NCBI GenBank assembly: GCA_037917685.1
Contig: JAVCBU010000003.1
Coordinates: 128,001 to 192,000 of the forward strand
DNA length: 64,000 nt
Source: Thermoproteota archaeon
Lineage (GTDB): Archaea; Korarchaeota; Korarchaeia; Korarchaeales; JAOZGB01
Direction of reading: 5' to 3'
Shown: piece after piece, positions 1-64,000 of the stretch
How positions within the stretch are numbered: the first letter of the stretch is position 1
Layout: each line of letters starts with the position of its first letter
Translations under genes and position numbers: made by a program
The notes under the pieces: model-generated
The model's database searches: none
Told to the model about the DNA's origin: nothing
Seen by the model: only the letters and a program-made list of their open reading frames with translations

Positions 1-187
1 TGTGAATCCACCGATTGTAAGGCTTACACGGGCTATTAAAGAGCTTAAACTGGGAGAAGAGATAGAGGTAATATATAGAGAGGACATGATACCGCTGAAA
101 ACGCTACAGCTCTTGTCAAAAAAGTATAACCTTGTCCTAGCCCAGGTTTCAGCTAATAAGTGTGTTATGAAAAGGGAGGGTACATGA
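1..187 (+). CDS. TusA/SirA-like sulfur carrier, 5' end cut by window edge; paralogue of 6764..6994
   Basis: VNPPIVRLTRAIKELK is nearly identical to 6764..6994; overlaps the start of the sufS copy. Confidence 0.75.
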   Translation, partial: VNPPIVRLTRAIKELKLGEEIEVIYREDMIPLKTLQLLSKKYNLVLAQVSANKCVMKREGT

Positions 188-756
188 TAGATGTAGAGGC
201 TATCCGGAAGGACTTTCCAATACTTGAGAGGATAATAAACGGCCAGAAAATAGTGTATTTCGATAATGCCGCTTCCTCGCAGAAGCCGGTTCAAGTAGTG
301 GAGAGAATGAAAGACTTCTACTATAACACATATGCAAACGTGCATCGCGGCGTTCACACGCTCAGCCAGGAAGCATCCGAACAATACGAGGAGGCACACG
401 CAGTTGTAGCATCCCTCATAGGCTCCGGGAAAGATGAAATAGTATTCACAATGGGCCAACAGACTCAATAAACCTGCTCGCCCGTAGACTTCATAGCATT
501 CAGCGGCCACAAAATGCTAGGCCCGACAGGGATAGGTGTACTCTACGGTAAGAAAGACCTTCTTGAAGAGCTAACGCCATACCGGTATGGCGGCGGAATG
601 ATGAGCAGGGTAACACTCTCAGAAGTCGAGTTTCAAGATGTCCCATGGAGACTTAAAGCGGGAACACCTAACATAGTTCAGGCTGTAGGCCTAGCAGAAG
701 CGGTAAAATACCTCAAAAGGGTGGGAATGGAGAATATAGAGAGCCATGTAGCTTAG
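184..756 (+). pseudogene. sufS: Cysteine desulfurase SufS pseudogene (frameshift, internal deletion, 3' truncation)
   Basis: Aligns by eye to 6991..8214. Frameshift near 455, jump from the LNMLA region to DFIAFSGHKMLGPTG (about 7291-7630 missing), ends after MENIESH, before the RSGKHCA catalytic Cys. Confidence 0.9.
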
Positions 757-853
757 TGGTCAACCTGCGACTGGAATGTAGTGTTAAACTGTTCGTATGT
801 TTTAACAAAATATATAGTTAAACTTATATCTATGGTTGGATATATCTTTTACG

Positions 854-1075
854 ATGATGGTTAAAGTTCTCACCAAAGGGATAATTGTAATTCCAAAGAA
901 GGTTAGGGAAAAGATTGGGATTTCCGAGGGGAGCTTACTATCGCTAAAGGTTGAGGATGGAAGTATAATTCTAACTCCAGCTGAAAGAAATATAACGGAG
1001 ATCAACCTTCCGTATGACACTGTTGACAAGATTATATCCTCTCTTAGAAGGGAGGAGTTGAAGCTTGAAGGCTAA
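854..1075 (+). CDS. AbrB/MazE/SpoVT-family antitoxin
   Basis: KGIIVIPKKVREKIGISEG swapped-hairpin motif; overlaps the PIN gene. Confidence 0.85.
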   Translation: MMVKVLTKGIIVIPKKVREKIGISEGSLLSLKVEDGSIILTPAERNITEINLPYDTVDKIISSLRREELKLEG

Positions 1076-1574
1076 AACCTTAGGATACACCTTAGATTCT
1101 GGTGTTTTAATAGAATATGTAACCCCAGAGTCGCCCAATTATACCTTAGCTAGAAACCTGCTTTTAATGAGCCTGCTTGGTAGGGTAAAGCTGTACGTTC
1201 AGATAATAAGCCTCACAGAGGTATACTACGTTTCCCTAAGGCTCTATAAGACAATGGGACTTAAGCAGCCCGGGGAAAAAGCTAGAGCCCTCTTCAACTT
1301 CTACATAAACCACCCTGGGATAAATATCGTGGTTCCAGATAGTAAAATAGCCTTAGAGGCAGGAGTGATCAAAGAAAATTATAAGATAAGCCTAGCGGAT
1401 TCATACGTTCTAGCTACAGCGAAAAATAAAGCATCGATACCTCTATTTAGAAAAGTGGAGGAAGAATTCAAAGAAATATATGGGGAGCTTAAAAAAGCGT
1501 TCAGACTTACAACACTGCAGGAAATAAAAACACAACTAGAAGATTCTCTTACCACTGAGGACGAGAATAGTTAG
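1065..1574 (+). CDS. PIN-domain (VapC-like) toxin
   Basis: LDSGVLIEY, LTEVYY and ISLADSYVLATA acidic PIN motifs. Confidence 0.85.
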   Translation: MKAKTLGYTLDSGVLIEYVTPESPNYTLARNLLLMSLLGRVKLYVQIISLTEVYYVSLRLYKTMGLKQPGEKARALFNFYINHPGINIVVPDSKIALEAGVIKENYKISLADSYVLATAKNKASIPLFRKVEEEFKEIYGELKKAFRLTTLQEIKTQLEDSLTTEDENS

Positions 1575-1643
1575 TTTAAGAATTTCGCTTGCAACTCTAC
1601 CCTGAATGTTTGATTTATTAATTCTCAAGGGGTATATCTACCT

Positions 1644-1703
1644 AGGCCGGTGATGAGATCTCTTGCCTGAAACAGATGAAGTCTGAACCGCAAGCTGAGG
1701 CCT
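1644..1703 (+). ncRNA. Archaeal box C/D guide sRNA (copy 1)
   Basis: AGGCC/GGCCT terminal stem, box C GTGATGA 1650-1656, 10-nt guide GATCTCTTGC, box D' CTGA 1667-1670, C' GATGA, guide AGTCTGAACCGCAAG, box D CTGA 1695-1698. Confidence 0.85.
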
Positions 1704-1798
1704 TTTAAATAGTCGGCAAGCTGTTATTATTGCTCTACCATATTCTAGGCTATACTCTAGTCTAATTCTGTCTTACTGCACACTCCCCGATTGGCATT

Positions 1799-2989
1799 TT
1801 ACATTAACTCTACTGCTACGGCGTGTCCTTCGCCTCCGCCATCGCAGAGCGTTGCCAGACCCCTCTTCAAACCTCTGACCTTCAAAGCGTTTATCAGGGT
1901 GACAACTATTCTTGCTCCACTTGCCGCCAATGGGTGACCAATTGCAATTGCCCCCCCGTGGACGTTTAGCTTCTCGTAAGGTATTCCAAGCTGACTGGCA
2001 ACAATAATGGTTGCTAGTGCGAATGCCTCATTATGTTCGTATAGGTCAAAGTCTTCGATGCTCATGTTGAGGGTTTCAAGGAGCTTCCTCACAGCTGGTA
2101 TAGGAGATTCCACAAAGTTCTTTGGATGTAAACCTACACTCGCAAATCCCAGTATTCTAGCTATGGGCTTAAGCCCTAACTCCTCGGCACATGCCATGCT
2201 GGAAACTACAATTGCAGCTGCTCCATCGCTGAGCTGTGATGCGTTTGCGGCTGTGATTATCCCATCTTTTAGGAATACTGGTTTAAGCTTTGAAACCTTC
2301 TCCAAGCTCGTGTCAGGCCTGATCCCCTCGTCTCTTTCTACTGTGCGGCCATCAACCTCTACCGGCACGATCTCGTCCCTAAAATATCCTTCATTGGTTG
2401 CCTTTGCAGCTCTACGATGGCTCATAACAGCGTACCTGTCAGCCATTTCTCTTGTCACACCATGCTTCCTAGCTGTCCTCTCAGCTTCAACTGCTAACAG
2501 CTCTCCTGTAAACGGGTCTGTGAGCCCATCGTGAACCATTAAATCTACCACTTTCTCCCCTGTAAATGAATATTTAAGCCCCCACTTCCACTTTGCAGGT
2601 ATCATGAAGGGGGCGTTACTCATGCTTTCCATGCCTCCAGCGACAACTATGTTGCAGTCTCCAGCGAGCACAGATCTTGATGCAAGGTAGAGGGCCTTCA
2701 TTCCCGAACTGCATACAGTGTTAACTGTGAAAGCTGGTGTTTCAATCGGTATTCCTGCTAAGTGCGCTGTAAGCCTCGCCGGGTTCCCACCTAATCCTCC
2801 TTGAAGGCACGCGCCTACCACTACTTCACTAACCATTTCCGGATCTATGTCTGCCTTGGAGAGTGCACCTCTGATAGCTTCAGCTGCGAGTCTCGGGGCA
2901 GGTAGATGACTAAATACGCCTCCATACTTGCCAATCGGGGTTCTCGCTATTGATAATATTGCTACGTTTTCTGTGCGGATTGATGCCAT
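1799..2989 (-). CDS. Acetyl-CoA acetyltransferase (thiolase)
   Basis: NTVCSSGM, HNEAFA, GAIAIGHPLAASGAR and CDGGG motifs. Confidence 0.95.
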   Translation of the reverse strand: MASIRTENVAILSIARTPIGKYGGVFSHLPAPRLAAEAIRGALSKADIDPEMVSEVVVGACLQGGLGGNPARLTAHLAGIPIETPAFTVNTVCSSGMKALYLASRSVLAGDCNIVVAGGMESMSNAPFMIPAKWKWGLKYSFTGEKVVDLMVHDGLTDPFTGELLAVEAERTARKHGVTREMADRYAVMSHRRAAKATNEGYFRDEIVPVEVDGRTVERDEGIRPDTSLEKVSKLKPVFLKDGIITAANASQLSDGAAAIVVSSMACAEELGLKPIARILGFASVGLHPKNFVESPIPAVRKLLETLNMSIEDFDLYEHNEAFALATIIVASQLGIPYEKLNVHGGAIAIGHPLAASGARIVVTLINALKVRGLKRGLATLCDGGGEGHAVAVELM

Positions 2990-3382
2990 TGGTGGTACGA
3001 TATTATTCTATTTCTTCAAGCCTAAAATTTTGTTTAGAGATGATATCAACATTTATACGGTGAAAGTCGAATATGGAATTAACTCCCTTATGTGAAATTT
3101 TAAATAATGGTTTTCTCGTATGCTATGAGATAACATTTGGTAACTTTTAATTTCTTCATGAAACGATACCATAGCCATTGTAAAATGAAGTATAAAACTT
3201 TAAGATAACTTTAGACGTGATGTTACAGCCTCTATATCACTATATCTCTTAGACTACCCCTATATAAACATTTGACGAACAGCAGACTTTATGGAATCGT
3301 GCGTTTAACAAATCTGGACTCATAGATCTGTTGATAGGAGAATTTATTAGTTTTGCCTATGTGTAGGTCTTGGTGGAAGAGT

Positions 3383-4588
3383 ATGGATTTCACCTTTACC
3401 GAGGAACAGGAGCTTTTTAGACGAGCGATGAGAGAATTCTGCGAGAAAAAGCTTGCTCCAAGAGCAAGAGAGATAGAGGAGAATGGAAGGATACCCGACG
3501 ATGTGATTAAGGGCTTAGCCGACCTTGGAGTCTTAGGGATGACCTGTAGTAGCGAGTATGGAGCTGCTGGTTCGGACTTCGTCACGGCAGGCATAGCCGC
3601 GGAGGAAATCGCCAGGGCGGACATAAGCTGCGCTACAGCCGTATTCTTCCTGGTTCAGGCTGCATGGGGTAAAATATTAGACAGGTATGGTGGCGACGAG
3701 GTGAAATCTGAGGTAATACCGAAGATGGTTAGAGGAGAAATATTTCTTGGTATCGCAACCACAGAACCCGACGCAGGATCAGATCTTGCCTCGATGAGAA
3801 GCACCGCGAGAAAAGAAGGCGGAAAATACGTATTAAACGGGGAAAAAATGTACATCAGCGGGGTTAGAGAGGTCATGGAGCAGATGAAGGACGGTGGAGG
3901 ACACCTAACCCTTGTTAAAACAGACCCTGAACGTGGAGTACGGGGCATGACATTCTTCTACGTCCCACTTAGACAGGCTAGGGGAATTACCCCCACATAC
4001 ATTGAAGAAATGGGGCGCAGGGGAATCTCTACTGGAGGCTTTGCGATGGAAAATGTAGAGATTCCTGAAAAGTACAGGGTTGGACCTGAGAACAGGGGTT
4101 TCTACATCGCAATGGAGGGCTTCGACTACGCCAGAGCCCTAATAGCCGCTGTCTGCGTGGGAGCTGCCATGTCAGCAATGGAGCAGGGCATAGAGTACAT
4201 CAAACAGAGGAAAACCTTTGGAAAACCAATAGCCAAGTACGAGGGTATCCAGTTTAAACTATCCGAGAACTACGCGTTGATGGATGCTGTAAGACTTCTC
4301 GCCTACAGAGCGCTATGGCTCATAGACAGGGAACTCGAGGGAAAGGCCTCAAGGTTCGAGGTCACAAAGGCCGTTGCAGAGGCGAAGATGCTTGCACCAC
4401 CACTGGCATTCCAGGCGATCAACGATGCAATGCAATGGTTTGGAGCCCTAGGCTACTCCAAGGAATGCCCGATAGAAATGGGGCTTAGAGGAGTGAGATC
4501 GTACATGTGGGCTGAAGGCTCCAACGAGATTATGAAGTTAATAGTGGCGAGAGAGCTCCTAGGGAAAGAATACCTACCCACAAGGTAA
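3383..4588 (+). CDS. Acyl-CoA dehydrogenase
   Basis: MDFTFTEEQ start, TEPDAGSD, NGEKMYIS, RKTFGKPI, AEGSNEIM; divergent from the thiolase. Confidence 0.95.
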   Translation: MDFTFTEEQELFRRAMREFCEKKLAPRAREIEENGRIPDDVIKGLADLGVLGMTCSSEYGAAGSDFVTAGIAAEEIARADISCATAVFFLVQAAWGKILDRYGGDEVKSEVIPKMVRGEIFLGIATTEPDAGSDLASMRSTARKEGGKYVLNGEKMYISGVREVMEQMKDGGGHLTLVKTDPERGVRGMTFFYVPLRQARGITPTYIEEMGRRGISTGGFAMENVEIPEKYRVGPENRGFYIAMEGFDYARALIAAVCVGAAMSAMEQGIEYIKQRKTFGKPIAKYEGIQFKLSENYALMDAVRLLAYRALWLIDRELEGKASRFEVTKAVAEAKMLAPPLAFQAINDAMQWFGALGYSKECPIEMGLRGVRSYMWAEGSNEIMKLIVARELLGKEYLPTR

Positions 4589-4604
4589 AGAATACCTACC
4601 CACA
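4565..4604 (+). repeat. 18-bp direct repeat at the acyl-CoA dehydrogenase 3' end
   Basis: AAAGAATACCTACCCACA at 4565-4582 and 4587-4604. Confidence 0.9.
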
Positions 4605-4677
4605 TCTGGCAAAGCGCGATGGCGATATTGAAGGATAGCTTCTTAATTTAAGCATTAGGAAGCCTGATCCGAATAGC

Positions 4678-5316
4678 CTAGCCTACGATTTTAAGTAGTG
4701 TCAACACAGCCCTCCTGGCTCCGAGCTCCGCTAGCCAGTGGTCGAAAGCAGTGCCAGCTACGATCGCATCCCCCTCCACGGGTTTAAGGGACATGATTAA
4801 ATCGTATGATCTAGGATATTCCTCTCTGAGGCTCCAAGAGACCCCTGGAAGGCGGAGTACCCCATCCCGGAATATGATGGTTGTAGCGCCCTTTGCACCT
4901 GCGAGTAGTGCAGCGTCTCTCAGTTCGAGCCCGGTCCCAACATTGTCTGAAGCACCTCTAATTATGAAGACCACGTCGCAGTCTGAGACTGTCAGTTTCC
5001 CAAGATTGAAGCGGAAGGGACCCCTAACCCTACTCCTAATGGCCTTAAGAACCGAGATTCCCTTCTCCGTCAGGTTGCAGCCCTTCCTATCAGTCCTAAC
5101 GAGGTTAAGACGTGACGTGTTTCTGATTATGCTTCTTACACTTCCTTCTCCTAGCCTCAGCATTGCTGAGAGCTGCTTTCTACCCCTAGGCCCGTCCTTG
5201 AGAGTATCCAGGAAAGCCCACACATGCTCCAGCCTGTAGCTCGGTGTAGGCCCGCGGCCAAGCTTTAAAGCATTTGATAGGATTTTAAAGGCCTGTGTGG
5301 CATCCATAAGGCGCAC
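4678..5316 (-). CDS. DUF4443-like winged-helix putative transcription regulator
   Basis: GRKQLSAMLRLGEGSVRSII HTH followed by GLELRDAALLAGAKGATT. Confidence 0.75.
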   Translation of the reverse strand: MRLMDATQAFKILSNALKLGRGPTPSYRLEHVWAFLDTLKDGPRGRKQLSAMLRLGEGSVRSIIRNTSRLNLVRTDRKGCNLTEKGISVLKAIRSRVRGPFRFNLGKLTVSDCDVVFIIRGASDNVGTGLELRDAALLAGAKGATTIIFRDGVLRLPGVSWSLREEYPRSYDLIMSLKPVEGDAIVAGTAFDHWLAELGARRAVLTLLKIVG

Positions 5317-5325
5317 CAGTTAACT

Positions 5326-5904
5326 CTATAATAGTTTATATGTAGTGGATTTAAAGCTTGACTTAAGTTTGTTTACAAGATGGGAAGCTATGAAGAATAT
5401 AGTGACGTTTGAAAGTAGATGTATGGCTGTGAAAGGCAGTGCTGAGATGAGAGCTAGGATAGGTTTAACATGGAAAACAAGCATGAATGATATGTTTGTT
5501 AATAAGTCGTAGATTAGAGTGGCGACAGCTGCGAGGAGGCTTATCTCGATGGCAAATTCAACTCCCTCGTGGGAAATTCTTCTGCTTATGCAGCCTATAG
5601 CTGAATAGATGGTTTCAGATAGTGCGCAGGCTACCAGTATACCCACATTAAAGCCGTAGGGGTTGAATGTCCCGTATATGAGCCAGGAGATGCATGCTAC
5701 GATCGTCCCAGGCAAAAAGCCGTAGAGGTAGCCGGCAAGGAAAACAAGGAAGTCCAGAAGATTAACATTTGGTATTGAGACTAGTGCATAGCTTGAAGCG
5801 ATGCTTGCAGCTGTAAAAAGCGCTATAGCACATATCAGCCTTGCTTTAGGGTTTGGGAAGCGGTGATACTGAGGTGTCCTCGTAGTACCAGACAAGGATG
5901 TCAC
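5326..5904 (-). CDS. ECF transporter S component (probably cobalamin, CbrT-like); start uncertain
   Basis: About 5-6 hydrophobic helices, IPNVNL motif, YDLLTN, HLLSN; next to the DUF4430 gene. Confidence 0.75.
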   Translation of the reverse strand: MTSLSGTTRTPQYHRFPNPKARLICAIALFTAASIASSYALVSIPNVNLLDFLVFLAGYLYGFLPGTIVACISWLIYGTFNPYGFNVGILVACALSETIYSAIGCISRRISHEGVEFAIEISLLAAVATLIYDLLTNISFMLVFHVKPILALISALPFTAIHLLSNVTIFFIASHLVNKLKSSFKSTTYKLL

Positions 5905-6274
5905 CGTCTGTAATCACATACCTGTCGGCGGCTACCGGCCCCTCATACCAGTCACCCATCCAGTACCACCACATCCAGTAGTAAGGATGTTCGCTGCAAA
6001 GGTCGTTAATGCAGTTTACGAAAGCTCCCATGCCTGGATATGATGTGTAGTTTACATCAGCAACTGCGCATGTAACGTCTAGGAGTGTAGAGCCTGCAGC
6101 TATCTTTGTCGAGTTGTGCCATTCTATAGGCCCGCCTTTCACCTTAAACCCTATTGAAACAGTTATAAATCCTTCCTCGCTTGTTCTAGCCTTCATATAG
6201 AAGTTAGCAGCGAGAGCCGATGCTACAATCGCCCACAAGAGGAGAACTAGACTTAAAGCCTTATATTTATCCAT
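5846..6274 (-). CDS. DUF4430 / transcobalamin C-terminal-like membrane-anchored binding protein
   Basis: N-terminal TM; YPGMGAFVNCIN, YYWMWW, VAADRYVITDGDILVWYY. Confidence 0.85.
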   Translation of the reverse strand: MDKYKALSLVLLLWAIVASALAANFYMKARTSEEGFITVSIGFKVKGGPIEWHNSTKIAAGSTLLDVTCAVADVNYTSYPGMGAFVNCINDLCSEHPYYWMWWYWMGDWYEGPVAADRYVITDGDILVWYYEDTSVSPLPKP

Positions 6275-6283
6275 ATGATCACC

Positions 6284-6304
6284 ATGGATGGATTATCCAT
6301 CCAT
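6284..6304. promoter_or_regulatory. Perfect palindrome, candidate operator of the DUF4430-ECF-DUF4443 operon
   Basis: ATGGATGGAT-T-ATCCATCCAT lies between the minus-strand TATA-like TTTATATTTT (6305-6314) and the ATG at 6274. Confidence 0.65.
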
Positions 6305-6492
6305 AAAATATAAAGGTTTCTAGGCCTCACCCACCAGCAAGATTCTAACAGTCAGTATGAAAGTTAAAATCCGAGAAGAGACCGAAAAAGCCCATTCTAC
6401 ATTCAAGACGTCTACAAGAATGCCGAGAGCATGGGAGATATAGAGTTTAAAACGCCTCTACAGGGGAAGAATCTAAACTATATTCAATATGT

Positions 6493-6801
6493 GTCGTTAC
6501 CGAACTCGTTAAGGGATTAACATTAAAGGAAGCATGGACCAAGATAAGCTGGAAGCAAGTGTCAGACGAGCTAGGTGGACTTCCGCCTGTCAAAAGACAC
6601 TGTAGCGTGTTGGCCGTAGGCGCACTAAAGCGTGCCATCAGAAAGTATTATACTGAAATAAAAGGCTATAAACCCGAATGGCTTCCTTCAGATCTTACCC
6701 CAGACGAGAAACAGGCTCTAGAAGCGAAGGAGATGATAGACAGGTTGTATAGGAGGTTTAGGAATGGGAGCGAAAAAGATAGACTTGACAATACAGCCTG
6801 A
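6493..6801 (+). pseudogene. iscU: IscU/NifU Fe-S scaffold, 5'-truncated
   Basis: VTELVKGLTLKEA...LGGLPPVKRHCSVLA present; N-terminal CGD/FGC motifs absent, in-frame stop at 6448-6450. Confidence 0.75.
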
Positions 6802-6994
6802 GGGATGCGTAAATCCGCCAATTGTAAGGCTTACACGAGCTATTAAAGAGCTTAAACAGGGCGAAGAGATAGAAGTAATATACAAAGAAGACCTGATACC
6901 GCTAAAAACCCTTCAGCTCCTATCAAGAAAGTACAAGCTAATCCTAACCCAGATTTCACCTAATACATGTATTCTGAAGAGGGGGGATTCATGA
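6764..6994 (+). CDS. TusA/SirA-like sulfur carrier protein
   Basis: IDLT..EGCVNPPIVRLTRAIKELKQGEEIEVI; lies between iscU and sufS. Confidence 0.75.
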   Translation: MGAKKIDLTIQPEGCVNPPIVRLTRAIKELKQGEEIEVIYKEDLIPLKTLQLLSRKYKLILTQISPNTCILKRGDS

Positions 6995-8214
6995 TAGACG
7001 TAGAAGCCGTTAGGAAAGACTTTCCAATACTTGAAAGAGAGATAAACGGTCAGAAAATAGTCTATTTCGATAATGCCGCATCCTCTCAGAAGCCGGTTCA
7101 AGTAGTGGAAAAGATGAGAGACTTCTACTATAACACGTACGCAAATGTGCATCGAGGTGTACATACACTCAGCCAGGAAGCATCCGAACAGTACGAAGAA
7201 GCCCACGCAATCATAGCATCACTTATAGGCGCCCGGAAGGATGAGATAGTCTTCACAATGGGGACAACAGACTCTTTAAATATGCTTGCCTACGGCCTTG
7301 AATCCACGTTGGCAGGAGGGGACGAGATAGTAACTACTGTTATGGAGCATCATAGTAACTATCTCCCATGGAAGTTTCTTGCAGAGCGGAAAAAGGCGAA
7401 ACTCAAGATTATAGATGTAGATGATGAGGGCAGACTAAACTATGCCCAGCTAGAAAACCTAATCTCGCCAAGGACGAAAATTGTTGCCGTATGTCATATG
7501 TCAAATGTAACTGGCTTCATTACTGATGTAGGAAAAATTGCTAGGATAGCCCATGAGACTGAAGCTTACGTCGTCGTTGACGGGGCACAGTCTGTTCCCC
7601 ATCTGCCTGTGAATGTTAAAGAGCTTGATATAGACTTCATGGCCTTCAGCGGCCACAAAATGCTGGGGCCTACGGGAATAGGCGTACTCTATGGAAAGAA
7701 AGATCTCCTCGAAGAACTAACTCCATACCGGTACGGTGGTGGAATGATAAGTAGGGTAACACTTTCAGAAGTCGAATTTCAAGATGTCCCATGGAGGCTT
7801 GAGGCTGGAACACCAAACATAGTTCAAGCAGTAGGCCTGGCGGAGGCGGTGAAATACCTCAAGAAGGTGGGAATGGAGAACATAGAGAGCCATGAGAAAC
7901 AGCTGGTTAAAAAGACCCTAACCCTAATTCAGGAGGAGCTTAAAGACAAGATAAAAATAGTTGGGCCTCAAAACCAGCTGGAACGTGGGGGCCTCGTGGC
8001 ATTTACAGTCAAAGGACTAGATCACCATACTGTAGCATCCCTACTAGACGCCTACGGTGTAATGGTTAGGAGCGGTAAACACTGCGCACATCCCCTTCAT
8101 GAAAGGCTGGGCCTAGAAGGAACCGTAAGGGCATCCTTCTACCTATATAACACGGAGCATGAAGTTGAAAGATTTATACAAGCATTAGCCGAAATAGTTG
8201 GTACAGTAGATTAG
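6991..8214 (+). CDS. sufS: Cysteine desulfurase, SufS subfamily
   Basis: YFDNAASSQKP, DGAQS, SGHKMLGPTG (PLP Lys), RSGKHCA. Confidence 0.95.
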   Translation: MIDVEAVRKDFPILEREINGQKIVYFDNAASSQKPVQVVEKMRDFYYNTYANVHRGVHTLSQEASEQYEEAHAIIASLIGARKDEIVFTMGTTDSLNMLAYGLESTLAGGDEIVTTVMEHHSNYLPWKFLAERKKAKLKIIDVDDEGRLNYAQLENLISPRTKIVAVCHMSNVTGFITDVGKIARIAHETEAYVVVDGAQSVPHLPVNVKELDIDFMAFSGHKMLGPTGIGVLYGKKDLLEELTPYRYGGGMISRVTLSEVEFQDVPWRLEAGTPNIVQAVGLAEAVKYLKKVGMENIESHEKQLVKKTLTLIQEELKDKIKIVGPQNQLERGGLVAFTVKGLDHHTVASLLDAYGVMVRSGKHCAHPLHERLGLEGTVRASFYLYNTEHEVERFIQALAEIVGTVD

Positions 8215-8278
8215 ACCAACTCGCATGTTTTAAGCCCTACGATTAGTTTAATAACTCGTAAATCCATATAACCTACTG

Positions 8279-8336
8279 GGCCTGTGATGATATCTAGCAT
8301 CTGACACCGATGAAGTCTGAACCGCAAGCTGAGGCC
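8279..8336 (+). ncRNA. Archaeal box C/D guide sRNA (copy 2)
   Basis: GGCC/GGCC stem, box C GTGATGA 8284-8290, guide TATCTAGCAT, D' CTGA 8301-8304, C' GATGA, same D guide as copy 1, box D CTGA 8329-8332. Confidence 0.85.
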
Positions 8337-8434
8337 TCCTCCGAAAGGTTGAAACATGTCAAATTACCTACTTTCAAGTTGATAGGCTATACTCTAGCCT
8401 AAACTTCCAGGCTACTTCCACCCCGATTGGTGAT

Positions 8435-8497
8435 TCACATTAATTCAACTGCTACAGCGTGTCCTCCACCACCGCCGTCGCAGATCGCTGCAAGGCC
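8435..8497 (-). pseudogene. Thiolase 3'-terminal remnant
   Basis: Reads GLAAICDGGGGGHAVAVELM-stop versus GLATLCDGGGEGHAVAVELM-stop of 1799..2989. Confidence 0.85.
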
Positions 8498-8557
8498 ATG
8501 GTTCAATGTCTTGAGGATATATCCAGCTCAACCTTTTCTGGCTCTATTATGCTTAGT

Positions 8558-9673
8558 CTATACGTTTGGGGAGTTGATGTACACTGATATTTTTTCTGCG
8601 ATGCTCTTCCCTATAGATGGGATCTCTAATAGTCCTTTTAAGCCTTTTTCAGAGTATATTTCTTCTACAGGCTTGTCCAGATCGTCTAGCACCCATGCAG
8701 CTTTCCTGTAGGCCCATGCCCTACGCCTCTGTCCCTGGAGTTCAAGCTCGTACGCCTTAAGGTAAAAGTCTGCAGCTAATTTCCTGTTCAGTCTAAGCCT
8801 TTCGGGATATATTTTTTCAGGTCTCCTCAGCCTGTAGTCTACTCCGTGTTTTATGCATATCTCTTTAACCTTCCCTCCAATCTCAGCCTGGTAGCTGGGT
8901 GGAGGCTCATATCCGCCTGCGTAGAGTTCCATAGTCTTCCTGGCTGCATCGGGGTGCACCTTCCTAAGGACTGGCAGGTAAGCATTATACACGTTTCTGT
9001 CGAGGGTTAGGCATCCTGCAATCACGTATTTTCCTCCGGCACGCTTAACCTCCCTGACCACTTCCTCTATGTTTTCTTCATCATCATATACGTATGGGAG
9101 AATCGGTATCATGGCTACACCTACATTTATCCCCTCCTTTGAAAGCTGTCTTATGGCTTCAATCCTCTCCCATGGGCCTGGAGTATTGGGTTCGAACACT
9201 GTGAGGTCATCTCGTAGGGTTATGAGGCTGAACGAAACCGCAAGCCATGAGCTCCTCGAAATCTCTCTTAGAAGCTCTATGTCCTCGAGTAGCATGGTCG
9301 ACTTCTCGTTCATATGTAGCGGAAAACCTTTATCGAAGCAGACCTCAAGCATCCTTCTAAGTAGCCTATATTTCTTTTCGGCTGGCTGGTAGAAGCCTAA
9401 ACCCAGAATGTCAACCTCAACCTTGTCAAGCCCTTTCCTCAACAGTTCAGGTGCGTTAGTCTTAACCTTTATTATCCTCTTGAAATCTTCGGGGTTCTCG
9501 TATGGCGTGTACTTTTTCGACCTAAGGTAGCAGTAGTTGCAGCCATATTCGCATCCCATGTAGGGGTTGGCACTATACCTGTTCCAGAACCACCCTCCAT
9601 CGCAATGCTTATACACATTTAATATTCTTCTAGGCCTATACTCGACGTAGATGGTCACGCTACTCCTCTCCAA
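8558..9673 (-). CDS. Spore-photoproduct-lyase-like radical SAM protein with C-terminal PolX-type helix-hairpin-helix domain
   Basis: NPYMGCEYGCNYCY, FEPNTP; C-terminal AWAYRKAA...LLEIPSIGKSIAEKI. Confidence 0.85.
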   Translation of the reverse strand: MERSSVTIYVEYRPRRILNVYKHCDGGWFWNRYSANPYMGCEYGCNYCYLRSKKYTPYENPEDFKRIIKVKTNAPELLRKGLDKVEVDILGLGFYQPAEKKYRLLRRMLEVCFDKGFPLHMNEKSTMLLEDIELLREISRSSWLAVSFSLITLRDDLTVFEPNTPGPWERIEAIRQLSKEGINVGVAMIPILPYVYDDEENIEEVVREVKRAGGKYVIAGCLTLDRNVYNAYLPVLRKVHPDAARKTMELYAGGYEPPPSYQAEIGGKVKEICIKHGVDYRLRRPEKIYPERLRLNRKLAADFYLKAYELELQGQRRRAWAYRKAAWVLDDLDKPVEEIYSEKGLKGLLEIPSIGKSIAEKISVYINSPNV

Positions 9674-9754
9674 CCTCTCTTAAAGCCATTGCACTCTCTG
9701 TAAGCCATTGCACTGCTGGCCATGGCTTACAGGAGAGGGAGACTCTAACCTCCC

Positions 9755-10957
9755 CTATTTTTGTCCGAGGGATTCTTTCAGCTGCTGGGTTAGTAGTGGT
9801 ACTATCTGGAAAAGGTCTCCTACTATACCGAAGTCTGCAACGTCGAATATTGGTGCTTCAGGGTCTTTATTTATGGCTATGATTGTTTCGGATGTTTGCA
9901 TGCCTACGAGGTGCTGTATTGCTCCTGATATCCCTACTGCTATGTAAAGCTTTGGTGCTACAGTTTTCCCTGTCTGGCCTACCTGCTGGTGGTGTGGAAG
10001 CCATCCAAGATCCACTATCGCCCTTGAACCTCCGACAGCGGCGTGTAGGACGTCTGCGAGTTCTCTTATGATGCTTAGGTTCTCCTTGGATCCTATCCCC
10101 CTCCCTGCTGAGACTATTATGTCAGCCTCCTCTATGTTGGCTGCTGACTCTTGCACCTCTCTGACCACCTCTACTATTCTCGTTCTTATACTGTCGGGGG
10201 CTAGCTTAACTGGGTGGTCTATTATCTCGGCGGTTCGGCCGGGCTCTGGCATGGGCATCTTCATTACTCTTGGCCTTACAGTGGCCATCTGAGGCCTTGT
10301 CCGTGGGCAGAGTATCGTTGCCATGACATTCCCGCCGAAAGCCGGCCTGATCTGGACTAGCTGTCCCGCCTCGTTTACGTCTAGGCCTGTGCAGTCGGCT
10401 GTAAGCCCTGTTTTAAGCCTTGCCGCAACTCTTGGGGCTAGATCCCTACCGTTCATTGTTGCACCCAGCAACACTATTGAGGGTTTATAGTTGGATATCA
10501 TGTCGTAGAGTACCGCTGCATACCCATCTGTAGTGTACTTTTCGAGAAGTTTGTGGTCTGCTACTAAAATCTTGTCTGCACCGTACTCTGCAAGCGTGTC
10601 AGCAAGGTCTCTAACCTTGTACCCTAATAGTACGGCGTAAAGCTCCTCCCCTAGCTTTTCTGCAAGCCTCCTGCCGGCACCTAGCAGCTCGAGTGTAACA
10701 TTCCTTATTTTCCCATCCATTTGTTCAGCTACAACCCAAACCCCTTTATACTGTGATAGGTCAACTGGTCTGAGCTCACCACGGCTTATGCTGATAGCTC
10801 CGACCGGGCAGGCCTTGACGCATGACCCGCAGAGAGTGCATTCGGGGCCTATATTGGCCTTCCCGTCTACAATGCTTACGGCGCCGAACGGGCATACTCT
10901 AACGCACAATCCGCATCCGGTACACTTCTCAGCGTCAACGCTGATTAGGCTGCTCAT
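9755..10957 (-). CDS. etfA: Electron transfer flavoprotein alpha subunit with N-terminal 2x[4Fe-4S] ferredoxin
   Basis: CTGCGLCVRVCP and CTLCGSCVKACP; GLTADCT, RPAFGGN, QVGQTGKTV, GISGAIQHLVGM. Confidence 0.95.
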   Translation of the reverse strand: MSSLISVDAEKCTGCGLCVRVCPFGAVSIVDGKANIGPECTLCGSCVKACPVGAISISRGELRPVDLSQYKGVWVVAEQMDGKIRNVTLELLGAGRRLAEKLGEELYAVLLGYKVRDLADTLAEYGADKILVADHKLLEKYTTDGYAAVLYDMISNYKPSIVLLGATMNGRDLAPRVAARLKTGLTADCTGLDVNEAGQLVQIRPAFGGNVMATILCPRTRPQMATVRPRVMKMPMPEPGRTAEIIDHPVKLAPDSIRTRIVEVVREVQESAANIEEADIIVSAGRGIGSKENLSIIRELADVLHAAVGGSRAIVDLGWLPHHQQVGQTGKTVAPKLYIAVGISGAIQHLVGMQTSETIIAINKDPEAPIFDVADFGIVGDLFQIVPLLTQQLKESLGQK

Positions 10958-11751
10958 CCAACCACCCCCTTGCTCAGTATGAACTCAGCGAGTTTCCTGG
11001 CTACCGTCTCGGGGTCTTCATCCTTAATGATTATCCCCTGCCTCTTCTTCTCAGGTGTGAAAACGTCTATCACCCAGGTGGGGGATCCTCGGAGGCCATA
11101 GGATTCCTCACTTCCTCCGACGTCCTTGAAGGTTACAAGCTTTATTTCCTTCTTCCTTGCAGCCATTATACCCATTAGTGATGGTATCCTCGGTTCGTTT
11201 AGCCCTTTGATCGCTGTTATCAGGACTGGGAGTTCCGCCTCTACGACCTCGTAGCCGGTATCTGTCTCCCTATGAACCACTATTCTCCTTTCTTTAGGGT
11301 AGACCATGACTTTCTTTGCATAGGTTATCTGGGGTATTCCCAGGTGCTCTGCAAGCTCAGGGCCAACCTGGGCTGTGTCACCGTCAGTTGCCTGCTTCCC
11401 ACATATAATTAGGTCATAGTCGAGCTTGGATATAACCTTGGCGAGGGTATAAGAGGTGACATAGGTGTCTGCCCCCGCGAAAACTCTATCTGAAATGTGT
11501 ATTGCACGGTCTGCCCCCATTGCAAGGCACTTTAGAAGGGCTTCCCTAGCCTGTGGCGGCCCCATTGTTACAACGATCACCTCCCCGCCGTGTTTCTCCT
11601 TTATTCTTATAGCCTCCTCAACAGCTATTTCATCGAATGGGTTTACAATGTTCGGTATCCCCTCTCTTATAAGCGTGTGAGTTTCAGGGTCTATCTTAAC
11701 CTCTGTGGTCTCCGGTACCTGTTTAATGCATACAACAATCTTTAGGCTCAA
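10954..11751 (-). CDS. etfB: Electron transfer flavoprotein beta subunit
   Basis: VCIKQVPET, NPFD, FAGADT, GKQATDGDTAQVGP. Confidence 0.95.
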   Translation of the reverse strand: MSLKIVVCIKQVPETTEVKIDPETHTLIREGIPNIVNPFDEIAVEEAIRIKEKHGGEVIVVTMGPPQAREALLKCLAMGADRAIHISDRVFAGADTYVTSYTLAKVISKLDYDLIICGKQATDGDTAQVGPELAEHLGIPQITYAKKVMVYPKERRIVVHRETDTGYEVVEAELPVLITAIKGLNEPRIPSLMGIMAARKKEIKLVTFKDVGGSEESYGLRGSPTWVIDVFTPEKKRQGIIIKDEDPETVARKLAEFILSKGVVG

Positions 11752-11837
11752 CCGGTATTCACCCTCTGTGCAGACACTATGTATGTGATGCTGTGGAAAA
11801 TTACAAATATTTAACTTTTCATTTCCGGAATAGACTG

Positions 11838-12833
11838 ATGCAGGAATGGTACTACTTGCCAGAGGATAAGCTTCCCGTCTTGTTTGATGTGCTTAGGGGA
11901 AAATATACTGTGGTTGCACCGATTAAAAATGGTGATAAGTATCTTTATTCGGTTGTCGACGACTTTCATAGTGTTTCGATGGACTATGTGAGGACTGTGT
12001 CGCCTCTTAAGAAATTTCTATTTCCCGACGGGGAGATACTTTACAGCTACAGGATTAGAGAGGAAAAGGTAGAGCTGAAGTATTCCCCTCCGTCAGAGAA
12101 ATACTGTTTCTTCGGGGTTCACCCATGCGACTCCAATGGTTTAGTAGTGCTTGACACCATATTGTCCTCCGTCCATCCAGATTTTCACTATACAAAGAGG
12201 AGGAAGAACTCTTTCCTCGTTGTGTTAGACTGTAGAACGTCAGACGAATACTGCTTCTGCGAAACGGTAGACTCTAGGTTTCCATGGCCGGAAAGCTATG
12301 ATATTCGCCTACACCCGGTCGAGGGTGGCTTTAAACTTCAACCTTACGGGGAGGAAGCCGCTAGACTTACACGTATGCTAGGGCTTGAGAAAACAGCGCC
12401 TCCCTCGGCTGCTGTGAAGATAAATAAGGTTAAGGCTGATCTTCCAACGCCTGAAAAAATTCTTGGAGCATACGAGAGCGATATCTGGAATGAATGGGCT
12501 AAAAAATGCCTCTTCTGCGGGTCCTGTATAGCCGTCTGCCCGACTTGCGCGTGCTTTGACATTAAGGACAAGACAGATGGTAGATTAACCTTTGGCTGTA
12601 GGGTTAGGGTCTACGACGGCTGTGTCTTTAAGGGTTTCACGAAGGTTGCGGGAGGCCGTGTGGATAGGGAATCTGAGGACGAACGGTTTAAGAACAGGTT
12701 TTACCACAAGTTCGTTGAGATTCCTTCTCTTAAAGGGAGGATGGGATGTACTGGATGCGGTAGATGTGCAGCTTTCTGCCCTAGGGGCATAAATCCGGTA
12801 GAAGTCTTAACATCCTTAAAAGGTGAACTGTAA
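11838..12833 (+). CDS. hydB: Group 3b (sulfhydrogenase) beta subunit, Fe-S
   Basis: GVHPCD, CFC, CLFCGSCIAVCPTCAC, CTGCGRCAAFCP. Confidence 0.9.
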   Translation: MQEWYYLPEDKLPVLFDVLRGKYTVVAPIKNGDKYLYSVVDDFHSVSMDYVRTVSPLKKFLFPDGEILYSYRIREEKVELKYSPPSEKYCFFGVHPCDSNGLVVLDTILSSVHPDFHYTKRRKNSFLVVLDCRTSDEYCFCETVDSRFPWPESYDIRLHPVEGGFKLQPYGEEAARLTRMLGLEKTAPPSAAVKINKVKADLPTPEKILGAYESDIWNEWAKKCLFCGSCIAVCPTCACFDIKDKTDGRLTFGCRVRVYDGCVFKGFTKVAGGRVDRESEDERFKNRFYHKFVEIPSLKGRMGCTGCGRCAAFCPRGINPVEVLTSLKGEL

Positions 12834-13645
12834 TGCTGGAAGCCCCCCTGCTAGTCCCGAGACTTGGTGAGATTACTAAAATAGTGGAAGAGTCGTACGA
12901 TACTAAAACCTTCAGGATTAAGCCTGCAGACTGGGAAGTAGAGTTTAATCCTGGGCAGTTTGCGGAAATAACAGTTTTCGGAGTTGGAGAAGCACCATTT
13001 GCGCTATCCTCAGATCCCGATGTCAAAGAATACTTTGAGGTCTCGGTGAGAGCCGTGGGAAGCGTGACCAACATGCTCCACAAGCTCAAGACAGGAAGCC
13101 TAGTTGGATTTAGAGCCCCGCTAGGTGTTGGCTGGCCGCTGGAGGAACTTGAAGGGCAAAGCATAACGATGGTCGTTGGTGGCACAGGCATATTCGCGGT
13201 TTCCAGTCTGATATGGCACATATACCATCAAAGGGGTAGATTTGGCGATGTAAAAATACTCTACGGCGCTAGAAGCCCGGATCTGCTCTTAAAGAAGAAA
13301 GAATTTGAATTCTGGTTGCAGAAAATTGAGGTTCACCTTACAGTTGACAAACCCTCTGAGGGGTGGACTGGAAACGTTGGTGTAGTAACAAATCTAATCG
13401 ATAAAATTAAACCGAACCCTGAAAGTTACTTCCTGGTTGTTGGGCCACCAATAATGATGAAATTCACACTCCTAAAACTCGACGAGATAGGAGCTAAACC
13501 CGACAGAGTCTACGTCTCACTTGAACGGAACATGAAGTGCGGGCTAGGCCTATGCGGGAGGTGTAGACTCTCAAATGGGCTCTACGTATGTAAAGACGGC
13601 CCAATCTTCAGATCAGATAAGATATGGAGGTGCGATCTAGAATGA
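12833..13645 (+). CDS. hydG: Group 3b hydrogenase gamma subunit (FAD/NAD(P), 2Fe-2S)
   Basis: PGQF, GVGEAPF, VGPPIMM, SLERNMKCGLGLCGRC, VCKDGP. Confidence 0.9.
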   Translation: MLEAPLLVPRLGEITKIVEESYDTKTFRIKPADWEVEFNPGQFAEITVFGVGEAPFALSSDPDVKEYFEVSVRAVGSVTNMLHKLKTGSLVGFRAPLGVGWPLEELEGQSITMVVGGTGIFAVSSLIWHIYHQRGRFGDVKILYGARSPDLLLKKKEFEFWLQKIEVHLTVDKPSEGWTGNVGVVTNLIDKIKPNPESYFLVVGPPIMMKFTLLKLDEIGAKPDRVYVSLERNMKCGLGLCGRCRLSNGLYVCKDGPIFRSDKIWRCDLE

Positions 13646-14403
13646 TAGATGAACATCCTCACCTGGTTCCAAAGAAGGTTAAGATTGCACTCTACACCCT
13701 AACATGTTGTGAGGGATGCGCGCTAAACACCGCAATAGCGCTGGCATGCCTATCATCACCCTATATTAAAGTAGAGACATTTAGACTGGTAGATGGGGGC
13801 GAACCAGCAGAGGCAGATATTGCACTTGTTGAAGGCGCTGTCGTAACACTGATGGATAAAGAACTACTGAGGCAAGCTGAGAGTATGAGTAAGGTGATGG
13901 TAGCTCTAGGGTCATGTAGTCATAATGCTGGTCTTCTAGCCTTAAAGAACATGTTTGACCATGAAAAAGCCTTCGAGACAGTTTACGGAGAAACAAGGCC
14001 AGCTATCCCCCACCTTTCAAAGGCGTCCTCTATAACAAGCATGGCAAGGGTTGACTACACTATTCCAGGATGTCCGCCCTCCACCGAGGAAATCGTGAAC
14101 TATTTAACCGCAGTAATAGTTGGAAAGAGGCTAGAAGAGTACGAAAAACCGGTGTGCTGGGAGTGCAGGCTTAAAGACTCCGATTGCCTGTTGAAAAACG
14201 GTATACTATGCCTCGGCCCCATAGTTAAGGGTGGGTGTAATGCAAGGTGCCCAGAATACGGGAAGCCCTGCCTTGGATGTCGGGGCCTAGTAAAAGATGC
14301 AAAGATGGAGGAATTCATAGAATCCCTTAGAGAAAACAACATCCCCCTGGAGAAGCTCAAAGAAGCTACTAAGCTATACCTGAGTGCGGAGGTGAGCTTG
14401 TAA
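13642..14403 (+). CDS. hydD: Group 3b hydrogenase small (delta) subunit
   Basis: TCCEGC, VEGAV, ALGSC, IPGCPP, VCWEC, CLGP, GCNARCP, CLGCRG. Confidence 0.9.
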   Translation: MIDEHPHLVPKKVKIALYTLTCCEGCALNTAIALACLSSPYIKVETFRLVDGGEPAEADIALVEGAVVTLMDKELLRQAESMSKVMVALGSCSHNAGLLALKNMFDHEKAFETVYGETRPAIPHLSKASSITSMARVDYTIPGCPPSTEEIVNYLTAVIVGKRLEEYEKPVCWECRLKDSDCLLKNGILCLGPIVKGGCNARCPEYGKPCLGCRGLVKDAKMEEFIESLRENNIPLEKLKEATKLYLSAEVSL

Positions 14404-15641
14404 TGATCCCAGTTGAAGGCCTTGACAGGATTGAAGGCCACGCTCACATCAAGATTTTAGAAAACCCCGAAACCGGGGTGGAAGAGTGCAGAATAATAGT
14501 AGACGAGGGGATAAGATTTTTCGAAGCGTTTCTAACCGAAGTACCGTTGAAAGAGGCTCCAGCAATAGCTTCAAGGATATGTGGGCTGTGCAGTGCATCA
14601 TACTCTATCTGCCTATCCAAGGCAATAGAGAATGCCCTGGGCTACAATGTAGACTATGAAACCGAAAGCTACAGAGAAGCTGTACAGGTGATAAGCACGG
14701 CTAGAAGTCACATAGCCCACGTCTTCCTATTATGGCTTCCCGACATCCTCGGGGTGAAAGGCGCATTCGACATAGCTGAAATATCTCCTGAGGCCTTCAA
14801 GGCTGCGGCCAATCTCATAGTAGAGATGACCAAGGCACATGAGCGCCTTACCGGCGGAGAAATACACCCTGTCAACATGACGTTAGGTGGGTTCACAAAG
14901 CTTCCAAGAGAAAACGTTGACAAAGCAGCAAAAAACCTGGAGAACAGCGTTAAACAAGCAGAAATCCTGTTTGAAAAACTTCTAAACCTTGTAGACAAGA
15001 TCCCCAACCTTGAAGTTCAACTCCCATATGTATCCATAGGGAACGAGGAAAACTACTCCCTAATAAATGGCCCCATAAAAATAGACGGTGTAAAAGCAGG
15101 AAAACCACCCAGAGAACTAATAGTAGAACATGCAGTATCATACTCGACAGCCAAAAGATGCACCATCAACGGCAAAGCCTACATGGTTGGGGCACTCTCA
15201 AGGCTAAACAATAATCCAAACTCCATCTCGCCAGAGGCAAAGAGCCATGCGGAAAAGCTAGGCATAAAAGATGGGGATAGAAACCCATTTAAAATACCTC
15301 TAGCCCAAACCGTAGAAACAGTATATATTCTGCAACATGCCATGACAATAATAGAGAAGGTGAAACCGCCAAAGCAGCTTGTAGAACCAGAGCCGAAGGC
15401 TGGAGAGGGAGATGCAACCATAGAGGCGCCTAGGGGAATCCTACACATAAACCTCTCAATTGCTGAGAATGGAAGGATAAAAGAGATAAACATAATACCC
15501 CCTACAACCCAAAACCTTCTACACATGGAATATTCAGCTACAAAATTCCTGGCAGAACATCCCGACATGCCTCAGAGGAGGAAAATGGTTGAAGTACTCG
15601 TGAGAAGTTACGACCCTTGCATCTCATGCTCTGTACAGTAA
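14403..15641 (+). CDS. hydA: Group 3b [NiFe]-hydrogenase large (alpha) subunit
   Basis: RIEGH, RFFE, L1 RICGLC, EAPRG, L2 DPCISC. Confidence 0.9.
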   Translation: MIPVEGLDRIEGHAHIKILENPETGVEECRIIVDEGIRFFEAFLTEVPLKEAPAIASRICGLCSASYSICLSKAIENALGYNVDYETESYREAVQVISTARSHIAHVFLLWLPDILGVKGAFDIAEISPEAFKAAANLIVEMTKAHERLTGGEIHPVNMTLGGFTKLPRENVDKAAKNLENSVKQAEILFEKLLNLVDKIPNLEVQLPYVSIGNEENYSLINGPIKIDGVKAGKPPRELIVEHAVSYSTAKRCTINGKAYMVGALSRLNNNPNSISPEAKSHAEKLGIKDGDRNPFKIPLAQTVETVYILQHAMTIIEKVKPPKQLVEPEPKAGEGDATIEAPRGILHINLSIAENGRIKEINIIPPTTQNLLHMEYSATKFLAEHPDMPQRRKMVEVLVRSYDPCISCSVQ

Positions 15642-15770
15642 GAAAGCCCTCAAGTCAGCAACCTTTAAATTTTTGACTGCGGGTCTCCAACAAGTACAGC
15701 CTAAACGGGTCTTTCATAAGTATTTGTAGGATCATGCTTCGCCTATTAGAGGTTCCAAGCATAACGCTAA

Positions 15771-15780
15771 GTTTAAATTA
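15771..15780 (+). promoter_or_regulatory. TATA box of the 5S rRNA gene
   Basis: TTTAAATT about 25-30 nt upstream of the 5S 5' end. Confidence 0.6.
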
Positions 15781-15802
15781 ACCCGTAGACTATTAATGAC
15801 AC

Positions 15803-15932
15803 GGAGGCTAGGCGGCCATAGCAGCCGGGGATACGCCCGTACCCATTCCGAACACGGAAGCTAAGCCCGGCTGCGTTCCACGGAGTACTGCGGTCCGCAA
15901 GGACGCGGGAAACGTGGAAGCCGCTAACCTCC
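15803..15932 (+). rRNA. rrf: 5S rRNA, stand-alone
   Basis: GGCGGCCATAGC, CCCGTACCCATTCCGAACACGGAAGCTAAG, AGTACTG...GGGAAA; ends pair (GGAGGCTAG / CTAACCTCC). Confidence 0.97.
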
Positions 15933-15986
15933 ACTCTTTTAGTTTGTCTTCTTGACCTTACTCTTTTAGTTTGTCTTCTTGGCCTT
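15933..15986 (+). terminator. Tandemly duplicated T-rich terminator (2 x 27 bp)
   Basis: ACTCTTTTAGTTTGTCTTCTTG(A/G)CCTT at 15933-15959 and 15960-15986, directly after the 5S gene. Confidence 0.7.
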
Positions 15987-16107
15987 AATCATGTCTTTAA
16001 ATCCATTTGATGGTGACGTCATAGTAGCTGGTACAGCCGAACAATATCTACATGCAGAGATGGGCGCCAGAAAGGCTGTTCTAACACTTCTAGGTGTTCA
16101 AGAATAA
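15985..16107 (+). pseudogene. 3' remnant of a DUF4443 paralogue
   Basis: LIMSLNPFDGDVIVAGTAEQYLHAEMGARKAVLTLLGVQE-stop versus LIMSLKPVEGDAIVAGTAFDHWLAELGARRAVLTLLKIVG in 4678..5316. Confidence 0.85.
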
Positions 16108-16177
16108 ATAGGCGTATTGCTAAATTCTTAAATTAACATGCAACCCTTACTTATGTAAACCCTGAGTAGGTGAAGCC

Positions 16178-16519
16178 ATGGCTAAAGTGGAGTTCGTGGA
16201 GCTTGAATCCTTGGGAGACCTTGGAAGACTAGTTTCAACGGCTAGGATTGATGAAAGTATACCCCAGCTCTACTGTTTTGAACATGAGGGAGAGAGGTAT
16301 GTAGGCTTCTTATACTTTAGCCCTTCATTTGCAGAAAACGGGTCGTTACCTATCTTCTTCTACATAAAGTCTGCAGAAGTGATGGGAAAGAAATTCCTGT
16401 ACTATAAAGTTGAGGAGAAAGGTGAAAGCGTAGGTTTCTCGGTGGGAAAGGTTATGGGAGCCCTCATATATCCTATAATCTTTTTCAAGAAGCCCCCAGA
16501 CTGGTTAAGGCCGAAGTAA
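16178..16519 (+). CDS. Hypothetical protein (resembles a small conserved crenarchaeal protein)
   Basis: GGTGA RBS, 113-aa ORF, 1 nt from the next gene. Confidence 0.6.
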   Translation: MAKVEFVELESLGDLGRLVSTARIDESIPQLYCFEHEGERYVGFLYFSPSFAENGSLPIFFYIKSAEVMGKKFLYYKVEEKGESVGFSVGKVMGALIYPIIFFKKPPDWLRPK

Positions 16520-16520
16520 G

Positions 16521-17795
16521 ATGCTTATATTTGCAGATCTGCATGTCCACTCCAAATACAGCCGTGGTACAAGCGGAAAGATGGATCTTGAACATATATC
16601 TGAGAATGCGAAGATTAAAGGCTTAAATCTTGTGGGGACAGGGGACTTTACTCACCCAGGCTGGCTTAGAGAGCTGAAGGAAAGGTTAGAGCCTGCAGGG
16701 AGGGGGCTCTACAGGTATAATGGTATACTATTCATGTTAACCGTTGAGGTTTCAACGATCTACGAGTATGCTGGGAAAACTCGAAAAATACATCACGTAA
16801 TCCTAGCTCCAGACTTTGAGACCGTTGAACAACTAAATGATATATTTAGAAACTGGGGGAGCCTCGAGTCCGACGGGAGGCCTGTCTTCAATAGTGTAAC
16901 GTCGCCGGAGCTTGTTGAAGCAGTCTCCCAAGTATCCAGTATGGTTGAGGTTATACCGGCGCATGCGTGGACCCCCTGGTTCTCACTATTCGGCTCCAGG
17001 TCAGGTTTCAACTCTTTAAATGAATGCTACCAGGACATGGCTAGCAGAATACACGCCCTAGAAACCGGGCTTTCCTCTGATCCACCTATGAACTGGCGCG
17101 TATCAGAATTGGATAGGATAACTCTTCTAAGTAATTCTGACGCCCACAGCCCATGGCCTTTCAGACTCGGCAGGGAACTTAACGTTTTCAGCCTTGAAAA
17201 CCCATCATATGACGAGATAATTGAGGCAATCAGGTCTGGAGACCCGGCAAGGCTTCTCTACACGATAGAGGTTGATCCTAGCTATGGAAAATACCATTTT
17301 GACGGACATAGAAACTGTGGCGTATCACTTCATCCGAGACAGGCCATGGCAAGAGGTAACATTTGCCCCGTTTGCGGCAAACCCTTAACGATAGGTGTGC
17401 TTCACAGGGTTGAAGAACTTGCGGATAGACCAGAGGGATACGTTAGAAAGGACGCGATACCATATAAAAGCCTAATTCCTCTTCAAGAACTAATTGCCCT
17501 ATTAGTAGGCTCCACTCCGACATCTGTCAGGGTTGGAAAAATGTATATGAGGCTAATAGAAAGATTTGGAAGCGAGCTGAACATAGTTTTAAACGTTGAA
17601 ATCTCTGAAATCGCAAAGTTCGACCCTAAACTTGCAAGGATAATATTAGACATGCGTATCGGAAAGCTGAGGATAATTCCAGGCTACGATGGGGTGTATG
17701 GAAAGCTTATCCTTGAGGATGACGGGGAATATAAGGAGATTGAGAGAGACAAGTTAAGATATAATAGGCAGTCTACACTCTCCGATTACATCTAA
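16521..17795 (+). CDS. Endonuclease Q family (PHP domain plus Zn finger)
   Basis: ADLHVHSKYS, GTGDFTHP, PAHAWTPWFS, ETGLSSDP, NSDAHS, GKYHFDGHRNC, CPVCG, PGYDGVYG. Confidence 0.9.
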   Translation: MLIFADLHVHSKYSRGTSGKMDLEHISENAKIKGLNLVGTGDFTHPGWLRELKERLEPAGRGLYRYNGILFMLTVEVSTIYEYAGKTRKIHHVILAPDFETVEQLNDIFRNWGSLESDGRPVFNSVTSPELVEAVSQVSSMVEVIPAHAWTPWFSLFGSRSGFNSLNECYQDMASRIHALETGLSSDPPMNWRVSELDRITLLSNSDAHSPWPFRLGRELNVFSLENPSYDEIIEAIRSGDPARLLYTIEVDPSYGKYHFDGHRNCGVSLHPRQAMARGNICPVCGKPLTIGVLHRVEELADRPEGYVRKDAIPYKSLIPLQELIALLVGSTPTSVRVGKMYMRLIERFGSELNIVLNVEISEIAKFDPKLARIILDMRIGKLRIIPGYDGVYGKLILEDDGEYKEIERDKLRYNRQSTLSDYI

Positions 17796-17829
17796 TAACC
17801 TTTTAAGAATCTGAGGGTTTCAATCCCTG

Positions 17830-18900
17830 GTGATTGGAGCATTGAAGGTCTTATGTACAGGTATAAGTGGTGATAATAGAAGGGAATACCTCATTCATAC
17901 AGTCGAATATGCTAGGGAGCATGGTGAAGACATAGAGATCCTTGACGTAGGTAAGCTCATGTTCAAAACAGCTGAAGACATAGGGATTCAGACAAGCGAG
18001 GAGAAAATCCTGGATCTAAGCCCTACAACCCTCAGGGCCCTCAGGGCAACAGTTTTCGAGAAAATACTAAGCATTACATCTAGAAACGGGAACTACATCA
18101 TAAACACCCATACATGTTTCAGATGGAAGAAGTATCTCACACCAGCATTCGATGTGTTCTATCTAAACCAGATAGACCCAGCCATCTATGTTACTATCGT
18201 GGATTTTATAGCGTCAACAAAAGCAAGACTTGACGCCAGCAGGCAGTGGAAGGGTAGGCTTAGCCTCAAAGAACTGTTGATATGGAGAGATGAGGAGATC
18301 TTCATAACCCAAACCCTAGCAGAATACCAGAGAAAGCCATTCTACATAATCGGCAGGGGGCAGCCGCCTGAAACCCTATATAAGCTTATGTTTAAGCCTG
18401 AAATGAAGAAGATATACCTAAGCTTTCCGATCACATATATGAGAGAGAACGAGGAGAAAATGAGGGAGGTTCAAGAATTCAGAGACCGATTGAGAGAAAA
18501 CTTCATAGTATTTGACCCTATGACTATTAAAGACCTAGATATAATGATAGACATGCAGAAAGCCATCAATGAGGAGAAGGACACTTTCACTGTTGACACT
18601 GATGCCGGACCTGCAGAGTTTACGGTTGAAGAAGTTAAGATGGTTGAGAAAGACCTGGCAGACCAGACTGTTGCAAGGGACTATAAACTGATAGACCAAA
18701 GCGACTATGTAGTAGTTTACTACCCTGTTAAGCTTCCATCTCCGGGCGTGTTAAACGAGATGAGCTACGGCTTTTCAAATAATAAAAAGGTATACGCGGT
18801 TTACCCCTTTGAGACGAGCCCCTTCTTCGAGTACTACTCCACTAGAATCTTTAGGTCGGCGGACGAGTTAATATCCTACCTGCTCGAAAACGAGTCCTAG
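17830..18900 (+). CDS. Archaeal adenylate-kinase-like domain fused to a nucleoside deoxyribosyltransferase-like domain
   Basis: TGISGDNR P-loop variant, INTH, WRDEE; C-terminal YLSFPIT, RDYKLIDQSD, SPGVLNEMSYG. Confidence 0.65.
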   Translation: MIGALKVLCTGISGDNRREYLIHTVEYAREHGEDIEILDVGKLMFKTAEDIGIQTSEEKILDLSPTTLRALRATVFEKILSITSRNGNYIINTHTCFRWKKYLTPAFDVFYLNQIDPAIYVTIVDFIASTKARLDASRQWKGRLSLKELLIWRDEEIFITQTLAEYQRKPFYIIGRGQPPETLYKLMFKPEMKKIYLSFPITYMRENEEKMREVQEFRDRLRENFIVFDPMTIKDLDIMIDMQKAINEEKDTFTVDTDAGPAEFTVEEVKMVEKDLADQTVARDYKLIDQSDYVVVYYPVKLPSPGVLNEMSYGFSNNKKVYAVYPFETSPFFEYYSTRIFRSADELISYLLENES

Positions 18901-20072
18901 GCAAGCTTCTCCTCGACGAAACCTCTTATTCTCTGAAGCCCCTCTTTTATATTCTCAATGGACGTTGCAAATGAAAGCCTCAGATAACCCTCTCCCTCCG
19001 CCCCGAAGGATGTGCCTGGGAGCAACGCCACAGCCGCCTCTTCCAATATCTTGCTTGCCAAGACCTTCGACGATAACCCCAGTTCCTTAACATTTGGGAA
19101 GGCGTAGAATGCGCCTCTAGGCTTTAGACACTTAAACCCTGGAATCCTGTTTAAGCCGTCGATTATAACATCTCTTCTCTTCTCATACTCCCTCGCCATA
19201 CTTCTAGCTGAATCCATCCCGTTGAGAATAGCCTCTATAGCCCCCTTCTGCGCGAATGATACAGGACAGGAGCAAGCGTTCAGCTGTATCCTTTTAATCT
19301 TATCTGCAACATTTGCTGGGGCTATTGCGTAGCCCAGCCTCCATCCTGTCATAGCATAACTCTTGCTAAACCCACTTATTATAACAGTTCTCTCCTTCAT
19401 CCCAGGGATACTTGCAATGCTGAAGTGCTTTTCACCGTCAAATATTATATCCTCATATATCTCGTCTGAAAAGACCACAAGGTCATACTTCTTGGCTATT
19501 TCCGCCAAGGCTTCTAGATCGCTCTTAGCGATAACACCTCCCGTTGGATTAGATGGCGAGTTCACTATTATAGCCTTTGTTCTATCTGAAATCCGGCCTT
19601 CAACATCTTCCGGCCTGAAGCTGAAGCCCTTCTCCTCGAGCAGGGGAACCTTAACAATACTGCCACCTGCCAGCTCAACGGCTGCCGCATAGGCGGGGTA
19701 GGCAGGGCTGGGCACTATAACCTCGTCTCCAGGGTTTATAAATGTGAGAACCGCGGAGAATATAGCCATTTTTCCCCCAACTGTAACTACAACTTCCTCA
19801 GGTTTTATATCGATGCCCCTCTTCTCACCAGCCTTCTTGGCTATCGCTTCTTTAAGCTCATAAATGCCGTCTGCAGGAGTGTAATGTGTAAATCCCTCCC
19901 TTAATGCTTTAATTGCTGCTTCCTTAATGTTTTCTGGAGTATCAAAGTCGGGTTCGCCTATCTCGAAGTGAATCACTCTTGTTCCGCTTCTCTCCATTGC
20001 TTTAGCCTTCTCAAGAACTATGAATGCGTCTTCAACACCCATACTTTTAACTCTATCCGCGAGCTCAGGCAT
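18897..20072 (-). CDS. Class I/II PLP aminotransferase (aspartate aminotransferase family)
   Basis: GEPDFDTP, NSPSNPTG, SDEIYE, SKSYAMTGWRLG. Confidence 0.95.
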   Translation of the reverse strand: MPELADRVKSMGVEDAFIVLEKAKAMERSGTRVIHFEIGEPDFDTPENIKEAAIKALREGFTHYTPADGIYELKEAIAKKAGEKRGIDIKPEEVVVTVGGKMAIFSAVLTFINPGDEVIVPSPAYPAYAAAVELAGGSIVKVPLLEEKGFSFRPEDVEGRISDRTKAIIVNSPSNPTGGVIAKSDLEALAEIAKKYDLVVFSDEIYEDIIFDGEKHFSIASIPGMKERTVIISGFSKSYAMTGWRLGYAIAPANVADKIKRIQLNACSCPVSFAQKGAIEAILNGMDSARSMAREYEKRRDVIIDGLNRIPGFKCLKPRGAFYAFPNVKELGLSSKVLASKILEEAAVALLPGTSFGAEGEGYLRLSFATSIENIKEGLQRIRGFVEEKLA

Positions 20073-20144
20073 AACTCATCAGGACTACCACGCCATGAAT
20101 AGTTTAAATATTTAACAGTTGTAGCCGGGTATAAAAATATACAC

Positions 20145-20426
20145 TTATCCTCCACCGACAGGGGGGAAAATAGCTATCACATCACCGTTACTCACAGGTG
20201 TTTCCAACCCCTTTGACAAAACTATGTTCCTACCATTAAGAAGCACTATATAAAACTTGTTCAGCTTCCCATCGTCTTCAAAGAGCATGCTTCTAAACTT
20301 TCCACCAACCATATCTGCTAGCTTGTCTAAAATCTCCCCAACAGTACGCCCTTCAACCACGGTTTCCTTGAATCCTGCCACCTCCCTAAGTATGGTGTAA
20401 AGCTTAACCTCAACCCTCGGCATCAA
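20145..20426 (-). CDS. MoaD/ThiS/SAMP ubiquitin-like sulfur carrier
   Basis: Beta-grasp-sized ORF ending IFPPVGGG. Confidence 0.9.
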   Translation of the reverse strand: MMPRVEVKLYTILREVAGFKETVVEGRTVGEILDKLADMVGGKFRSMLFEDDGKLNKFYIVLLNGRNIVLSKGLETPVSNGDVIAIFPPVGGG

Positions 20427-20471
20427 TATGTGTAGGGTTTTGGAAAAATAAAATTATACACCTAGCCGTCC

Positions 20472-21962
20472 TTACCGGGTTAGCAAGTCATAATAGAAGC
20501 GTAAAACCCTAGATAACGGTTCAGGCATCATATCCTCTATAATTTCAGCCTCGTCTTCCCCAATAATTCTGAACAAGATCGTTAATGTGTAATAGGATAT
20601 CCCTACTATTACAGCCGACACCGGAACCCTAAAGTACAAGTTTATACCCGAACTGTCAATCATGTAACCTAGCATTCCAGCTATAACGGCTGAAGTGAAA
20701 GATAACCCCATCGTGCTTAGAGAGTCTAAACTCAGAGGTTCCCTGGAAATGAGTAAAATAAGTAAAAACCAGACTACAGTCGATATCGGGTATGATATTG
20801 CAACGGTACGAGCCCCATAATCCTTCATTAGATAGGATGCTGAGAATGAGACTCCTAGCATCACTGGTGCAACACCTATAAGCTTTTTCTCCCCCTTATA
20901 TGCGAGGTACATGTTCAAGGGTAAAATAAACATTAGGGGGAAAGAAAGCCCCATTATGCTCAGAACCCATCTATCTGCGAACGTTGGAGACAACAGTTGA
21001 AGGAGTCCGCTCGACATACCAAGTAAGATAGAGAAAACACCACATGACAAAAAGGAGAAGAAGCCTAGGTATCTGTTAAAAATGTGGGCTTCACCGTTTT
21101 TAACCTTACCTGCTAGATGAGGAATTAATACGGTTCCAAATGATGAGAGAATTATGTAAAAAGCGAAGAAATACCTGTTTGAAGCTCTAAGGATTGCGTT
21201 GTCAATATTACTTCCCGTGGATGAAAAAACTGTAAGCGGGACCTCTATCGTCGAAGCCATAGAAACCTGCAGCATCGCCATAGGTAAGCCGTGGGCAATG
21301 AGCCTTACGTTATTTTTTAGATACTCATATGGCTTCAGCAACTTAAATCCGACTAGCCTCATAAAGTATACACCAAACACTATCGTAGCAGCTAAATTAC
21401 CAATAATCTGCGAGATTAAAGCTCCCATAACACCTTGGCCAGCTTTCAGTAGGACGCCTGTAAGCAGGCATATCAACCCGTTCATTACAAGTTTAAATAC
21501 CACGGTGAAGCTTTCCATCCTCAGGGCAACAGGAAGAGAATATATAAGCCCAGCAACCGGGGAAATAGACAATAGAAATCCGGAAACAATTATTAGACTG
21601 GTAAGATCTTCCCTACTAATATATGTGGCTATTTTCCCTGAAAAGAGGATAAATATAGATCCAGCAATACCAGAGTAGAATATTCTCGAAAATAAAGCGG
21701 ATGAAAAGAGAATTTTTCTCTTGTCAAGCTGGTTCTTGGACTCAGTATCAGGTATAAAACGAAACAAGGCCCAAGCCTCCCCAAGATTGAGAAGGCTCAT
21801 GGCGAGGAAAGAAAATGTTATGACACGACTATAAACACCGTAAAGTTCACCACCCAGCAATCTTGTAAGAAGCAAAGTGTTCAGGAATCCTAGGAAAGCA
21901 CCTGTAAGGTTACCTATTGATAATAGAAGCCCTCCACGTCCGACATTGGGGGTTTTGTGCAT
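20472..21962 (-). CDS. Wzx/RfbX-like oligosaccharide flippase (MOP superfamily)
   Basis: About 12-14 hydrophobic segments, LTRLLGGELYGVY. Confidence 0.8.
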   Translation of the reverse strand: MHKTPNVGRGGLLLSIGNLTGAFLGFLNTLLLTRLLGGELYGVYSRVITFSFLAMSLLNLGEAWALFRFIPDTESKNQLDKRKILFSSALFSRIFYSGIAGSIFILFSGKIATYISREDLTSLIIVSGFLLSISPVAGLIYSLPVALRMESFTVVFKLVMNGLICLLTGVLLKAGQGVMGALISQIIGNLAATIVFGVYFMRLVGFKLLKPYEYLKNNVRLIAHGLPMAMLQVSMASTIEVPLTVFSSTGSNIDNAILRASNRYFFAFYIILSSFGTVLIPHLAGKVKNGEAHIFNRYLGFFSFLSCGVFSILLGMSSGLLQLLSPTFADRWVLSIMGLSFPLMFILPLNMYLAYKGEKKLIGVAPVMLGVSFSASYLMKDYGARTVAISYPISTVVWFLLILLISREPLSLDSLSTMGLSFTSAVIAGMLGYMIDSSGINLYFRVPVSAVIVGISYYTLTILFRIIGEDEAEIIEDMMPEPLSRVLRFYYDLLTR

Positions 21963-22019
21963 GGTATGTGATACCGAAGAATATAATTTATAATATTACA
22001 TTTCTAGCTATACTCTGTC

Positions 22020-22637
22020 TTGCACATCCTACCGTTGCATTGTAAACTTGATGAAGTGGAGAAACACGTTAAACCAGCTGAAAAAGTGTTACATGTGGGG
22101 ATAGGAGATTCCACAGTCGAACTTTTATGGTCAATAAAGCAACACCGGGAATTAACACTTCTAGATAATGATGAAGTAAAACTGTCACATATAGCCGGTT
22201 TCATCAAGAAATACTTTCCAAACATAGAACTATTTTTAAATGTAAATCCAAGGAAGCCCCATACTACGTTAAGTAGATCTAATGAAATATTGTCGAGGCT
22301 AAGACGTAGCTTAAACTTGCCACAGCTTCCTAACGGTTATGTAACAAGAAAAATAACCATTCTACCCATGAACATTCTAAAAGTGGTAGACTGTAGCCTT
22401 CTCCCATGTGAAAGCTACGATTTTATCTTTGCATTTGGATTTACAGAGATACTCTATGGCAGGGAGGAGACGCTTTACATATTCATCCGAAACCTTCATA
22501 AGCTTTTGAAAAAAGGCGGTAAAGCAGTGCTTTCCGATATCATCCCTAAGGGTGTTGTTAAAGATATAATGGAGAGTTCACACATATTTAGACGGGTGGG
22601 AAAATACACGTTCATCCTCTACAAGCCTCTCAGCTGA
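22020..22637 (+). CDS. Putative class I SAM methyltransferase-like protein
   Basis: VLHVGIGD motif I, ESYDFI, KLLKKGG. Confidence 0.55.
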   Translation: MHILPLHCKLDEVEKHVKPAEKVLHVGIGDSTVELLWSIKQHRELTLLDNDEVKLSHIAGFIKKYFPNIELFLNVNPRKPHTTLSRSNEILSRLRRSLNLPQLPNGYVTRKITILPMNILKVVDCSLLPCESYDFIFAFGFTEILYGREETLYIFIRNLHKLLKKGGKAVLSDIIPKGVVKDIMESSHIFRRVGKYTFILYKPLS

Positions 22638-22660
22638 AATTTTCCAGCATTACTTTAAGT

Positions 22661-24166
22661 TTATATTGGGATACGAATCCCTGGTGGGTACTCGATCCTG
22701 AAACCATACCTTATCAGATTCACACCTTGTTTAGCTGTAAATCTCCATCTTAATATTCCAAGCCTTAACACTTCAGGTCTAATAGTTGAATGAGTTATCT
22801 TCACCTTGACCTTCGGATGTTTAATTACTGGGATTCTATCATAGATCTCTACATCTACCGATTTTTCCCCGAAGTTCTCAACTTTAAGCTCATACCCAAG
22901 TCTCATACTCATCTTATCTTTAACGATGCCCTTCGTCTCGTCTACTCTTTCAACCAGCTTCTTCACGCCTTTCAGAGTCGCCGCCTTCTCTATCGGAATC
23001 TTAACCCTTTCATTTGGTCTATAGAACTTCATTCTCCCCCATGCCATGTTTAGACCGTTAACTAAGACCCTATACTCTCCGGGAATAATCGATGTCCTTC
23101 TATTCGTAAACTCCAGAACCTTTAGAAAGTCTAAACTCGTAAATGCATCCCATACATACAAGATTTTACCATCAACCTTTTTCGTTTCAAGGAGAAACCT
23201 GCAGGGCCTACCATAGGGGAGGCTGACTCTTCCATGAACGCTGTAAGTCTGGTGAATCCCCTCCTCCACAAAAGCCTCCTCCATACCTTTTCCAACCTCA
23301 GCCTCCAGCCTTTGCTTGGGCGCCAATGCTAAGAGTTTAGGCGCCGTATGGACGGTTTTCTCCATGGTAGTGTCTACAATCCACGGTTGAGGTTCAACCC
23401 ATTCAAGAGCTCTAACTATTCTAGTGGTAAGCTTAAGATTAACATCTACCCAGTCAACCGCTGCTTTCTGGGATGCAACCCCATAAAACATTATTTTAAA
23501 GTCGTCATCGTTAGCTATGATGTCATATTGCGCCTTCCATCCCTCACCAGGGATATTGTAGAAGAATTCGAAGTTTACGTCTCCATCGGCCTTTGAGTTG
23601 ATCGTCAGCTCGACGTTTGAAACACTTACGAAACGTTCGAATCCAACAATGTTCCTTAAGGATTCCAGCTCAGCCTTAACCCTCTCAGCCTGGCCTTCAA
23701 GTTTTACAGCCTCTTCTAAGAGCCAATCTCTAGCTCTAAACATGTCACCGTAAACTTTGGCTGGGTCCTCGCCGGATACTATTTTTGAGATAAAATGGTA
23801 TGCGAACACATCTCCGGAGCCGTCTAAGGCTTCGATAAGCTTCTTTAATCCCTCAATTTTTCTTTCAATCACTCTTAACTCGTTTTTTAACCTTGAAAAC
23901 CTCGACACAGCGTCTTTCATCTCGCCAAGATCGAGATCGAGTTCCATGACATCAATACGTGTTTTAAACATTCTAACATCAAGAATTGAGATGTCAGCAT
24001 TGAAAAAAGCTGTGAACGAGTTTATGTCGATTCCGTCCTCGAGATTCTGAATTATAACCTTTCCCACGCCTCTCTCAACCTTGAAGCTGCCGACTCTGTG
24101 AAGAACATAGCAGTTAGGCTGTATTATCAGGGATTCAACATGGTGTTTTGGCCTATAAAATTTCAT
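22661..24166 (-). CDS. DUF4140/DUF4139 (MuiA-like) protein
   Basis: Coiled coil, WKAQYD, DWVDVNLKLTT, IYDRIP, ILRW, FRIEYP. Confidence 0.8.
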   Translation of the reverse strand: MKFYRPKHHVESLIIQPNCYVLHRVGSFKVERGVGKVIIQNLEDGIDINSFTAFFNADISILDVRMFKTRIDVMELDLDLGEMKDAVSRFSRLKNELRVIERKIEGLKKLIEALDGSGDVFAYHFISKIVSGEDPAKVYGDMFRARDWLLEEAVKLEGQAERVKAELESLRNIVGFERFVSVSNVELTINSKADGDVNFEFFYNIPGEGWKAQYDIIANDDDFKIMFYGVASQKAAVDWVDVNLKLTTRIVRALEWVEPQPWIVDTTMEKTVHTAPKLLALAPKQRLEAEVGKGMEEAFVEEGIHQTYSVHGRVSLPYGRPCRFLLETKKVDGKILYVWDAFTSLDFLKVLEFTNRRTSIIPGEYRVLVNGLNMAWGRMKFYRPNERVKIPIEKAATLKGVKKLVERVDETKGIVKDKMSMRLGYELKVENFGEKSVDVEIYDRIPVIKHPKVKVKITHSTIRPEVLRLGILRWRFTAKQGVNLIRYGFRIEYPPGIRIPI

Positions 24167-24227
24167 AATGTAAAGTTTGTAATGCTACTTTTTAAACAGT
24201 TACATACACGCGGGCAGTTATAATAGG

Positions 24228-24893
24228 TTATTTAAGAATTCTCCCCGTTTCAAGATACCATAGGTATAAGTCGAGTTCTGCAAGGCTTATGCCAAGCTTT
24301 CCAGCTATCAGCCTAAGGACTTCTTCTATCTCGAAATATTTTTTCCTCGTGATGGTTTTTGGCTTTTTTATTACTCTGTACCTATCAAGCAAGTCTGCTA
24401 TGTGGAAATCTATGATTGCAAGATCCTTGTAGCCGATGTTTCTTAGGAAGTGGCTTGCTTCCTTGTAGCCTATACCCTTAATGCTCTTAACAAGCCACTC
24501 TCTAGCCTCCAGGCTGGAGTTGAATGTTTTCAACCGTTCCTTAAGATTATTTGCGTATCTCCTCGCCTCAACAATATACTTAGCTCTTGTTCTCGGGTAT
24601 CTATGCCCCATTTCCCGTAGTCTTTGCTCAAGATCTTCAAAACTGAGTGTAAAAAATCCATTATTGATTGTCTCCTGTATAACTATCGACTTTTCAGCGT
24701 TGAAGTTAGCGGTTAAAATACAAAAGCAAAGCTCCTTAAAAATCTCCGGGTTTGAGGACTTCCCAGCCAATTCAAACTCTCTTATCCGTCTTTCTACAAC
24801 GGCCTTTATTTCGCCATTCATTAAACGTTTAACATCGTTAATAAGACCTGCAATCCCGCCTCCTTCCACAGGTTCTCCCAATCTATAATCCAT
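24228..24893 (-). CDS. ogg: 8-oxoguanine DNA glycosylase/AP lyase; start uncertain
   Basis: ELCFCILTAN, IKGIGYKEASHFLRNIG, IIDFH, ELDLYLWY..TG.ILK. Confidence 0.92.
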   Translation of the reverse strand: MDYRLGEPVEGGGIAGLINDVKRLMNGEIKAVVERRIREFELAGKSSNPEIFKELCFCILTANFNAEKSIVIQETINNGFFTLSFEDLEQRLREMGHRYPRTRAKYIVEARRYANNLKERLKTFNSSLEAREWLVKSIKGIGYKEASHFLRNIGYKDLAIIDFHIADLLDRYRVIKKPKTITRKKYFEIEEVLRLIAGKLGISLAELDLYLWYLETGRILK

Positions 24894-24906
24894 ATCGTTG
24901 CTGAAG

Positions 24907-26109
24907 TTATAGAGCCTCGATGAACTTTTCAATTGATGACCCAAGTTTATCTCCATCTATTTTACCCATTTTTCCCTTAAATTCAACTGTGCCTAATATC
25001 TTGAAGCCAGCGTTGCCTAGGACCTCTGCCATTTTTCTTGCAGCTATCCCTCCCCATCCATATGATGAGATTATGAGAACAGGCTTTTCTGCGGATGCCT
25101 TCCATCCTAAAAGATCGATAACATAGCCCATTCTAGGGAATACATGGTTCTCATATGTTGCGGCACCAACTATTATCCCACTCGAGTCCAGGGCCTCCCC
25201 GATAATATCAGATATCCTGGCCTGCTCCCTATCCGTAAACCTGAAGACTACGGGTTTTAAACCCCTTACCTTCAGCATTTCTATAGCCTTCTCTACGGCC
25301 TCTTCCACACTTCCATACATGCTACTATAAACTATGAGGATCTTACCGCTCTCCGGCTCGGCCTTCGCCCAGCTAATATACTTTTCCACGATGAGGGCTG
25401 GGTTCTTCCTCCAGATAAGCCCATGTAGCGGTGCTATAATGTCTATCTTAAGTCCAAGTTGGGAAGTTATCTTCTCAACGCTATCCGTGACCTTCTGCCT
25501 ATAATGGCCGATAACATTTGCGAAGTACTTCTTTGCGAACCACAAGTAGCCTTCAGGCATACTATCATCATAGATTCCATCTGGGATGGAGTAGGAGCCA
25601 AAAGCATCCCCTGAAAATAGAAGCTTCCAGTTTTCAATGTAAGTCATTATTGTCTCCGGCCAGTGAAGCCACGGTGTATAAACGAATTTAAGCTTTAAGC
25701 CATCCATGTCAAGAGTTTCCCCATCCTTTACAGCCCTAAAACGTGGATTAACACCGTAGAAAGACGATAGCATCCCCTTTACAAGAGGGTGTCCTACTAC
25801 CTCGGCTTTGTACCCATTCTCCTTAAGAATCTTCCCTAAACAGCCCGAGTGATCCGGTTCAGTGTGGTGGACAACAATGTAATCTATATTAGAAGGATCT
25901 ACTACCCCCCTTAATTTGCTGATAAATACATCTTCGCAGCCCCTCTTCCATGTGTCAAATAGTATGGTGTGGTTTTTATACCTCAGCAGGTATGAGTTAT
26001 ACGTAATCCCCTCTGGAATCTCCCATAGGGCTTCAAAGAACCTTGTTTCATCGTCGTCAAGCCTTAGCAGATATAATCCATCAATAACTTCTTCTACAAG
26101 GGTATTCAA
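24907..26109 (-). CDS. fprA: Flavodiiron protein (FprA family)
   Basis: GITYNSYL, HHTEPDHSG, LHWPET, FSGDAFG, PLHG, YSSMYG, SYGWGG. Confidence 0.95.
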   Translation of the reverse strand: MNTLVEEVIDGLYLLRLDDDETRFFEALWEIPEGITYNSYLLRYKNHTILFDTWKRGCEDVFISKLRGVVDPSNIDYIVVHHTEPDHSGCLGKILKENGYKAEVVGHPLVKGMLSSFYGVNPRFRAVKDGETLDMDGLKLKFVYTPWLHWPETIMTYIENWKLLFSGDAFGSYSIPDGIYDDSMPEGYLWFAKKYFANVIGHYRQKVTDSVEKITSQLGLKIDIIAPLHGLIWRKNPALIVEKYISWAKAEPESGKILIVYSSMYGSVEEAVEKAIEMLKVRGLKPVVFRFTDREQARISDIIGEALDSSGIIVGAATYENHVFPRMGYVIDLLGWKASAEKPVLIISSYGWGGIAARKMAEVLGNAGFKILGTVEFKGKMGKIDGDKLGSSIEKFIEAL

Positions 26110-26162
26110 CTATAGAACCCCGTTTACCCATCTAACAATATAATAAAATATTTTCTGGAGGC

Positions 26163-26323
26163 CTAAGACAACTTTTCGAACATGTCCTTTCCAACTCTGC
26201 AAACAGGGCAAACCCAGTCTTCAGGAAGGTTTTCGAAGGGTGTGCCAGGTGGCACGCCTGAGTCTGGGTCGCCGAGTTCAGGGTCATATACATAACCGCA
26301 CACTTTGCAACGATCTTATCCAT
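26163..26323 (-). pseudogene. Rubredoxin with a 1-nt deletion after codon 3 (or sequencing error)
   Basis: ATG GAT AAG AT CGT then [49 protein letters not shown]; 161 nt, one short of a full frame; absent from the ORF track. Confidence 0.9.
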
Positions 26324-26369
26324 GGTCATTCACACCGAACCTTAAGATCTACCCTGTTAGTTCATGGAT

Positions 26370-26549
26370 CTATGCTGGTGCGTAGTAGCAACGTTTAGGA
26401 GAAGTTATTTTCCCCCTCTTCTTAAGCTCTTTAATAATCTTTGAAACCTCATTTTTAGGAAGCCCGGTTAGATCAGCCACTTCTCCAGGTCTTAGGGGCT
26501 TGCCAGCCTTTTTCATCGCTTCTAATATGGCCTTTTCTTTATCCTCCAT
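26370..26549 (-). CDS. 59-aa winged-helix protein with SPKRCYY tail
   Basis: MEDKEKAILEAMKKAGKPLRPGEVADLTGLPKNEVSKIIKELKKRGKITSPKRCYYAPA; GGTG RBS; below the ORF-track cutoff. Confidence 0.85.
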   Translation of the reverse strand: MEDKEKAILEAMKKAGKPLRPGEVADLTGLPKNEVSKIIKELKKRGKITSPKRCYYAPA

Positions 26550-26606
26550 AAAGTAACACCTACACTAATATACTCCTGAAAGTTAAAAATGTAGGGAGTG
26601 ATTAGC

Positions 26607-27254
26607 TTATAGCTTCTTATAGCAGAACCACCAGTCGTAGCATTCGTACTTCTTGACCCTCTCCTCAGCGGTTTTCTCATCTTCAGCAGGCGGTATGATC
26701 ACCTTGTCTCCAATCAGCTCGTTTTCAGGCCAGTTAGCAGGCATAGCAACGCCGTTCTTGTCGGAGATCTGAAGGGCCTTCACCATCCTCAGGATCTCGT
26801 CCATGTTTCTTCCAAGTTCCTGAGGATAGTATAGTATCGCCCTGAGGATTCCTTCAGGGTCGATTATGAATACAGCTCTGACGGTGTTGGTTCCCTTCTT
26901 TGGATGAATCATTCCAAGCATGCAAGCTATGTTTCCAGTGTCGTCTGCGATTATTGGAAACTCTATTTTGACGTTAAGTTTCTCCTTTATCCACTGCACC
27001 CATTTTATGTGGCTGAACACCTGATCTATGCTTAGACCTATGAGCTCACAGTTTAGCTCCTTGAACTTGTCATACCTTTTCTGGAATGCTACGAACTCTG
27101 TTGTGCATACTGGTGTAAAGTCTGCTGGATGGCTGAATAGTACAACCCATTTGCCTTTATAATCGTCTGGGAATTTTACTACACCTTTCGTTGTTTTCGC
27201 CTCGAAGCTTGGGAATTTCTCACCTATAAGAGGGAGCTTGATCTCTTCGGTCAT
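26607..27254 (-). CDS. Peroxiredoxin (archaeal Prx6 type)
   Basis: [15 protein letters not shown]; C-terminal CYDWWFC. Confidence 0.95.
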
Positions 27255-27320
27255 ATATTTACACCTCCACGTACATATTGGTTCGGAAATATTATAAATT
27301 TTTCATTATAATATTCATAT

Positions 27321-27743
27321 ATGGTTCGAATTTCGGACATTGATCTTGTAAGGGTGCTCATGGAAAACGCCAGACTGTCCTACGTTAAAATAGCAGATAT
27401 TTTCGGGGTCTCAGAGGCTGCGATTAGGAAGCGTGTTAAGAAGCTTGAAGAAACGGGCGTCATAAAGAAATACACTGTTGAAGTAGACCCTAGGAAGCTT
27501 GGCTATGAGGTTAAAGCATTAATAGGAATAGACACAACCCCCGAGAGGTTTATCCACCTGGTTAACGAGCTTAAAACCATGGATAACGTTATAAGCTTGT
27601 ACACCGCTTCAGGCGACCACATGATAATCATTGAGTGCTGGTTTAAAAACCCAGAAGAACTATCCGTATTTATAAAGCTCCTTGAAGAGAGGGAAGGTGT
27701 CACCAGGGTTTGCCCGGCGATAATACTTGAGAAAATTAAGTAG
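27321..27743 (+). CDS. Lrp/AsnC transcription regulator (LrpA-like)
   Basis: ENARLSY..IA, SEAAIRKRVKKLE, SGDHM, VCPAIILEK. Confidence 0.9.
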   Translation: MVRISDIDLVRVLMENARLSYVKIADIFGVSEAAIRKRVKKLEETGVIKKYTVEVDPRKLGYEVKALIGIDTTPERFIHLVNELKTMDNVISLYTASGDHMIIIECWFKNPEELSVFIKLLEEREGVTRVCPAIILEKIK

Positions 27744-27998
27744 GAAGTATGCCAAGGATGAGAAGTGCAGATATCGAATGTAATACACTTTTGAAGTTTG
27801 TACAGTGGACTTTGTGCTAGGTTTATAGGTTTCAGTTCAGATTCTAAAATACCATGCCCAAGGGGGAGCACAGGCTTACGACTTTATCGTGATATTTAAA
27901 GGAAGATTGGCAGGTAAGACCGGTCCTATCTTACCCAAACACTGATGGACAAAGTTAAAGGTAAATAAAATAATCATTCTAGGAATCGGTGGTGTGGT

Positions 27999-28271
27999 AT
28001 GAGTAGCTCGGGAGTAAAGGTTCTGATTAACATGTGTGTAGACCCAAAGGAGCTTGATGAAATAATAGCCCGTCTAAAGGAACATAGATGGGTAAAAGAC
28101 TTGTACGAGGTTACAGGTGACTACGACATAGTAGCCCTAGTGGAGGCAGATGACATTGTAGAATTTAGGAACCTCTTAAAAAGGGAGATACTATCGATCA
28201 AAGGCGTTAAATTGACAAATAGTGTTGTAATTCTGTATACTCATAAGAGGGAAGGGGAACAGGTGGAGTAG
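27999..28271 (+). CDS. Stand-alone Lrp/AsnC ligand-binding (RAM) domain protein
   Basis: LYEVTGDYDIVA, SIKGVKLTNS; no HTH. Confidence 0.85.
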   Translation: MSSSGVKVLINMCVDPKELDEIIARLKEHRWVKDLYEVTGDYDIVALVEADDIVEFRNLLKREILSIKGVKLTNSVVILYTHKREGEQVE

Positions 28272-28279
28272 AGCTTAAA

Positions 28280-28681
28280 TTGGGAAAAAATACTAATCTT
28301 AGTCCCAAATCCGGACCTAGACCTTCTAGGACCCATATACCGGGTAGCAGAGCTGTTAAAAGGATGCGAGGTAACGATCTTCTACCCACTTATGGTTCCA
28401 GTAGTTTCTCTTTTGGACGAGGAAGAGTTTAAAGATCAGATAGAGAAGGCCGAAGAGAAGCTTTCACCATTTGTAGCCAAAGTTAAACCGCTTTTCTCAA
28501 AAGTTACGGTGAAGGTATCCCTCGTAAGAGACCAAACCGAAGCGGCTGTTGTTGAAGCTGAAAGCGGAGAGTACAGCCTCATAGTGGTATATAGGAGCCG
28601 TGAGAAAATTAGAAGTATATTTAGGCATGAAAAGTTTGTTAAATAGTTGAAAAAACAGATAAACCTGTCCTGTTTATTTGA
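28280..28681 (+). pseudogene. Universal-stress-protein-like gene with two frameshifts
   Basis: TTG start shifted in an A6 run (28285-28290); KILILVP...EAESGEYSLIVV; C-terminal IVEKTDKPVLFI in another frame after 28643. Confidence 0.6.
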
Positions 28682-28791
28682 CATCCACCGTTAAGTGAAA
28701 CTTTGCTTATCTATGCTGCTGCACTATTATCCTATTCACTTCCAAGTGTTAAGCCTTTTAACCTAGTCATGGGTGAATAGTTTGATGTTAT

Positions 28792-29343
28792 ATGTTGTGG
28801 CTAATCGTTGGAGTAATAGCTCTGCTCGTCTTGATAGCTGTCTACTACATTAATAGGATAGTGGTTCTATCTAACCGTGTAGACACTGCATGGGCTCAGA
28901 TAGATGTCCAACTGAAAAAGAGGGCTGACCTGGTTCCAAACCTGGTTGAGACTGTTAAGGGCTATATGAAACACGAGCGGAAGGTTATTGAAATGATCAC
29001 CAAGGCTAGGGAAAGAATGATGGGTGCCAGAACCTTTAAGGAGAGAATTGAGGCTGAAGGAGAGCTCACTAGGGCTCTTAAAACGTTGTTCGCGCTTGCT
29101 GAGAACTATCCTAATCTCCGAGCCAGCGAAAACTTCAAACTACTCCAGGAGCAGCTTGAAGGTATAGAGAACAAGATAGCATATGCAAGGCAGTTCTACA
29201 ATGACTCAGTTCTAGAGTTCAACAATACGATATCAACAATTCCAGGCGTATTCTTCGCAAAGCTCATTGGGAAAGATAAGCCTAGAGAGTACTTTGAGAT
29301 CCCTGAGGCTGAGAGGGCGCCGCCAAGGGTAAGCTTCGAGTGA
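28792..29343 (+). CDS. lemA: LemA family protein
   Basis: AWAQIDVQLKKRADLVPNLVETVKGY, AENYPNLRASENF, ARQFYND. Confidence 0.95.
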   Translation: MLWLIVGVIALLVLIAVYYINRIVVLSNRVDTAWAQIDVQLKKRADLVPNLVETVKGYMKHERKVIEMITKARERMMGARTFKERIEAEGELTRALKTLFALAENYPNLRASENFKLLQEQLEGIENKIAYARQFYNDSVLEFNNTISTIPGVFFAKLIGKDKPREYFEIPEAERAPPRVSFE

Positions 29344-29350
29344 TCCAGCC

Positions 29351-30250
29351 TTGGAGAGGAAGCATATAAGCTTCTACGACCAGATAGCCAGAAACAAGAG
29401 GAAGTCTTTCCTGCTGGCTGTTGGGGTTTTCGCGCTCCTGACATCCATGATCTACCTCATCGGACTCGCCGTTGCACCGGAATACTCCACAGCACTCCTA
29501 TTTTTCGGCTTGATCTTTTCATCAGTCCACGTTCTAACCACTTACAACTATGGTGATAAACTCATACTTTCAGCGGTAAAAGCACAGCCTGCTGACCCTA
29601 GAAGGCATGTATACCTTATAAACACCGTTGAGGGGTTAAGCATAGCAGCTGGGATACCGCCTCCTAAAGTCTACATCTTAGACTGGGACGATATTAACGC
29701 CTTCGCCACGGGCAAGGACCCTAAACATGCCAGCATAGCTGTGACAAGGGGTGCATTGGAGAAACTAGATAGGTTGGAGCTTGAGGGCGTGGTAGGACAT
29801 GAGATAGCGCATATAGCAAACTATGATATCAGATTCATGACTGTAGTAGCAGCCATGGTAGGCCTAATAGCGATTGTATCAGACATGTTTCTAAGATCTA
29901 TTAGGTACACGCCTAGGAGAAAGGACGATAAGAAAGGTAAGGGGGGCCTGATAATGCTTATAGCTCTGCTTCTGGCAGTAGTATCGCCGATAATAGCGAG
30001 AATAGTGCAGGCAGCGATCTCCAGGGAAAGAGAGTTCCTTGCGGATGCAACATCAGCTAAGCTAACTCGATACCCTGAGGGGTTAGCCTCCGCCTTGGAA
30101 AAGATAATGAGGTTCAACAAGGCTAAAAACAGGGTTAGTGAGGCTGTATCCCACTTATTCATATCAGATCCTAATAGAAGCCCGTTAGACATGCTGTTTG
30201 CAACACATCCGCCTATTGAAGAGAGAATCAAGATTCTCAGGTCAATGTAG
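29351..30250 (+). CDS. htpX: HtpX-like M48 zinc metalloprotease
   Basis: NAFATG, HEIAH, SREREFLAD, FATHPP. Confidence 0.92.
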   Translation: MERKHISFYDQIARNKRKSFLLAVGVFALLTSMIYLIGLAVAPEYSTALLFFGLIFSSVHVLTTYNYGDKLILSAVKAQPADPRRHVYLINTVEGLSIAAGIPPPKVYILDWDDINAFATGKDPKHASIAVTRGALEKLDRLELEGVVGHEIAHIANYDIRFMTVVAAMVGLIAIVSDMFLRSIRYTPRRKDDKKGKGGLIMLIALLLAVVSPIIARIVQAAISREREFLADATSAKLTRYPEGLASALEKIMRFNKAKNRVSEAVSHLFISDPNRSPLDMLFATHPPIEERIKILRSM

Positions 30251-30408
30251 GCGAACCTTCAAATTCGTTAGCAGCTGATTGTAATAACACTCATATGCCA
30301 GGCGCAAGGGTAATTTTGAGTGATTGATGTATCCGCAGGCCTGTTATGTATACAATTGTCGAATATGATTTATTTTGATGATGCGTTTAACATCAGGGTA
30401 AGGTTGAA

Positions 30409-31620
30409 TTGGAAGAATCCTCCGAGGAAGACGATAGTAGCTTGCTACATAACAGAAATCTAAGAGGTCTAGTGCTATCCAACATGATTTCAGGTTTTAC
30501 GAGAAACATCCCAGGCGCCGCGTTAAACGTCTATATCTATGATATTGCCTCATCATACTCGGTTCTCGGATATCTGTCATCAATTCCCAGTCTACTTTCA
30601 ATATTCTTCTCGAGGTTCTGGAGCGTCCTAAGCGATATGTCGGGGAGGCGTAAGCCTTTCATAATGACTTCGATGATCTTCTCAGTCCTCTTTACCTTGC
30701 TCTACGCCTTCTGGGCTACAAGACCTGAGCATTTCCTCTACATAAGCATCATGGGCTCGATATTTTCGATAGGTGGTGGGGCTTTCAACGCAGCTTTAAC
30801 CTCGGTTTCCTCCAGGATAGGAGAGGCTGTAGGTAAGTATAACTTCGCCGTTGGTGCATCCTCCACAGCTGGTTCTATGATGAGTGGATGGTTTGTGGAG
30901 CACTATGGTATCTCAAAAGCTTTTAAGATAAGCCTAGCTGGTACAGCCGCTTCTGCAGTTTTATTTGCGGTCTACTACCATGAGGAGGGATCCGTAGCAA
31001 ATGTTAAGCGGGACTTGAAAACTGCACTTAAACATACATTAGCCTTCAAGCTTCCATCCATGGGAAATGCAGTGCTACTTATCTCCGTGTTACTGGCTTT
31101 GAAAGGGTCATTTTACGATTTACCTGCTTCTATGAAGCTTTACTTGCTGTCGGAAAATTCGAAAACGATATACACTATAGTTCTAAGCACCGCTGGCGTT
31201 CTTGCATTTATTACATATCCATTCTACGGCAGGCTTGTTGACAGATATGGGCCAGCGAAAACCTTGCTGGCGTCTTCAATAGCCTACTCCTTCTACCTGC
31301 CAGTCTTGGCATTGATTGACTCGTTTCCAATATTTGTATTCCTATGGACAGTGCCTATAGGCTCGCTTCAAGGATTAGCCCTTATGGCAATAAAGGCCCT
31401 TATATCCGAACCGGAAATGAGAGCGCAGACGATGTCCACGATAGACAGCATCTCCTCAATTACGGGTTCTATTGGGACGTTGTTTGTTGGAAGGCTCATG
31501 GATAGTGTAGGGCCTTCGCAGCCCCTCTTTATAGCTGCCTTTTTAAATGCTGCCACCATACCTATACTCATAAACCTTAAAGGAGAGAAATATGGCCAAA
31601 TGCCCGCGTTGTGGCGGTAG
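30409..31620 (+). CDS. MFS transporter
   Basis: About 12 TM, LSDMSGRRKP and GRLVDRYG motif A. Confidence 0.9.
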   Translation: MEESSEEDDSSLLHNRNLRGLVLSNMISGFTRNIPGAALNVYIYDIASSYSVLGYLSSIPSLLSIFFSRFWSVLSDMSGRRKPFIMTSMIFSVLFTLLYAFWATRPEHFLYISIMGSIFSIGGGAFNAALTSVSSRIGEAVGKYNFAVGASSTAGSMMSGWFVEHYGISKAFKISLAGTAASAVLFAVYYHEEGSVANVKRDLKTALKHTLAFKLPSMGNAVLLISVLLALKGSFYDLPASMKLYLLSENSKTIYTIVLSTAGVLAFITYPFYGRLVDRYGPAKTLLASSIAYSFYLPVLALIDSFPIFVFLWTVPIGSLQGLALMAIKALISEPEMRAQTMSTIDSISSITGSIGTLFVGRLMDSVGPSQPLFIAAFLNAATIPILINLKGEKYGQMPALWR

Positions 31621-32026
31621 AGTAGAGCTTTTCGCCGGTGGATACTTCGGCCTGATCTATCAGTGCAGGCAATGTGGTTACAGAGGTGTAGTGGTAGTCG
31701 AGGTTGAGCCGTCCGACTTCCAACAGTTCTGGGGGGTAGGCGCTGATGAAGCATGGAGTGAAATAGCTGCTAAGCTCCCGGAAGACTCAGGTATCAGGAT
31801 AAACGGCCGGTTGGAAGTGTATGATAGGGGTAAAGCAGCCAGAGTCTTAGATAAAATAGTGAAAGAGGGTTTATCCAGCTTGCCGCCGGAACTCTCCCGA
31901 AAACTCCGTAAAAACAGCCTTGTAGACCGGCTTTTCGGGAATCCCCTCAGAAACATTTTTATCAAAATGCTTATTGAATCAGCTTGGCGTGTAAAGATTG
32001 AAAGTCGCCATACCAACAAACGATAA
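31592..32026 (+). CDS. Zinc-ribbon protein
   Basis: CPRCG...YQCRQCGYRG. Confidence 0.7.
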   Translation: MAKCPRCGGRVELFAGGYFGLIYQCRQCGYRGVVVVEVEPSDFQQFWGVGADEAWSEIAAKLPEDSGIRINGRLEVYDRGKAARVLDKIVKEGLSSLPPELSRKLRKNSLVDRLFGNPLRNIFIKMLIESAWRVKIESRHTNKR

Positions 32027-32360
32027 ATTAATGGTCTCTGATAGGTTTGGCAGGTCAAATTACTTCACCATTCTCACCGTTGAGGGGGGTAGTGTTAAAT
32101 CACGCGTCTATGTTGTAAACGAGGAGTATAAGGGTCACAGGCAACTTCACGAGATTCTTAAAGACTGTAATGCTGTGATCTGCCGGCATCTAGGTCCCAA
32201 GATATTTGCAGAGCTTAAAGACAAAGGCATAGAAGTGTATCTTGTTAAAGAACCAGTTTCAATCGGTGAAGCTGTAGAAATGTTTATTAGTGGCAGGCTT
32301 AAACCGGCAGAGAAGCCTGCTCCATGCGGTCTTAGGAAAAGAAACTCTTCACCCTCCTAA
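31998..32360 (+). CDS. NifB/NifX-like (FeMo-cofactor-binding fold) protein
   Basis: MKVAIPT, FGRSNYF, AVICRHLGP, GIEVY. Confidence 0.85.
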   Translation: MKVAIPTNDKLMVSDRFGRSNYFTILTVEGGSVKSRVYVVNEEYKGHRQLHEILKDCNAVICRHLGPKIFAELKDKGIEVYLVKEPVSIGEAVEMFISGRLKPAEKPAPCGLRKRNSSPS

Positions 32361-33147
32361 ATATCAGCCTAGCCTGATACCATGATACAAAAGCGCAGAT
32401 ATCCTCATACCTTTCAACATTGCTTAGATATCCACTGATCATGGAAACTCCTATTTTCGGGGACTTTAAACCATAAAGAAGGCATCTGCCGGCTACATAT
32501 ACAGGATTATACCCTAACGCCTTCATCCCCTTCCCCCAGGTGAACGCTTTTCTATTGTTCATTATGGTTGGTCTTAAGAGTACATAGTTTATGTCCCCAT
32601 ATACTCCGACATGTCTACCCTCCATCAGAGCCTTGTATACCGGGTAGTGCTCAAAACCATAGTTCTCAGGATACCTGAAGCCTATAGTTCCAAACCATTC
32701 CGCGTCGAATATCCTACCGCTTCCTCTGACCCCTGGGAATTCTGTTTTCTCTCCTTTAAACGTTCCCGAGGCAATCACATCCTCGTTTTTCTTCATTCTT
32801 TCGATAAGCCTTCTCACGTAATCCGGCGGATAATATGTGTCCGCCCCACTAACCATTACATAATCCGGATCGGTCTTATATGCCTCTGAGAATCCTATGT
32901 TCAAAATTTTAGGTATCCATGGAGTTCCAATCCTGTTTTCCCTATGAGGAGGTAGATCTATTATTACATCTGCATATGCTTCAGCTATCTTCCTTGTGTT
33001 ATCAGTACTACCATCGTTGACCAGCATTAAAGTTACCCTGACACTCTGTTTTTTCAGGCTTGCCAGACATCTTCCTATAACAGACTCTTCGTTTCTTGCT
33101 GGAATCACACACGTGATATTATACTTGGCCGCTCCTATCTCCGACAC
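32332..33147 (-). CDS. Glycosyltransferase family 2
   Basis: VIPARNEE, VNDGSTDNT. Confidence 0.9.
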   Translation of the reverse strand: MSEIGAAKYNITCVIPARNEESVIGRCLASLKKQSVRVTLMLVNDGSTDNTRKIAEAYADVIIDLPPHRENRIGTPWIPKILNIGFSEAYKTDPDYVMVSGADTYYPPDYVRRLIERMKKNEDVIASGTFKGEKTEFPGVRGSGRIFDAEWFGTIGFRYPENYGFEHYPVYKALMEGRHVGVYGDINYVLLRPTIMNNRKAFTWGKGMKALGYNPVYVAGRCLLYGLKSPKIGVSMISGYLSNVERYEDICAFVSWYQARLIFRRVKSFFS

Positions 33148-34405
33148 CTATACAGTAATATTTCTGTTTGAAGATTCTTCCACGCCAGAGAGCTCTCCCA
33201 TCAACAATTAATTTTACATTTTGAGGTATTTCTATATGCTTATAGTTCTGGTGAGCGGTTACAACCACTATAACATTAGCCTCTTGCAGGAGGGGCTTGA
33301 GTCTTGCCCCTATCGCTCCAGTGAGTCTCTCTATCTCTTCGTTAGTGTAAAGGGGATCATTGCAGTAAACCTTCAATCCATGCTCTCTTAGGTATGAGAT
33401 TAATGGTAGTGCTGGAGAGTATCTATGCTCTTTAACCCCTGGCCTAAAGGCTAATCCCAAGACTCCAACTACCGGTTTGACTAGTCCTAGCTCTTTGCTG
33501 AGTTCAACCGTTCTTGAAGCCAGCTTTTCCGGCATTAGACTGTTAATCTCTCTTGCCATTTTTATCAGCTTGGTCTCAGCCTGGCTGATTATGAAATGAG
33601 GGTAGACAGGTATGCAGTGGCCGCCAACGCCTGCTCCAGCCTCATGTATGTGGCAGTAGGGCTGTGTGTTTGCTGCCAGCCTTACATCCCAGAAGTCTAT
33701 CCCCATCTGCTCGCATACAAGGGCAAGCTCGTTCGCAAGGGCGATATTTACATCTCTATATATGCCTTCGAAAACCTTTACTGCCTCGGCGGTCTTACAG
33801 TCCCTCACTATTATTATGCCCTTGGTGAAAACTTTCTCATACACTTCCTTTGTCTTCATGGCTGACTCGATGTTTATGCCGCCTATAATCTTCGGGTAGG
33901 TTTTAAAGTCCTTTAGGGCTCTTCCACTCATTACTCTTTCAGGAGCATGGGATACGTAAAAGTCTCTACCGGCCTTTAGACCTGTCCTTTCAAGTATTGG
34001 AACTAATACTTTCCTCGTAGTTCCAGGCGGCAGAGTGGTCTCAGTGACGTAGACGTCGCCGGGCTTAAGTCCCTTGGCTATACTTTCTGTAGCCTCTATA
34101 AGATATGTAAAGTCTGGCTGGCCGTTACTGGAAAGGATGAGAGGCACCGCCACGATTTTAAAATTAGAGTTTCGCGATGCCCATATTCCATCGACGGTAG
34201 CGGTAAACATACCCTTTGAAACAGCCTTCCTTAGAATCTCATCCACTCCAGGCTCATCGATGTGGGCTGTTCCCTGGTTCAGCTTTTCAACAACCTCCAG
34301 GTTCTTGTCAACCCCTATAACCTTGTATCCTGTCTCTAGAAATGCGCATGCCAGAGGAAGCCCGACCTTCCCCAGGCCGAAGATAGAGATTACTGTTTCA
34401 CGCAT
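33119..34405 (-). CDS. UDP-N-acetylhexosamine dehydrogenase (WecC/WbpA family)
   Basis: GLGKVGLP, ETTLPPGTT, PER, YRDVNIALANE, GVGGHCIP. Confidence 0.92.
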   Translation of the reverse strand: MRETVISIFGLGKVGLPLACAFLETGYKVIGVDKNLEVVEKLNQGTAHIDEPGVDEILRKAVSKGMFTATVDGIWASRNSNFKIVAVPLILSSNGQPDFTYLIEATESIAKGLKPGDVYVTETTLPPGTTRKVLVPILERTGLKAGRDFYVSHAPERVMSGRALKDFKTYPKIIGGINIESAMKTKEVYEKVFTKGIIIVRDCKTAEAVKVFEGIYRDVNIALANELALVCEQMGIDFWDVRLAANTQPYCHIHEAGAGVGGHCIPVYPHFIISQAETKLIKMAREINSLMPEKLASRTVELSKELGLVKPVVGVLGLAFRPGVKEHRYSPALPLISYLREHGLKVYCNDPLYTNEEIERLTGAIGARLKPLLQEANVIVVVTAHQNYKHIEIPQNVKLIVDGRALWRGRIFKQKYYCIGVGDRSGQV

Positions 34406-34497
34406 CTATTATCCCTCACACTAATCCCAAACCTCCCATGGTAAACCTAAAATGTTCTCATTCATAAGGGACGACCTATCTGAAAGTTACGCTTATG

Positions 34498-35535
34498 TCA
34501 TAAGAACCTTTCTATCAGATTTATTACTGTTGGAATCGGGGATTCAAGCTTTTCTAAGAGCTTTGAGGTGTCAACCCTGTATTTCCCGGGGTTTTTCATG
34601 ATCTTCCTCGACTCCTCCAGTACGAGTTTAGGATCTGAAATGTACTTTACGGGAAATCCGTTGCTATGCAGAAACCTAAGGGATGGTGTCCAGAAGTGGT
34701 AGCTTATAGTAGGCGTACCCTGGAGAGCTGCCTCGGACGCCATGGTCCCCCCTGACGAAATGAAAAGGTCTACACAGCCTAGAAGCTCAGGCGTATATAC
34801 TACCTTTTTCAAAATATAGACGTTAGGTATCTCTTCGAATTTTTCTATCTCCTCTCCGTATCTCGGAATGTACACTACTTTATAGGACGATGCAAGCTCT
34901 GAAACAAGTCTATATAGCGGGAACTTTCTACTATAGTAGGAAGCCTTGTACTCTGGACCTCTTACAACTATAACCCTCTCATCTTTAAACCCAATATCCT
35001 CTAGAACCCTTGTTTTAGACACGTCGCCCGGGCTGACCCATGCGGTTTCCTCAACCCCATTATAGGTTTTAATGTTCTCCTCTGGAGCTCCATACCTTAT
35101 CCACACCTCCTTACCACATGCACTAGGGGTAACAAGATAATTAGAAAGTGGAACTGTAAGCTTACAGACAGCGGTATTATATGGGGTGTCATTGCAGTAG
35201 ACTATTGGAATCGAAAGGCCGAATGCAACCCTAATACCAGCTACCTCGCCATGCGTCCACCACACCCTCGGAAGCCCGTACCTGTCTATAACCTTGAGAA
35301 GCGCCTGCATCCTGCTTATCGAAGCTTCAAGCTTTTCTCTTCTCCCCCCTCCACCGTACGTGCCAGCCTTAATGTAGGATAGGTGGAGCGTGTCAGCCAA
35401 GGCTATAGTCTGAGTTTCATCTCTAACTATCAATAGAGACTCAACACCCATTCTCATAAGCTTCTCTTGAATCACCATTGCGAATATTACATGCTTAGGA
35501 GTCCCTGCATCAAGGAAGACATCGTATTTCCCCAC
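34498..35535 (-). CDS. DUF354 family GT-B-fold protein
   Basis: TPKH, YNGVEE, ASYY, GGTMASEAALQGTPTIS. Confidence 0.85.
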   Translation of the reverse strand: MGKYDVFLDAGTPKHVIFAMVIQEKLMRMGVESLLIVRDETQTIALADTLHLSYIKAGTYGGGGRREKLEASISRMQALLKVIDRYGLPRVWWTHGEVAGIRVAFGLSIPIVYCNDTPYNTAVCKLTVPLSNYLVTPSACGKEVWIRYGAPEENIKTYNGVEETAWVSPGDVSKTRVLEDIGFKDERVIVVRGPEYKASYYSRKFPLYRLVSELASSYKVVYIPRYGEEIEKFEEIPNVYILKKVVYTPELLGCVDLFISSGGTMASEAALQGTPTISYHFWTPSLRFLHSNGFPVKYISDPKLVLEESRKIMKNPGKYRVDTSKLLEKLESPIPTVINLIERFL

Positions 35536-35620
35536 TTAACCCCGGGATTTAAAGGATGAAAAGCCTTAAAAATATACTCAACAGCCTACATTTAAATACC
35601 ACAATCAGAAGGATATCCAT

Positions 35621-36718
35621 GTGGACAGAATAACAAGACGGTTATTTCTTAAACTTTCAGCCCTAACAGCTATTGGAGTGTCAGCTGTGGTGCTAACAAA
35701 GAAAATCTCATCATTACTTAGGAAGATGCCTCAAACAGAGCCTCCTAGTCCCCTGGAGAAAACTATGGCTCCTCCAACTACAAGCCTGCCGACGTTCACA
35801 TCCCCACCTAGGGGCTCCGATGGAATCGTATCTGTTGTGAGAGGGTTAAACGTTGAAGAAATGCTTAATAAAAGCCTAGAGCTAATAGGCTTCAAAGATA
35901 AGGTTAGCGTAAGGGGGAAGAAGGTTCTTGTTAAACCCAATGTGAACAGTAACGATCCAAGCCCGTTCACTACAAACCCAAGTCTTGTCAAAGCTGTGAT
36001 AAAATATCTATATGATTCTGGGGCTTCAGAGGTTACAGTAGCTGATCTTTCAGGCATCCCATGGCAGCCTACATCCAAATGCTTCAAAGCTACGGGAATC
36101 GAAAGTGCAGCCCTAGAAGCACAGGCTAATATAGTAGCTCTTGACAACACAGACTGGGTTAAAATAAGTCTTGAGGGAGCAGAATATCTTAAAGAGGTCA
36201 GAATTCCAACCATAATCGATGAATACGATATCCTGGTGTCTCTACCAGTAGTTAAAACGCATAGGTACGCCTCGTACACTATGTCCCTTAAAAACATGGT
36301 TGGCTTTGTGAGCAACGATGACAGATACTTTATGCATAACTCAGACTACCTTGAAGAAATGATCGCAGAACTCAACCTAGCTTTTAAACCAGAACTTATT
36401 GTCATGGATGGGACAAAATCCCTTGTTTCCGGGGGACCCACCTCCGGAGACGTTGTAGAGACGAATCTCCTTGTCTCAGGCTTTAATAGGGTTGCAGTTG
36501 ATGTTGTCGGTCTTTCAATTGTAAAATATTACGATATGTGGCCAAAAGTATCCAGTAAAAACGTCTGGAGACAGAGGCAGATTATCCGTGCCATAGAGAT
36601 TGGCATCGGAATTGAAAGGGATAAGGTGGGCGTGGAATTTGAAACACTTATCCCAGATGACATAGAATTTGAAGAGTTAAAACATGCAATTGTGCAGTAT
36701 CTATTAGAACCTCTATAA
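35621..36718 (+). CDS. DUF362 family protein with Tat signal
   Basis: TRRLFLK; VLVKPN, TTNP, PVVKTH, TMSLKN, VAVD. Confidence 0.85.
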   Translation: MDRITRRLFLKLSALTAIGVSAVVLTKKISSLLRKMPQTEPPSPLEKTMAPPTTSLPTFTSPPRGSDGIVSVVRGLNVEEMLNKSLELIGFKDKVSVRGKKVLVKPNVNSNDPSPFTTNPSLVKAVIKYLYDSGASEVTVADLSGIPWQPTSKCFKATGIESAALEAQANIVALDNTDWVKISLEGAEYLKEVRIPTIIDEYDILVSLPVVKTHRYASYTMSLKNMVGFVSNDDRYFMHNSDYLEEMIAELNLAFKPELIVMDGTKSLVSGGPTSGDVVETNLLVSGFNRVAVDVVGLSIVKYYDMWPKVSSKNVWRQRQIIRAIEIGIGIERDKVGVEFETLIPDDIEFEELKHAIVQYLLEPL

Positions 36719-36720
36719 GG

Positions 36721-37038
36721 GTGGTAAGGTTGGTAGTGGCAGAGATAACAGTGGTCCCCGTAGGGTCTGGTACTAGTCTAAGCAAATACGTAGCGGAATG
36801 TATTAGGGAGATAGGGAAGTCTGGGTTGAAGTATAAGGTGACACCTACAGCCACAATTGTCGAGGGAAGCCTAGATGAGGTATTAGCCCTAATCAAGAGG
36901 GTTCACGAAGCCCCATTTAAACATGGGGTGAAGAGAGTCTTCACCGTCATAAAGATAGACGACAGGAGGGATAAAGCTCTCTCCATGAGCGGGAAAATAG
37001 AGAGTATTAAAACTAGGCTTCCAGAAGCAAAGATATAG
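36721..37038 (+). CDS. MTH1187/YqgV thiamine-binding family protein
   Basis: VVPVG..TSLSKYVA, TIVEG, IKIDDRRDK. Confidence 0.9.
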   Translation: MVRLVVAEITVVPVGSGTSLSKYVAECIREIGKSGLKYKVTPTATIVEGSLDEVLALIKRVHEAPFKHGVKRVFTVIKIDDRRDKALSMSGKIESIKTRLPEAKI

Positions 37039-37108
37039 GGAAGGCTGATTCAACAAACATTGAACCAATAGAAACCTATTTTAAACGTAGCAGTCCAACT
37101 AGGATCTG

Positions 37109-39331
37109 ATGAAAATAAGGATACTCACCCCTTTAATAGTACTCCTATTGCTGTCGTTTTCATACTGGAAGATAAGGGAGAAGGCAGGAACCGAAACACC
37201 CGTCAATCCAGAGTCGCCTGAACCAACGGCTACCCCTACATCGGAGTTTAAAGAGTACTTCCCATCCCAGTTTGAACCTGAAAGTCTATCATACACTCCA
37301 AATGCGCCACAGTATCAGCTCCCCCTTGAACCTGTGTTGATCGAGAACTATGACAAGTTTCTCGAGTATATCCCACTCTCAGACGGCGCAATAGATAATA
37401 TAAGACAGTACGGCTTCACGATAATAGCCTCTCCCCACGATGACATAATTGAGGCCTGCAGGGACGTGAGTATGAGGGGAATACCCCTATACGTTACTGT
37501 TGACACAGTTCTGCATGTCTACCACATCCTATTTGATAACACCCTCCAGCAGATCGAGGAGGAAAGGTTCTACATGCTCCTAGAAGACCTTACTAAAAGC
37601 ATGCTGTCATCGATGGCTAACGAATACGAGGCAGCAACGGATCCTAGGCTTAAAGAAGCAGCGAGAAGAAACGTAGCCTTCTTCAGCGTTGCCCTATCCT
37701 TACTTAACCCGGACCACCATCCACCCGACTATGTTAAAAACGAGGTTGAAGGCGAGTTAGAACTTATAGGGGAGCACAGCGGTTTCTCCCCTAGTCCAAT
37801 ATTCCATTACAGGGAGGATTACAGCCAGTACGTGCCAAGAGGCCATTATACGAGGAGTGAAAAGCTTGGAAGATACTTCAAGTGTATGATGTGGTACGGA
37901 AGGATGGCATTCCTACTCAAAGGCTGTGAAGAATGCTTTGTTTCAAAAGAAGACGCCGAAATAGCTACAATCCAGGCCATAATGATCTCAGACAAGCTTT
38001 ACAAGGTTGACGTTAAGGGTAGAAACGCCATGGACATATGGCTTGAAATATACCAGGTGACATCTTTCATGGTAGGCTATGCAGACGACCTTACACCCAT
38101 CGAATACAAGCAAGCAGTAGACAGCCTTTACAACGGAAACTTCACCCTTGAAATGTTAGCCAGCAGCGAGGTACTTCTAAACATAAAAGCCGTACTCGCC
38201 CAAATGAGAAATCCAGAGATCTACGGTGGAACAGGAAGATGTAATGTAGAGCCGCCTATAACTGAGGAAAAACTCGACGAATGCCTCTCCAAAAGTAAGG
38301 GTATGAGGTTCATGAGTCAGAGATACGTGCCAGACTCGTACATCTTTCAAAGGCTTGTAGCCCCCTCCGTAGGGGCATATAGAGGCAGCGGTAAACCATT
38401 CACCATGGAATACACCGCACTCGGGCCTGCAAGGGTGTTCCCAAGGGGGCTAGACCTGATGGCTGTTCTAGGCTCAGACCTCGCGCTTGAAATACTGCAA
38501 GAGGAGGGGGACACTGAATACGAAAGGTACATGGATAAGATGTCTCAGCTCAGAGACGAGTTTTCATCCCTAACATGGCAGAATTGGCATAGAAACCTGT
38601 ACTGGTCATGGCTATACTCTCTAAAACCCCTCCTAGAAGAGTACGGAGACGGGTATCCAACCTACATGCAGACAAGGATGTGGGGTAAGCGTCTCCTGCA
38701 GACAGCGTTAGCCTCATGGGTGGAGCTAAGACATGACACAATCCTCTACGCCAAGCAAAGCTACACCCTGGTGTCGACTGCTGTTCCACCAGGCCCTGAA
38801 CCAGCAGGGTACGTTGAGCCAATTCCAGAGCTCTATAAGAGGCTGTCAGACCTGGCGAAAATGACCTGTAACGGCCTTAATGAGATGAATATTATTAATG
38901 AAACTGTATATGCAAAGTTCAAGTCTCTTGCAGATATACTTGACAAGCTTACTCAGATCTCGATTAAAGAACTGGAGTCCCAAGAGCTATCACCAGACGA
39001 ATACAACTTTATAGAGGCGCTTCCAGACCTGCTTGAAGGCATATGCACAGGTTATAAGGCTGAAACCCTCAAGACAACACTGGTAGCAGACGTACATACG
39101 GATATAAATACTGAAACCGTCCTTGAGGAGGCCATCGGGTACGTAGACCTTATTATAGTTGCGGTTAAACTCCCCGATGGAAAGATTATAATGATGGCTG
39201 GCCCAGTCCTATCATACTATGAGTTTAAACATCCTCTAAGCAGTAGACTTACGGATGAGGCATGGAGAGAAATATTAGACCAAAACCCGCCTGAAAGACC
39301 AAAATGGGCCTCCACGCTTCTAGGCGAGTAA
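37109..39331 (+). CDS. DUF3160 family membrane-anchored protein
   Basis: EDYSQYVPRGHYT, YFKCMMWYGR, WVELRHDTILYAKQS, GYVEP, RLTDEAWR. Confidence 0.9.
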   Translation: MKIRILTPLIVLLLLSFSYWKIREKAGTETPVNPESPEPTATPTSEFKEYFPSQFEPESLSYTPNAPQYQLPLEPVLIENYDKFLEYIPLSDGAIDNIRQYGFTIIASPHDDIIEACRDVSMRGIPLYVTVDTVLHVYHILFDNTLQQIEEERFYMLLEDLTKSMLSSMANEYEAATDPRLKEAARRNVAFFSVALSLLNPDHHPPDYVKNEVEGELELIGEHSGFSPSPIFHYREDYSQYVPRGHYTRSEKLGRYFKCMMWYGRMAFLLKGCEECFVSKEDAEIATIQAIMISDKLYKVDVKGRNAMDIWLEIYQVTSFMVGYADDLTPIEYKQAVDSLYNGNFTLEMLASSEVLLNIKAVLAQMRNPEIYGGTGRCNVEPPITEEKLDECLSKSKGMRFMSQRYVPDSYIFQRLVAPSVGAYRGSGKPFTMEYTALGPARVFPRGLDLMAVLGSDLALEILQEEGDTEYERYMDKMSQLRDEFSSLTWQNWHRNLYWSWLYSLKPLLEEYGDGYPTYMQTRMWGKRLLQTALASWVELRHDTILYAKQSYTLVSTAVPPGPEPAGYVEPIPELYKRLSDLAKMTCNGLNEMNIINETVYAKFKSLADILDKLTQISIKELESQELSPDEYNFIEALPDLLEGICTGYKAETLKTTLVADVHTDINTETVLEEAIGYVDLIIVAVKLPDGKIIMMAGPVLSYYEFKHPLSSRLTDEAWREILDQNPPERPKWASTLLGE

Positions 39332-39544
39332 CAACATTCTTCCCACCTTTTATTCTTTCATTGTAAGCCGGAGGATGAAAGTCGACATGGGAACTAGTAA
39401 TTGAGGAATAGCTGGCTTTTAGGAGTCGATAGGGCCTATGAAATAGCAGAAATTGACGGGAAACCTTGCAGACTATGGTTAAAATACCAAAGCTTAGACG
39501 TCCGGTTCCGCGGTTAGAGTATTGTTAGAAAATAGCATGGACGG

Positions 39545-39979
39545 TTAGATTTGTCTTCCCCGTTTGCATATAATCCATCCATGCTTGAATCTTTTTATGA
39601 TGTTTGTCTTCTTCATTTTCATGAATATCTCACGCATTTCCACTACTGTTCCATCGTCGTATAGGATTATTCCGTCGTCCATTGCGTAAAGCGCTGTTGG
39701 ATGTGTGTGTTTAAGCATTCTCCTAAACTCTCTCGGTGTATATGCAAGGCATTCTATTGGAGCTGTAGTGTCGTTAAGCTCAGCCATCACCTTAAGTCTC
39801 TCATCTAGGCTTTCAGGTAGATTCTTAGCTATAACGATAATGTCTATGTCACTTCCAACCCCATAGTCTCCCCTGGCCATGGACCCGTATAGGATGATGG
39901 TGTTAGGCTTAAACGAGGCGACGATCTTTCCTATAAACCTTTCAATGTCCTCTTTATGCGGTATGTTGGGAATCTTCAA
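39545..39979 (-). CDS. Minimal nucleotidyltransferase (MNT)
   Basis: ILYGSMARGD...SDIDIIVI, YTPREF. Confidence 0.9.
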   Translation of the reverse strand: MKIPNIPHKEDIERFIGKIVASFKPNTIILYGSMARGDYGVGSDIDIIVIAKNLPESLDERLKVMAELNDTTAPIECLAYTPREFRRMLKHTHPTALYAMDDGIILYDDGTVVEMREIFMKMKKTNIIKRFKHGWIICKRGRQI

Positions 39980-40010
39980 TAGTAGCCACCTTACTCTTCA
40001 CAAACTGCGT

Positions 40011-40600
40011 TTACATACCTGGTTGGGATAGCTGGCTGACTAGCTCTGTTACATCTTTCTCAATTATACTACGAGGTGCGTCATACTCATCTACAAGCTT
40101 TACTATCGCCTCGTCGAAAGATAATCCGCTGAGCACGTATTCAACCGCCTTAGCAGCAGTCTCATTAAAGTATCTCTCCCAGAATAGGTTCCTTTTAGAA
40201 CCCCTTTAATGTGGAAGTCATCCGCAACCGTATTTTCCCTTCTAAAAATAGGTGGGGAGGGTTCAATATCGCCACCTGATCGTTGCGTGTATATCAGCGG
40301 ACAGAGAATTCCACCTCACAATAGGTTGTATTACAGCAGATTTGCTACAGTATGCACAGCCTCCTATATCTCTTGTAGGGAACCTCGCAGCCGAAGGCTT
40401 TACCAATTTCCGCTTCATAGTAATCATACATATAACTAGTCAAGATATATGTTTCCATATGTCATATACACGCCTATACAAGGTTCTGTTAGAGGCCTAT
40501 CGTATCCGGGGGACTTTACATGTGAAGCATGGAATTATTACAGCCTCCCCATGCTTAGGACAGGCAGTTTTCCGCTTGTTCTCATCTTCCGTAATTCTTT
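40011..40600 (-). pseudogene. Decayed gene with C-terminal PqqD/RRE-like domain and Cys-rich SPASM-like fragments
   Basis: 40011-40180 reads YFNETAAKAVEYVLSGLSFDEAIVKLVDEYDAPRSIIEKDVTELVSQL; upstream fragments IPCF, VYDIWK, GCAYC, GGILCP in shifting frames. Confidence 0.6.
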
Positions 40601-40714
40601 GGTCCTAGTCAAATGGTCTCCCACGCTTCTAGGCGAGTGGCACTCAGCTCTTCAGCTTTCAGTATATAATCATTTTATCATTCCAAAGCAGAGTTATATG
40701 GTTTGGTGGGTGGG

Positions 40715-41596
40715 GTGAATTTCAAACTCGCCGTTAGCCTCCTTTTAAACATCATACTCCTCTCCACCCTGCTTAATCTCTACATCGTGAACCAGAGACT
40801 GAAAGCAGATGTTGAACTAGTAGCCGAGCAGAACCGGAATCTTTCGATGGAGGTTGACAGACTTATGAAGCAGGTTGAAATATTGAATCTAAAGATAAAA
40901 TACTACGAGGACATAGCCAAGCAGGGAAACGCCTTTGTACCATACGGGGAAGTCGTAGGCTCATCAGAGATGTACGTCTCAGCCGTTAGGACGGTATCCT
41001 ACGGCTTCTTCAACTATGAATACGAAGGTGTAATACTTATACTTAAAGTGGAGCTGAGGGAGGGTGAAGGCCGAGTACTCGTGAACACGAAGCCAAAGAT
41101 AGGGATAGAACTCCAAGCGAGCGCTGAAGAAGCATTCCTCGCCGCGGAGAAATATCTAGCTGTAAACCTGTCCAGCTACGATGTGATCATTACCATAGAG
41201 GCAGGTGAGCCTGTTGAAATAGTAGACGGCCCAAGCATAGGCTCAGCAATAGCTGTGTCCATAGTCTCAGCATACACCGGGAAACCAGTACGGGGAAATG
41301 CCATTGTAACCGGAACAATCAGCAGGGACGGGCGTATAGGTCCAGTAGGCGGAGTCGCGGAGAAAGCCATTGCAGCAGCGGAGCAAGGCATGGAACTATT
41401 CATCGTCCCAAGAGGCCAAGAGTACGTTACAATCTCAGTCCCCAGAACATATAAGGCAGGCCCAGGCATAACCATAACATACTACGAGTACAGACAGGTC
41501 TCCCTCCAAGAATACATTCTAAGCCACGGCTACAACATGACTGTAACATCAGTTTCAACCCTATCAGAGCTTGTAGAACTATTAATAAGCGGATAA
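40715..41596 (+). CDS. Membrane-anchored Lon-like (S16) serine protease without ATPase domain
   Basis: N-terminal TM and coiled coil; VDGPS, TGTI..DGRIGPVGGVAEK Ser-Lys dyad. Confidence 0.88.
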   Translation: MNFKLAVSLLLNIILLSTLLNLYIVNQRLKADVELVAEQNRNLSMEVDRLMKQVEILNLKIKYYEDIAKQGNAFVPYGEVVGSSEMYVSAVRTVSYGFFNYEYEGVILILKVELREGEGRVLVNTKPKIGIELQASAEEAFLAAEKYLAVNLSSYDVIITIEAGEPVEIVDGPSIGSAIAVSIVSAYTGKPVRGNAIVTGTISRDGRIGPVGGVAEKAIAAAEQGMELFIVPRGQEYVTISVPRTYKAGPGITITYYEYRQVSLQEYILSHGYNMTVTSVSTLSELVELLISG

Positions 41597-41604
41597 CAAA
41601 ATCC

Positions 41605-41644
41605 AACCTTAACAAACTCATACATCCATGAGTTTGTTAAGGTT
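41605..41644. repeat. 17-bp perfect inverted repeat, 6-nt loop
   Basis: AACCTTAACAAACTCAT-ACATCC-ATGAGTTTGTTAAGGTT. Confidence 0.9.
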
Positions 41645-41658
41645 ATTGAGGTGTTTGT

Positions 41659-41719
41659 TATTGACACTCCCAATCTCCAGGACAAAACCTCCCGACTTTA
41701 GTCGTGGGGAGTGTCAATA
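41659..41719 (-). mobile_element. Miniature non-autonomous IS200/IS605-like remnant
   Basis: 13-bp IR TATTGACACTCCC/GGGAGTGTCAATA; minus strand TTGAC then hairpin CCCCACGACTAAAGTCGGGAG, ending TCAA. Confidence 0.7.
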
Positions 41720-41865
41720 TAAGTTTCTTCGTGTAGTCTCACCTTAAAATCTCTCAGTAGCTCATATACACGTCTAAACATGTAACTTTCAAACACGCTT
41801 TCACCCGCTAGGGTGGCTCCCCAGTCGAAGAAGATCCACTTCAAAATAGAAAGTCTTGAGATCAT
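41698..41865 (-). pseudogene. HAD-hydrolase 5' fragment running into the IS remnant
   Basis: KWIFFDWGATL resembles HAD motif I; the frame stops inside the element hairpin. Confidence 0.6.
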
Positions 41866-41929
41866 TCAATGTACCAAATACTTCTTTACTTTCTTTAATA
41901 TTCAAATTCATAGGCTTGTACTGTGCTCC

Positions 41930-42193
41930 CTACGTAGGTTTACCTTTCCTTTTCAGCTCTTCTTCCATTACTACTATTTTTATCTCTCTAATTCTCTTTA
42001 GTTTTCGATCGTTTGTTACGAACGCGTCGGCATTCTCACCCAGGGACGCCCCTACTTGCAGGGCGTCGGGTGGCCTAATATCGTATTTGGCCCTGAGTTC
42101 TGCTGCCTTCTCAGCCACTTCAGTGTCTATAGGCCTTATCTTCAGGTTTGGGATGAGGAGTACATAGTTTAAGCCGTTCAGCAGCTGCTCCAC
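41930..42193 (-). pseudogene. PIN toxin, 5'-truncated
   Basis: AAELRAKYDIRPPDALQVGA..FVTNDRKL; first acidic motif missing. Confidence 0.75.
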
Positions 42194-42353
42194 ATAGAGA
42201 CGTCATGGCCAAGTCGAAGTCATAGTCCTCGGTAGCCCCAAAGCCTTCCCTTATGATTTAGAAATTTGAACTTCCAGGCTCCAGCCCTATGTTCATAGTG
42301 AGCTGCCTGCCCTTTTCTCTTCCATTTTAATCGTTGACAAGTTGCCTCAGTTT

Positions 42354-42384
42354 GATGTAAGATGTAAGACGTAAGATTTATATT
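42354..42384 (+). promoter_or_regulatory. Three tandem heptamers abutting a TATA box upstream of a TA operon
   Basis: GATGTAA GATGTAA GACGTAA then TTTATATT. Confidence 0.5.
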
Positions 42385-42415
42385 TTCGGGTTTCTTCTAG
42401 CTATAGGGGGCTTTC

Positions 42416-42679
42416 TTGGTTGAGTATAAGGGTAGGGTTTCAAGTAAGGGTCAGATAGTTATCCCTAAGGAGCTTAGGGAGAGGTATGGGTTTAGACGGG
42501 GTGTTGAAGTGGTGTTTAGGCCGTATGGGAAGTATAAAATTATTATTGAGCGTCAGCCCACGTTAAGTGAGCTTTTCGGATTCCTCGGAGATGCTAGGGC
42601 TACCAGAGTACTGGATGAGGAGAGGGGTAAGGAGGCTGAGTCTGAGGCTGAGAGGGAGGAAGAGCTGGTGAACCCGTGA
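42416..42679 (+). CDS. AbrB/MazE-family antitoxin
   Basis: VSSKGQIVIPKELRERYG; acidic tail. Confidence 0.9.
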   Translation: MVEYKGRVSSKGQIVIPKELRERYGFRRGVEVVFRPYGKYKIIIERQPTLSELFGFLGDARATRVLDEERGKEAESEAEREEELVNP

Positions 42680-43146
42680 TGAACAGGCTTGTCTTCGACA
42701 CAGGCCCGTTCCTCCTGCTCTTCACCAGAGAAGAGGGATCTGAAACTGCAAGAAATATGGTTTTGATGCATGAGAGGGGACACCTGGAAATATACATGCA
42801 CCCAAACAATCTTGCTGAAGCATATAGGGTTATAGGTAGAATTAGAAGTGAACAGTCTAGCCTGCTGATCAGGGATATCACCCCTGATGAAGTTGTGAGA
42901 TCTGCCTATGCAACCCTAAAGGTGGTAAGCAACGTTGAGACGACCCTAGCCTTAGGCTTTCTAAAACACAAGTATAGCTCAAAGCCGTGGGGAGACCTCT
43001 CATCGGCAGCCCTATCAATAAGCCTGTCAAAAAGGGGAGTGAATGCCCCAGTAGTTATCCTAGACAGGGAAAAACATTTTGAAGACATAGAAGAAGTGGA
43101 GGCAGTTAAAATATCCAAGTTACCCAAGGTTATACCCACCCAGTAG
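42676..43146 (+). CDS. PIN-domain (VapC-like) toxin
   Basis: LVFDTGPF, NLAEAY, WGD, DREKHF; overlaps the antitoxin. Confidence 0.8.
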   Translation: MMNRLVFDTGPFLLLFTREEGSETARNMVLMHERGHLEIYMHPNNLAEAYRVIGRIRSEQSSLLIRDITPDEVVRSAYATLKVVSNVETTLALGFLKHKYSSKPWGDLSSAALSISLSKRGVNAPVVILDREKHFEDIEEVEAVKISKLPKVIPTQ

Positions 43147-43562
43147 TCATTCAAGAAGGAAGCAATGCCCGCAACAACATGTTATCCAGCAGCTTAATCT
43201 TATAGCTGGCCCGGCTTAGTTAAGATGCCGCCAGCAGGATGACATCCCATAAAAGTTACATAACACTCTTAGAAACATTTCAAGAAGGCGACTCTCAGAC
43301 TTTAAACTAACGCCACATTACAACCAGCTAGCTATAGCCGTCAAACTACAGTCAAGCTTTAGAAGGGAGGCATGGATTCACACGGTTAGTCCAGCCTAGG
43401 CTGTCCTCATCAAGAGATATACGAAATAAAATGTTTATTTTATCCTTTCAAACTTACAGAGGCGGGGGTTTAAGATCCCCGGAGACCGTTGGATTCTACA
43501 ATTTCCCACAGGGCGGAAAGAGAATCAAATGTTTAAATATTTCGCTTCCTAAACTAGACTTG

Positions 43563-44579
43563 ATGCGTGTAAGCAAAGTACTAATACTGTTTCTTATGTT
43601 CCTAGTCCTAGCAGCCTTCATATTAGTAACCTGGAGAAAGAGGAGTAAAGGCATATCAGAGAATCTAGCAGGCAAGGTACTCTGTAACATTGTCTATAAT
43701 ACTGTGGACGGTGTAAATCTGAGGCTGGACATATATTACCCTGAAGATATTGGAAGCCAGCCTCTGCCAGCCGTTGTCTATGTACATGGAGGGGCATGGG
43801 TCTCAGGAAGCAAGGAGGGGGGTTCCGGGATGCGTGACCTCCACGCTCTTGTGGAGAACGGCTTTATAGGAGTATCCGTAGATTACAGGCTTGCTCCTGA
43901 ATATGGGTTTCCAGCCCAGATAGAAGATGTTAAATGTGCGATAAGATTTCTAAGGGAGAATGCTGAGAAATACCATGTTGACCCGGATAGGATAGGTATC
44001 ATGGGTACAAGCGCCGGGGGGCACCTTGCAGCGCTCGCCGGGCTCGCTGACGAGTCCTGCGGCTTTGATGTTGGGCCTTACCTGGAGCAGTCGAGCAGAG
44101 TACAGGCTGTAGTTGACATGTTCGGCCCAGCAGATCTCACAGTGGTGCCAGAGGACAAGAGGGAGCTGATAATAGGGGTTTTCAAATCCGTAGACCCGGA
44201 GACGCTTGCCTGGGCCAGCCCTATCACCTACATTTCACCGGATGACCCCCCATTCCTGATAATCCACGGGGAAAACGACCGTGTGGTCGATGTTAACCAG
44301 TCAATCAGGCTTTATGAAGCTTTAAGACAGGCAGGCGTGGAGGTAACTCTGGTCATCGTCAAAAAAGCCGGACACGGTCTCAAGCCCTCAGGTGGAACCC
44401 CAGAACCAAGTCGTAGCGAGGTAACAGCTTTAATAGTTAAATTCTTCGCTGAAAAACTTAGCCTCCGACATAGATCACAACTATACTCGATTTTCGGCAG
44501 CCTTCACCCAGTGAAAGTATTGAATGCCCAATTTAATCTGTGCGAGACGCCTGTAAAGCGGTATGCAATGATACCTTAG
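43563..44579 (+). CDS. Membrane-anchored alpha/beta hydrolase (esterase/lipase)
   Basis: [29 protein letters not shown]; N-terminal TM. Confidence 0.92.
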
Positions 44580-44940
44580 AGCTGAACAAGCATATTTCAG
44601 ATCCTGGCTTGTGTGCCATCATACGCTCTTGAATAGGCCCTATAACAGCATCCCTACAGGTGGACAGTTCTCCAAGGGTCTCCCTTTCTGGGAGAATGCA
44701 TCCCTCTACCTCCAAGTATACGGTTACATCACCGATCAGCTTAGCATATTTTCCTCTCACTGCTAACGATATTTCTTTTGGTTCTTCAAATTGTTCATAC
44801 CCTATTTTCTCAGCGAACTCCCTGTTAAAGTAGCTTCTGTAAAGCTTATATTCTTTTTTACGCGTCCCCGAAACGTCTCTAACGGTAAGCGAGAATGGAA
44901 CCTCAAAAAACTTTCTTAAAGCATCATCCTTAATAGTTTC
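44533..44940 (-). pseudogene. Decayed gene, possibly retropepsin-like aspartyl protease
   Basis: RSYFNREFAEKIG...VTVYLEVEG...DAVIG; no intact DTG motif or clear start. Confidence 0.3.
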
Positions 44941-45127
44941 TATGTCCCGAAGAAATCAGGTATCTCTACATCAACTCCTTCGAGCTTAAACGCTACCATT
45001 TCTCGATCTATCTTAGATTTCAACCCTCTCCAAGCTGAAAGTAGGACATTAGGGTTTATAACGACAAGCTTTATGCAGATATAACAACAAGTTTTAAATA
45101 TGACATATAGTTACTGTTATCGATGAT

Positions 45128-46855
45128 ATGAACCCTGAATGCTTTTTACGTGTCCTCCCCCTGTTCCTAGCCATGCTGATCCTGTATACACCTGCTTACA
45201 CGGTTGTTTCCCCTCCAAGCCTGCTTGTTTTGGCAAATTCGGTCGACTACAGCCTTGCTGGGGGCTTGTTCGACTACCTCGAGGCTGAGGGAGTTAACTA
45301 TACCCTGATCCAGCTCCCTGGGGACGAGTTGAACCCTGAATGCTTGGATGAGGACATGGCAAGATTTGACGAGGTTAAGGCGGGCTACAGAGTGATCCTG
45401 ATACTCGGGGGCCACAAAGCATACGGGTGTGTCGGGTTTATAGTTGGTGGCATTCTGAATGAGAGTGAGAAGCGAACACTGGAGCGGGAGGGAAGCGTCG
45501 CCGTTTTCGTCAAGAGGGACGTCTGGGCTGAGGGGCAGACCGTGCTTGTAGCCGCGGGTAACACTAGAAATGAGACGTGCGAGGCCCACCTTTACTGCAG
45601 AGAGATGGTCAGGGACATAGTTAAGTATACGTTGCTGTACGTGATACCCCATGACCTTGACGGATACCCTGATCCATACAGTGTCTGGGAGCCCCCTGGC
45701 TCAGACTTCAATAATGTAACGGTGCCTGGTGGGTACTCTTCAAGGGTATGGCTTATAGAGGGCGAAACCTTCGTAGTTGCAGCAGTATTGGACATGGGAA
45801 CAGAAGACAAGGCTATAGGTGCGTACAGGAATCTCTCCAGAGGCCACAACGAGACCTCAATAGACATCGGAGAAGAGGGATTCTACGACGAGGAGAACAG
45901 CAGCCTCGGAACGGTAGGCTTCAGACTCGTAGGATTCAGAAGAGGGAGATGCGTGGCGATAGTCGGCGGAGGAATACTCAGCAACACCTCAACTCCACCT
46001 TCAAGAAGCCTACTGACAGACCTAGCACGGAGAATCGACGACGAGCTTCAACACAACATACGATGTGTATTCGAAGGTGACATAGCCCTAATCCTATCAG
46101 TCCAAGCCGTGCCCCCAGTGAGACATGGCGGAGGCGAGCTACAGGCTCCGATAGGCGCGCCTGTCAAGGTTACGTCGAAAACAATAAAGGTGAATATGAT
46201 AGGTGCTGGCGCGAACCAGGGGAAAAGATACGTCGGCTACATAAAGCTAAGATTCAACGTATCAGAGATCGGACGGGCCATGGAGTGTCCCGAGGGATGC
46301 CCTTACCTTGAGGTAAGGGTTTACATCATGGAGATCCACATAGACAAGAAGGCCGACGATGGAGACGACAGGCTATTCAGAGACGGTTGCGACCCCATGA
46401 TAGGCGGGACAATAAACCTCTACTTCAAATGCCACGGCGAGTTACTTGAAGCGAAGCAGCTAAGGTTCGTGACAGCGCAACTCAGGGGGTTAGACGGCAA
46501 GGGACACACAATAACCGAATTCTATAACGGGAGAACCATGTACTCAATCCGAAAATACATCAATAAAACCACCGGATGCGCTGATGAGATAACTGTCACA
46601 TGCGACCTCCTTCTGAGAGACAGTGACGACGGCGATCTAGCCGACATCCTAAACGTTATAGTCAGCCTTGCTTTGAAGAAGGCAGGCGCAGGAAAGGCTG
46701 CTGGAGCCGTCCCAAAGCAAATAAATACACTGAAGAAAAAGGGCAGGGACACAACTGGGCCTAAGCCGTTCCAAATACTCAGAAGTATAAGTGGGAACGA
46801 CGTGGGGGAAGCCCACCTAGAGCAACCAACAAAAATATATCCTCCAGAGGAGTAG
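45128..46855 (+). CDS. Secreted multidomain hypothetical protein
   Basis: Signal peptide; N-terminal LANSVD...ILGGHKAY...VLVAAG cell-surface-type domain; Asp-rich C-terminal domain. Confidence 0.7.
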   Translation: MNPECFLRVLPLFLAMLILYTPAYTVVSPPSLLVLANSVDYSLAGGLFDYLEAEGVNYTLIQLPGDELNPECLDEDMARFDEVKAGYRVILILGGHKAYGCVGFIVGGILNESEKRTLEREGSVAVFVKRDVWAEGQTVLVAAGNTRNETCEAHLYCREMVRDIVKYTLLYVIPHDLDGYPDPYSVWEPPGSDFNNVTVPGGYSSRVWLIEGETFVVAAVLDMGTEDKAIGAYRNLSRGHNETSIDIGEEGFYDEENSSLGTVGFRLVGFRRGRCVAIVGGGILSNTSTPPSRSLLTDLARRIDDELQHNIRCVFEGDIALILSVQAVPPVRHGGGELQAPIGAPVKVTSKTIKVNMIGAGANQGKRYVGYIKLRFNVSEIGRAMECPEGCPYLEVRVYIMEIHIDKKADDGDDRLFRDGCDPMIGGTINLYFKCHGELLEAKQLRFVTAQLRGLDGKGHTITEFYNGRTMYSIRKYINKTTGCADEITVTCDLLLRDSDDGDLADILNVIVSLALKKAGAGKAAGAVPKQINTLKKKGRDTTGPKPFQILRSISGNDVGEAHLEQPTKIYPPEE

Positions 46856-46976
46856 GCATAGATCCAAACCATGCCCTACTCCCATTTTCTTTTACCTAAC
46901 ATGAAGAGAATAACATAAAAGCCCCGTATAGAACGCAGATGGCCTTGCAGAGCCGACTGTGTTCTCTATTACTTGG

Positions 46977-47111
46977 TTAGTTGGCCTTCCTGTAACACTC
47001 CTCGTGTATTATTTTAGCCAGTTCATCCGGGTTCTGGGTGAAGTAGTATGCTCTAGGCTGTGAGGAGCTGTATATCTCCATAACCCCGACCTTAAGCTCC
47101 CAGAGAGACAT
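46977..47111 (-). CDS. 44-aa small ORF or gene remnant
   Basis: GGTG-type RBS then MSLWELKVGVMEIYSSSQPRAYYFTQNPDELAKIIHEECYRKAN. Confidence 0.3.
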   Translation of the reverse strand: MSLWELKVGVMEIYSSSQPRAYYFTQNPDELAKIIHEECYRKAN

Positions 47112-47174
47112 GTTCACACCACTCCTCACCACGAGAGCCTATCAAGATCTACGACGTCAGTGACTGGCAGGGGG

Positions 47175-47340
47175 TCAATGGGATGCACCACAGACATACT
47201 TATATCTACACTGGCCACACCCGTCTTCAAGCAGTTCACGGTCTCTGAGTCTGTTCAGCACCTCCAAGTATCAATAAAATTTTCCAGCGACAAACCAAAG
47301 GTTGCCGAACACAGGTCCCCGCCTACACGGCCCCGCACCT
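47175..47340 (-). pseudogene. Radical SAM SPASM-domain remnant
   Basis: LNRLRDRELLEDGCGQCRYKYVCG preceded in other frames by CGA, GNL, ENFIDTW. Confidence 0.7.
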
Positions 47341-47460
47341 GTGAACCATTATTCCAGAGCCTGGGTTTTGAATCTGAGCTCCGGACATCCTCTCGACCCA
47401 ACAATTCTCAGTGATGGTTAATTTATCAACAGCGAGATATAGGTGTGGATTTCCCGGTGC

Positions 47461-50400
47461 TTACTGTGTCACCAGTATTGTTTGTGAACTGGTTTGATAT
47501 CTGTTCTCCGGGTTATAATAGTCCTGTACACTTGCCGGCGGCACTGTTGCCTTGAGAGGGTACTTGGCTTGGATTTTAAACTGGAATGTAAACGTTACAC
47601 CTGGCTTTATAGCCCCTGTTAGGAAGTCTATCCTTGTGGGGCTATGTACTTCGTATCTTTCGAGGTATGGGGATGTGCTTATAGCCTCTTCGAGTGAGGT
47701 AATGTTTACTGTGAAGCCTGGTGGGAGGCCTATTGTTATGAACAGCATGTTTATGGTTGGGAGTTGGCCTGTGATGCTTGGTATTCCGAGGTATGCCACG
47801 TAAACCTTTACCGTTACAGTTCCGCCCTGGCTTATCATGGTGCTGTCAAGCTCCCTCCTAATGATGAGAGGCTTGTCTGAGACTGTTATTCCAACAGGGT
47901 TCCCAACCGCTACAGGTCTTCCTTCTATGAGCGCCGCCGGCCCTGGGAAAATGTAGTCTCCTGGTATCAGGCCTGTAGCCTCGTATTCTATGACAGCCGT
48001 GCCTCCAGGCTCAACTGTGACATGGAAGGTTAAGACACCCTTGTCCAGCTGGCTGGGCGAGGTGTTTGATATGAAGCCTGCTGGTAGGGGGTCTCTTATC
48101 CGGAGTGTTAGAGTTCTATGCTCCCGGTTTGTCACGGTTAGCCTGACCTTTACGGGGACTCCTACCATTGTTACGGGTATGCCTGCGATGGTTTCAACAT
48201 GCTTCTCCACCGTTATCCTCCTTTCAACGCCTTCCCCAGCTATGCTTACCATGGCTGGGTTCGCCTCAGCCTTCAGGTTTCCCCCGTATCTCCCCTGGTA
48301 CAGGAGCATGTACTCCACGGTGGGGTTGATGGTGTAGGTTCCCTCCTCCTCCGCCTTGAAGTATAGGGTGACGGTTTCAGGCTCTCTTAGCTCTGTGATG
48401 TACCTTGTCCCACCCCCGAGAACCTGCAGGCCCATTGGGGGCCTAACTGTGACCCTCACCATCACAGGGGTGAGGTCTCCTCCCGGAGGGGTGACGGTAA
48501 CGTTTAACTGGAATATTTCCCCCCTTCTAGCCCTCTGGTTCAGCGGGGTTGCTAAGCATGTGACGTTGTCTCGCAGCCACTGCCTTACGACAAGCTGGTA
48601 CATGAATAGGCCTTTCCCCGTAAGCCTGATGGTTACATTGTTCATGCCTGTCCGTAGCCATGCTGCTATGGGGAATATTCTCTCAACGTCTGAGGTTTCG
48701 GGTGTTACATGTTCGCTGTACGCTAGGAGCCCGTTTACTGTTATGGTTATGGTTGCGTCTGCTTCAGCTACCCCCTTCCTCTCTGCAATCCTTACTAGGA
48801 GCTCTAGGAAGCCGCATGTGTCGCTTGTGGTTCTTATCCATCCTCCTGGGGATCTGTGCTTAACAAGCCAGTCCACTATTTTCCTAACCATGTCATGGTG
48901 TCCTCCAGCCATTACTAGGGCTATCCCGGCGTAGGCCGTGTTTTCGGTGTCGCCCGCGAAGCTGCTGCCCTTAGGAAAGTGTATTCCATATTCGTCTTCG
49001 ACGGCGAGGCTTAGAAGGCTGCTTACAGCCTTCTCCAGCGCCTGGTCGCCCTCCGGGACGTCTGCAAGCTTGAAGCATACTATCGAAAGTGCTAGGCCAT
49101 ACGAGTCTTCAATCCTGTCATGTAGAACTCTACTTCTAAGGTAGTTCAGTGCTTTCGCAACCTTTGGGTTTTCAGGTGGCACCCCCGACCTCAGTAAGCC
49201 CCTGAGTACGAAGCCTGTCATCACGAACTCGTCAGGCTTATAGGAGCCGTGCCCGTAGAACCCTACTGGCGGGAAGCTTCCATCCTGGTTCTGCTGCTCC
49301 ATTATCCATGCCTGAAGCCTTTCTACAACCCTGTCGTCAATGTCAAACCCGGCCTTTTCGGCTTCCCCAAACGTGTTCAGGATCCAAGCAGACATTCCAA
49401 GGTTGTCCTCGTCCGTTGCATACCAGCCCATGCCCCCCGACGGGTGCTGCCTCGAAACAAGGGTTTGGAGGCCTGTCTGAGCGTAGGCTTCCAGTTTAGC
49501 CCTTAACTCCGGTGTTAGCTTTCCCTCCCTGTCAAGGTAGTTTAGGATGAGGATGTCAGGTATGAGCCTTGAAGAAACCTGCTCGTTGCACCCTCCGGGG
49601 AATCCTATGAGGGCTTCTAGGCCGCCGATGAACATCGACTCGTAGCCTGGGGATATTCTTACAAAGGCTTCCGTGGCATTTCTAATTGCTTTTGGATGAA
49701 CGAGGAAGGCTTCTGAGACATCTGATTTTAGATCCCCGTTCCTATTGATCTCCATGGGGAGGCCGTTAGGCTCGACTTTAACCTGCCTTCTAACCGCGTC
49801 CAACCTGTCAGCCGCCTCAGCATAGACTGTCAAGTAGTGTAGGCCGGGCTCTAACGCCTTAATCCTCCAGTAGACACCCATCACAGAGTTGGCGGGAACG
49901 GTAACCCGCTTCCCCCCATCATCCAATAGTCTAAACCATTTTTCAGGCTTAATTCTCAGTGTAGCATTTAGCTCCCTTCCTGCATAGTTGTATACAGCTA
50001 CCCTTAGGGATATCTCATCGTCCTGGGTAAGCCTAAGCGGGATGTCCGGTTCCACGAAGAAGTCCTTGAAAACCCTTATGGATCCCTGCCCGACGGCTAT
50101 CCTCCCATCCTTTGTCGATGCTATGGCCTTCACACTCCAGGTGGTGATCGTATGTGCCATCACCAGGTTTACCTCTGCATGCCCGGATACCGGGAGGGAG
50201 GGGCTCCAGAACAGTGTTTCAGGGAAGAACCATCTAACCTCCTGGGCTGCTGATCCAGCTTCCCGGCTGCTCGCCTCCTCATATACTTCCTGGTCCCCAC
50301 CAGCTACCTCTGGAGCCACCCCCTTCCTAACAAACTCAGGACCCATCATGACCGGCCTTGGAACCCCCCATCTCTCGACAAGTATGCCTCCCCGAGGTCT

Positions 50401-52527
50401 AAATATTATGGTGTAGAGCACCATTGCTGAGGGCAGTGCTATCGGTACTTGTAGGAGCAGGCCTATGGCGACGAGAACCTTTCCCCGGCTCTTCCTCCCG
50501 GTCAGTAAGTAGTATAGCCCTGCAAGTAGTGCAATCGTTGGTGTAGCTGCGACACCTGATATGCCGGCTAATATCATGGCTGTGTTTATCCTTTTTTGAA
50601 GGTTTTCAGCCCTTTGAATCTCCATCTGCAGGCTTGAAAACTCGTTTACGGACTCAAGTTCATGTATCTCCCACTGTACTTCCTGATACTCCTCTGAAAG
50701 CGTGTAGAAAACCTCTTCGAAGCCCGGCCTCTGCTCTGCCAGGGCGAGGAGCGAGCTGTCCACTATGGATATGCAAACTACGCAGTCTCTAACTTCGTTC
50801 CCGTCAGCGTCTGAAACCGCTATTCTGATGCGGCAGTCTTCACCCGGCAGGTATTCATCCTTGTCGGGCTCAACCTCTACCTTCATATCCCTCTTAGGCT
50901 GGACGTCAACCTTTAACCAGTCTGCGTAGAACTCCATGTCAGGGCCTATGGCGTAGGCCCTTACCAGGACGTAGGGTGCGTAGGTGTCTAATGCTACAAT
51001 TTTAAACTCTGCAACCCCGTCTTCAAGCCTTTCCGAACCAGTGTATAGTGTTGACTTGTCCAGTGGGCTTATTACATCCAGGTAAACCCATTTCGAGCTG
51101 ACATTTAGGCTTGGCTCCTTAACAAGTACCTTTATGTCCATCTCTTCACCCACCTTGTAGGATGGCTTGTCGCTTCTAACCCATACTATAAACCTTTCAC
51201 CCATGGTTTTCGACCTGAAGCTGAAGCTGTACTCCCCATAGTACCCCTGAGCATCAAGGCATCTGGCTAGGAGCATGATCTCCCCGGTGTCCGGCGGCGC
51301 TATAGACAGTGATGCTACCCCGGCCTGGTCTGTTAGGAGGGTGTGCCTGGACAGGAGGCTTCCGTTCCCGGTGAGCACCTCAACATTTAACGTTGTATTC
51401 CCTACAGGTTTACCATCGGGATATCTGACCACGAAGTATATTGGGTAATCTTCTCCGGGCATGAACTCTTTCTTCAACGTTACAGCTCCAACTATGAATG
51501 GTGTGTCACTTATCACAAGCTTCCTGGATGCCGTCTCTACATGTCCTGAGCCGTCGATCACGCTTGCATTCACCACGATCTCAGCCTTCCCTCTTGAAAT
51601 GTCCAGGCCTACCAGGTATGATGGTGCATCAAACGTGAAGCTCATAAGGCCTTCCCTGTTTGTGCTACCATAGTACTGCCACACAGTTGTCCATTCCCCG
51701 GTGTATGCCTGCACGCTTAAAGTTACGTTTCCAACTACGGGCTTACCGAAGAAGTATGAAGCGTTAACCCTTCCATAGATCTTCTCGCCTAGAAGATACC
51801 ACTTCTTCTGGAATTCAAGCTCAACCTTGAACTTGGGAAGGACGTATTCCCTGATGTTCACAGTAACTTCCTGTGTATAGTCTCCTATCTCAACCCTAAC
51901 CCTATATCTACCCTGTTTCAGCTCTTTTGAAAGCGGTATGTTGCAGAAGGCAACGCCATACTCGTCCGTTTTAAGGAATCGCTTAAATACCCTTACACCG
52001 TCGGGGTTTACAAGGCTAACTGTAAGGCTGGTGTTTGGGCAGGCCCTATAATCCCCGTTCGCCTCCCAGACCAGCGCTCTAAAATGTAGAGTCTGACCCG
52101 GCTGGTACCAAGGTTTATCGGTGGTTATAAGAACCCGGAAAGACCTCCGGATCCTAACTGGAACCTCAACCCTTCCCTCCATGACACCTGAAGCCTTCAC
52201 CACAAGCTTGTAGGCACCCGGTTCGATGTTTGGCACCCTAAGTGACGCGTAGAGCGAACCATCATCGCCGGTTAAACCTTTAAATACCGGTGCAACCTTT
52301 GACCCGTTACTGTTAACAAGGTAAGCCTCCACCCTAGAGCTGACCGGGTTAGAGGCCGCCATGCTGAATGTCAAAACCTTCACAGATACGTTTCTACCTG
52401 GAACCCAGATTTCTGGGGCAACCACGCTTACGCCAGGCTTCAATACAAGCAAAAGCCTTCCAGTGTTGGACAATAGTAAAACCATGGTGAAAAACACCAA
52501 TACAGCGAGAATAACCTTCCTTTCCAT
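47461..52527 (-). CDS. Alpha-2-macroglobulin / thioester-containing protein
   Basis: TDKPWYQPGQ, EYVLPKF, DKPSYKVGE, VRWFFPETLFW, TITTW, thioester GCNEQ (49579-49590), C-terminal VQDYYNPE. Confidence 0.95.
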   Translation of the reverse strand: MERKVILAVLVFFTMVLLLSNTGRLLLVLKPGVSVVAPEIWVPGRNVSVKVLTFSMAASNPVSSRVEAYLVNSNGSKVAPVFKGLTGDDGSLYASLRVPNIEPGAYKLVVKASGVMEGRVEVPVRIRRSFRVLITTDKPWYQPGQTLHFRALVWEANGDYRACPNTSLTVSLVNPDGVRVFKRFLKTDEYGVAFCNIPLSKELKQGRYRVRVEIGDYTQEVTVNIREYVLPKFKVELEFQKKWYLLGEKIYGRVNASYFFGKPVVGNVTLSVQAYTGEWTTVWQYYGSTNREGLMSFTFDAPSYLVGLDISRGKAEIVVNASVIDGSGHVETASRKLVISDTPFIVGAVTLKKEFMPGEDYPIYFVVRYPDGKPVGNTTLNVEVLTGNGSLLSRHTLLTDQAGVASLSIAPPDTGEIMLLARCLDAQGYYGEYSFSFRSKTMGERFIVWVRSDKPSYKVGEEMDIKVLVKEPSLNVSSKWVYLDVISPLDKSTLYTGSERLEDGVAEFKIVALDTYAPYVLVRAYAIGPDMEFYADWLKVDVQPKRDMKVEVEPDKDEYLPGEDCRIRIAVSDADGNEVRDCVVCISIVDSSLLALAEQRPGFEEVFYTLSEEYQEVQWEIHELESVNEFSSLQMEIQRAENLQKRINTAMILAGISGVAATPTIALLAGLYYLLTGRKSRGKVLVAIGLLLQVPIALPSAMVLYTIIFRPRGGILVERWGVPRPVMMGPEFVRKGVAPEVAGGDQEVYEEASSREAGSAAQEVRWFFPETLFWSPSLPVSGHAEVNLVMAHTITTWSVKAIASTKDGRIAVGQGSIRVFKDFFVEPDIPLRLTQDDEISLRVAVYNYAGRELNATLRIKPEKWFRLLDDGGKRVTVPANSVMGVYWRIKALEPGLHYLTVYAEAADRLDAVRRQVKVEPNGLPMEINRNGDLKSDVSEAFLVHPKAIRNATEAFVRISPGYESMFIGGLEALIGFPGGCNEQVSSRLIPDILILNYLDREGKLTPELRAKLEAYAQTGLQTLVSRQHPSGGMGWYATDEDNLGMSAWILNTFGEAEKAGFDIDDRVVERLQAWIMEQQNQDGSFPPVGFYGHGSYKPDEFVMTGFVLRGLLRSGVPPENPKVAKALNYLRSRVLHDRIEDSYGLALSIVCFKLADVPEGDQALEKAVSSLLSLAVEDEYGIHFPKGSSFAGDTENTAYAGIALVMAGGHHDMVRKIVDWLVKHRSPGGWIRTTSDTCGFLELLVRIAERKGVAEADATITITVNGLLAYSEHVTPETSDVERIFPIAAWLRTGMNNVTIRLTGKGLFMYQLVVRQWLRDNVTCLATPLNQRARRGEIFQLNVTVTPPGGDLTPVMVRVTVRPPMGLQVLGGGTRYITELREPETVTLYFKAEEEGTYTINPTVEYMLLYQGRYGGNLKAEANPAMVSIAGEGVERRITVEKHVETIAGIPVTMVGVPVKVRLTVTNREHRTLTLRIRDPLPAGFISNTSPSQLDKGVLTFHVTVEPGGTAVIEYEATGLIPGDYIFPGPAALIEGRPVAVGNPVGITVSDKPLIIRRELDSTMISQGGTVTVKVYVAYLGIPSITGQLPTINMLFITIGLPPGFTVNITSLEEAISTSPYLERYEVHSPTRIDFLTGAIKPGVTFTFQFKIQAKYPLKATVPPASVQDYYNPENRYQTSSQTILVTQ

Positions 52528-52659
52528 ACAATTCTTCCACCCCTGCAAATTGGATTAAAAGTTATACTATAACTTCAACAAACGTTAAACCATAACCCCT
52601 AAGCCTAAGCTCCCCACAAGAACTACATATTATCCATAGTCTAGCCGTGGGGAAGCAGG

Positions 52660-52726
52660 AAATGTAAAGAATGAGGTTAAATGAATGAGGTTAAATGATG
52701 ATAAATGTAAAGAATGAGGTTAAATG
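52660..52726 (+). repeat. Short nested direct repeats
   Basis: AAATGTAAAGAATGAGGTTAAATG at 52660 and 52703; core GAATGAGGTTAAATG occurs three times. Confidence 0.85.
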
Positions 52727-53062
52727 GTTGGTTCAGCAGGGTACATATACTGTTTTTCATTGCCATCCCATTTCTCAGATATTGAGTACTCTGGAAATCT
52801 CCTAGTGTTAAACAGGCACTGGCAAAGCGGATGTGGGGCAAATATATCTCCATAGTATGCCAGGCTAGCTATTCTGCATCGGCCTGCGCATAAATCCTTC
52901 ACGTTGCATATCTCACATACACCCTTTAAACGGCTCTCTATGTTCCTGTGGAGTTCACTCTAAGTTCGTTAAGGTTCTTCCTATACATGACCGTCTCCCC
53001 TTATGATTTCATGCGAAGCCTTGGTAGCTTGATGTTTTTATAGAAACGTTGTATAAACGCAT
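52720..53062 (-). pseudogene. Collapsed radical SAM/SPASM maturase gene
   Basis: GGTG-ATG MRLYNVSIKT, core fragment HEIIRGDG, intact tail LKGVCEICNVKDLCAGRCRIASLAYYGDIFAPHPLC. Confidence 0.75.
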
Positions 53063-53064
53063 CA

Positions 53065-53280
53065 CCAAATTATAACTGCATCCACTATCACATATTAACC
53101 CATATCGCAACCTACGCCGCAAATTCCAGTTTCTTTTATTAGTTCTTTAACTCCTTTCTTTTATCCCTCAACGCTTTCCTCACCCCATGGAGCACCTTGC
53201 TCACAACCTGGTATACGCTTCAATCCGGATGAGCATCCAATACTACAGGTTGGTTGCATCACTACTATATTCTTAAACAT
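53065..53280 (-). other. Two tandem Cys-rich precursor-peptide-like segments (one 39-aa ORF, one frameshifted)
   Basis: 53161-53280 MFKNIVVMQPTCSIGCSSGLKRIPGCEQG...; next segment ICGVGCDMG / LICDSGCSY; TATA at about 53324-53333. Confidence 0.55.
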
Positions 53281-53389
53281 GTCCTTTCCATCCTTTATTT
53301 TGGGTCAATGGGGTACTTATCCCTTTTATATAAATTGATCTGATAACTGGTTTAGCGAAAGTTTTAAAGGATGAGAGGTCTACCTGTGT

Positions 53390-55045
53390 GTGGAAAGGCT
53401 GGTTTTACTGGTCATTATCCTGTTCGGGTTTCCCCTTTACGGCTGGCAGCCTCCGCTTTCAGCGTCGGGTGTGATATATCCAAGACTTGGGATGCCGGCG
53501 TTTATCCAGCCGTTTGGAACGTTAAACATAACCTATACTGGGATGGAGGTTCAGAGTGTTAAGGCATACAATTTAACCCATGAAGTCCAGCTTGAAGTAC
53601 TGGAAAAGATGGAAGGCGTGGATTTCAACGTGTTGACCGTAAGGCTTCCTGAAGGCCTCACACTTGGACTCTATGGTTTAAGGTTGCGTACAGACGGCGG
53701 CCTGATGGATGAACCCAACTGCCTCTGTGTATGGACCCCAGATGACGATATCCTAATTTTGCATGCTACAGATCTCCACTTCTCCACGGTCAGGGAGAAG
53801 ATGGGTATAGAAACCTATAGCCCGAGATACTATCTTAACATGCTTATCCAGGAGGCGAATGCGTTAAAGCCTGACCTAGTAATTATGACAGGAGACAATA
53901 CTGACAGCCAACTAGAGGAAGACCATGCAGAGTTCAGGAGGCTCCTAGCCGATTTTAGCGTACCTATCATCCTGGTTATCGGCAACCATGACTTCCAGAG
54001 GCTGAGCCCGGAGCTTTTCATAACCTACCAGGGGCCTGACCATGGAGTCGTAGACCTAGGCTGGCTGTCCATATATACCATAAGCACGGACGACGGCAAG
54101 ATTGTAAGAGAGCATCTAAACTGGTTGAACAAGAGCCTCCAGGAGAACGATGATAGGAAGATCGTGTGCTTCCACCATCCCCCAGTAAGCCTTAACGAGT
54201 CTGATTCTGCCGGCCTAATTAAACTGTTAAGGATCCTATCCCAGGGAGGGGTTGAAATATGCCTCCACGGACACATGCATGTAGACATGGTTGAAAAATA
54301 CGATGGTGTAACATACGTAACAACAGAATCTATCACCTACTCCCAGAAGCACCACTGCAGGCTAATAAAGATCGTGAAAGACAGACCTATAGACTACGAG
54401 ACACTCTACACCCTTGGAAGCTTCCTCACGGTCTCCACCGCAAATGACGGAAGCATGCAGGCCTATATAGCTAAGGCTTCAAACCCCACCGGAGAGGAGA
54501 TAGAGCTGTATCCAACAGTTAAACTATCATGGATGGACAAAGAACCTGTCTTTGAAGGCGCGGAGCCGATGAGAACCTTCAAGGTGGGAAACACTGAAGT
54601 TGCGGTGCTTAAAGTACGCGTTAAACCAGGGGAGGAGAAAACAATTAGAGCATACTACTCGCTGGACAAGACAAACCCGGTGATAGAGAATCCTACGGTG
54701 AGCATAGCTGAAGATAAACTGAATATATCCTTCTCAGCGGTTGACCATGAGTGGGGGGTCATGGATGTCAAAATAGAGGTTGCAGGCGATGCAACATCAT
54801 CCCAGACAGTGAAACCGAGGGACAGCCAGGTATCAACTATGGTAAAGGTTGGAGACAAATGGAAGAAGCTAACGGTAAACATAATAGTTACAGATTATGC
54901 TGGAAACACCGCAACATGGAGCAGGGAAATAGAGAGGGGGGATAGGAGGGTTCTCCTCGCCGCAACCATAGTGGCCTTAGTAGCAGGCATAGTAGCAGGT
55001 GTCATGATAAAAAGGGCTAAAGCAGAAGCTCAGGCTAGCAGGTAG
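53390..55045 (+). CDS. Cell-surface calcineurin-like metallophosphoesterase
   Basis: Signal peptide; TDLH, TGD, GNHD, FHHP, HGHMH; C-terminal TM with basic tail. Confidence 0.9.
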   Translation: MERLVLLVIILFGFPLYGWQPPLSASGVIYPRLGMPAFIQPFGTLNITYTGMEVQSVKAYNLTHEVQLEVLEKMEGVDFNVLTVRLPEGLTLGLYGLRLRTDGGLMDEPNCLCVWTPDDDILILHATDLHFSTVREKMGIETYSPRYYLNMLIQEANALKPDLVIMTGDNTDSQLEEDHAEFRRLLADFSVPIILVIGNHDFQRLSPELFITYQGPDHGVVDLGWLSIYTISTDDGKIVREHLNWLNKSLQENDDRKIVCFHHPPVSLNESDSAGLIKLLRILSQGGVEICLHGHMHVDMVEKYDGVTYVTTESITYSQKHHCRLIKIVKDRPIDYETLYTLGSFLTVSTANDGSMQAYIAKASNPTGEEIELYPTVKLSWMDKEPVFEGAEPMRTFKVGNTEVAVLKVRVKPGEEKTIRAYYSLDKTNPVIENPTVSIAEDKLNISFSAVDHEWGVMDVKIEVAGDATSSQTVKPRDSQVSTMVKVGDKWKKLTVNIIVTDYAGNTATWSREIERGDRRVLLAATIVALVAGIVAGVMIKRAKAEAQASR

Positions 55046-55055
55046 GTCAAAAGCC

Positions 55056-56108
55056 ATGGATAGGTTCAAGCCGGTATGGCTAGACTCCCTCGGGGCTAAA
55101 AGCTTCTGCATCATGGTAACAACCCAGGACTGCTCTCTACTTATAGACCCTGGAGTCTCTGTCATGCACCCCAGCTTTCCAGCCACGGATGAGGATAAGA
55201 TTAAATGGCTTACTCAAGGGAGGCAATCCATCAAGGAAGCCGCAGGGAAAGCCGACGTAGTAATTATCTCCCACTACCACTACGACCACTTCTCCCCTGA
55301 CGACATGAGCATCTACGAGGGGAAACTACTACTCGTAAAGAATCCCAACTGCTACATCAACGACTCCCAGCGTGAAAGAGCATATAGGTTCTTCCAAAAG
55401 CTTTACAAAACATACGGAGTAAACATGGATGATGTATTACAAAATCCTAAGCCTGCTGACTATTCCAATCCTTTATCCACGCTACCCCTTGCGATGAGTA
55501 GAGACTATGGAGACTACAAGGAGAGAAAGATGGAACTATTGGAAAAGGGGTTAAAATGGTTTAAACGCCGGGTGGAGAAGTGGAACAGCTATAAACAAAT
55601 CCCTGAGATAAACATGGGCAAGCTGAAGGTTAGATTTGCAGATGGGAAAACGATAAGGATCGGCGACACTAAAATATCGTTTTCAAAACCTCTGTTTCAC
55701 GGAATCGAGTTTTCAAGGGTTGGATGGGTCTTCATGACGATAGTAGAGCACAAAGGGTGGAAACTAATCCACACAAGCGATTTGAACGGGCCAATAATCG
55801 AAGACTACGCAGATTTAGTGATCAAAGAGAACCCTGACGTTCTCTTCATAGACGGTCCAATGACATATATGTATGGCTACACTCTGAACAGGATAAACCT
55901 GAATAGGGCAGTAGAAAATGCTGCAAGGATTGTAAAAGAGACGGATACAAAACTAATAATCTATGACCACCACCTGCCAAGAGAGCCCAAATTCAGGGAG
56001 CACACAATGAAAGTGTGGGAAACAGCAGGGCAAGAAGGGAAAAGAGTATTAACAGCAGCAGAATATCTCGGCTTAAAACCTAGAGTCCTACTGTCCTTTA
56101 GGGGATAG
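55056..56108 (+). CDS. Metallo-beta-lactamase-fold hydrolase (UPF0282-like)
   Basis: DSLGAKS, IDPG, SHYHYDH, DHHL, TAAEYLG. Confidence 0.88.
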   Translation: MDRFKPVWLDSLGAKSFCIMVTTQDCSLLIDPGVSVMHPSFPATDEDKIKWLTQGRQSIKEAAGKADVVIISHYHYDHFSPDDMSIYEGKLLLVKNPNCYINDSQRERAYRFFQKLYKTYGVNMDDVLQNPKPADYSNPLSTLPLAMSRDYGDYKERKMELLEKGLKWFKRRVEKWNSYKQIPEINMGKLKVRFADGKTIRIGDTKISFSKPLFHGIEFSRVGWVFMTIVEHKGWKLIHTSDLNGPIIEDYADLVIKENPDVLFIDGPMTYMYGYTLNRINLNRAVENAARIVKETDTKLIIYDHHLPREPKFREHTMKVWETAGQEGKRVLTAAEYLGLKPRVLLSFRG

Positions 56109-56120
56109 TAACCTAATGAT

Positions 56121-56290
56121 TCAGAGTGTTCCAAGGTTATCGTCTCTGCGTGGAACATGTAGTCTAAGCCTGGATGCATACTCCTCCACGGCCTTTCTAA
56201 CAGAAAAATAACATGCAGAAGCGCATTTATTCAGGCATCCATGTGAAAAATCCGATTCAGCCTCCTCAAGCAGTAGAAGCGGCTTCCATG
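56121..56290 (-). pseudogene. HEPN domain, truncated
   Basis: LEEAESDFSHG..NKCASACYFSVRKAVE, ends early. Confidence 0.6.
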
Positions 56291-56568
56291 AACTTTTCAA
56301 TTGTTGGGTCACCCTTCTGGACTATCATGTAGCTTATCGTAGACCTGTACCTCTCATTAGTCTCCAATGCCGCCTTTGCCACAGCCATACTGGTGTCTCT
56401 GTCAAGCCTATCCACAACCACCAACACATTAGAATCCATGAAGTATGCATCAGGGTTTGGAGACGCCACGACCTCAATTATCCCTTCATCAAGACCTCTC
56501 CTAAGCTCCCGGGCAAACTCGTGAAGCATCTCCCGCCAGTCATTCCGAAAATCTAGAACTAAGGCCAT
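56266..56568 (-). CDS. Degenerate MNT-like protein paired with HEPN
   Basis: DSNVLVVVD; overlaps the HEPN fragment. Confidence 0.6.
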   Translation of the reverse strand: MALVLDFRNDWREMLHEFARELRRGLDEGIIEVVASPNPDAYFMDSNVLVVVDRLDRDTSMAVAKAALETNERYRSTISYMIVQKGDPTIEKFMEAASTA

Positions 56569-56846
56569 ACAATCATTAGTAAGCTCCAGGGAATATTAAA
56601 TCTAAGTATACCTAGTGGAATAGTATAGAGTCGGGAGGGCTAAGCTACATCTTTAAATCTCCTCAAATCGCTCTGTTACCACATTCAAACCTTTAAACAA
56701 CTAGGAGAATAGCATCCGCAAATCCTACTTCTATACCGAGATTAAAAGAACTCAGCAGCAAGTCCGCAATACGCGTTGGTAACCCCGAGAGGAAACTGTT
56801 AAAAACAGGATTGATCTGTCCTTAAATTGTTCAGTTCTAGCTTTGC

Positions 56847-57604
56847 ATGGTAAAGCCTAGCCCCGTTACTGACCTCCAATGGAAGAGTCCACCTGTTATA
56901 GGTGGACTATTAACAGGTAGTCAAAGCGTCCTATCGGTCGGATTTGACAACATAGGTGATGTAGCCTCATCGTATTTCGCATGGAGGTTTTCAGAGGAAG
57001 CTTTGAAACCTCCAGACTCGGAGCATCACTATGGAACACCTAAGACTTGACGCTGCGTCGGGTGTCCTAACTTCATCTCTTATGCTGGCTTCAGGCCTCC
57101 TACCGTCTTATATTATACTTGAGAATGTACGCTTGAACCACCTAGCCGTCAAGCTTGAAGCTTCAGGTGTGGCTCTACTATCACTCAGCCTGAACGCTGT
57201 AAGACTAAAGATTTATACAAGGACTTGTAGGCTTTCTTGGAGCCCTACTTGGATCCGTAGTCTCTCCAATGTTAGATACCGCCTGCGGGATCCTAATACT
57301 AACATATATTCTACTCAGCCCTGAACTCTTTCAAAGGGTGTTTACAGCTGTATACGACATTTCATCTGATGAAAATGTTGTTAACAGTATTTCAAGATCT
57401 ATAAGTAATGTTGAAGGAGTGGAGTCACACCACAAACTCAGATGTAGACTTGTAGGCAAATACGTCTATGTGGACGTTCACATATTAGTTAACCCAAACC
57501 ATAGCGTTGAAAAATTCCATGAAATAGCCACAAAGGTCGCAGAGAAGGTTAAAGATGAAAATCCTATGGTTAAAGATGTAGTGGTTCACATAGAGCCAGC
57601 ATAA
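56847..57604 (+). pseudogene. Cation diffusion facilitator (FieF-like) pseudogene
   Basis: Three frames: GSQSVLS.GFDNIGD..KPPDSEHHYG; TM fragments; HKLRCR..G.YVYVDVHI..HEIA..DVVVHIEP. Confidence 0.85.
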
Positions 57605-57703
57605 ACCTTAAACCGCATGTAAAGATGAAACCCGCGGACAATCTGTCAGTGTTAGACATCCAAGCCGACAAGGAGAAAACAGGAATTACCCTAACTGCAG
57701 ATA

Positions 57704-58489
57704 TTAAATCAGAGAAAGCGTTAGCGCCGCTATAGAAAATAGTTTTCTCGATATTGCTTCCTTCTCCCCTTTTCCTCTCTTCCTGTAGTACCATCTTCTC
57801 CGGGTAAGTCTGTCCCCAGCGTAGAATAGGGCTGCAAGCCTAACATTTCTATACATGGCAACCGCGAAACATGCTGATGCTTCCATGTCAACACATACTG
57901 CTCCCATCTCCCTGAACTTTAATATTCTCCGAGGAGTCTCCCTGTAAGGAGCATCCGTCGTCCAAACTCTTCCTAAGTGAAATTTTATATTCAGCCTTTC
58001 GCAGGCTTTTTTAAGCCCCTCCACTAAGCCTGGTGATGGCTTCGCCTCAACCTGTGGTGGCAGGTAGTGGTAGGAAGTTCCTTCGTCTCTAATTGACCCT
58101 GTTGGAATTATTATTTCCCCCACGGGTATCTTTCTTAAAACACCAGCTCCCCCAATCAAGATGAACTCCCTACCTCCCATGAATATAAGCTCCTCAAGGG
58201 TGGTAGCTGCCATTGGGGCCCCAATGGTGATAAACATGAAACCTATAGGTGGCTTTCCCCCTATTATGTATAGGTTAGGGTACCATTCTACACTATAACC
58301 TATCTTTTCAACCATATTCTTAAGATTCCTCATGTATTCAAAGGTTAAAACATACTTCTTGACATTTGAAAGTTCCTCTACCTTCCTGTGGCGTTCGGCA
58401 ACCCTAAACCAGTCGCTTGGCGATATGACTCCGTCCTGGTCGAGATCCTTGATAAACAACGGAATATCAGGATAAACTCTAGGCCTCAC
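57704..58489 (-). CDS. Nucleoside phosphorylase (PNP/UDP family)
   Basis: IGAP, RDEGTSYHY, VWTTDAPYRET, VDMEASA. Confidence 0.92.
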   Translation of the reverse strand: MRPRVYPDIPLFIKDLDQDGVISPSDWFRVAERHRKVEELSNVKKYVLTFEYMRNLKNMVEKIGYSVEWYPNLYIIGGKPPIGFMFITIGAPMAATTLEELIFMGGREFILIGGAGVLRKIPVGEIIIPTGSIRDEGTSYHYLPPQVEAKPSPGLVEGLKKACERLNIKFHLGRVWTTDAPYRETPRRILKFREMGAVCVDMEASACFAVAMYRNVRLAALFYAGDRLTRRRWYYRKRGKGEKEAISRKLFSIAALTLSLI

Positions 58490-58566
58490 ACGTGGAAGAA
58501 GATACTACGAAAATAAATAAGTTGCTGGATATCCCGATCATCCCTCACCGTTAACTTCTTAGTTGT

Positions 58567-59181
58567 TTAGCAGTGATATACTCCGATCGAGACTTCTTTA
58601 CTATCAATCCTTCTAAGCTTCGCAGCTATCTCTCTGGGCAGCAGGTCCCCTACCCATCCTATCCACCTCAATCTGAAGATATTTATTAGGCGTAGAACTC
58701 TAAGCACGTCTCTATAGGTGTAGAAGATTATCTTTCCTTTCGGCCTGCAAGCCTTTATCAGCTTATCTATCATTTCTTCAAGATCGTCAGCCAGAACATT
58801 GTAAGGGTCGAAAAATATGAAGTCGAAGGTTTTAGTTCCAAGATCTATGTCAACTATGTTCCCAACAGTAAAATTTCTGGCATACTCGGGCAGAATAGTT
58901 TGTCTAGCCTGCCTGATTGATTCCTCGATGAAGTCAATACCATAGGGTACTATTTTGTACTTGCTTCTCGTAAGAAGGTGACGTAGCATAAGCCCATTTC
59001 CACAGCCAAGGTCAATAACCTTCCCGTCATGATCTATTAGGCTGAGAAAAATGTTATAGATCTCCTCAGGGTAACTCCTGAAACCATTTGGCATAAGTAT
59101 GTCCGACCCGTCATTGTTCTTCCAGTACATTTCCCACAACCCACGTTTTCTTGCACTATAGAACTTCTCCCTATCTTTCAT
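58567..59181 (-). CDS. Class I SAM-dependent methyltransferase; start uncertain
   Basis: VIDLGCGNG, YGIDF, FDFI, RPKGKI. Confidence 0.85.
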   Translation of the reverse strand: MKDREKFYSARKRGLWEMYWKNNDGSDILMPNGFRSYPEEIYNIFLSLIDHDGKVIDLGCGNGLMLRHLLTRSKYKIVPYGIDFIEESIRQARQTILPEYARNFTVGNIVDIDLGTKTFDFIFFDPYNVLADDLEEMIDKLIKACRPKGKIIFYTYRDVLRVLRLINIFRLRWIGWVGDLLPREIAAKLRRIDSKEVSIGVYHC

Positions 59182-59440
59182 ATCTACTGATGATATCATG
59201 TAACTGTTATATAAAACTGGCAAATGTAGGTTGGAGGCAGGCTATCTCTAGTGTGGTCGATTTAAGCGTCTTTAGGAGGATCTTAAAATTTTACTCCTAC
59301 TCCTATTATACAGCCATACCTAACGCTCTAAACTCTTACTACAATGTTCACATGTAACTTCACTTCTAATCTAAAATAGTAATGCTACCTAACCCGTAAA
59401 GCAATACAGTTTTAAGTATTAATTCTTTATGCAAATCTTG

Positions 59441-60240
59441 ATGTCTAAGAATAATAAAATAAGGATTGAGGATTTAAACCTCGAAAATATCAACGATCTA
59501 TCTCTCTGCATAGGTAGCGAAATGGCTGAGAATCCCTTGTTTAAAAGAGGGTTAGCGGAGAAAAAGAAGTGGGCACAGGCTATGATAGAGAAGGGCTTTC
59601 CTCTTGCAAAAATAGCTTATTCGGGTTCAAAACCTATAGGGCTTATTCAGTATAGGTTAAAGCCCGAGGAGAGAATTATCTGGATAGACTGTATATATGT
59701 TCACGGGAAGGAAAACCAACATAGAGGAGTCGGTAAAGCTCTTCTGCAAAGCTTAATAAGAGACGTTGAGAAACCTATGGCAGCTTTGAACGGTAAGCCT
59801 CCAAGGGCGCTCGTAACCTACGCATTTGAGACAGAAGCCGGATACCCACAGCACCTTTTCTATTTGAAGATGGGCTTCAAGAAGGTCGGCGAGGGCGATC
59901 CTCACCTCCTTTACCTTCCATTTGAAGCGGGCTACGTGTATAAACTATACGTAAAACCTACAAGCCTATCAAGGAGGATAAAGGGAAAGCGGTAATATTA
60001 TACTTCCCTGATTGCCCATTCTCCTACTACTTCGCTGACAAGATGAGAAGAATAATTAAGGATGTAGCTCCCAATCTCCCCATTGAGATAATCAACACCT
60101 TTGAGAAGCCTGAGGAGCCCGAGAAAAGGCACTCGGAGCCTTTCACATGCATAGTTAACATGAAACAGATCGAAACATTCGTAACAGACGAAGAAGCGTT
60201 TAGAAAAGAGGTTAAGGAGGCGTGTTCAAACCAGGCATAG
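59441..60240 (+). pseudogene. GNAT acetyltransferase with YoaP-like C-terminus, frameshifted near 59950
   Basis: IDCIYV..HRGVGKALL, FYLKMGF; continues in another frame as YKPIKEDKGKAVILYFPDCPFSYYF into ORF 60043..60240. Confidence 0.8.
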
Positions 60241-60337
60241 AATTTGCATGAGCGGAAGTCTGATCTGAGCAGGCTTAATGGCCTCCCATAGTATAGCTTA
60301 GGTAACAGATATACCTTAGCTATACTATATCTGTTAC

Positions 60338-61627
60338 CTATGCGGTGTTTTCCACACTATTTTGTCTAATGATGGTATATGGGCCGTCGGGGATTATTGC
60401 GATAGATTTTTCACTGTTCTCCCTTACTCCTGCCTCTTCGAGCGCTTCTTCAAACTGTCTGACTGCTTTTAAACCCATCCTTTCCGCATCCTTCCTGCCC
60501 AAGTGTTCAGATACAACTATAATGTTAGCTTTAAGCATTATTCTTGCAAGTATCTGCGCCTCCCACTGGTCTCTTAAAGGCTCGTTCTCACGGATGTATT
60601 CCAGCACGTCTCTTGGACTTTCACCGATTTCCATAAGCCTCTGAAAATCAGGATGAGCTACTCCGTCCCTGCACTCCGAAACTATGATTATCGTACCGCC
60701 CTTCTTAACTACTGACTCAGCAGTTGACATTCCCTTAACAGCTTGGTAAAGGTTCCTGTCCAACGGGTACCCACCGTTGCTTGTGACCACTACGTCATAC
60801 CTCGTGGTGACATCCACGGTGGATTCCTGTGAAACCTTTCTTGTAGCCCTCAGATACGCATCGTCCACATTCCCCGCGTAAACGCCAGATATCTTTCTCC
60901 CACTTACAGTTACATTAACAATTAAGTCCAGCCCCGCCATCCGGCCAGCCTGCCATATATCCTCGTGAATGGGGTTCCCTTCCAAGACGCCGGCCCGCGC
61001 CCGGGGGTGCCCTATCATTTTATAGCTGTGATTTTGGTAGACTGTTTCGGTTGATGAGATTCCTGGAAGGATGCTCTTGTAGCCTCCACTAAACCCGGCG
61101 AAGAAGTGGGGCTCCACAAGCCCCGTAGCTATCTTGAACTTTGCCTCGATGAAAGACCTGTTTATCCAAACATTGGTTCCAAAAGTGGTGCGTCCAAGAA
61201 ACACATGCTGGTCCATGTCGTCTGAGACATGGTTTAGAACATTATATCTCCCAACTATATCCTCACCAAGGTTTTCAGCGAGCTCTCCACGTGTCATAGG
61301 TTTATGGAGCCCGTTTGCAACCAGTATCGTCAAATACTCGGTTTTCACACCTTCGGACTCTAGCTGTTTTAGAAGAATTGGAAGAATTAGATCGTTAAAA
61401 GCAAGCCTGGTCTTATCGCTAACAACAATACAAATTCTGCCCCCGCTTTCCCTTATCCTTTCTTTACAGCTCTTAACGGCGAAGGCGATGGGATTTTCCA
61501 AATCTACGCGTGCTTCTTCAATAACAGTCCTCCTAGGCTTAAATACATCTACACTGTTCCCCCCGGGTATCTCTACTTCGAGAAAACTTTGACCATAAGG
61601 AATCTTCAATTCAAACACTATACCCAT
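60338..61627 (-). CDS. larA: LarA-family nickel-pincer racemase/epimerase
   Basis: SDKTR, ANGLHKP, EPHFFAGFSGGYKSILPG, GGYPLDRNLYQAVK. Confidence 0.9.
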   Translation of the reverse strand: MGIVFELKIPYGQSFLEVEIPGGNSVDVFKPRRTVIEEARVDLENPIAFAVKSCKERIRESGGRICIVVSDKTRLAFNDLILPILLKQLESEGVKTEYLTILVANGLHKPMTRGELAENLGEDIVGRYNVLNHVSDDMDQHVFLGRTTFGTNVWINRSFIEAKFKIATGLVEPHFFAGFSGGYKSILPGISSTETVYQNHSYKMIGHPRARAGVLEGNPIHEDIWQAGRMAGLDLIVNVTVSGRKISGVYAGNVDDAYLRATRKVSQESTVDVTTRYDVVVTSNGGYPLDRNLYQAVKGMSTAESVVKKGGTIIIVSECRDGVAHPDFQRLMEIGESPRDVLEYIRENEPLRDQWEAQILARIMLKANIIVVSEHLGRKDAERMGLKAVRQFEEALEEAGVRENSEKSIAIIPDGPYTIIRQNSVENTA

Positions 61628-61809
61628 CCTCCATCCTATTTTAATATTCTTAACATGGACCCGCTACGGTCCAGCCATAATTTCCATAAGCGTTTACAAA
61701 GTATCAGGGATGGTTTCGCTGGATGATTGGTATAGCTGGCGTACGGGTCTAGTGTTTCGTATGCGAATGTCTAGGTATGTTTAAAATTACATAGGGGGCA
61801 TTTATCCAG

Positions 61810-62985
61810 GTGGAATTGAAAGCTAAAAGGTTTCTGGCTTTAACCCTTTATCTTATATTCACACACGCATACATATTATCTTCAGCATATGATATTGAAA
61901 CCATTGCCTATACTAGTACTCCACCATTTGTTGTTCATGTTTGGGTTAATAAGGGGTGCGGAGCCGAGTATACAGTTGGCGAGTCTATTACAGTATTCTT
62001 CTCCTCCAATAGGAATGCAACTGTCGAGCTTATAGCTTTCACTAGTAGTGGAGCGAGCTATCTATTCGTCGGAAACATTATAGAGAACGAAATATATACA
62101 TGGATGGGAAATGTTGGAACAACCCCCGGAGAAGTACTATACGTTCTCAGGGGTTGGAATAACACAGACTACTGTGAGGACTCATGCCTCATATACGTAG
62201 TTGAAATATCCGGCACTCTAACACTAATTGTCCGGGAGAAACAGTCAAACATCTCCTTAAATGGGGTAAAAGTATACCTCAACGGCAGCCTCCAGGGAGA
62301 AACAGGTGAAGACGGTACATTCACAATAGCAGGCCTCGAAACAGGCGTATACAACCTTACACTTAAGAAAACAGGATACTACACATGGAAGGGTATAGTA
62401 CAGATACATCCCGGGCAAACAACAGAAGTCTCAGCATACATGGAGAAAATGCCCGAAGTCGGCGACCTCAAAATCCTCGTGGTGGAAGAAAACACCTTAC
62501 AAAGCATACCCAACGCTCAGATATACATCGACGACCAAATGAAAGGAACAACCGGAGCATACGGCTCCATAACTATTAATAACCTCCAGGCAGGACCCCA
62601 TACAATAACAGTAATAGCAGAAGGATACCAAACATACGAATCTACAATAATGGTTAAGAAATGGAAGCTCAACACATTCATGGCAAAGCTGAAACCAATC
62701 ACTCAGCCTCCTACGACTCCTCCTCCTACAACCCAGCCTCCTACGACTCCTCCTCCTACAACCCAGCCTCCTACGACTCCTCCTCCTACAACCCAGCCTC
62801 CTACGACTCCTCCTCCTACAACCCAGCCTCCTACGACTCCTCCTCCTACAACCCAGCCTCCTACGACTCCTCCTCCTACAACCCAGCCTCCCGCCAGGTC
62901 GATGTACTTAAACACGGTTATAATACTTGCGGCTCTGGTTATAGTGTTATCTATAGCACTTGCGGTATTAGCGCTGAAGAGGTAA
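61810..62985 (+). CDS. Surface protein with two PEGA/CarboxypepD-like domains, Pro/Thr stalk and C-terminal TM
   Basis: Signal peptide, VYLNG..GET, YNLTLKKTGY, IYIDD..GTT, (TQPPTTPPPT)x6, TM plus KR. Confidence 0.85.
   Translation: MELKAKRFLALTLYLIFTHAYILSSAYDIETIAYTSTPPFVVHVWVNKGCGAEYTVGESITVFFSSNRNATVELIAFTSSGASYLFVGNIIENEIYTWMGNVGTTPGEVLYVLRGWNNTDYCEDSCLIYVVEISGTLTLIVREKQSNISLNGVKVYLNGSLQGETGEDGTFTIAGLETGVYNLTLKKTGYYTWKGIVQIHPGQTTEVSAYMEKMPEVGDLKILVVEENTLQSIPNAQIYIDDQMKGTTGAYGSITINNLQAGPHTITVIAEGYQTYESTIMVKKWKLNTFMAKLKPITQPPTTPPPTTQPPTTPPPTTQPPTTPPPTTQPPTTPPPTTQPPTTPPPTTQPPTTPPPTTQPPARSMYLNTVIILAALVIVLSIALAVLALKR
62701..62891 (+). repeat. 30-bp coding tandem repeat, 6 full copies plus a partial
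   Basis: ACCCAGCCTCCTACGACTCCTCCTCCTACA; only the first copy differs by one base. Confidence 0.95.
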
Positions 62986-63022
62986 ACATCAGAACCATGT
63001 AGAATAAACGTCTAACGCCACA

Positions 63023-64000
63023 TTACTTGTACTCATGCTTCATAACTAATGCGTTACCTATAAAGGAAAAGCCTATTCTGCGAAAAGCCTCTATTGTTTC
63101 AGCTCTTATTTTAGGAACCGCGGCGTAGATCCTTCTCGCCCCACGCCTGTAAAGGGTATTAACAGCCTTCACCACCATCAATGCCTCGACAGGCTTCCCC
63201 CACATGTTCTTCACGGTCCTAACTTCTATCCTCCCTATCCCATCGCTTCTCGACAATGCTATCCCATAATGAGACAGTATCCTACCATTTGACACGGCAA
63301 TCTGCTCGTCATAATCGGGTTTCCTAAAGAGCCTTGATACTAGCTGTGTAAAACCTCCCCTTCCAACCCTGAATTTAGACGGTTTAACCTCGTCAAATGA
63401 TTCTACGGCTTCCACGTCGCCTACATCCTTAAGATATCTGAGTATAAACCTGTCGACAAGCTCGTAATCACCCTTGCTTGGGGGTCTAATGGCTACTCCG
63501 GGCTCTCTCCACTCTCTAAACTCATACCTGACCCTCATCTCGAGAATTGCATTCTCATGGGACCTCTTGAAACCATTAGCCTCGAAAAAACGTAATGCAG
63601 GCTTATTATCCTCAAAGACAATGGCCATGAACTTTTCTACATCCCTGCTCAACCAGTACCGCTTAAACTCGGCCAGCATCTCTGAGCCAACCCCCCTCTT
63701 CCTGTAACCCTCAGCGGTACAAACGAGGTGTACCTCAGCAATATTCCTGGTTTCGGGATACGGAAGCCTTGAGATTAGAACCCCAACAAGCCTGTCATCT
63801 ACAACCGCCTTCAACCCGTAATACGCCTCAGCAATGTGTTTGAGGGCTGGACTAGTCTGTATAGTCATGTAGGTTCCAATCTTCCTTACCTCAAAGATAG
63901 GGTTTAGAGTAAGAGGGTAGCCGCCCCTATAGCAGTCTGCAACCAGTTTGACAGCATCATTGAAGTCCTCAACCTCAAGTCTACCAACATTTACCTCCAA
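63023..64000 (-). CDS. Tandem GNAT acetyltransferase (may extend past the window edge)
   Basis: YRKRGVGSEML, NKPALRFFEANGF; second domain AFRRIGF. Confidence 0.85.
   Translation of the reverse strand: MEVNVGRLEVEDFNDAVKLVADCYRGGYPLTLNPIFEVRKIGTYMTIQTSPALKHIAEAYYGLKAVVDDRLVGVLISRLPYPETRNIAEVHLVCTAEGYRKRGVGSEMLAEFKRYWLSRDVEKFMAIVFEDNKPALRFFEANGFKRSHENAILEMRVRYEFREWREPGVAIRPPSKGDYELVDRFILRYLKDVGDVEAVESFDEVKPSKFRVGRGGFTQLVSRLFRKPDYDEQIAVSNGRILSHYGIALSRSDGIGRIEVRTVKNMWGKPVEALMVVKAVNTLYRRGARRIYAAVPKIRAETIEAFRRIGFSFIGNALVMKHEYK

Follow-up and report, generated by a model that had tools for sequence, protein, structure and literature searches.

The window analysed here, a stretch of 64,000 nucleotides, contains an open frame of 1695 amino acids on the reverse strand (47461..52548) that begins with TTG. 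Because the ATG at 52527, which is Met8 of this frame and has a Shine-Dalgarno-like run (GGGGTGG) just upstream, yields a 1688-residue product identical to the protein on record as P0002, the gene is placed at 47461-52527, and the in-frame TTG at 52548 is the less likely start. Residue numbers are counted throughout from the TTG of the 1695-residue frame. The features of the gene, in the order of the protein, are:

47461..52527, (-): whole gene, A2M/TEP-family protein of 1688 amino acids, from the ATG at 52527 to the stop codon at 47461-47463
52459..52515, (-): hydrophobic segment at the N-terminus, residues 12-30, these 19 residues having a Kyte-Doolittle mean of 2.29
50740..52134, (-): MG2, MG3, MG4 and A2M_BRD, forming the N-terminal MG ring, residues 139-603, from Pfam
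50233..50733, (-): bait interval, residues 606-772, flanked by MG6 (first half) on one side and WFFPET on the other, delimited on alignment A3
50503..50583, (-): predicted membrane helix 1, residues 656-682, Kyte-Doolittle 1.86, zero charged residues
50479..50502, (-): basic loop TGRKSRGK, residues 683-690, taken from the sequence, with a predicted cytoplasmic location
50401..50478, (-): predicted membrane helix 2, residues 691-716, Kyte-Doolittle 2.11, charge-free
50236..50400, (-): disordered juxtamembrane linker, residues 717-771, AF2 pLDDT about 30, without secondary structure
49954..50217, (-): A2M domain (second half of MG6 plus MG7), residues 778-865, PF00207 at 2e-17 and the AF2 model of the C-terminal half
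48796..49626, (-): thioester domain (TED), residues 975-1251, PF07678 at 1.4e-28, helical in AF2
49579..49593, (-): thioester motif GCNEQ, residues 986-990, with Cys987 at 49588-49590 and Gln990 at 49579-49581
49249..49251, (-): His1100, within QDGSFPPVGFYGH, 113 residues after Cys987 and 10 after the Gly of DGSF
48232..48561, (-): extra beta-sandwich X1, about residues 1330-1439, AF2 strands at 566-675 of the C-half model
47872..48219, (-): extra beta-sandwich X2, about residues 1444-1559, AF2 strands at 681-793 of the C-half model
47467..47868, (-): MG8/receptor-binding-type domain, about residues 1561-1694, A2M_recep at 6.4e-8, containing VQDYYNP

The product is confirmed by sequence comparison as a member of the A2M/TEP family, its match lying far above chance. 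A Pfam search gave 13 hits at E up to 0.01, and the families above cut-off are MG2 (2.4e-29), TED_complement (1.4e-28), A2M (2e-17), A2M_BRD (3e-15), MG3 (2e-11), A2M_recep (6.4e-8) and MG4; phmmer against the PDB sequences matched human A2M, A2ML1 and CD109 at about 1e-44 to 1e-46, TEP1 at 2e-36 and C3 at 2e-29, and a search of the ESM Atlas returned the same family assignment and nothing further. The difference between the match to human A2M (~1e-46) and that to E. coli YfhM (3.6e-7) supports placement with the eukaryote-like A2M type. The host genome is archaeal, as judged from its 16S fragment, for which SSU_rRNA_archaea, with 1012.9 bits, ranks first among the families of that Rfam clan. 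The proposal of an archaeal A2M/TEP-family protein made in the earlier note is thus borne out by the Pfam families, the PDB matches and the 16S fragment together, and the short family motifs that it listed are all present (EYVLPKF at 234, WFFPET at 773-778, TITTW at 800 and QDYY at 1675). The gene has a G+C content of 0.515 and a GC3 of 0.571, the window mean being 0.456, and the range of some neighbours includes the gene's value. It is present in two DNA sediment metagenome runs, which may be the source of the assembly, and no RNA dataset is listed as containing it.

The AF2 model of the N-terminal half places a helix over residues 2-29, and residues 12-30 are a predicted Sec signal peptide or signal anchor. 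The MG ring is all-beta in the same model, with pLDDT mostly 75-93. The A2M domain comes directly after WFFPET, and the order of a CUB-inserted TED followed by MG8, the last domain of the protein, is supported by TED_complement, by A2M_recep and by the AF2 model of residues 765-1695 (pLDDT 87.1, pTM 0.79). X1 follows the second half of CUB and precedes MG8, and Pfam returns for it only weak BatD/DUF11-like and Filamin matches, both under cut-off; X2 has a weak bMG10 match, also under cut-off. For the whole protein, the only Pfam match to the bacterial MG domains bMG3, bMG5-6 and bMG10 is one to bMG10, which at 25.5 bits lies under the cut-off of 26.2 bits. MG8 is modelled as a beta domain with one helix and has 57-95% identity within the clade of the window protein, and the TED, with 67-88%, is conserved more strongly than any other part. 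Superposition of the C-half model gives TMq 0.53-0.56 with native C3 (E about 1e-33) and 0.60 with A2ML1 and CD109 in their native state, against a poor 0.26 with activated C3b, and the predicted conformation is native-like and closed, with the thioester shielded.

The thioester motif reported earlier is intact, with a bond predicted between Cys987 and Gln990. The C, E and Q of CxEQ are invariant across alignment A2 (43 sequences), and Asn as the second residue of the motif is rare, CNEQ being found in one of the top 150 representatives, namely the close relative P0004. The histidine that had been noted 113 codons past the thioester cysteine and ten residues after a glycine is His1100, and it is found at both spacings. 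In phmmer alignments it pairs letter for letter with the histidine of TEP1, CD109 and A2ML1, chain position 1066 of A2ML1 being His-1084 of the precursor (an offset of 18, checked through Cys-970), and His-1084 is described by Harwood et al. (PMC7864068) as equivalent to the histidine of C3 and C4B that forms an acyl-imidazole. By transitivity through A2ML1, His1100 is, on aligned sequence, equivalent to the C3/C4B histidine, so that the claim of a histidine at the C3-type catalytic position stands, its last link being taken from that paper. In a PDB search with the TED alone, the match to C4-B runs to query position 136 (chain position 1126), eight residues past the matches to C4-A, and this longer match fits a matched histidine, a fit that is only a hint. 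His1100 is invariant within the clade of the window protein, and the loop that carries it has a pLDDT below 50 in the C-half model (model residues 335-338).

It had also been proposed that the histidine points to surface tagging rather than to a simple trap, and this does not follow. Because A2ML1, a monomeric protease inhibitor whose histidine has been shown to serve in conjugating proteases through hydroxyl groups (PMC7864068) and whose inhibition depends on covalent capture (PMC7864068, PMC9156758), relies on the same residue, His1100 does not discriminate between tagging and trapping. Nor is the residue special to this archaeon, since a histidine at Gly+10 occurs in 36 of the 102 TED-bearing representatives of prokaryotic relatives covered by a motif-anchored count, and also in 23/48 alignable hits of another comparison with relatives.

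The bait interval contains amphipathic helices, a hydrophobic hairpin and a disordered linker, and no Pfam family matched it even at E up to 1. The amphipathic helices are predicted at its start (residues 602-659 of the AF2 N-half model), and the two hydrophobic stretches that follow were assigned as membrane helices from a simple hydropathy scale together with AF2 helices of moderate confidence (pLDDT about 58-68 in helix 1; helix 2 at residues 679-709 of the N-half model). The loops between helices are basic in relatives as well, and basic loops, by the positive-inside rule, face the cytoplasm. The linker of ~55 residues, which is rich in Gly, Val, Glu, Arg, Ala and Pro, is, on the evidence of the model, probably the protease-accessible bait. 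Conservation is lowest in the helices and the linker, with 26% identity to P0006 in helix 1 and 27% in both helix 2 and the linker, compared with 67% in the TED, yet the hydrophobicity of the helices is kept. At the same site, P0038 and P0045, which are relatives of the Thermoplasmata type, have two hydrophobic segments, and others have five to nine. At least one such segment is present at the bait site in 59 of 141 landmark-bearing representatives, and even counts predominate (39/59) among those with hydrophobic inserts, in a set that consists of the top 150 of 5202 matches to a query which included the helices and may therefore be enriched in hydrophobic relatives. A search of the literature found no description of hydrophobic membrane inserts in a macroglobulin bait interval.

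In a tree built on the columns of alignment A2, which is unrooted and leaves the basal order unsettled, the window protein and four close relatives form a clade of their own with 99% SH-aLRT and do not nest inside a characterised bacterial A2M clade; P0003-P0006 and P0007 group with the window protein, apart from the eukaryote rows and the bacterial CFEQ group. Horizontal transfer from animals or from a characterised bacterial clade was dropped as a simple reading in view of this separate clade in the unrooted tree. Full-length similarity extends to an uncharacterised prokaryotic group (E 1e-130 to 1e-179, about 30% identity) composed of MAG proteins of Armatimonadota, Planctomycetota, Verrucomicrobiota, Anaerolineae and Thermoplasmata; this eukaryote-like A2M group shares with the window protein the bait-start motif PGxE..F/Y..L, MG3, A2M_recep and TED_complement, and the window clade forms a separate branch beside it in the tree.

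The occurrence of a TEP-like protein in an archaeon is not a novelty, because Makarova et al. 2021 (PMC8416519) have already reported archaeal A2M homologues, 27 proteins from 24 genomes, that carry CxEQ. These homologues, for which Halobacteria and Methanomicrobia are named, are like the protein described here in combining a signal peptide and Ig-type domains with a CxEQ-bearing TED; the main text of that paper contains no occurrence of Korarch-, Bathyarch- or Thermoplasmat-, and nothing on the histidine or on an A2M membrane helix. Archaeal A2M homologues with CxEQ are known already, and what was previously missed in the protein described here is the bait hairpin and the two extra beta-sandwiches.

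The reading preferred in the present work, to which a probability of roughly 0.6 is attached, is that the gene encodes a surface-tethered, thioester-dependent covalent protease trap of the A2M type. Its MG ring, CUB, TED and MG8 are established by sequence together with fold prediction, and the steps that follow are conditional. After export, the two helices of the bait interval would span the cytoplasmic membrane as a hairpin, as hydropathy, loop charge and the relatives suggest; with the TGRKSRGK loop inside, both large halves of the molecule would be outside, and it would be tethered under the S-layer. The disordered stretch between helix 2 and MG6b would be the exposed bait, and its cutting by a protease would, by homology with A2M, A2ML1 and ECAM, produce a conformational change that uncovers the Cys987-Gln990 thioester. 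His1100, in view of the aligned histidine and the experiments on A2ML1, would then attack the thioester to form an acyl-imidazole, the activated carbonyl could react with hydroxyl groups as well as with amines, and the attacker would end up covalently bound to the tethered inhibitor. A protein-degrading sediment archaeon would probably benefit in that its envelope is shielded from its own or its neighbours' secreted peptidases.

Within the window, no protease gene or conserved partner adjoins the gene. In one relative only (L010), a Peptidase_C25 and a Peptidase_C11 gene stand immediately upstream of the homologue and on its strand, and the genome to which the window belongs has three C25 matches and one C11 match elsewhere than at this locus, with a C25 peptidase at G000:C14:1558-2673 and the C11 peptidase at G000:C2:52956-54047. 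The genes downstream of the homologue in G039 encode an ABC/FecCD iron-type transporter and a PIN protein, and the convergent 575-residue neighbour of the window gene has no convincing homologue in G001, G038, G039 or G042, where one weak match (E 3.8e-5) was obtained. The window also encodes surface proteins, among them a PEGA/CarboxypepD_reg protein at 61810-62985.

The hydrophobic stretches could be read differently, as parts of a compact helical insert located where C3 carries its ANA domain, in which case the protein would be a secreted, soluble A2M and a free protease trap. This is considered unlikely. The amphipathic helices at the start of the bait (model residues 602-659) and the hairpin's AF2 confidence of 58-68 are compatible with such an insert, and in bacterial relatives the bait site does accommodate soluble inserts that are 205-375 residues long; but stretches of 26-27 residues free of charge, with Kyte-Doolittle values of 1.86 and 2.11 and a strongly basic loop between them, are difficult to reconcile with it, as is the retention of hydrophobicity despite low sequence conservation, and the 4-10 hydrophobic segments found at the same place in relatives are incompatible with a soluble bundle. 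An archaeon, moreover, is not known to have an outer membrane that would hold back a soluble trap.

A second alternative retains the thioester chemistry and changes its target: a complement/TEP-like tagger, whose thioester, tuned by His1100 towards hydroxyl groups, would attach to glycans or proteins on a foreign surface, such as that of a virus or a neighbouring cell, or to the cell's own S-layer, and would so mark or immobilise its target instead of inhibiting a protease. The protein resembles C3 in the fold of its C-terminal half, its thioester motif and its equivalent histidine, which occupies the C3/C4B/TEP1 position; TEP1 is the best PDB sequence match to the TED alone (4.1e-20), the two extra beta-sandwich domains could serve in binding, and archaeal A2M homologues have been discussed in the context of immunity and conflict (Makarova et al., PMC8416519). 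The same histidine is nevertheless used by the protease inhibitor A2ML1 and is common in uncharacterised prokaryotic relatives, and the C3 sequence match is weaker than the A2M-type match (2e-29 vs 5e-46). The earlier description of the protein as complement-like is likewise not sustained in the strict sense, because, unlike C3, C4 and C5, it has in Pfam neither an ANATO domain at the bait nor an NTR/C345C domain and gives no sign of a convertase system, and no convertase-like or recognition partner gene lies nearby. The hairpin, if real, would fix the molecule to the membrane of its producer, so that it could not diffuse to a target. Tagging is judged improbable.

A structural or adhesive envelope protein, serving as an MG/Ig-like scaffold or as a covalent adhesin to detrital substrates without a protease-triggered cycle, is the least credible reading and a very remote one, because, although the protein is large, multi-Ig and at the surface, with further surface proteins encoded in the window (for example at 61810-62985), and the existence of TED-less relatives with six hydrophobic segments means that the MG scaffold is used elsewhere without the thioester, conservation within the clade is highest in the TED and MG8, CxEQ and the histidine are invariant in all clade members seen, and the predicted closed native state would shield the thioester in the manner typical of a triggered device.

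The tethered protease trap proposed here resembles A2ML1 in its MG-CUB-TED-MG8 architecture (E 6.1e-46; TMq 0.60 on the native structure) and in its combination of a CxEQ thioester motif with a histidine at the aligned position (His-1084), and the description of A2ML1 as a monomeric inhibitor that needs covalent capture (PMC7864068, PMC9156758) is counted as a further likeness. Identity between the two is about 15-16% over the structural alignment, and A2ML1, a soluble protein, has CGEQ and a bait region of the ordinary kind, whereas the archaeal protein has CNEQ, a bait hairpin and two beta-sandwiches before MG8. CD109 (PDB 8s3o) and insect TEP1 (PDB 2pn5, 4lnv) are likewise TEP-type proteins with a thioester and an aligned histidine; they are without the extra CUB-MG8 domains, as judged from lengths, about 500 residues following the cysteine in bacterial relatives and P0038 as against 708 here. 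TEP1 is a soluble opsonin, unlike the predicted tethered archaeal protein. CD109 is GPI-anchored at the cell surface and is hence also a membrane-held member of the family, but its GPI anchor is C-terminal and the predicted anchor of the archaeal protein is an internal helical hairpin. The anchor of ECAM/YfhM is an N-terminal lipid, that of a lipoprotein, in contrast to the predicted hairpin, and the pairing of bacterial ECAM with a peptidoglycan synthase is irrelevant to the archaeal protein. ECAM/YfhM and Salmonella A2M (PDB 4rtd, 4u48) are described as monomeric, thioester-bearing bacterial type-I traps (PMC4498604), and the archaeal protein is predicted to share with ECAM/YfhM the character of a monomeric, thioester-bearing, membrane-attached trap that guards the envelope. 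Both are very distant in sequence, with matches (E 3.6e-7 for YfhM and 7.2e-6 for Salmonella A2M) over MG2 only, and ECAM-like matches are unalignable around the histidine (48 gaps).

The innate immunity of animals has its covalent warheads in thioester proteins, and the histidine that tunes their reactivity is usually discussed as a feature of complement and TEPs. Because the pair of motifs is invariant in the archaeal clade and frequent in the prokaryotic group, the chemistry of histidine and thioester probably predates animals, or has spread widely among prokaryotes. A device for self-protection is plausible for sediment archaea that live on extracellular proteolysis, and the membrane helices of the bait interval, if real, would provide a simple way for a cell without an outer membrane to keep a trap at its surface; they would also point to a class of membrane-integrated macroglobulins, of which no description was found in the literature. 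It may even be, although this is put forward only tentatively, that the hairpin is more than an anchor, and that it marks a class of macroglobulins whose trigger region is integrated in the membrane and whose switch is coupled to membrane events, the archaeal members acting as envelope guards with histidine-assisted chemistry. Such a class would be triggered by juxtamembrane or intramembrane cleavage or by membrane damage, and would comprise proteins whose bait site has hydrophobic segments numbering 2, 4, 6 or more, some of these proteins being without a TED; its archaeal branch, standing apart from the bacterial and eukaryotic groups, would bear on the origin of the TEP/complement chemistry of eukaryotes.

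The protein with which this analysis is concerned is read from a long reverse-strand frame at window positions 47461..52548, which is stop-free for 1695 residues starting at a TTG, the residue from which numbering begins here. The ATG at 52527, eight codons into the frame and with GGGGTGG just before it, yields 1688 residues and exactly the recorded protein P0002, so the coordinates 47461-52527 in the earlier note are those of the gene. The translation contains the intact thioester motif GCNEQ (residues 986-990; Cys987, nt 49588-49590), His1100 (nt 49249-49251) 113 residues after the cysteine and ten after the DGSF glycine, and all the remaining motifs which that note had quoted. Its archaeal host is borne out by a 16S fragment whose top Rfam family is SSU_rRNA_archaea (1012.9 bits), in a genome of 1.81 Mb on 22 contigs that is 95% complete.

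The Pfam families above cut-off are MG2, MG3, MG4, A2M_BRD, A2M, TED_complement and A2M_recep, and an NCBIfam search gave no meaningful match. The best matches among PDB sequences are human A2M, A2ML1 and CD109 (E ~1e-44 to 1e-46), followed by TEP1 (2e-36), C3 (2e-29) and E. coli YfhM (3.6e-7, confined to MG2), a ranking which points to a macroglobulin of the eukaryote-like kind rather than the YfhM-type (ECAM) kind. Neither ANATO nor NTR/C345C is among the Pfam matches of the protein, so that, taken strictly, it resembles A2M, TEP and CD109 and not complement; the label “complement/TEP-like” is thus upheld by the Pfam and PDB matches as regards the A2M/TEP family, but not as regards complement proper.

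When the thioester domain (TED) alone, residues 966-1257, was used as a phmmer query against PDB sequences, His1100 faced an identical histidine in all five alignments printed, those with three TEP1 alleles, A2ML1 and CD109. Its A2ML1 counterpart is chain position 1066, and the thioester cysteine aligns to chain position 952, or Cys-970; the chain-to-precursor offset of 18 makes position 1066 His-1084. Because passages of Harwood et al. (PMC7864068) equate His-1084 with the acyl-imidazole-forming histidine of C3 and C4B, the alignment of His1100 with the C3/TEP1 position given in the earlier note is right. The histidine is nevertheless no argument for surface tagging over trapping, as had been proposed, because A2ML1, described in parts of PMC7864068 and PMC9156758 as a monomeric protease inhibitor dependent on covalent capture, uses the same histidine to capture proteases through hydroxyl groups.

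The frequency of the histidine was counted twice. Among 96 aligned CxEQ proteins, drawn from 120 listed word-index matches and the query with the identical P0002 dropped, the His1100 column holds H 23, N 11, A 6, Y 3, D 3, P 1, E 1 and 48 gaps, the gaps being ECAM-like proteins that MAFFT could not align there. The second count started from 150 identifiers (148 of the 150 best representatives from an exhaustive search, the query P0001 and its relative P0007) and was restricted to the 102 of 150 rows with CxEQ and at least 150 residues after it; P0044, in which the TED is absent, was left out, P0007 fills two rows, and the window's protein is itself counted. Histidine stands at Gly+10 in 36 of these 102 rows and at Gly+9 to +11 in 49, and it is the commonest state at its position in this prokaryotic group. 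Many members of the bacterial CFEQ group (P0008-P0036) have His-x-Glu following the conserved glycine.

The bait interval (residues 606-772, from the first half of MG6 to WFFPET) holds two charge-free hydrophobic stretches, absent from the earlier note and linked by TGRKSRGK:

Residues 656-682: hydrophobic stretch 1, 27 residues, Kyte-Doolittle mean 1.86
Residues 691-716: hydrophobic stretch 2, 26 residues, Kyte-Doolittle mean 2.11

A model of the N-terminal half (pLDDT 73, with good MG domains) gives this interval as helices of pLDDT 58-68 and then a tail of ~70 residues (pLDDT ~30) up to MG6b. Identity to the close relative P0006 is 26-27% over the two helices and the tail, compared with 67% over the TED and 57% over MG8. 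Across this divergence the helices keep their hydrophobicity and the loop its basic charge, a pattern which fits lipid-facing anchors combined with a fast-evolving bait. The same two segments occur in the close relatives P0003, P0004 and P0006 and also in the Thermoplasmata-type P0038 and P0045. Elsewhere among the relatives this position has 5, 6 or 9 hydrophobic segments, and in the bacterial CFEQ group it is taken up by soluble inserts, 205-375 residues long, that have none. The consensus motifs D.WG and S.GPD....T.DD are conserved in the bacterial inserts.

An exhaustive search with residues 450-880, a query that itself included the helices, gave 5202 matches at E<=1e-3 and 287 at E<=1e-30. 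Among the best 150 of the 5202, 141 carry an FPET-type landmark, and 59 of these 141 have at least one hydrophobic segment by a crude hydropathy predictor (>=1.8 within 480 residues before the landmark): one in 8 proteins, two in 15, three in 3, four in 7, five in 6, six in 15 and seven to ten in 5. The number is even in 39 of the 59, and an even number of helices leaves both halves of the protein on one side of the membrane. It is quite likely that a hairpin within the bait interval tethers the protein; no description of membrane helices in a macroglobulin bait region was found in the limited full-text collection searched. Two Anaerolineae MAG loci (L011:2070-5990 and L012:8001-9722) have six segments and no TED, and a Planctomycetota locus has zero segments. 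The Anaerolineae loci belong, with P0043, P0044 and P0048-P0052, to a macroglobulin-like subfamily of ~1140 residues that comprises MG1-MG7 and, where the bait would lie, six hydrophobic segments, without a thioester domain; its six-segment module has no match in precomputed Pfam lists.

The model of the C-terminal half (residues 765-1695, 43-row alignment; pLDDT 87.1, pTM 0.79) runs through MG7, CUB, a helical TED, the second CUB half, two beta-sandwich domains and MG8 with a single helix. Foldseek aligned it with native C3 at TMq 0.53-0.56 and with native A2ML1 and CD109 at 0.60, but with C3b at only 0.26, and by this far better fit of the native structures the predicted conformation is the closed, thioester-shielding state. 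The His1100 loop is the sole poorly predicted spot in the TED (pLDDT below 50). The two additional domains, for which no Pfam family scored above cut-off, are:

About residues 1330-1439: extra beta-sandwich domain 1
About residues 1444-1559: extra beta-sandwich domain 2

They are peculiar to this clade; 708 residues follow the thioester cysteine here and 703 in P0006, versus ~486 in bacterial relatives and P0038.

The clade was delimited with an outgroup-free tree of 43 TED-bearing rows of good coverage picked from the 120 matches, ECAM-like and TED-less proteins being left out (561 columns over MG7, CUB and TED; IQ-TREE quick search, LG+G4). The window's protein clusters with P0003-P0006 (support 99) and then P0007 (100). 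Separate groups are formed by three eukaryote rows with a JGI protein named 'CD109' (99), by P0038, titled Thermoplasmata archaeon, with P0045 (99), and by a large set (98) labelled bacterial from a few named members; the tree does not fix the branching order among the four groups. Nesting inside a characterised bacterial A2M clade, a placement the earlier note had raised against itself, is not seen in the 43-row tree, and neither is a special tie to eukaryotes.

The nearest two named relatives (50% and 48% identity) belong to MAGs with the title 'Thermoproteota archaeon', and the next (22-30%) to Anaerolineae and Planctomycetota MAGs. The protein query matched 3 of 41 related genomes, namely the host's own and two from another family of the same class, with no match in 36 sister-family genomes or in one same-genus genome that is 66% complete; TED_complement matched 4 of 43 phylum genomes, the fourth through a contig-end fragment that likewise has GCNEQ and FYGH. 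The distribution among relatives is therefore patchy, with claims of absence limited by the incompleteness of the MAGs. A2M homologues that carry a TED with CxEQ have already been reported from archaea (27 proteins in 24 genomes, mostly Halobacteria and Methanomicrobia, some regarded as bacterial imports) and discussed as possible immunity components in PMC8416519, whose main text mentions no membrane segment in these homologues, no histidine, and none of Korarchaeota, Bathyarchaeota or Thermoplasmata.

Flanking the gene, which stands by itself, are a convergent gene for a secreted protein and a divergent metallophosphoesterase gene, and no conserved neighbours were found in the relatives compared. 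The following features lie in the window:

45128-46855 (+): the convergent neighbour, 575 residues with an N-terminal hydrophobic signal; G+C 0.517 and GC3 0.583, like the A2M-type gene and unlike the window mean; it matches no Pfam family, and four related genomes yielded no clear homologue
52660-52726: a 24-nt direct repeat in triplicate, with one copy at 79% and the other two identical; the copies lie 130-200 nt upstream of the A2M-type start in an unusually long divergent intergenic region (862 nt); they could be a regulator binding site
37109-39331 (+), 40703-41596 (+) and 43431-44579 (+): exported or membrane-bound hydrolase-type genes clustered within 10 kb (DUF3160 protein, 8.3e-201; membrane-anchored Lon_C (S16) protease-domain protein; BD-FAE/S9-type alpha/beta hydrolase)
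61810-62985 (+): surface protein with CarboxypepD_reg, PEGA, a long PPTTQ-type repeat run and a C-terminal hydrophobic anchor
62661-63002: frame overlapping the surface-protein gene and reading its repeat as SYDSS, probably not a gene
15808-15929 (+): isolated 5S rRNA gene (85.2 bits); no tRNA gene was found in the entire 64-kb window

In one relative, a Thermoproteota MAG (locus L010), the homologue (5077-7476) lies directly downstream of, and on the same strand as, peptidase genes at 979-4657 (+) that match Peptidase_C25 (gingipain-type, 1.4e-46) and Peptidase_C11 (clostripain-type, 1.4e-57), and the host genome contains both families at other places, C25 with three matches and C11 with one. 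Extracellular cysteine peptidases of these types are typical of protein-degrading sediment archaea, and they could plausibly explain why a protease trap is kept on the envelope. The sequencing runs that contain the gene are sediment metagenomes only, with no RNA data listed.

The most likely mechanism, with a probability of about 0.6, is that of a surface-tethered, His-assisted covalent protease trap. What the earlier note observed in the sequence is confirmed. The interpretation offered previously is retained in its family, archaeal host, thioester motif and histidine equivalence, and given up in its preference for tagging over trapping and in its complement-like label. What sets the protein apart from known macroglobulins is the probable hairpin in the bait interval together with the two extra domains.
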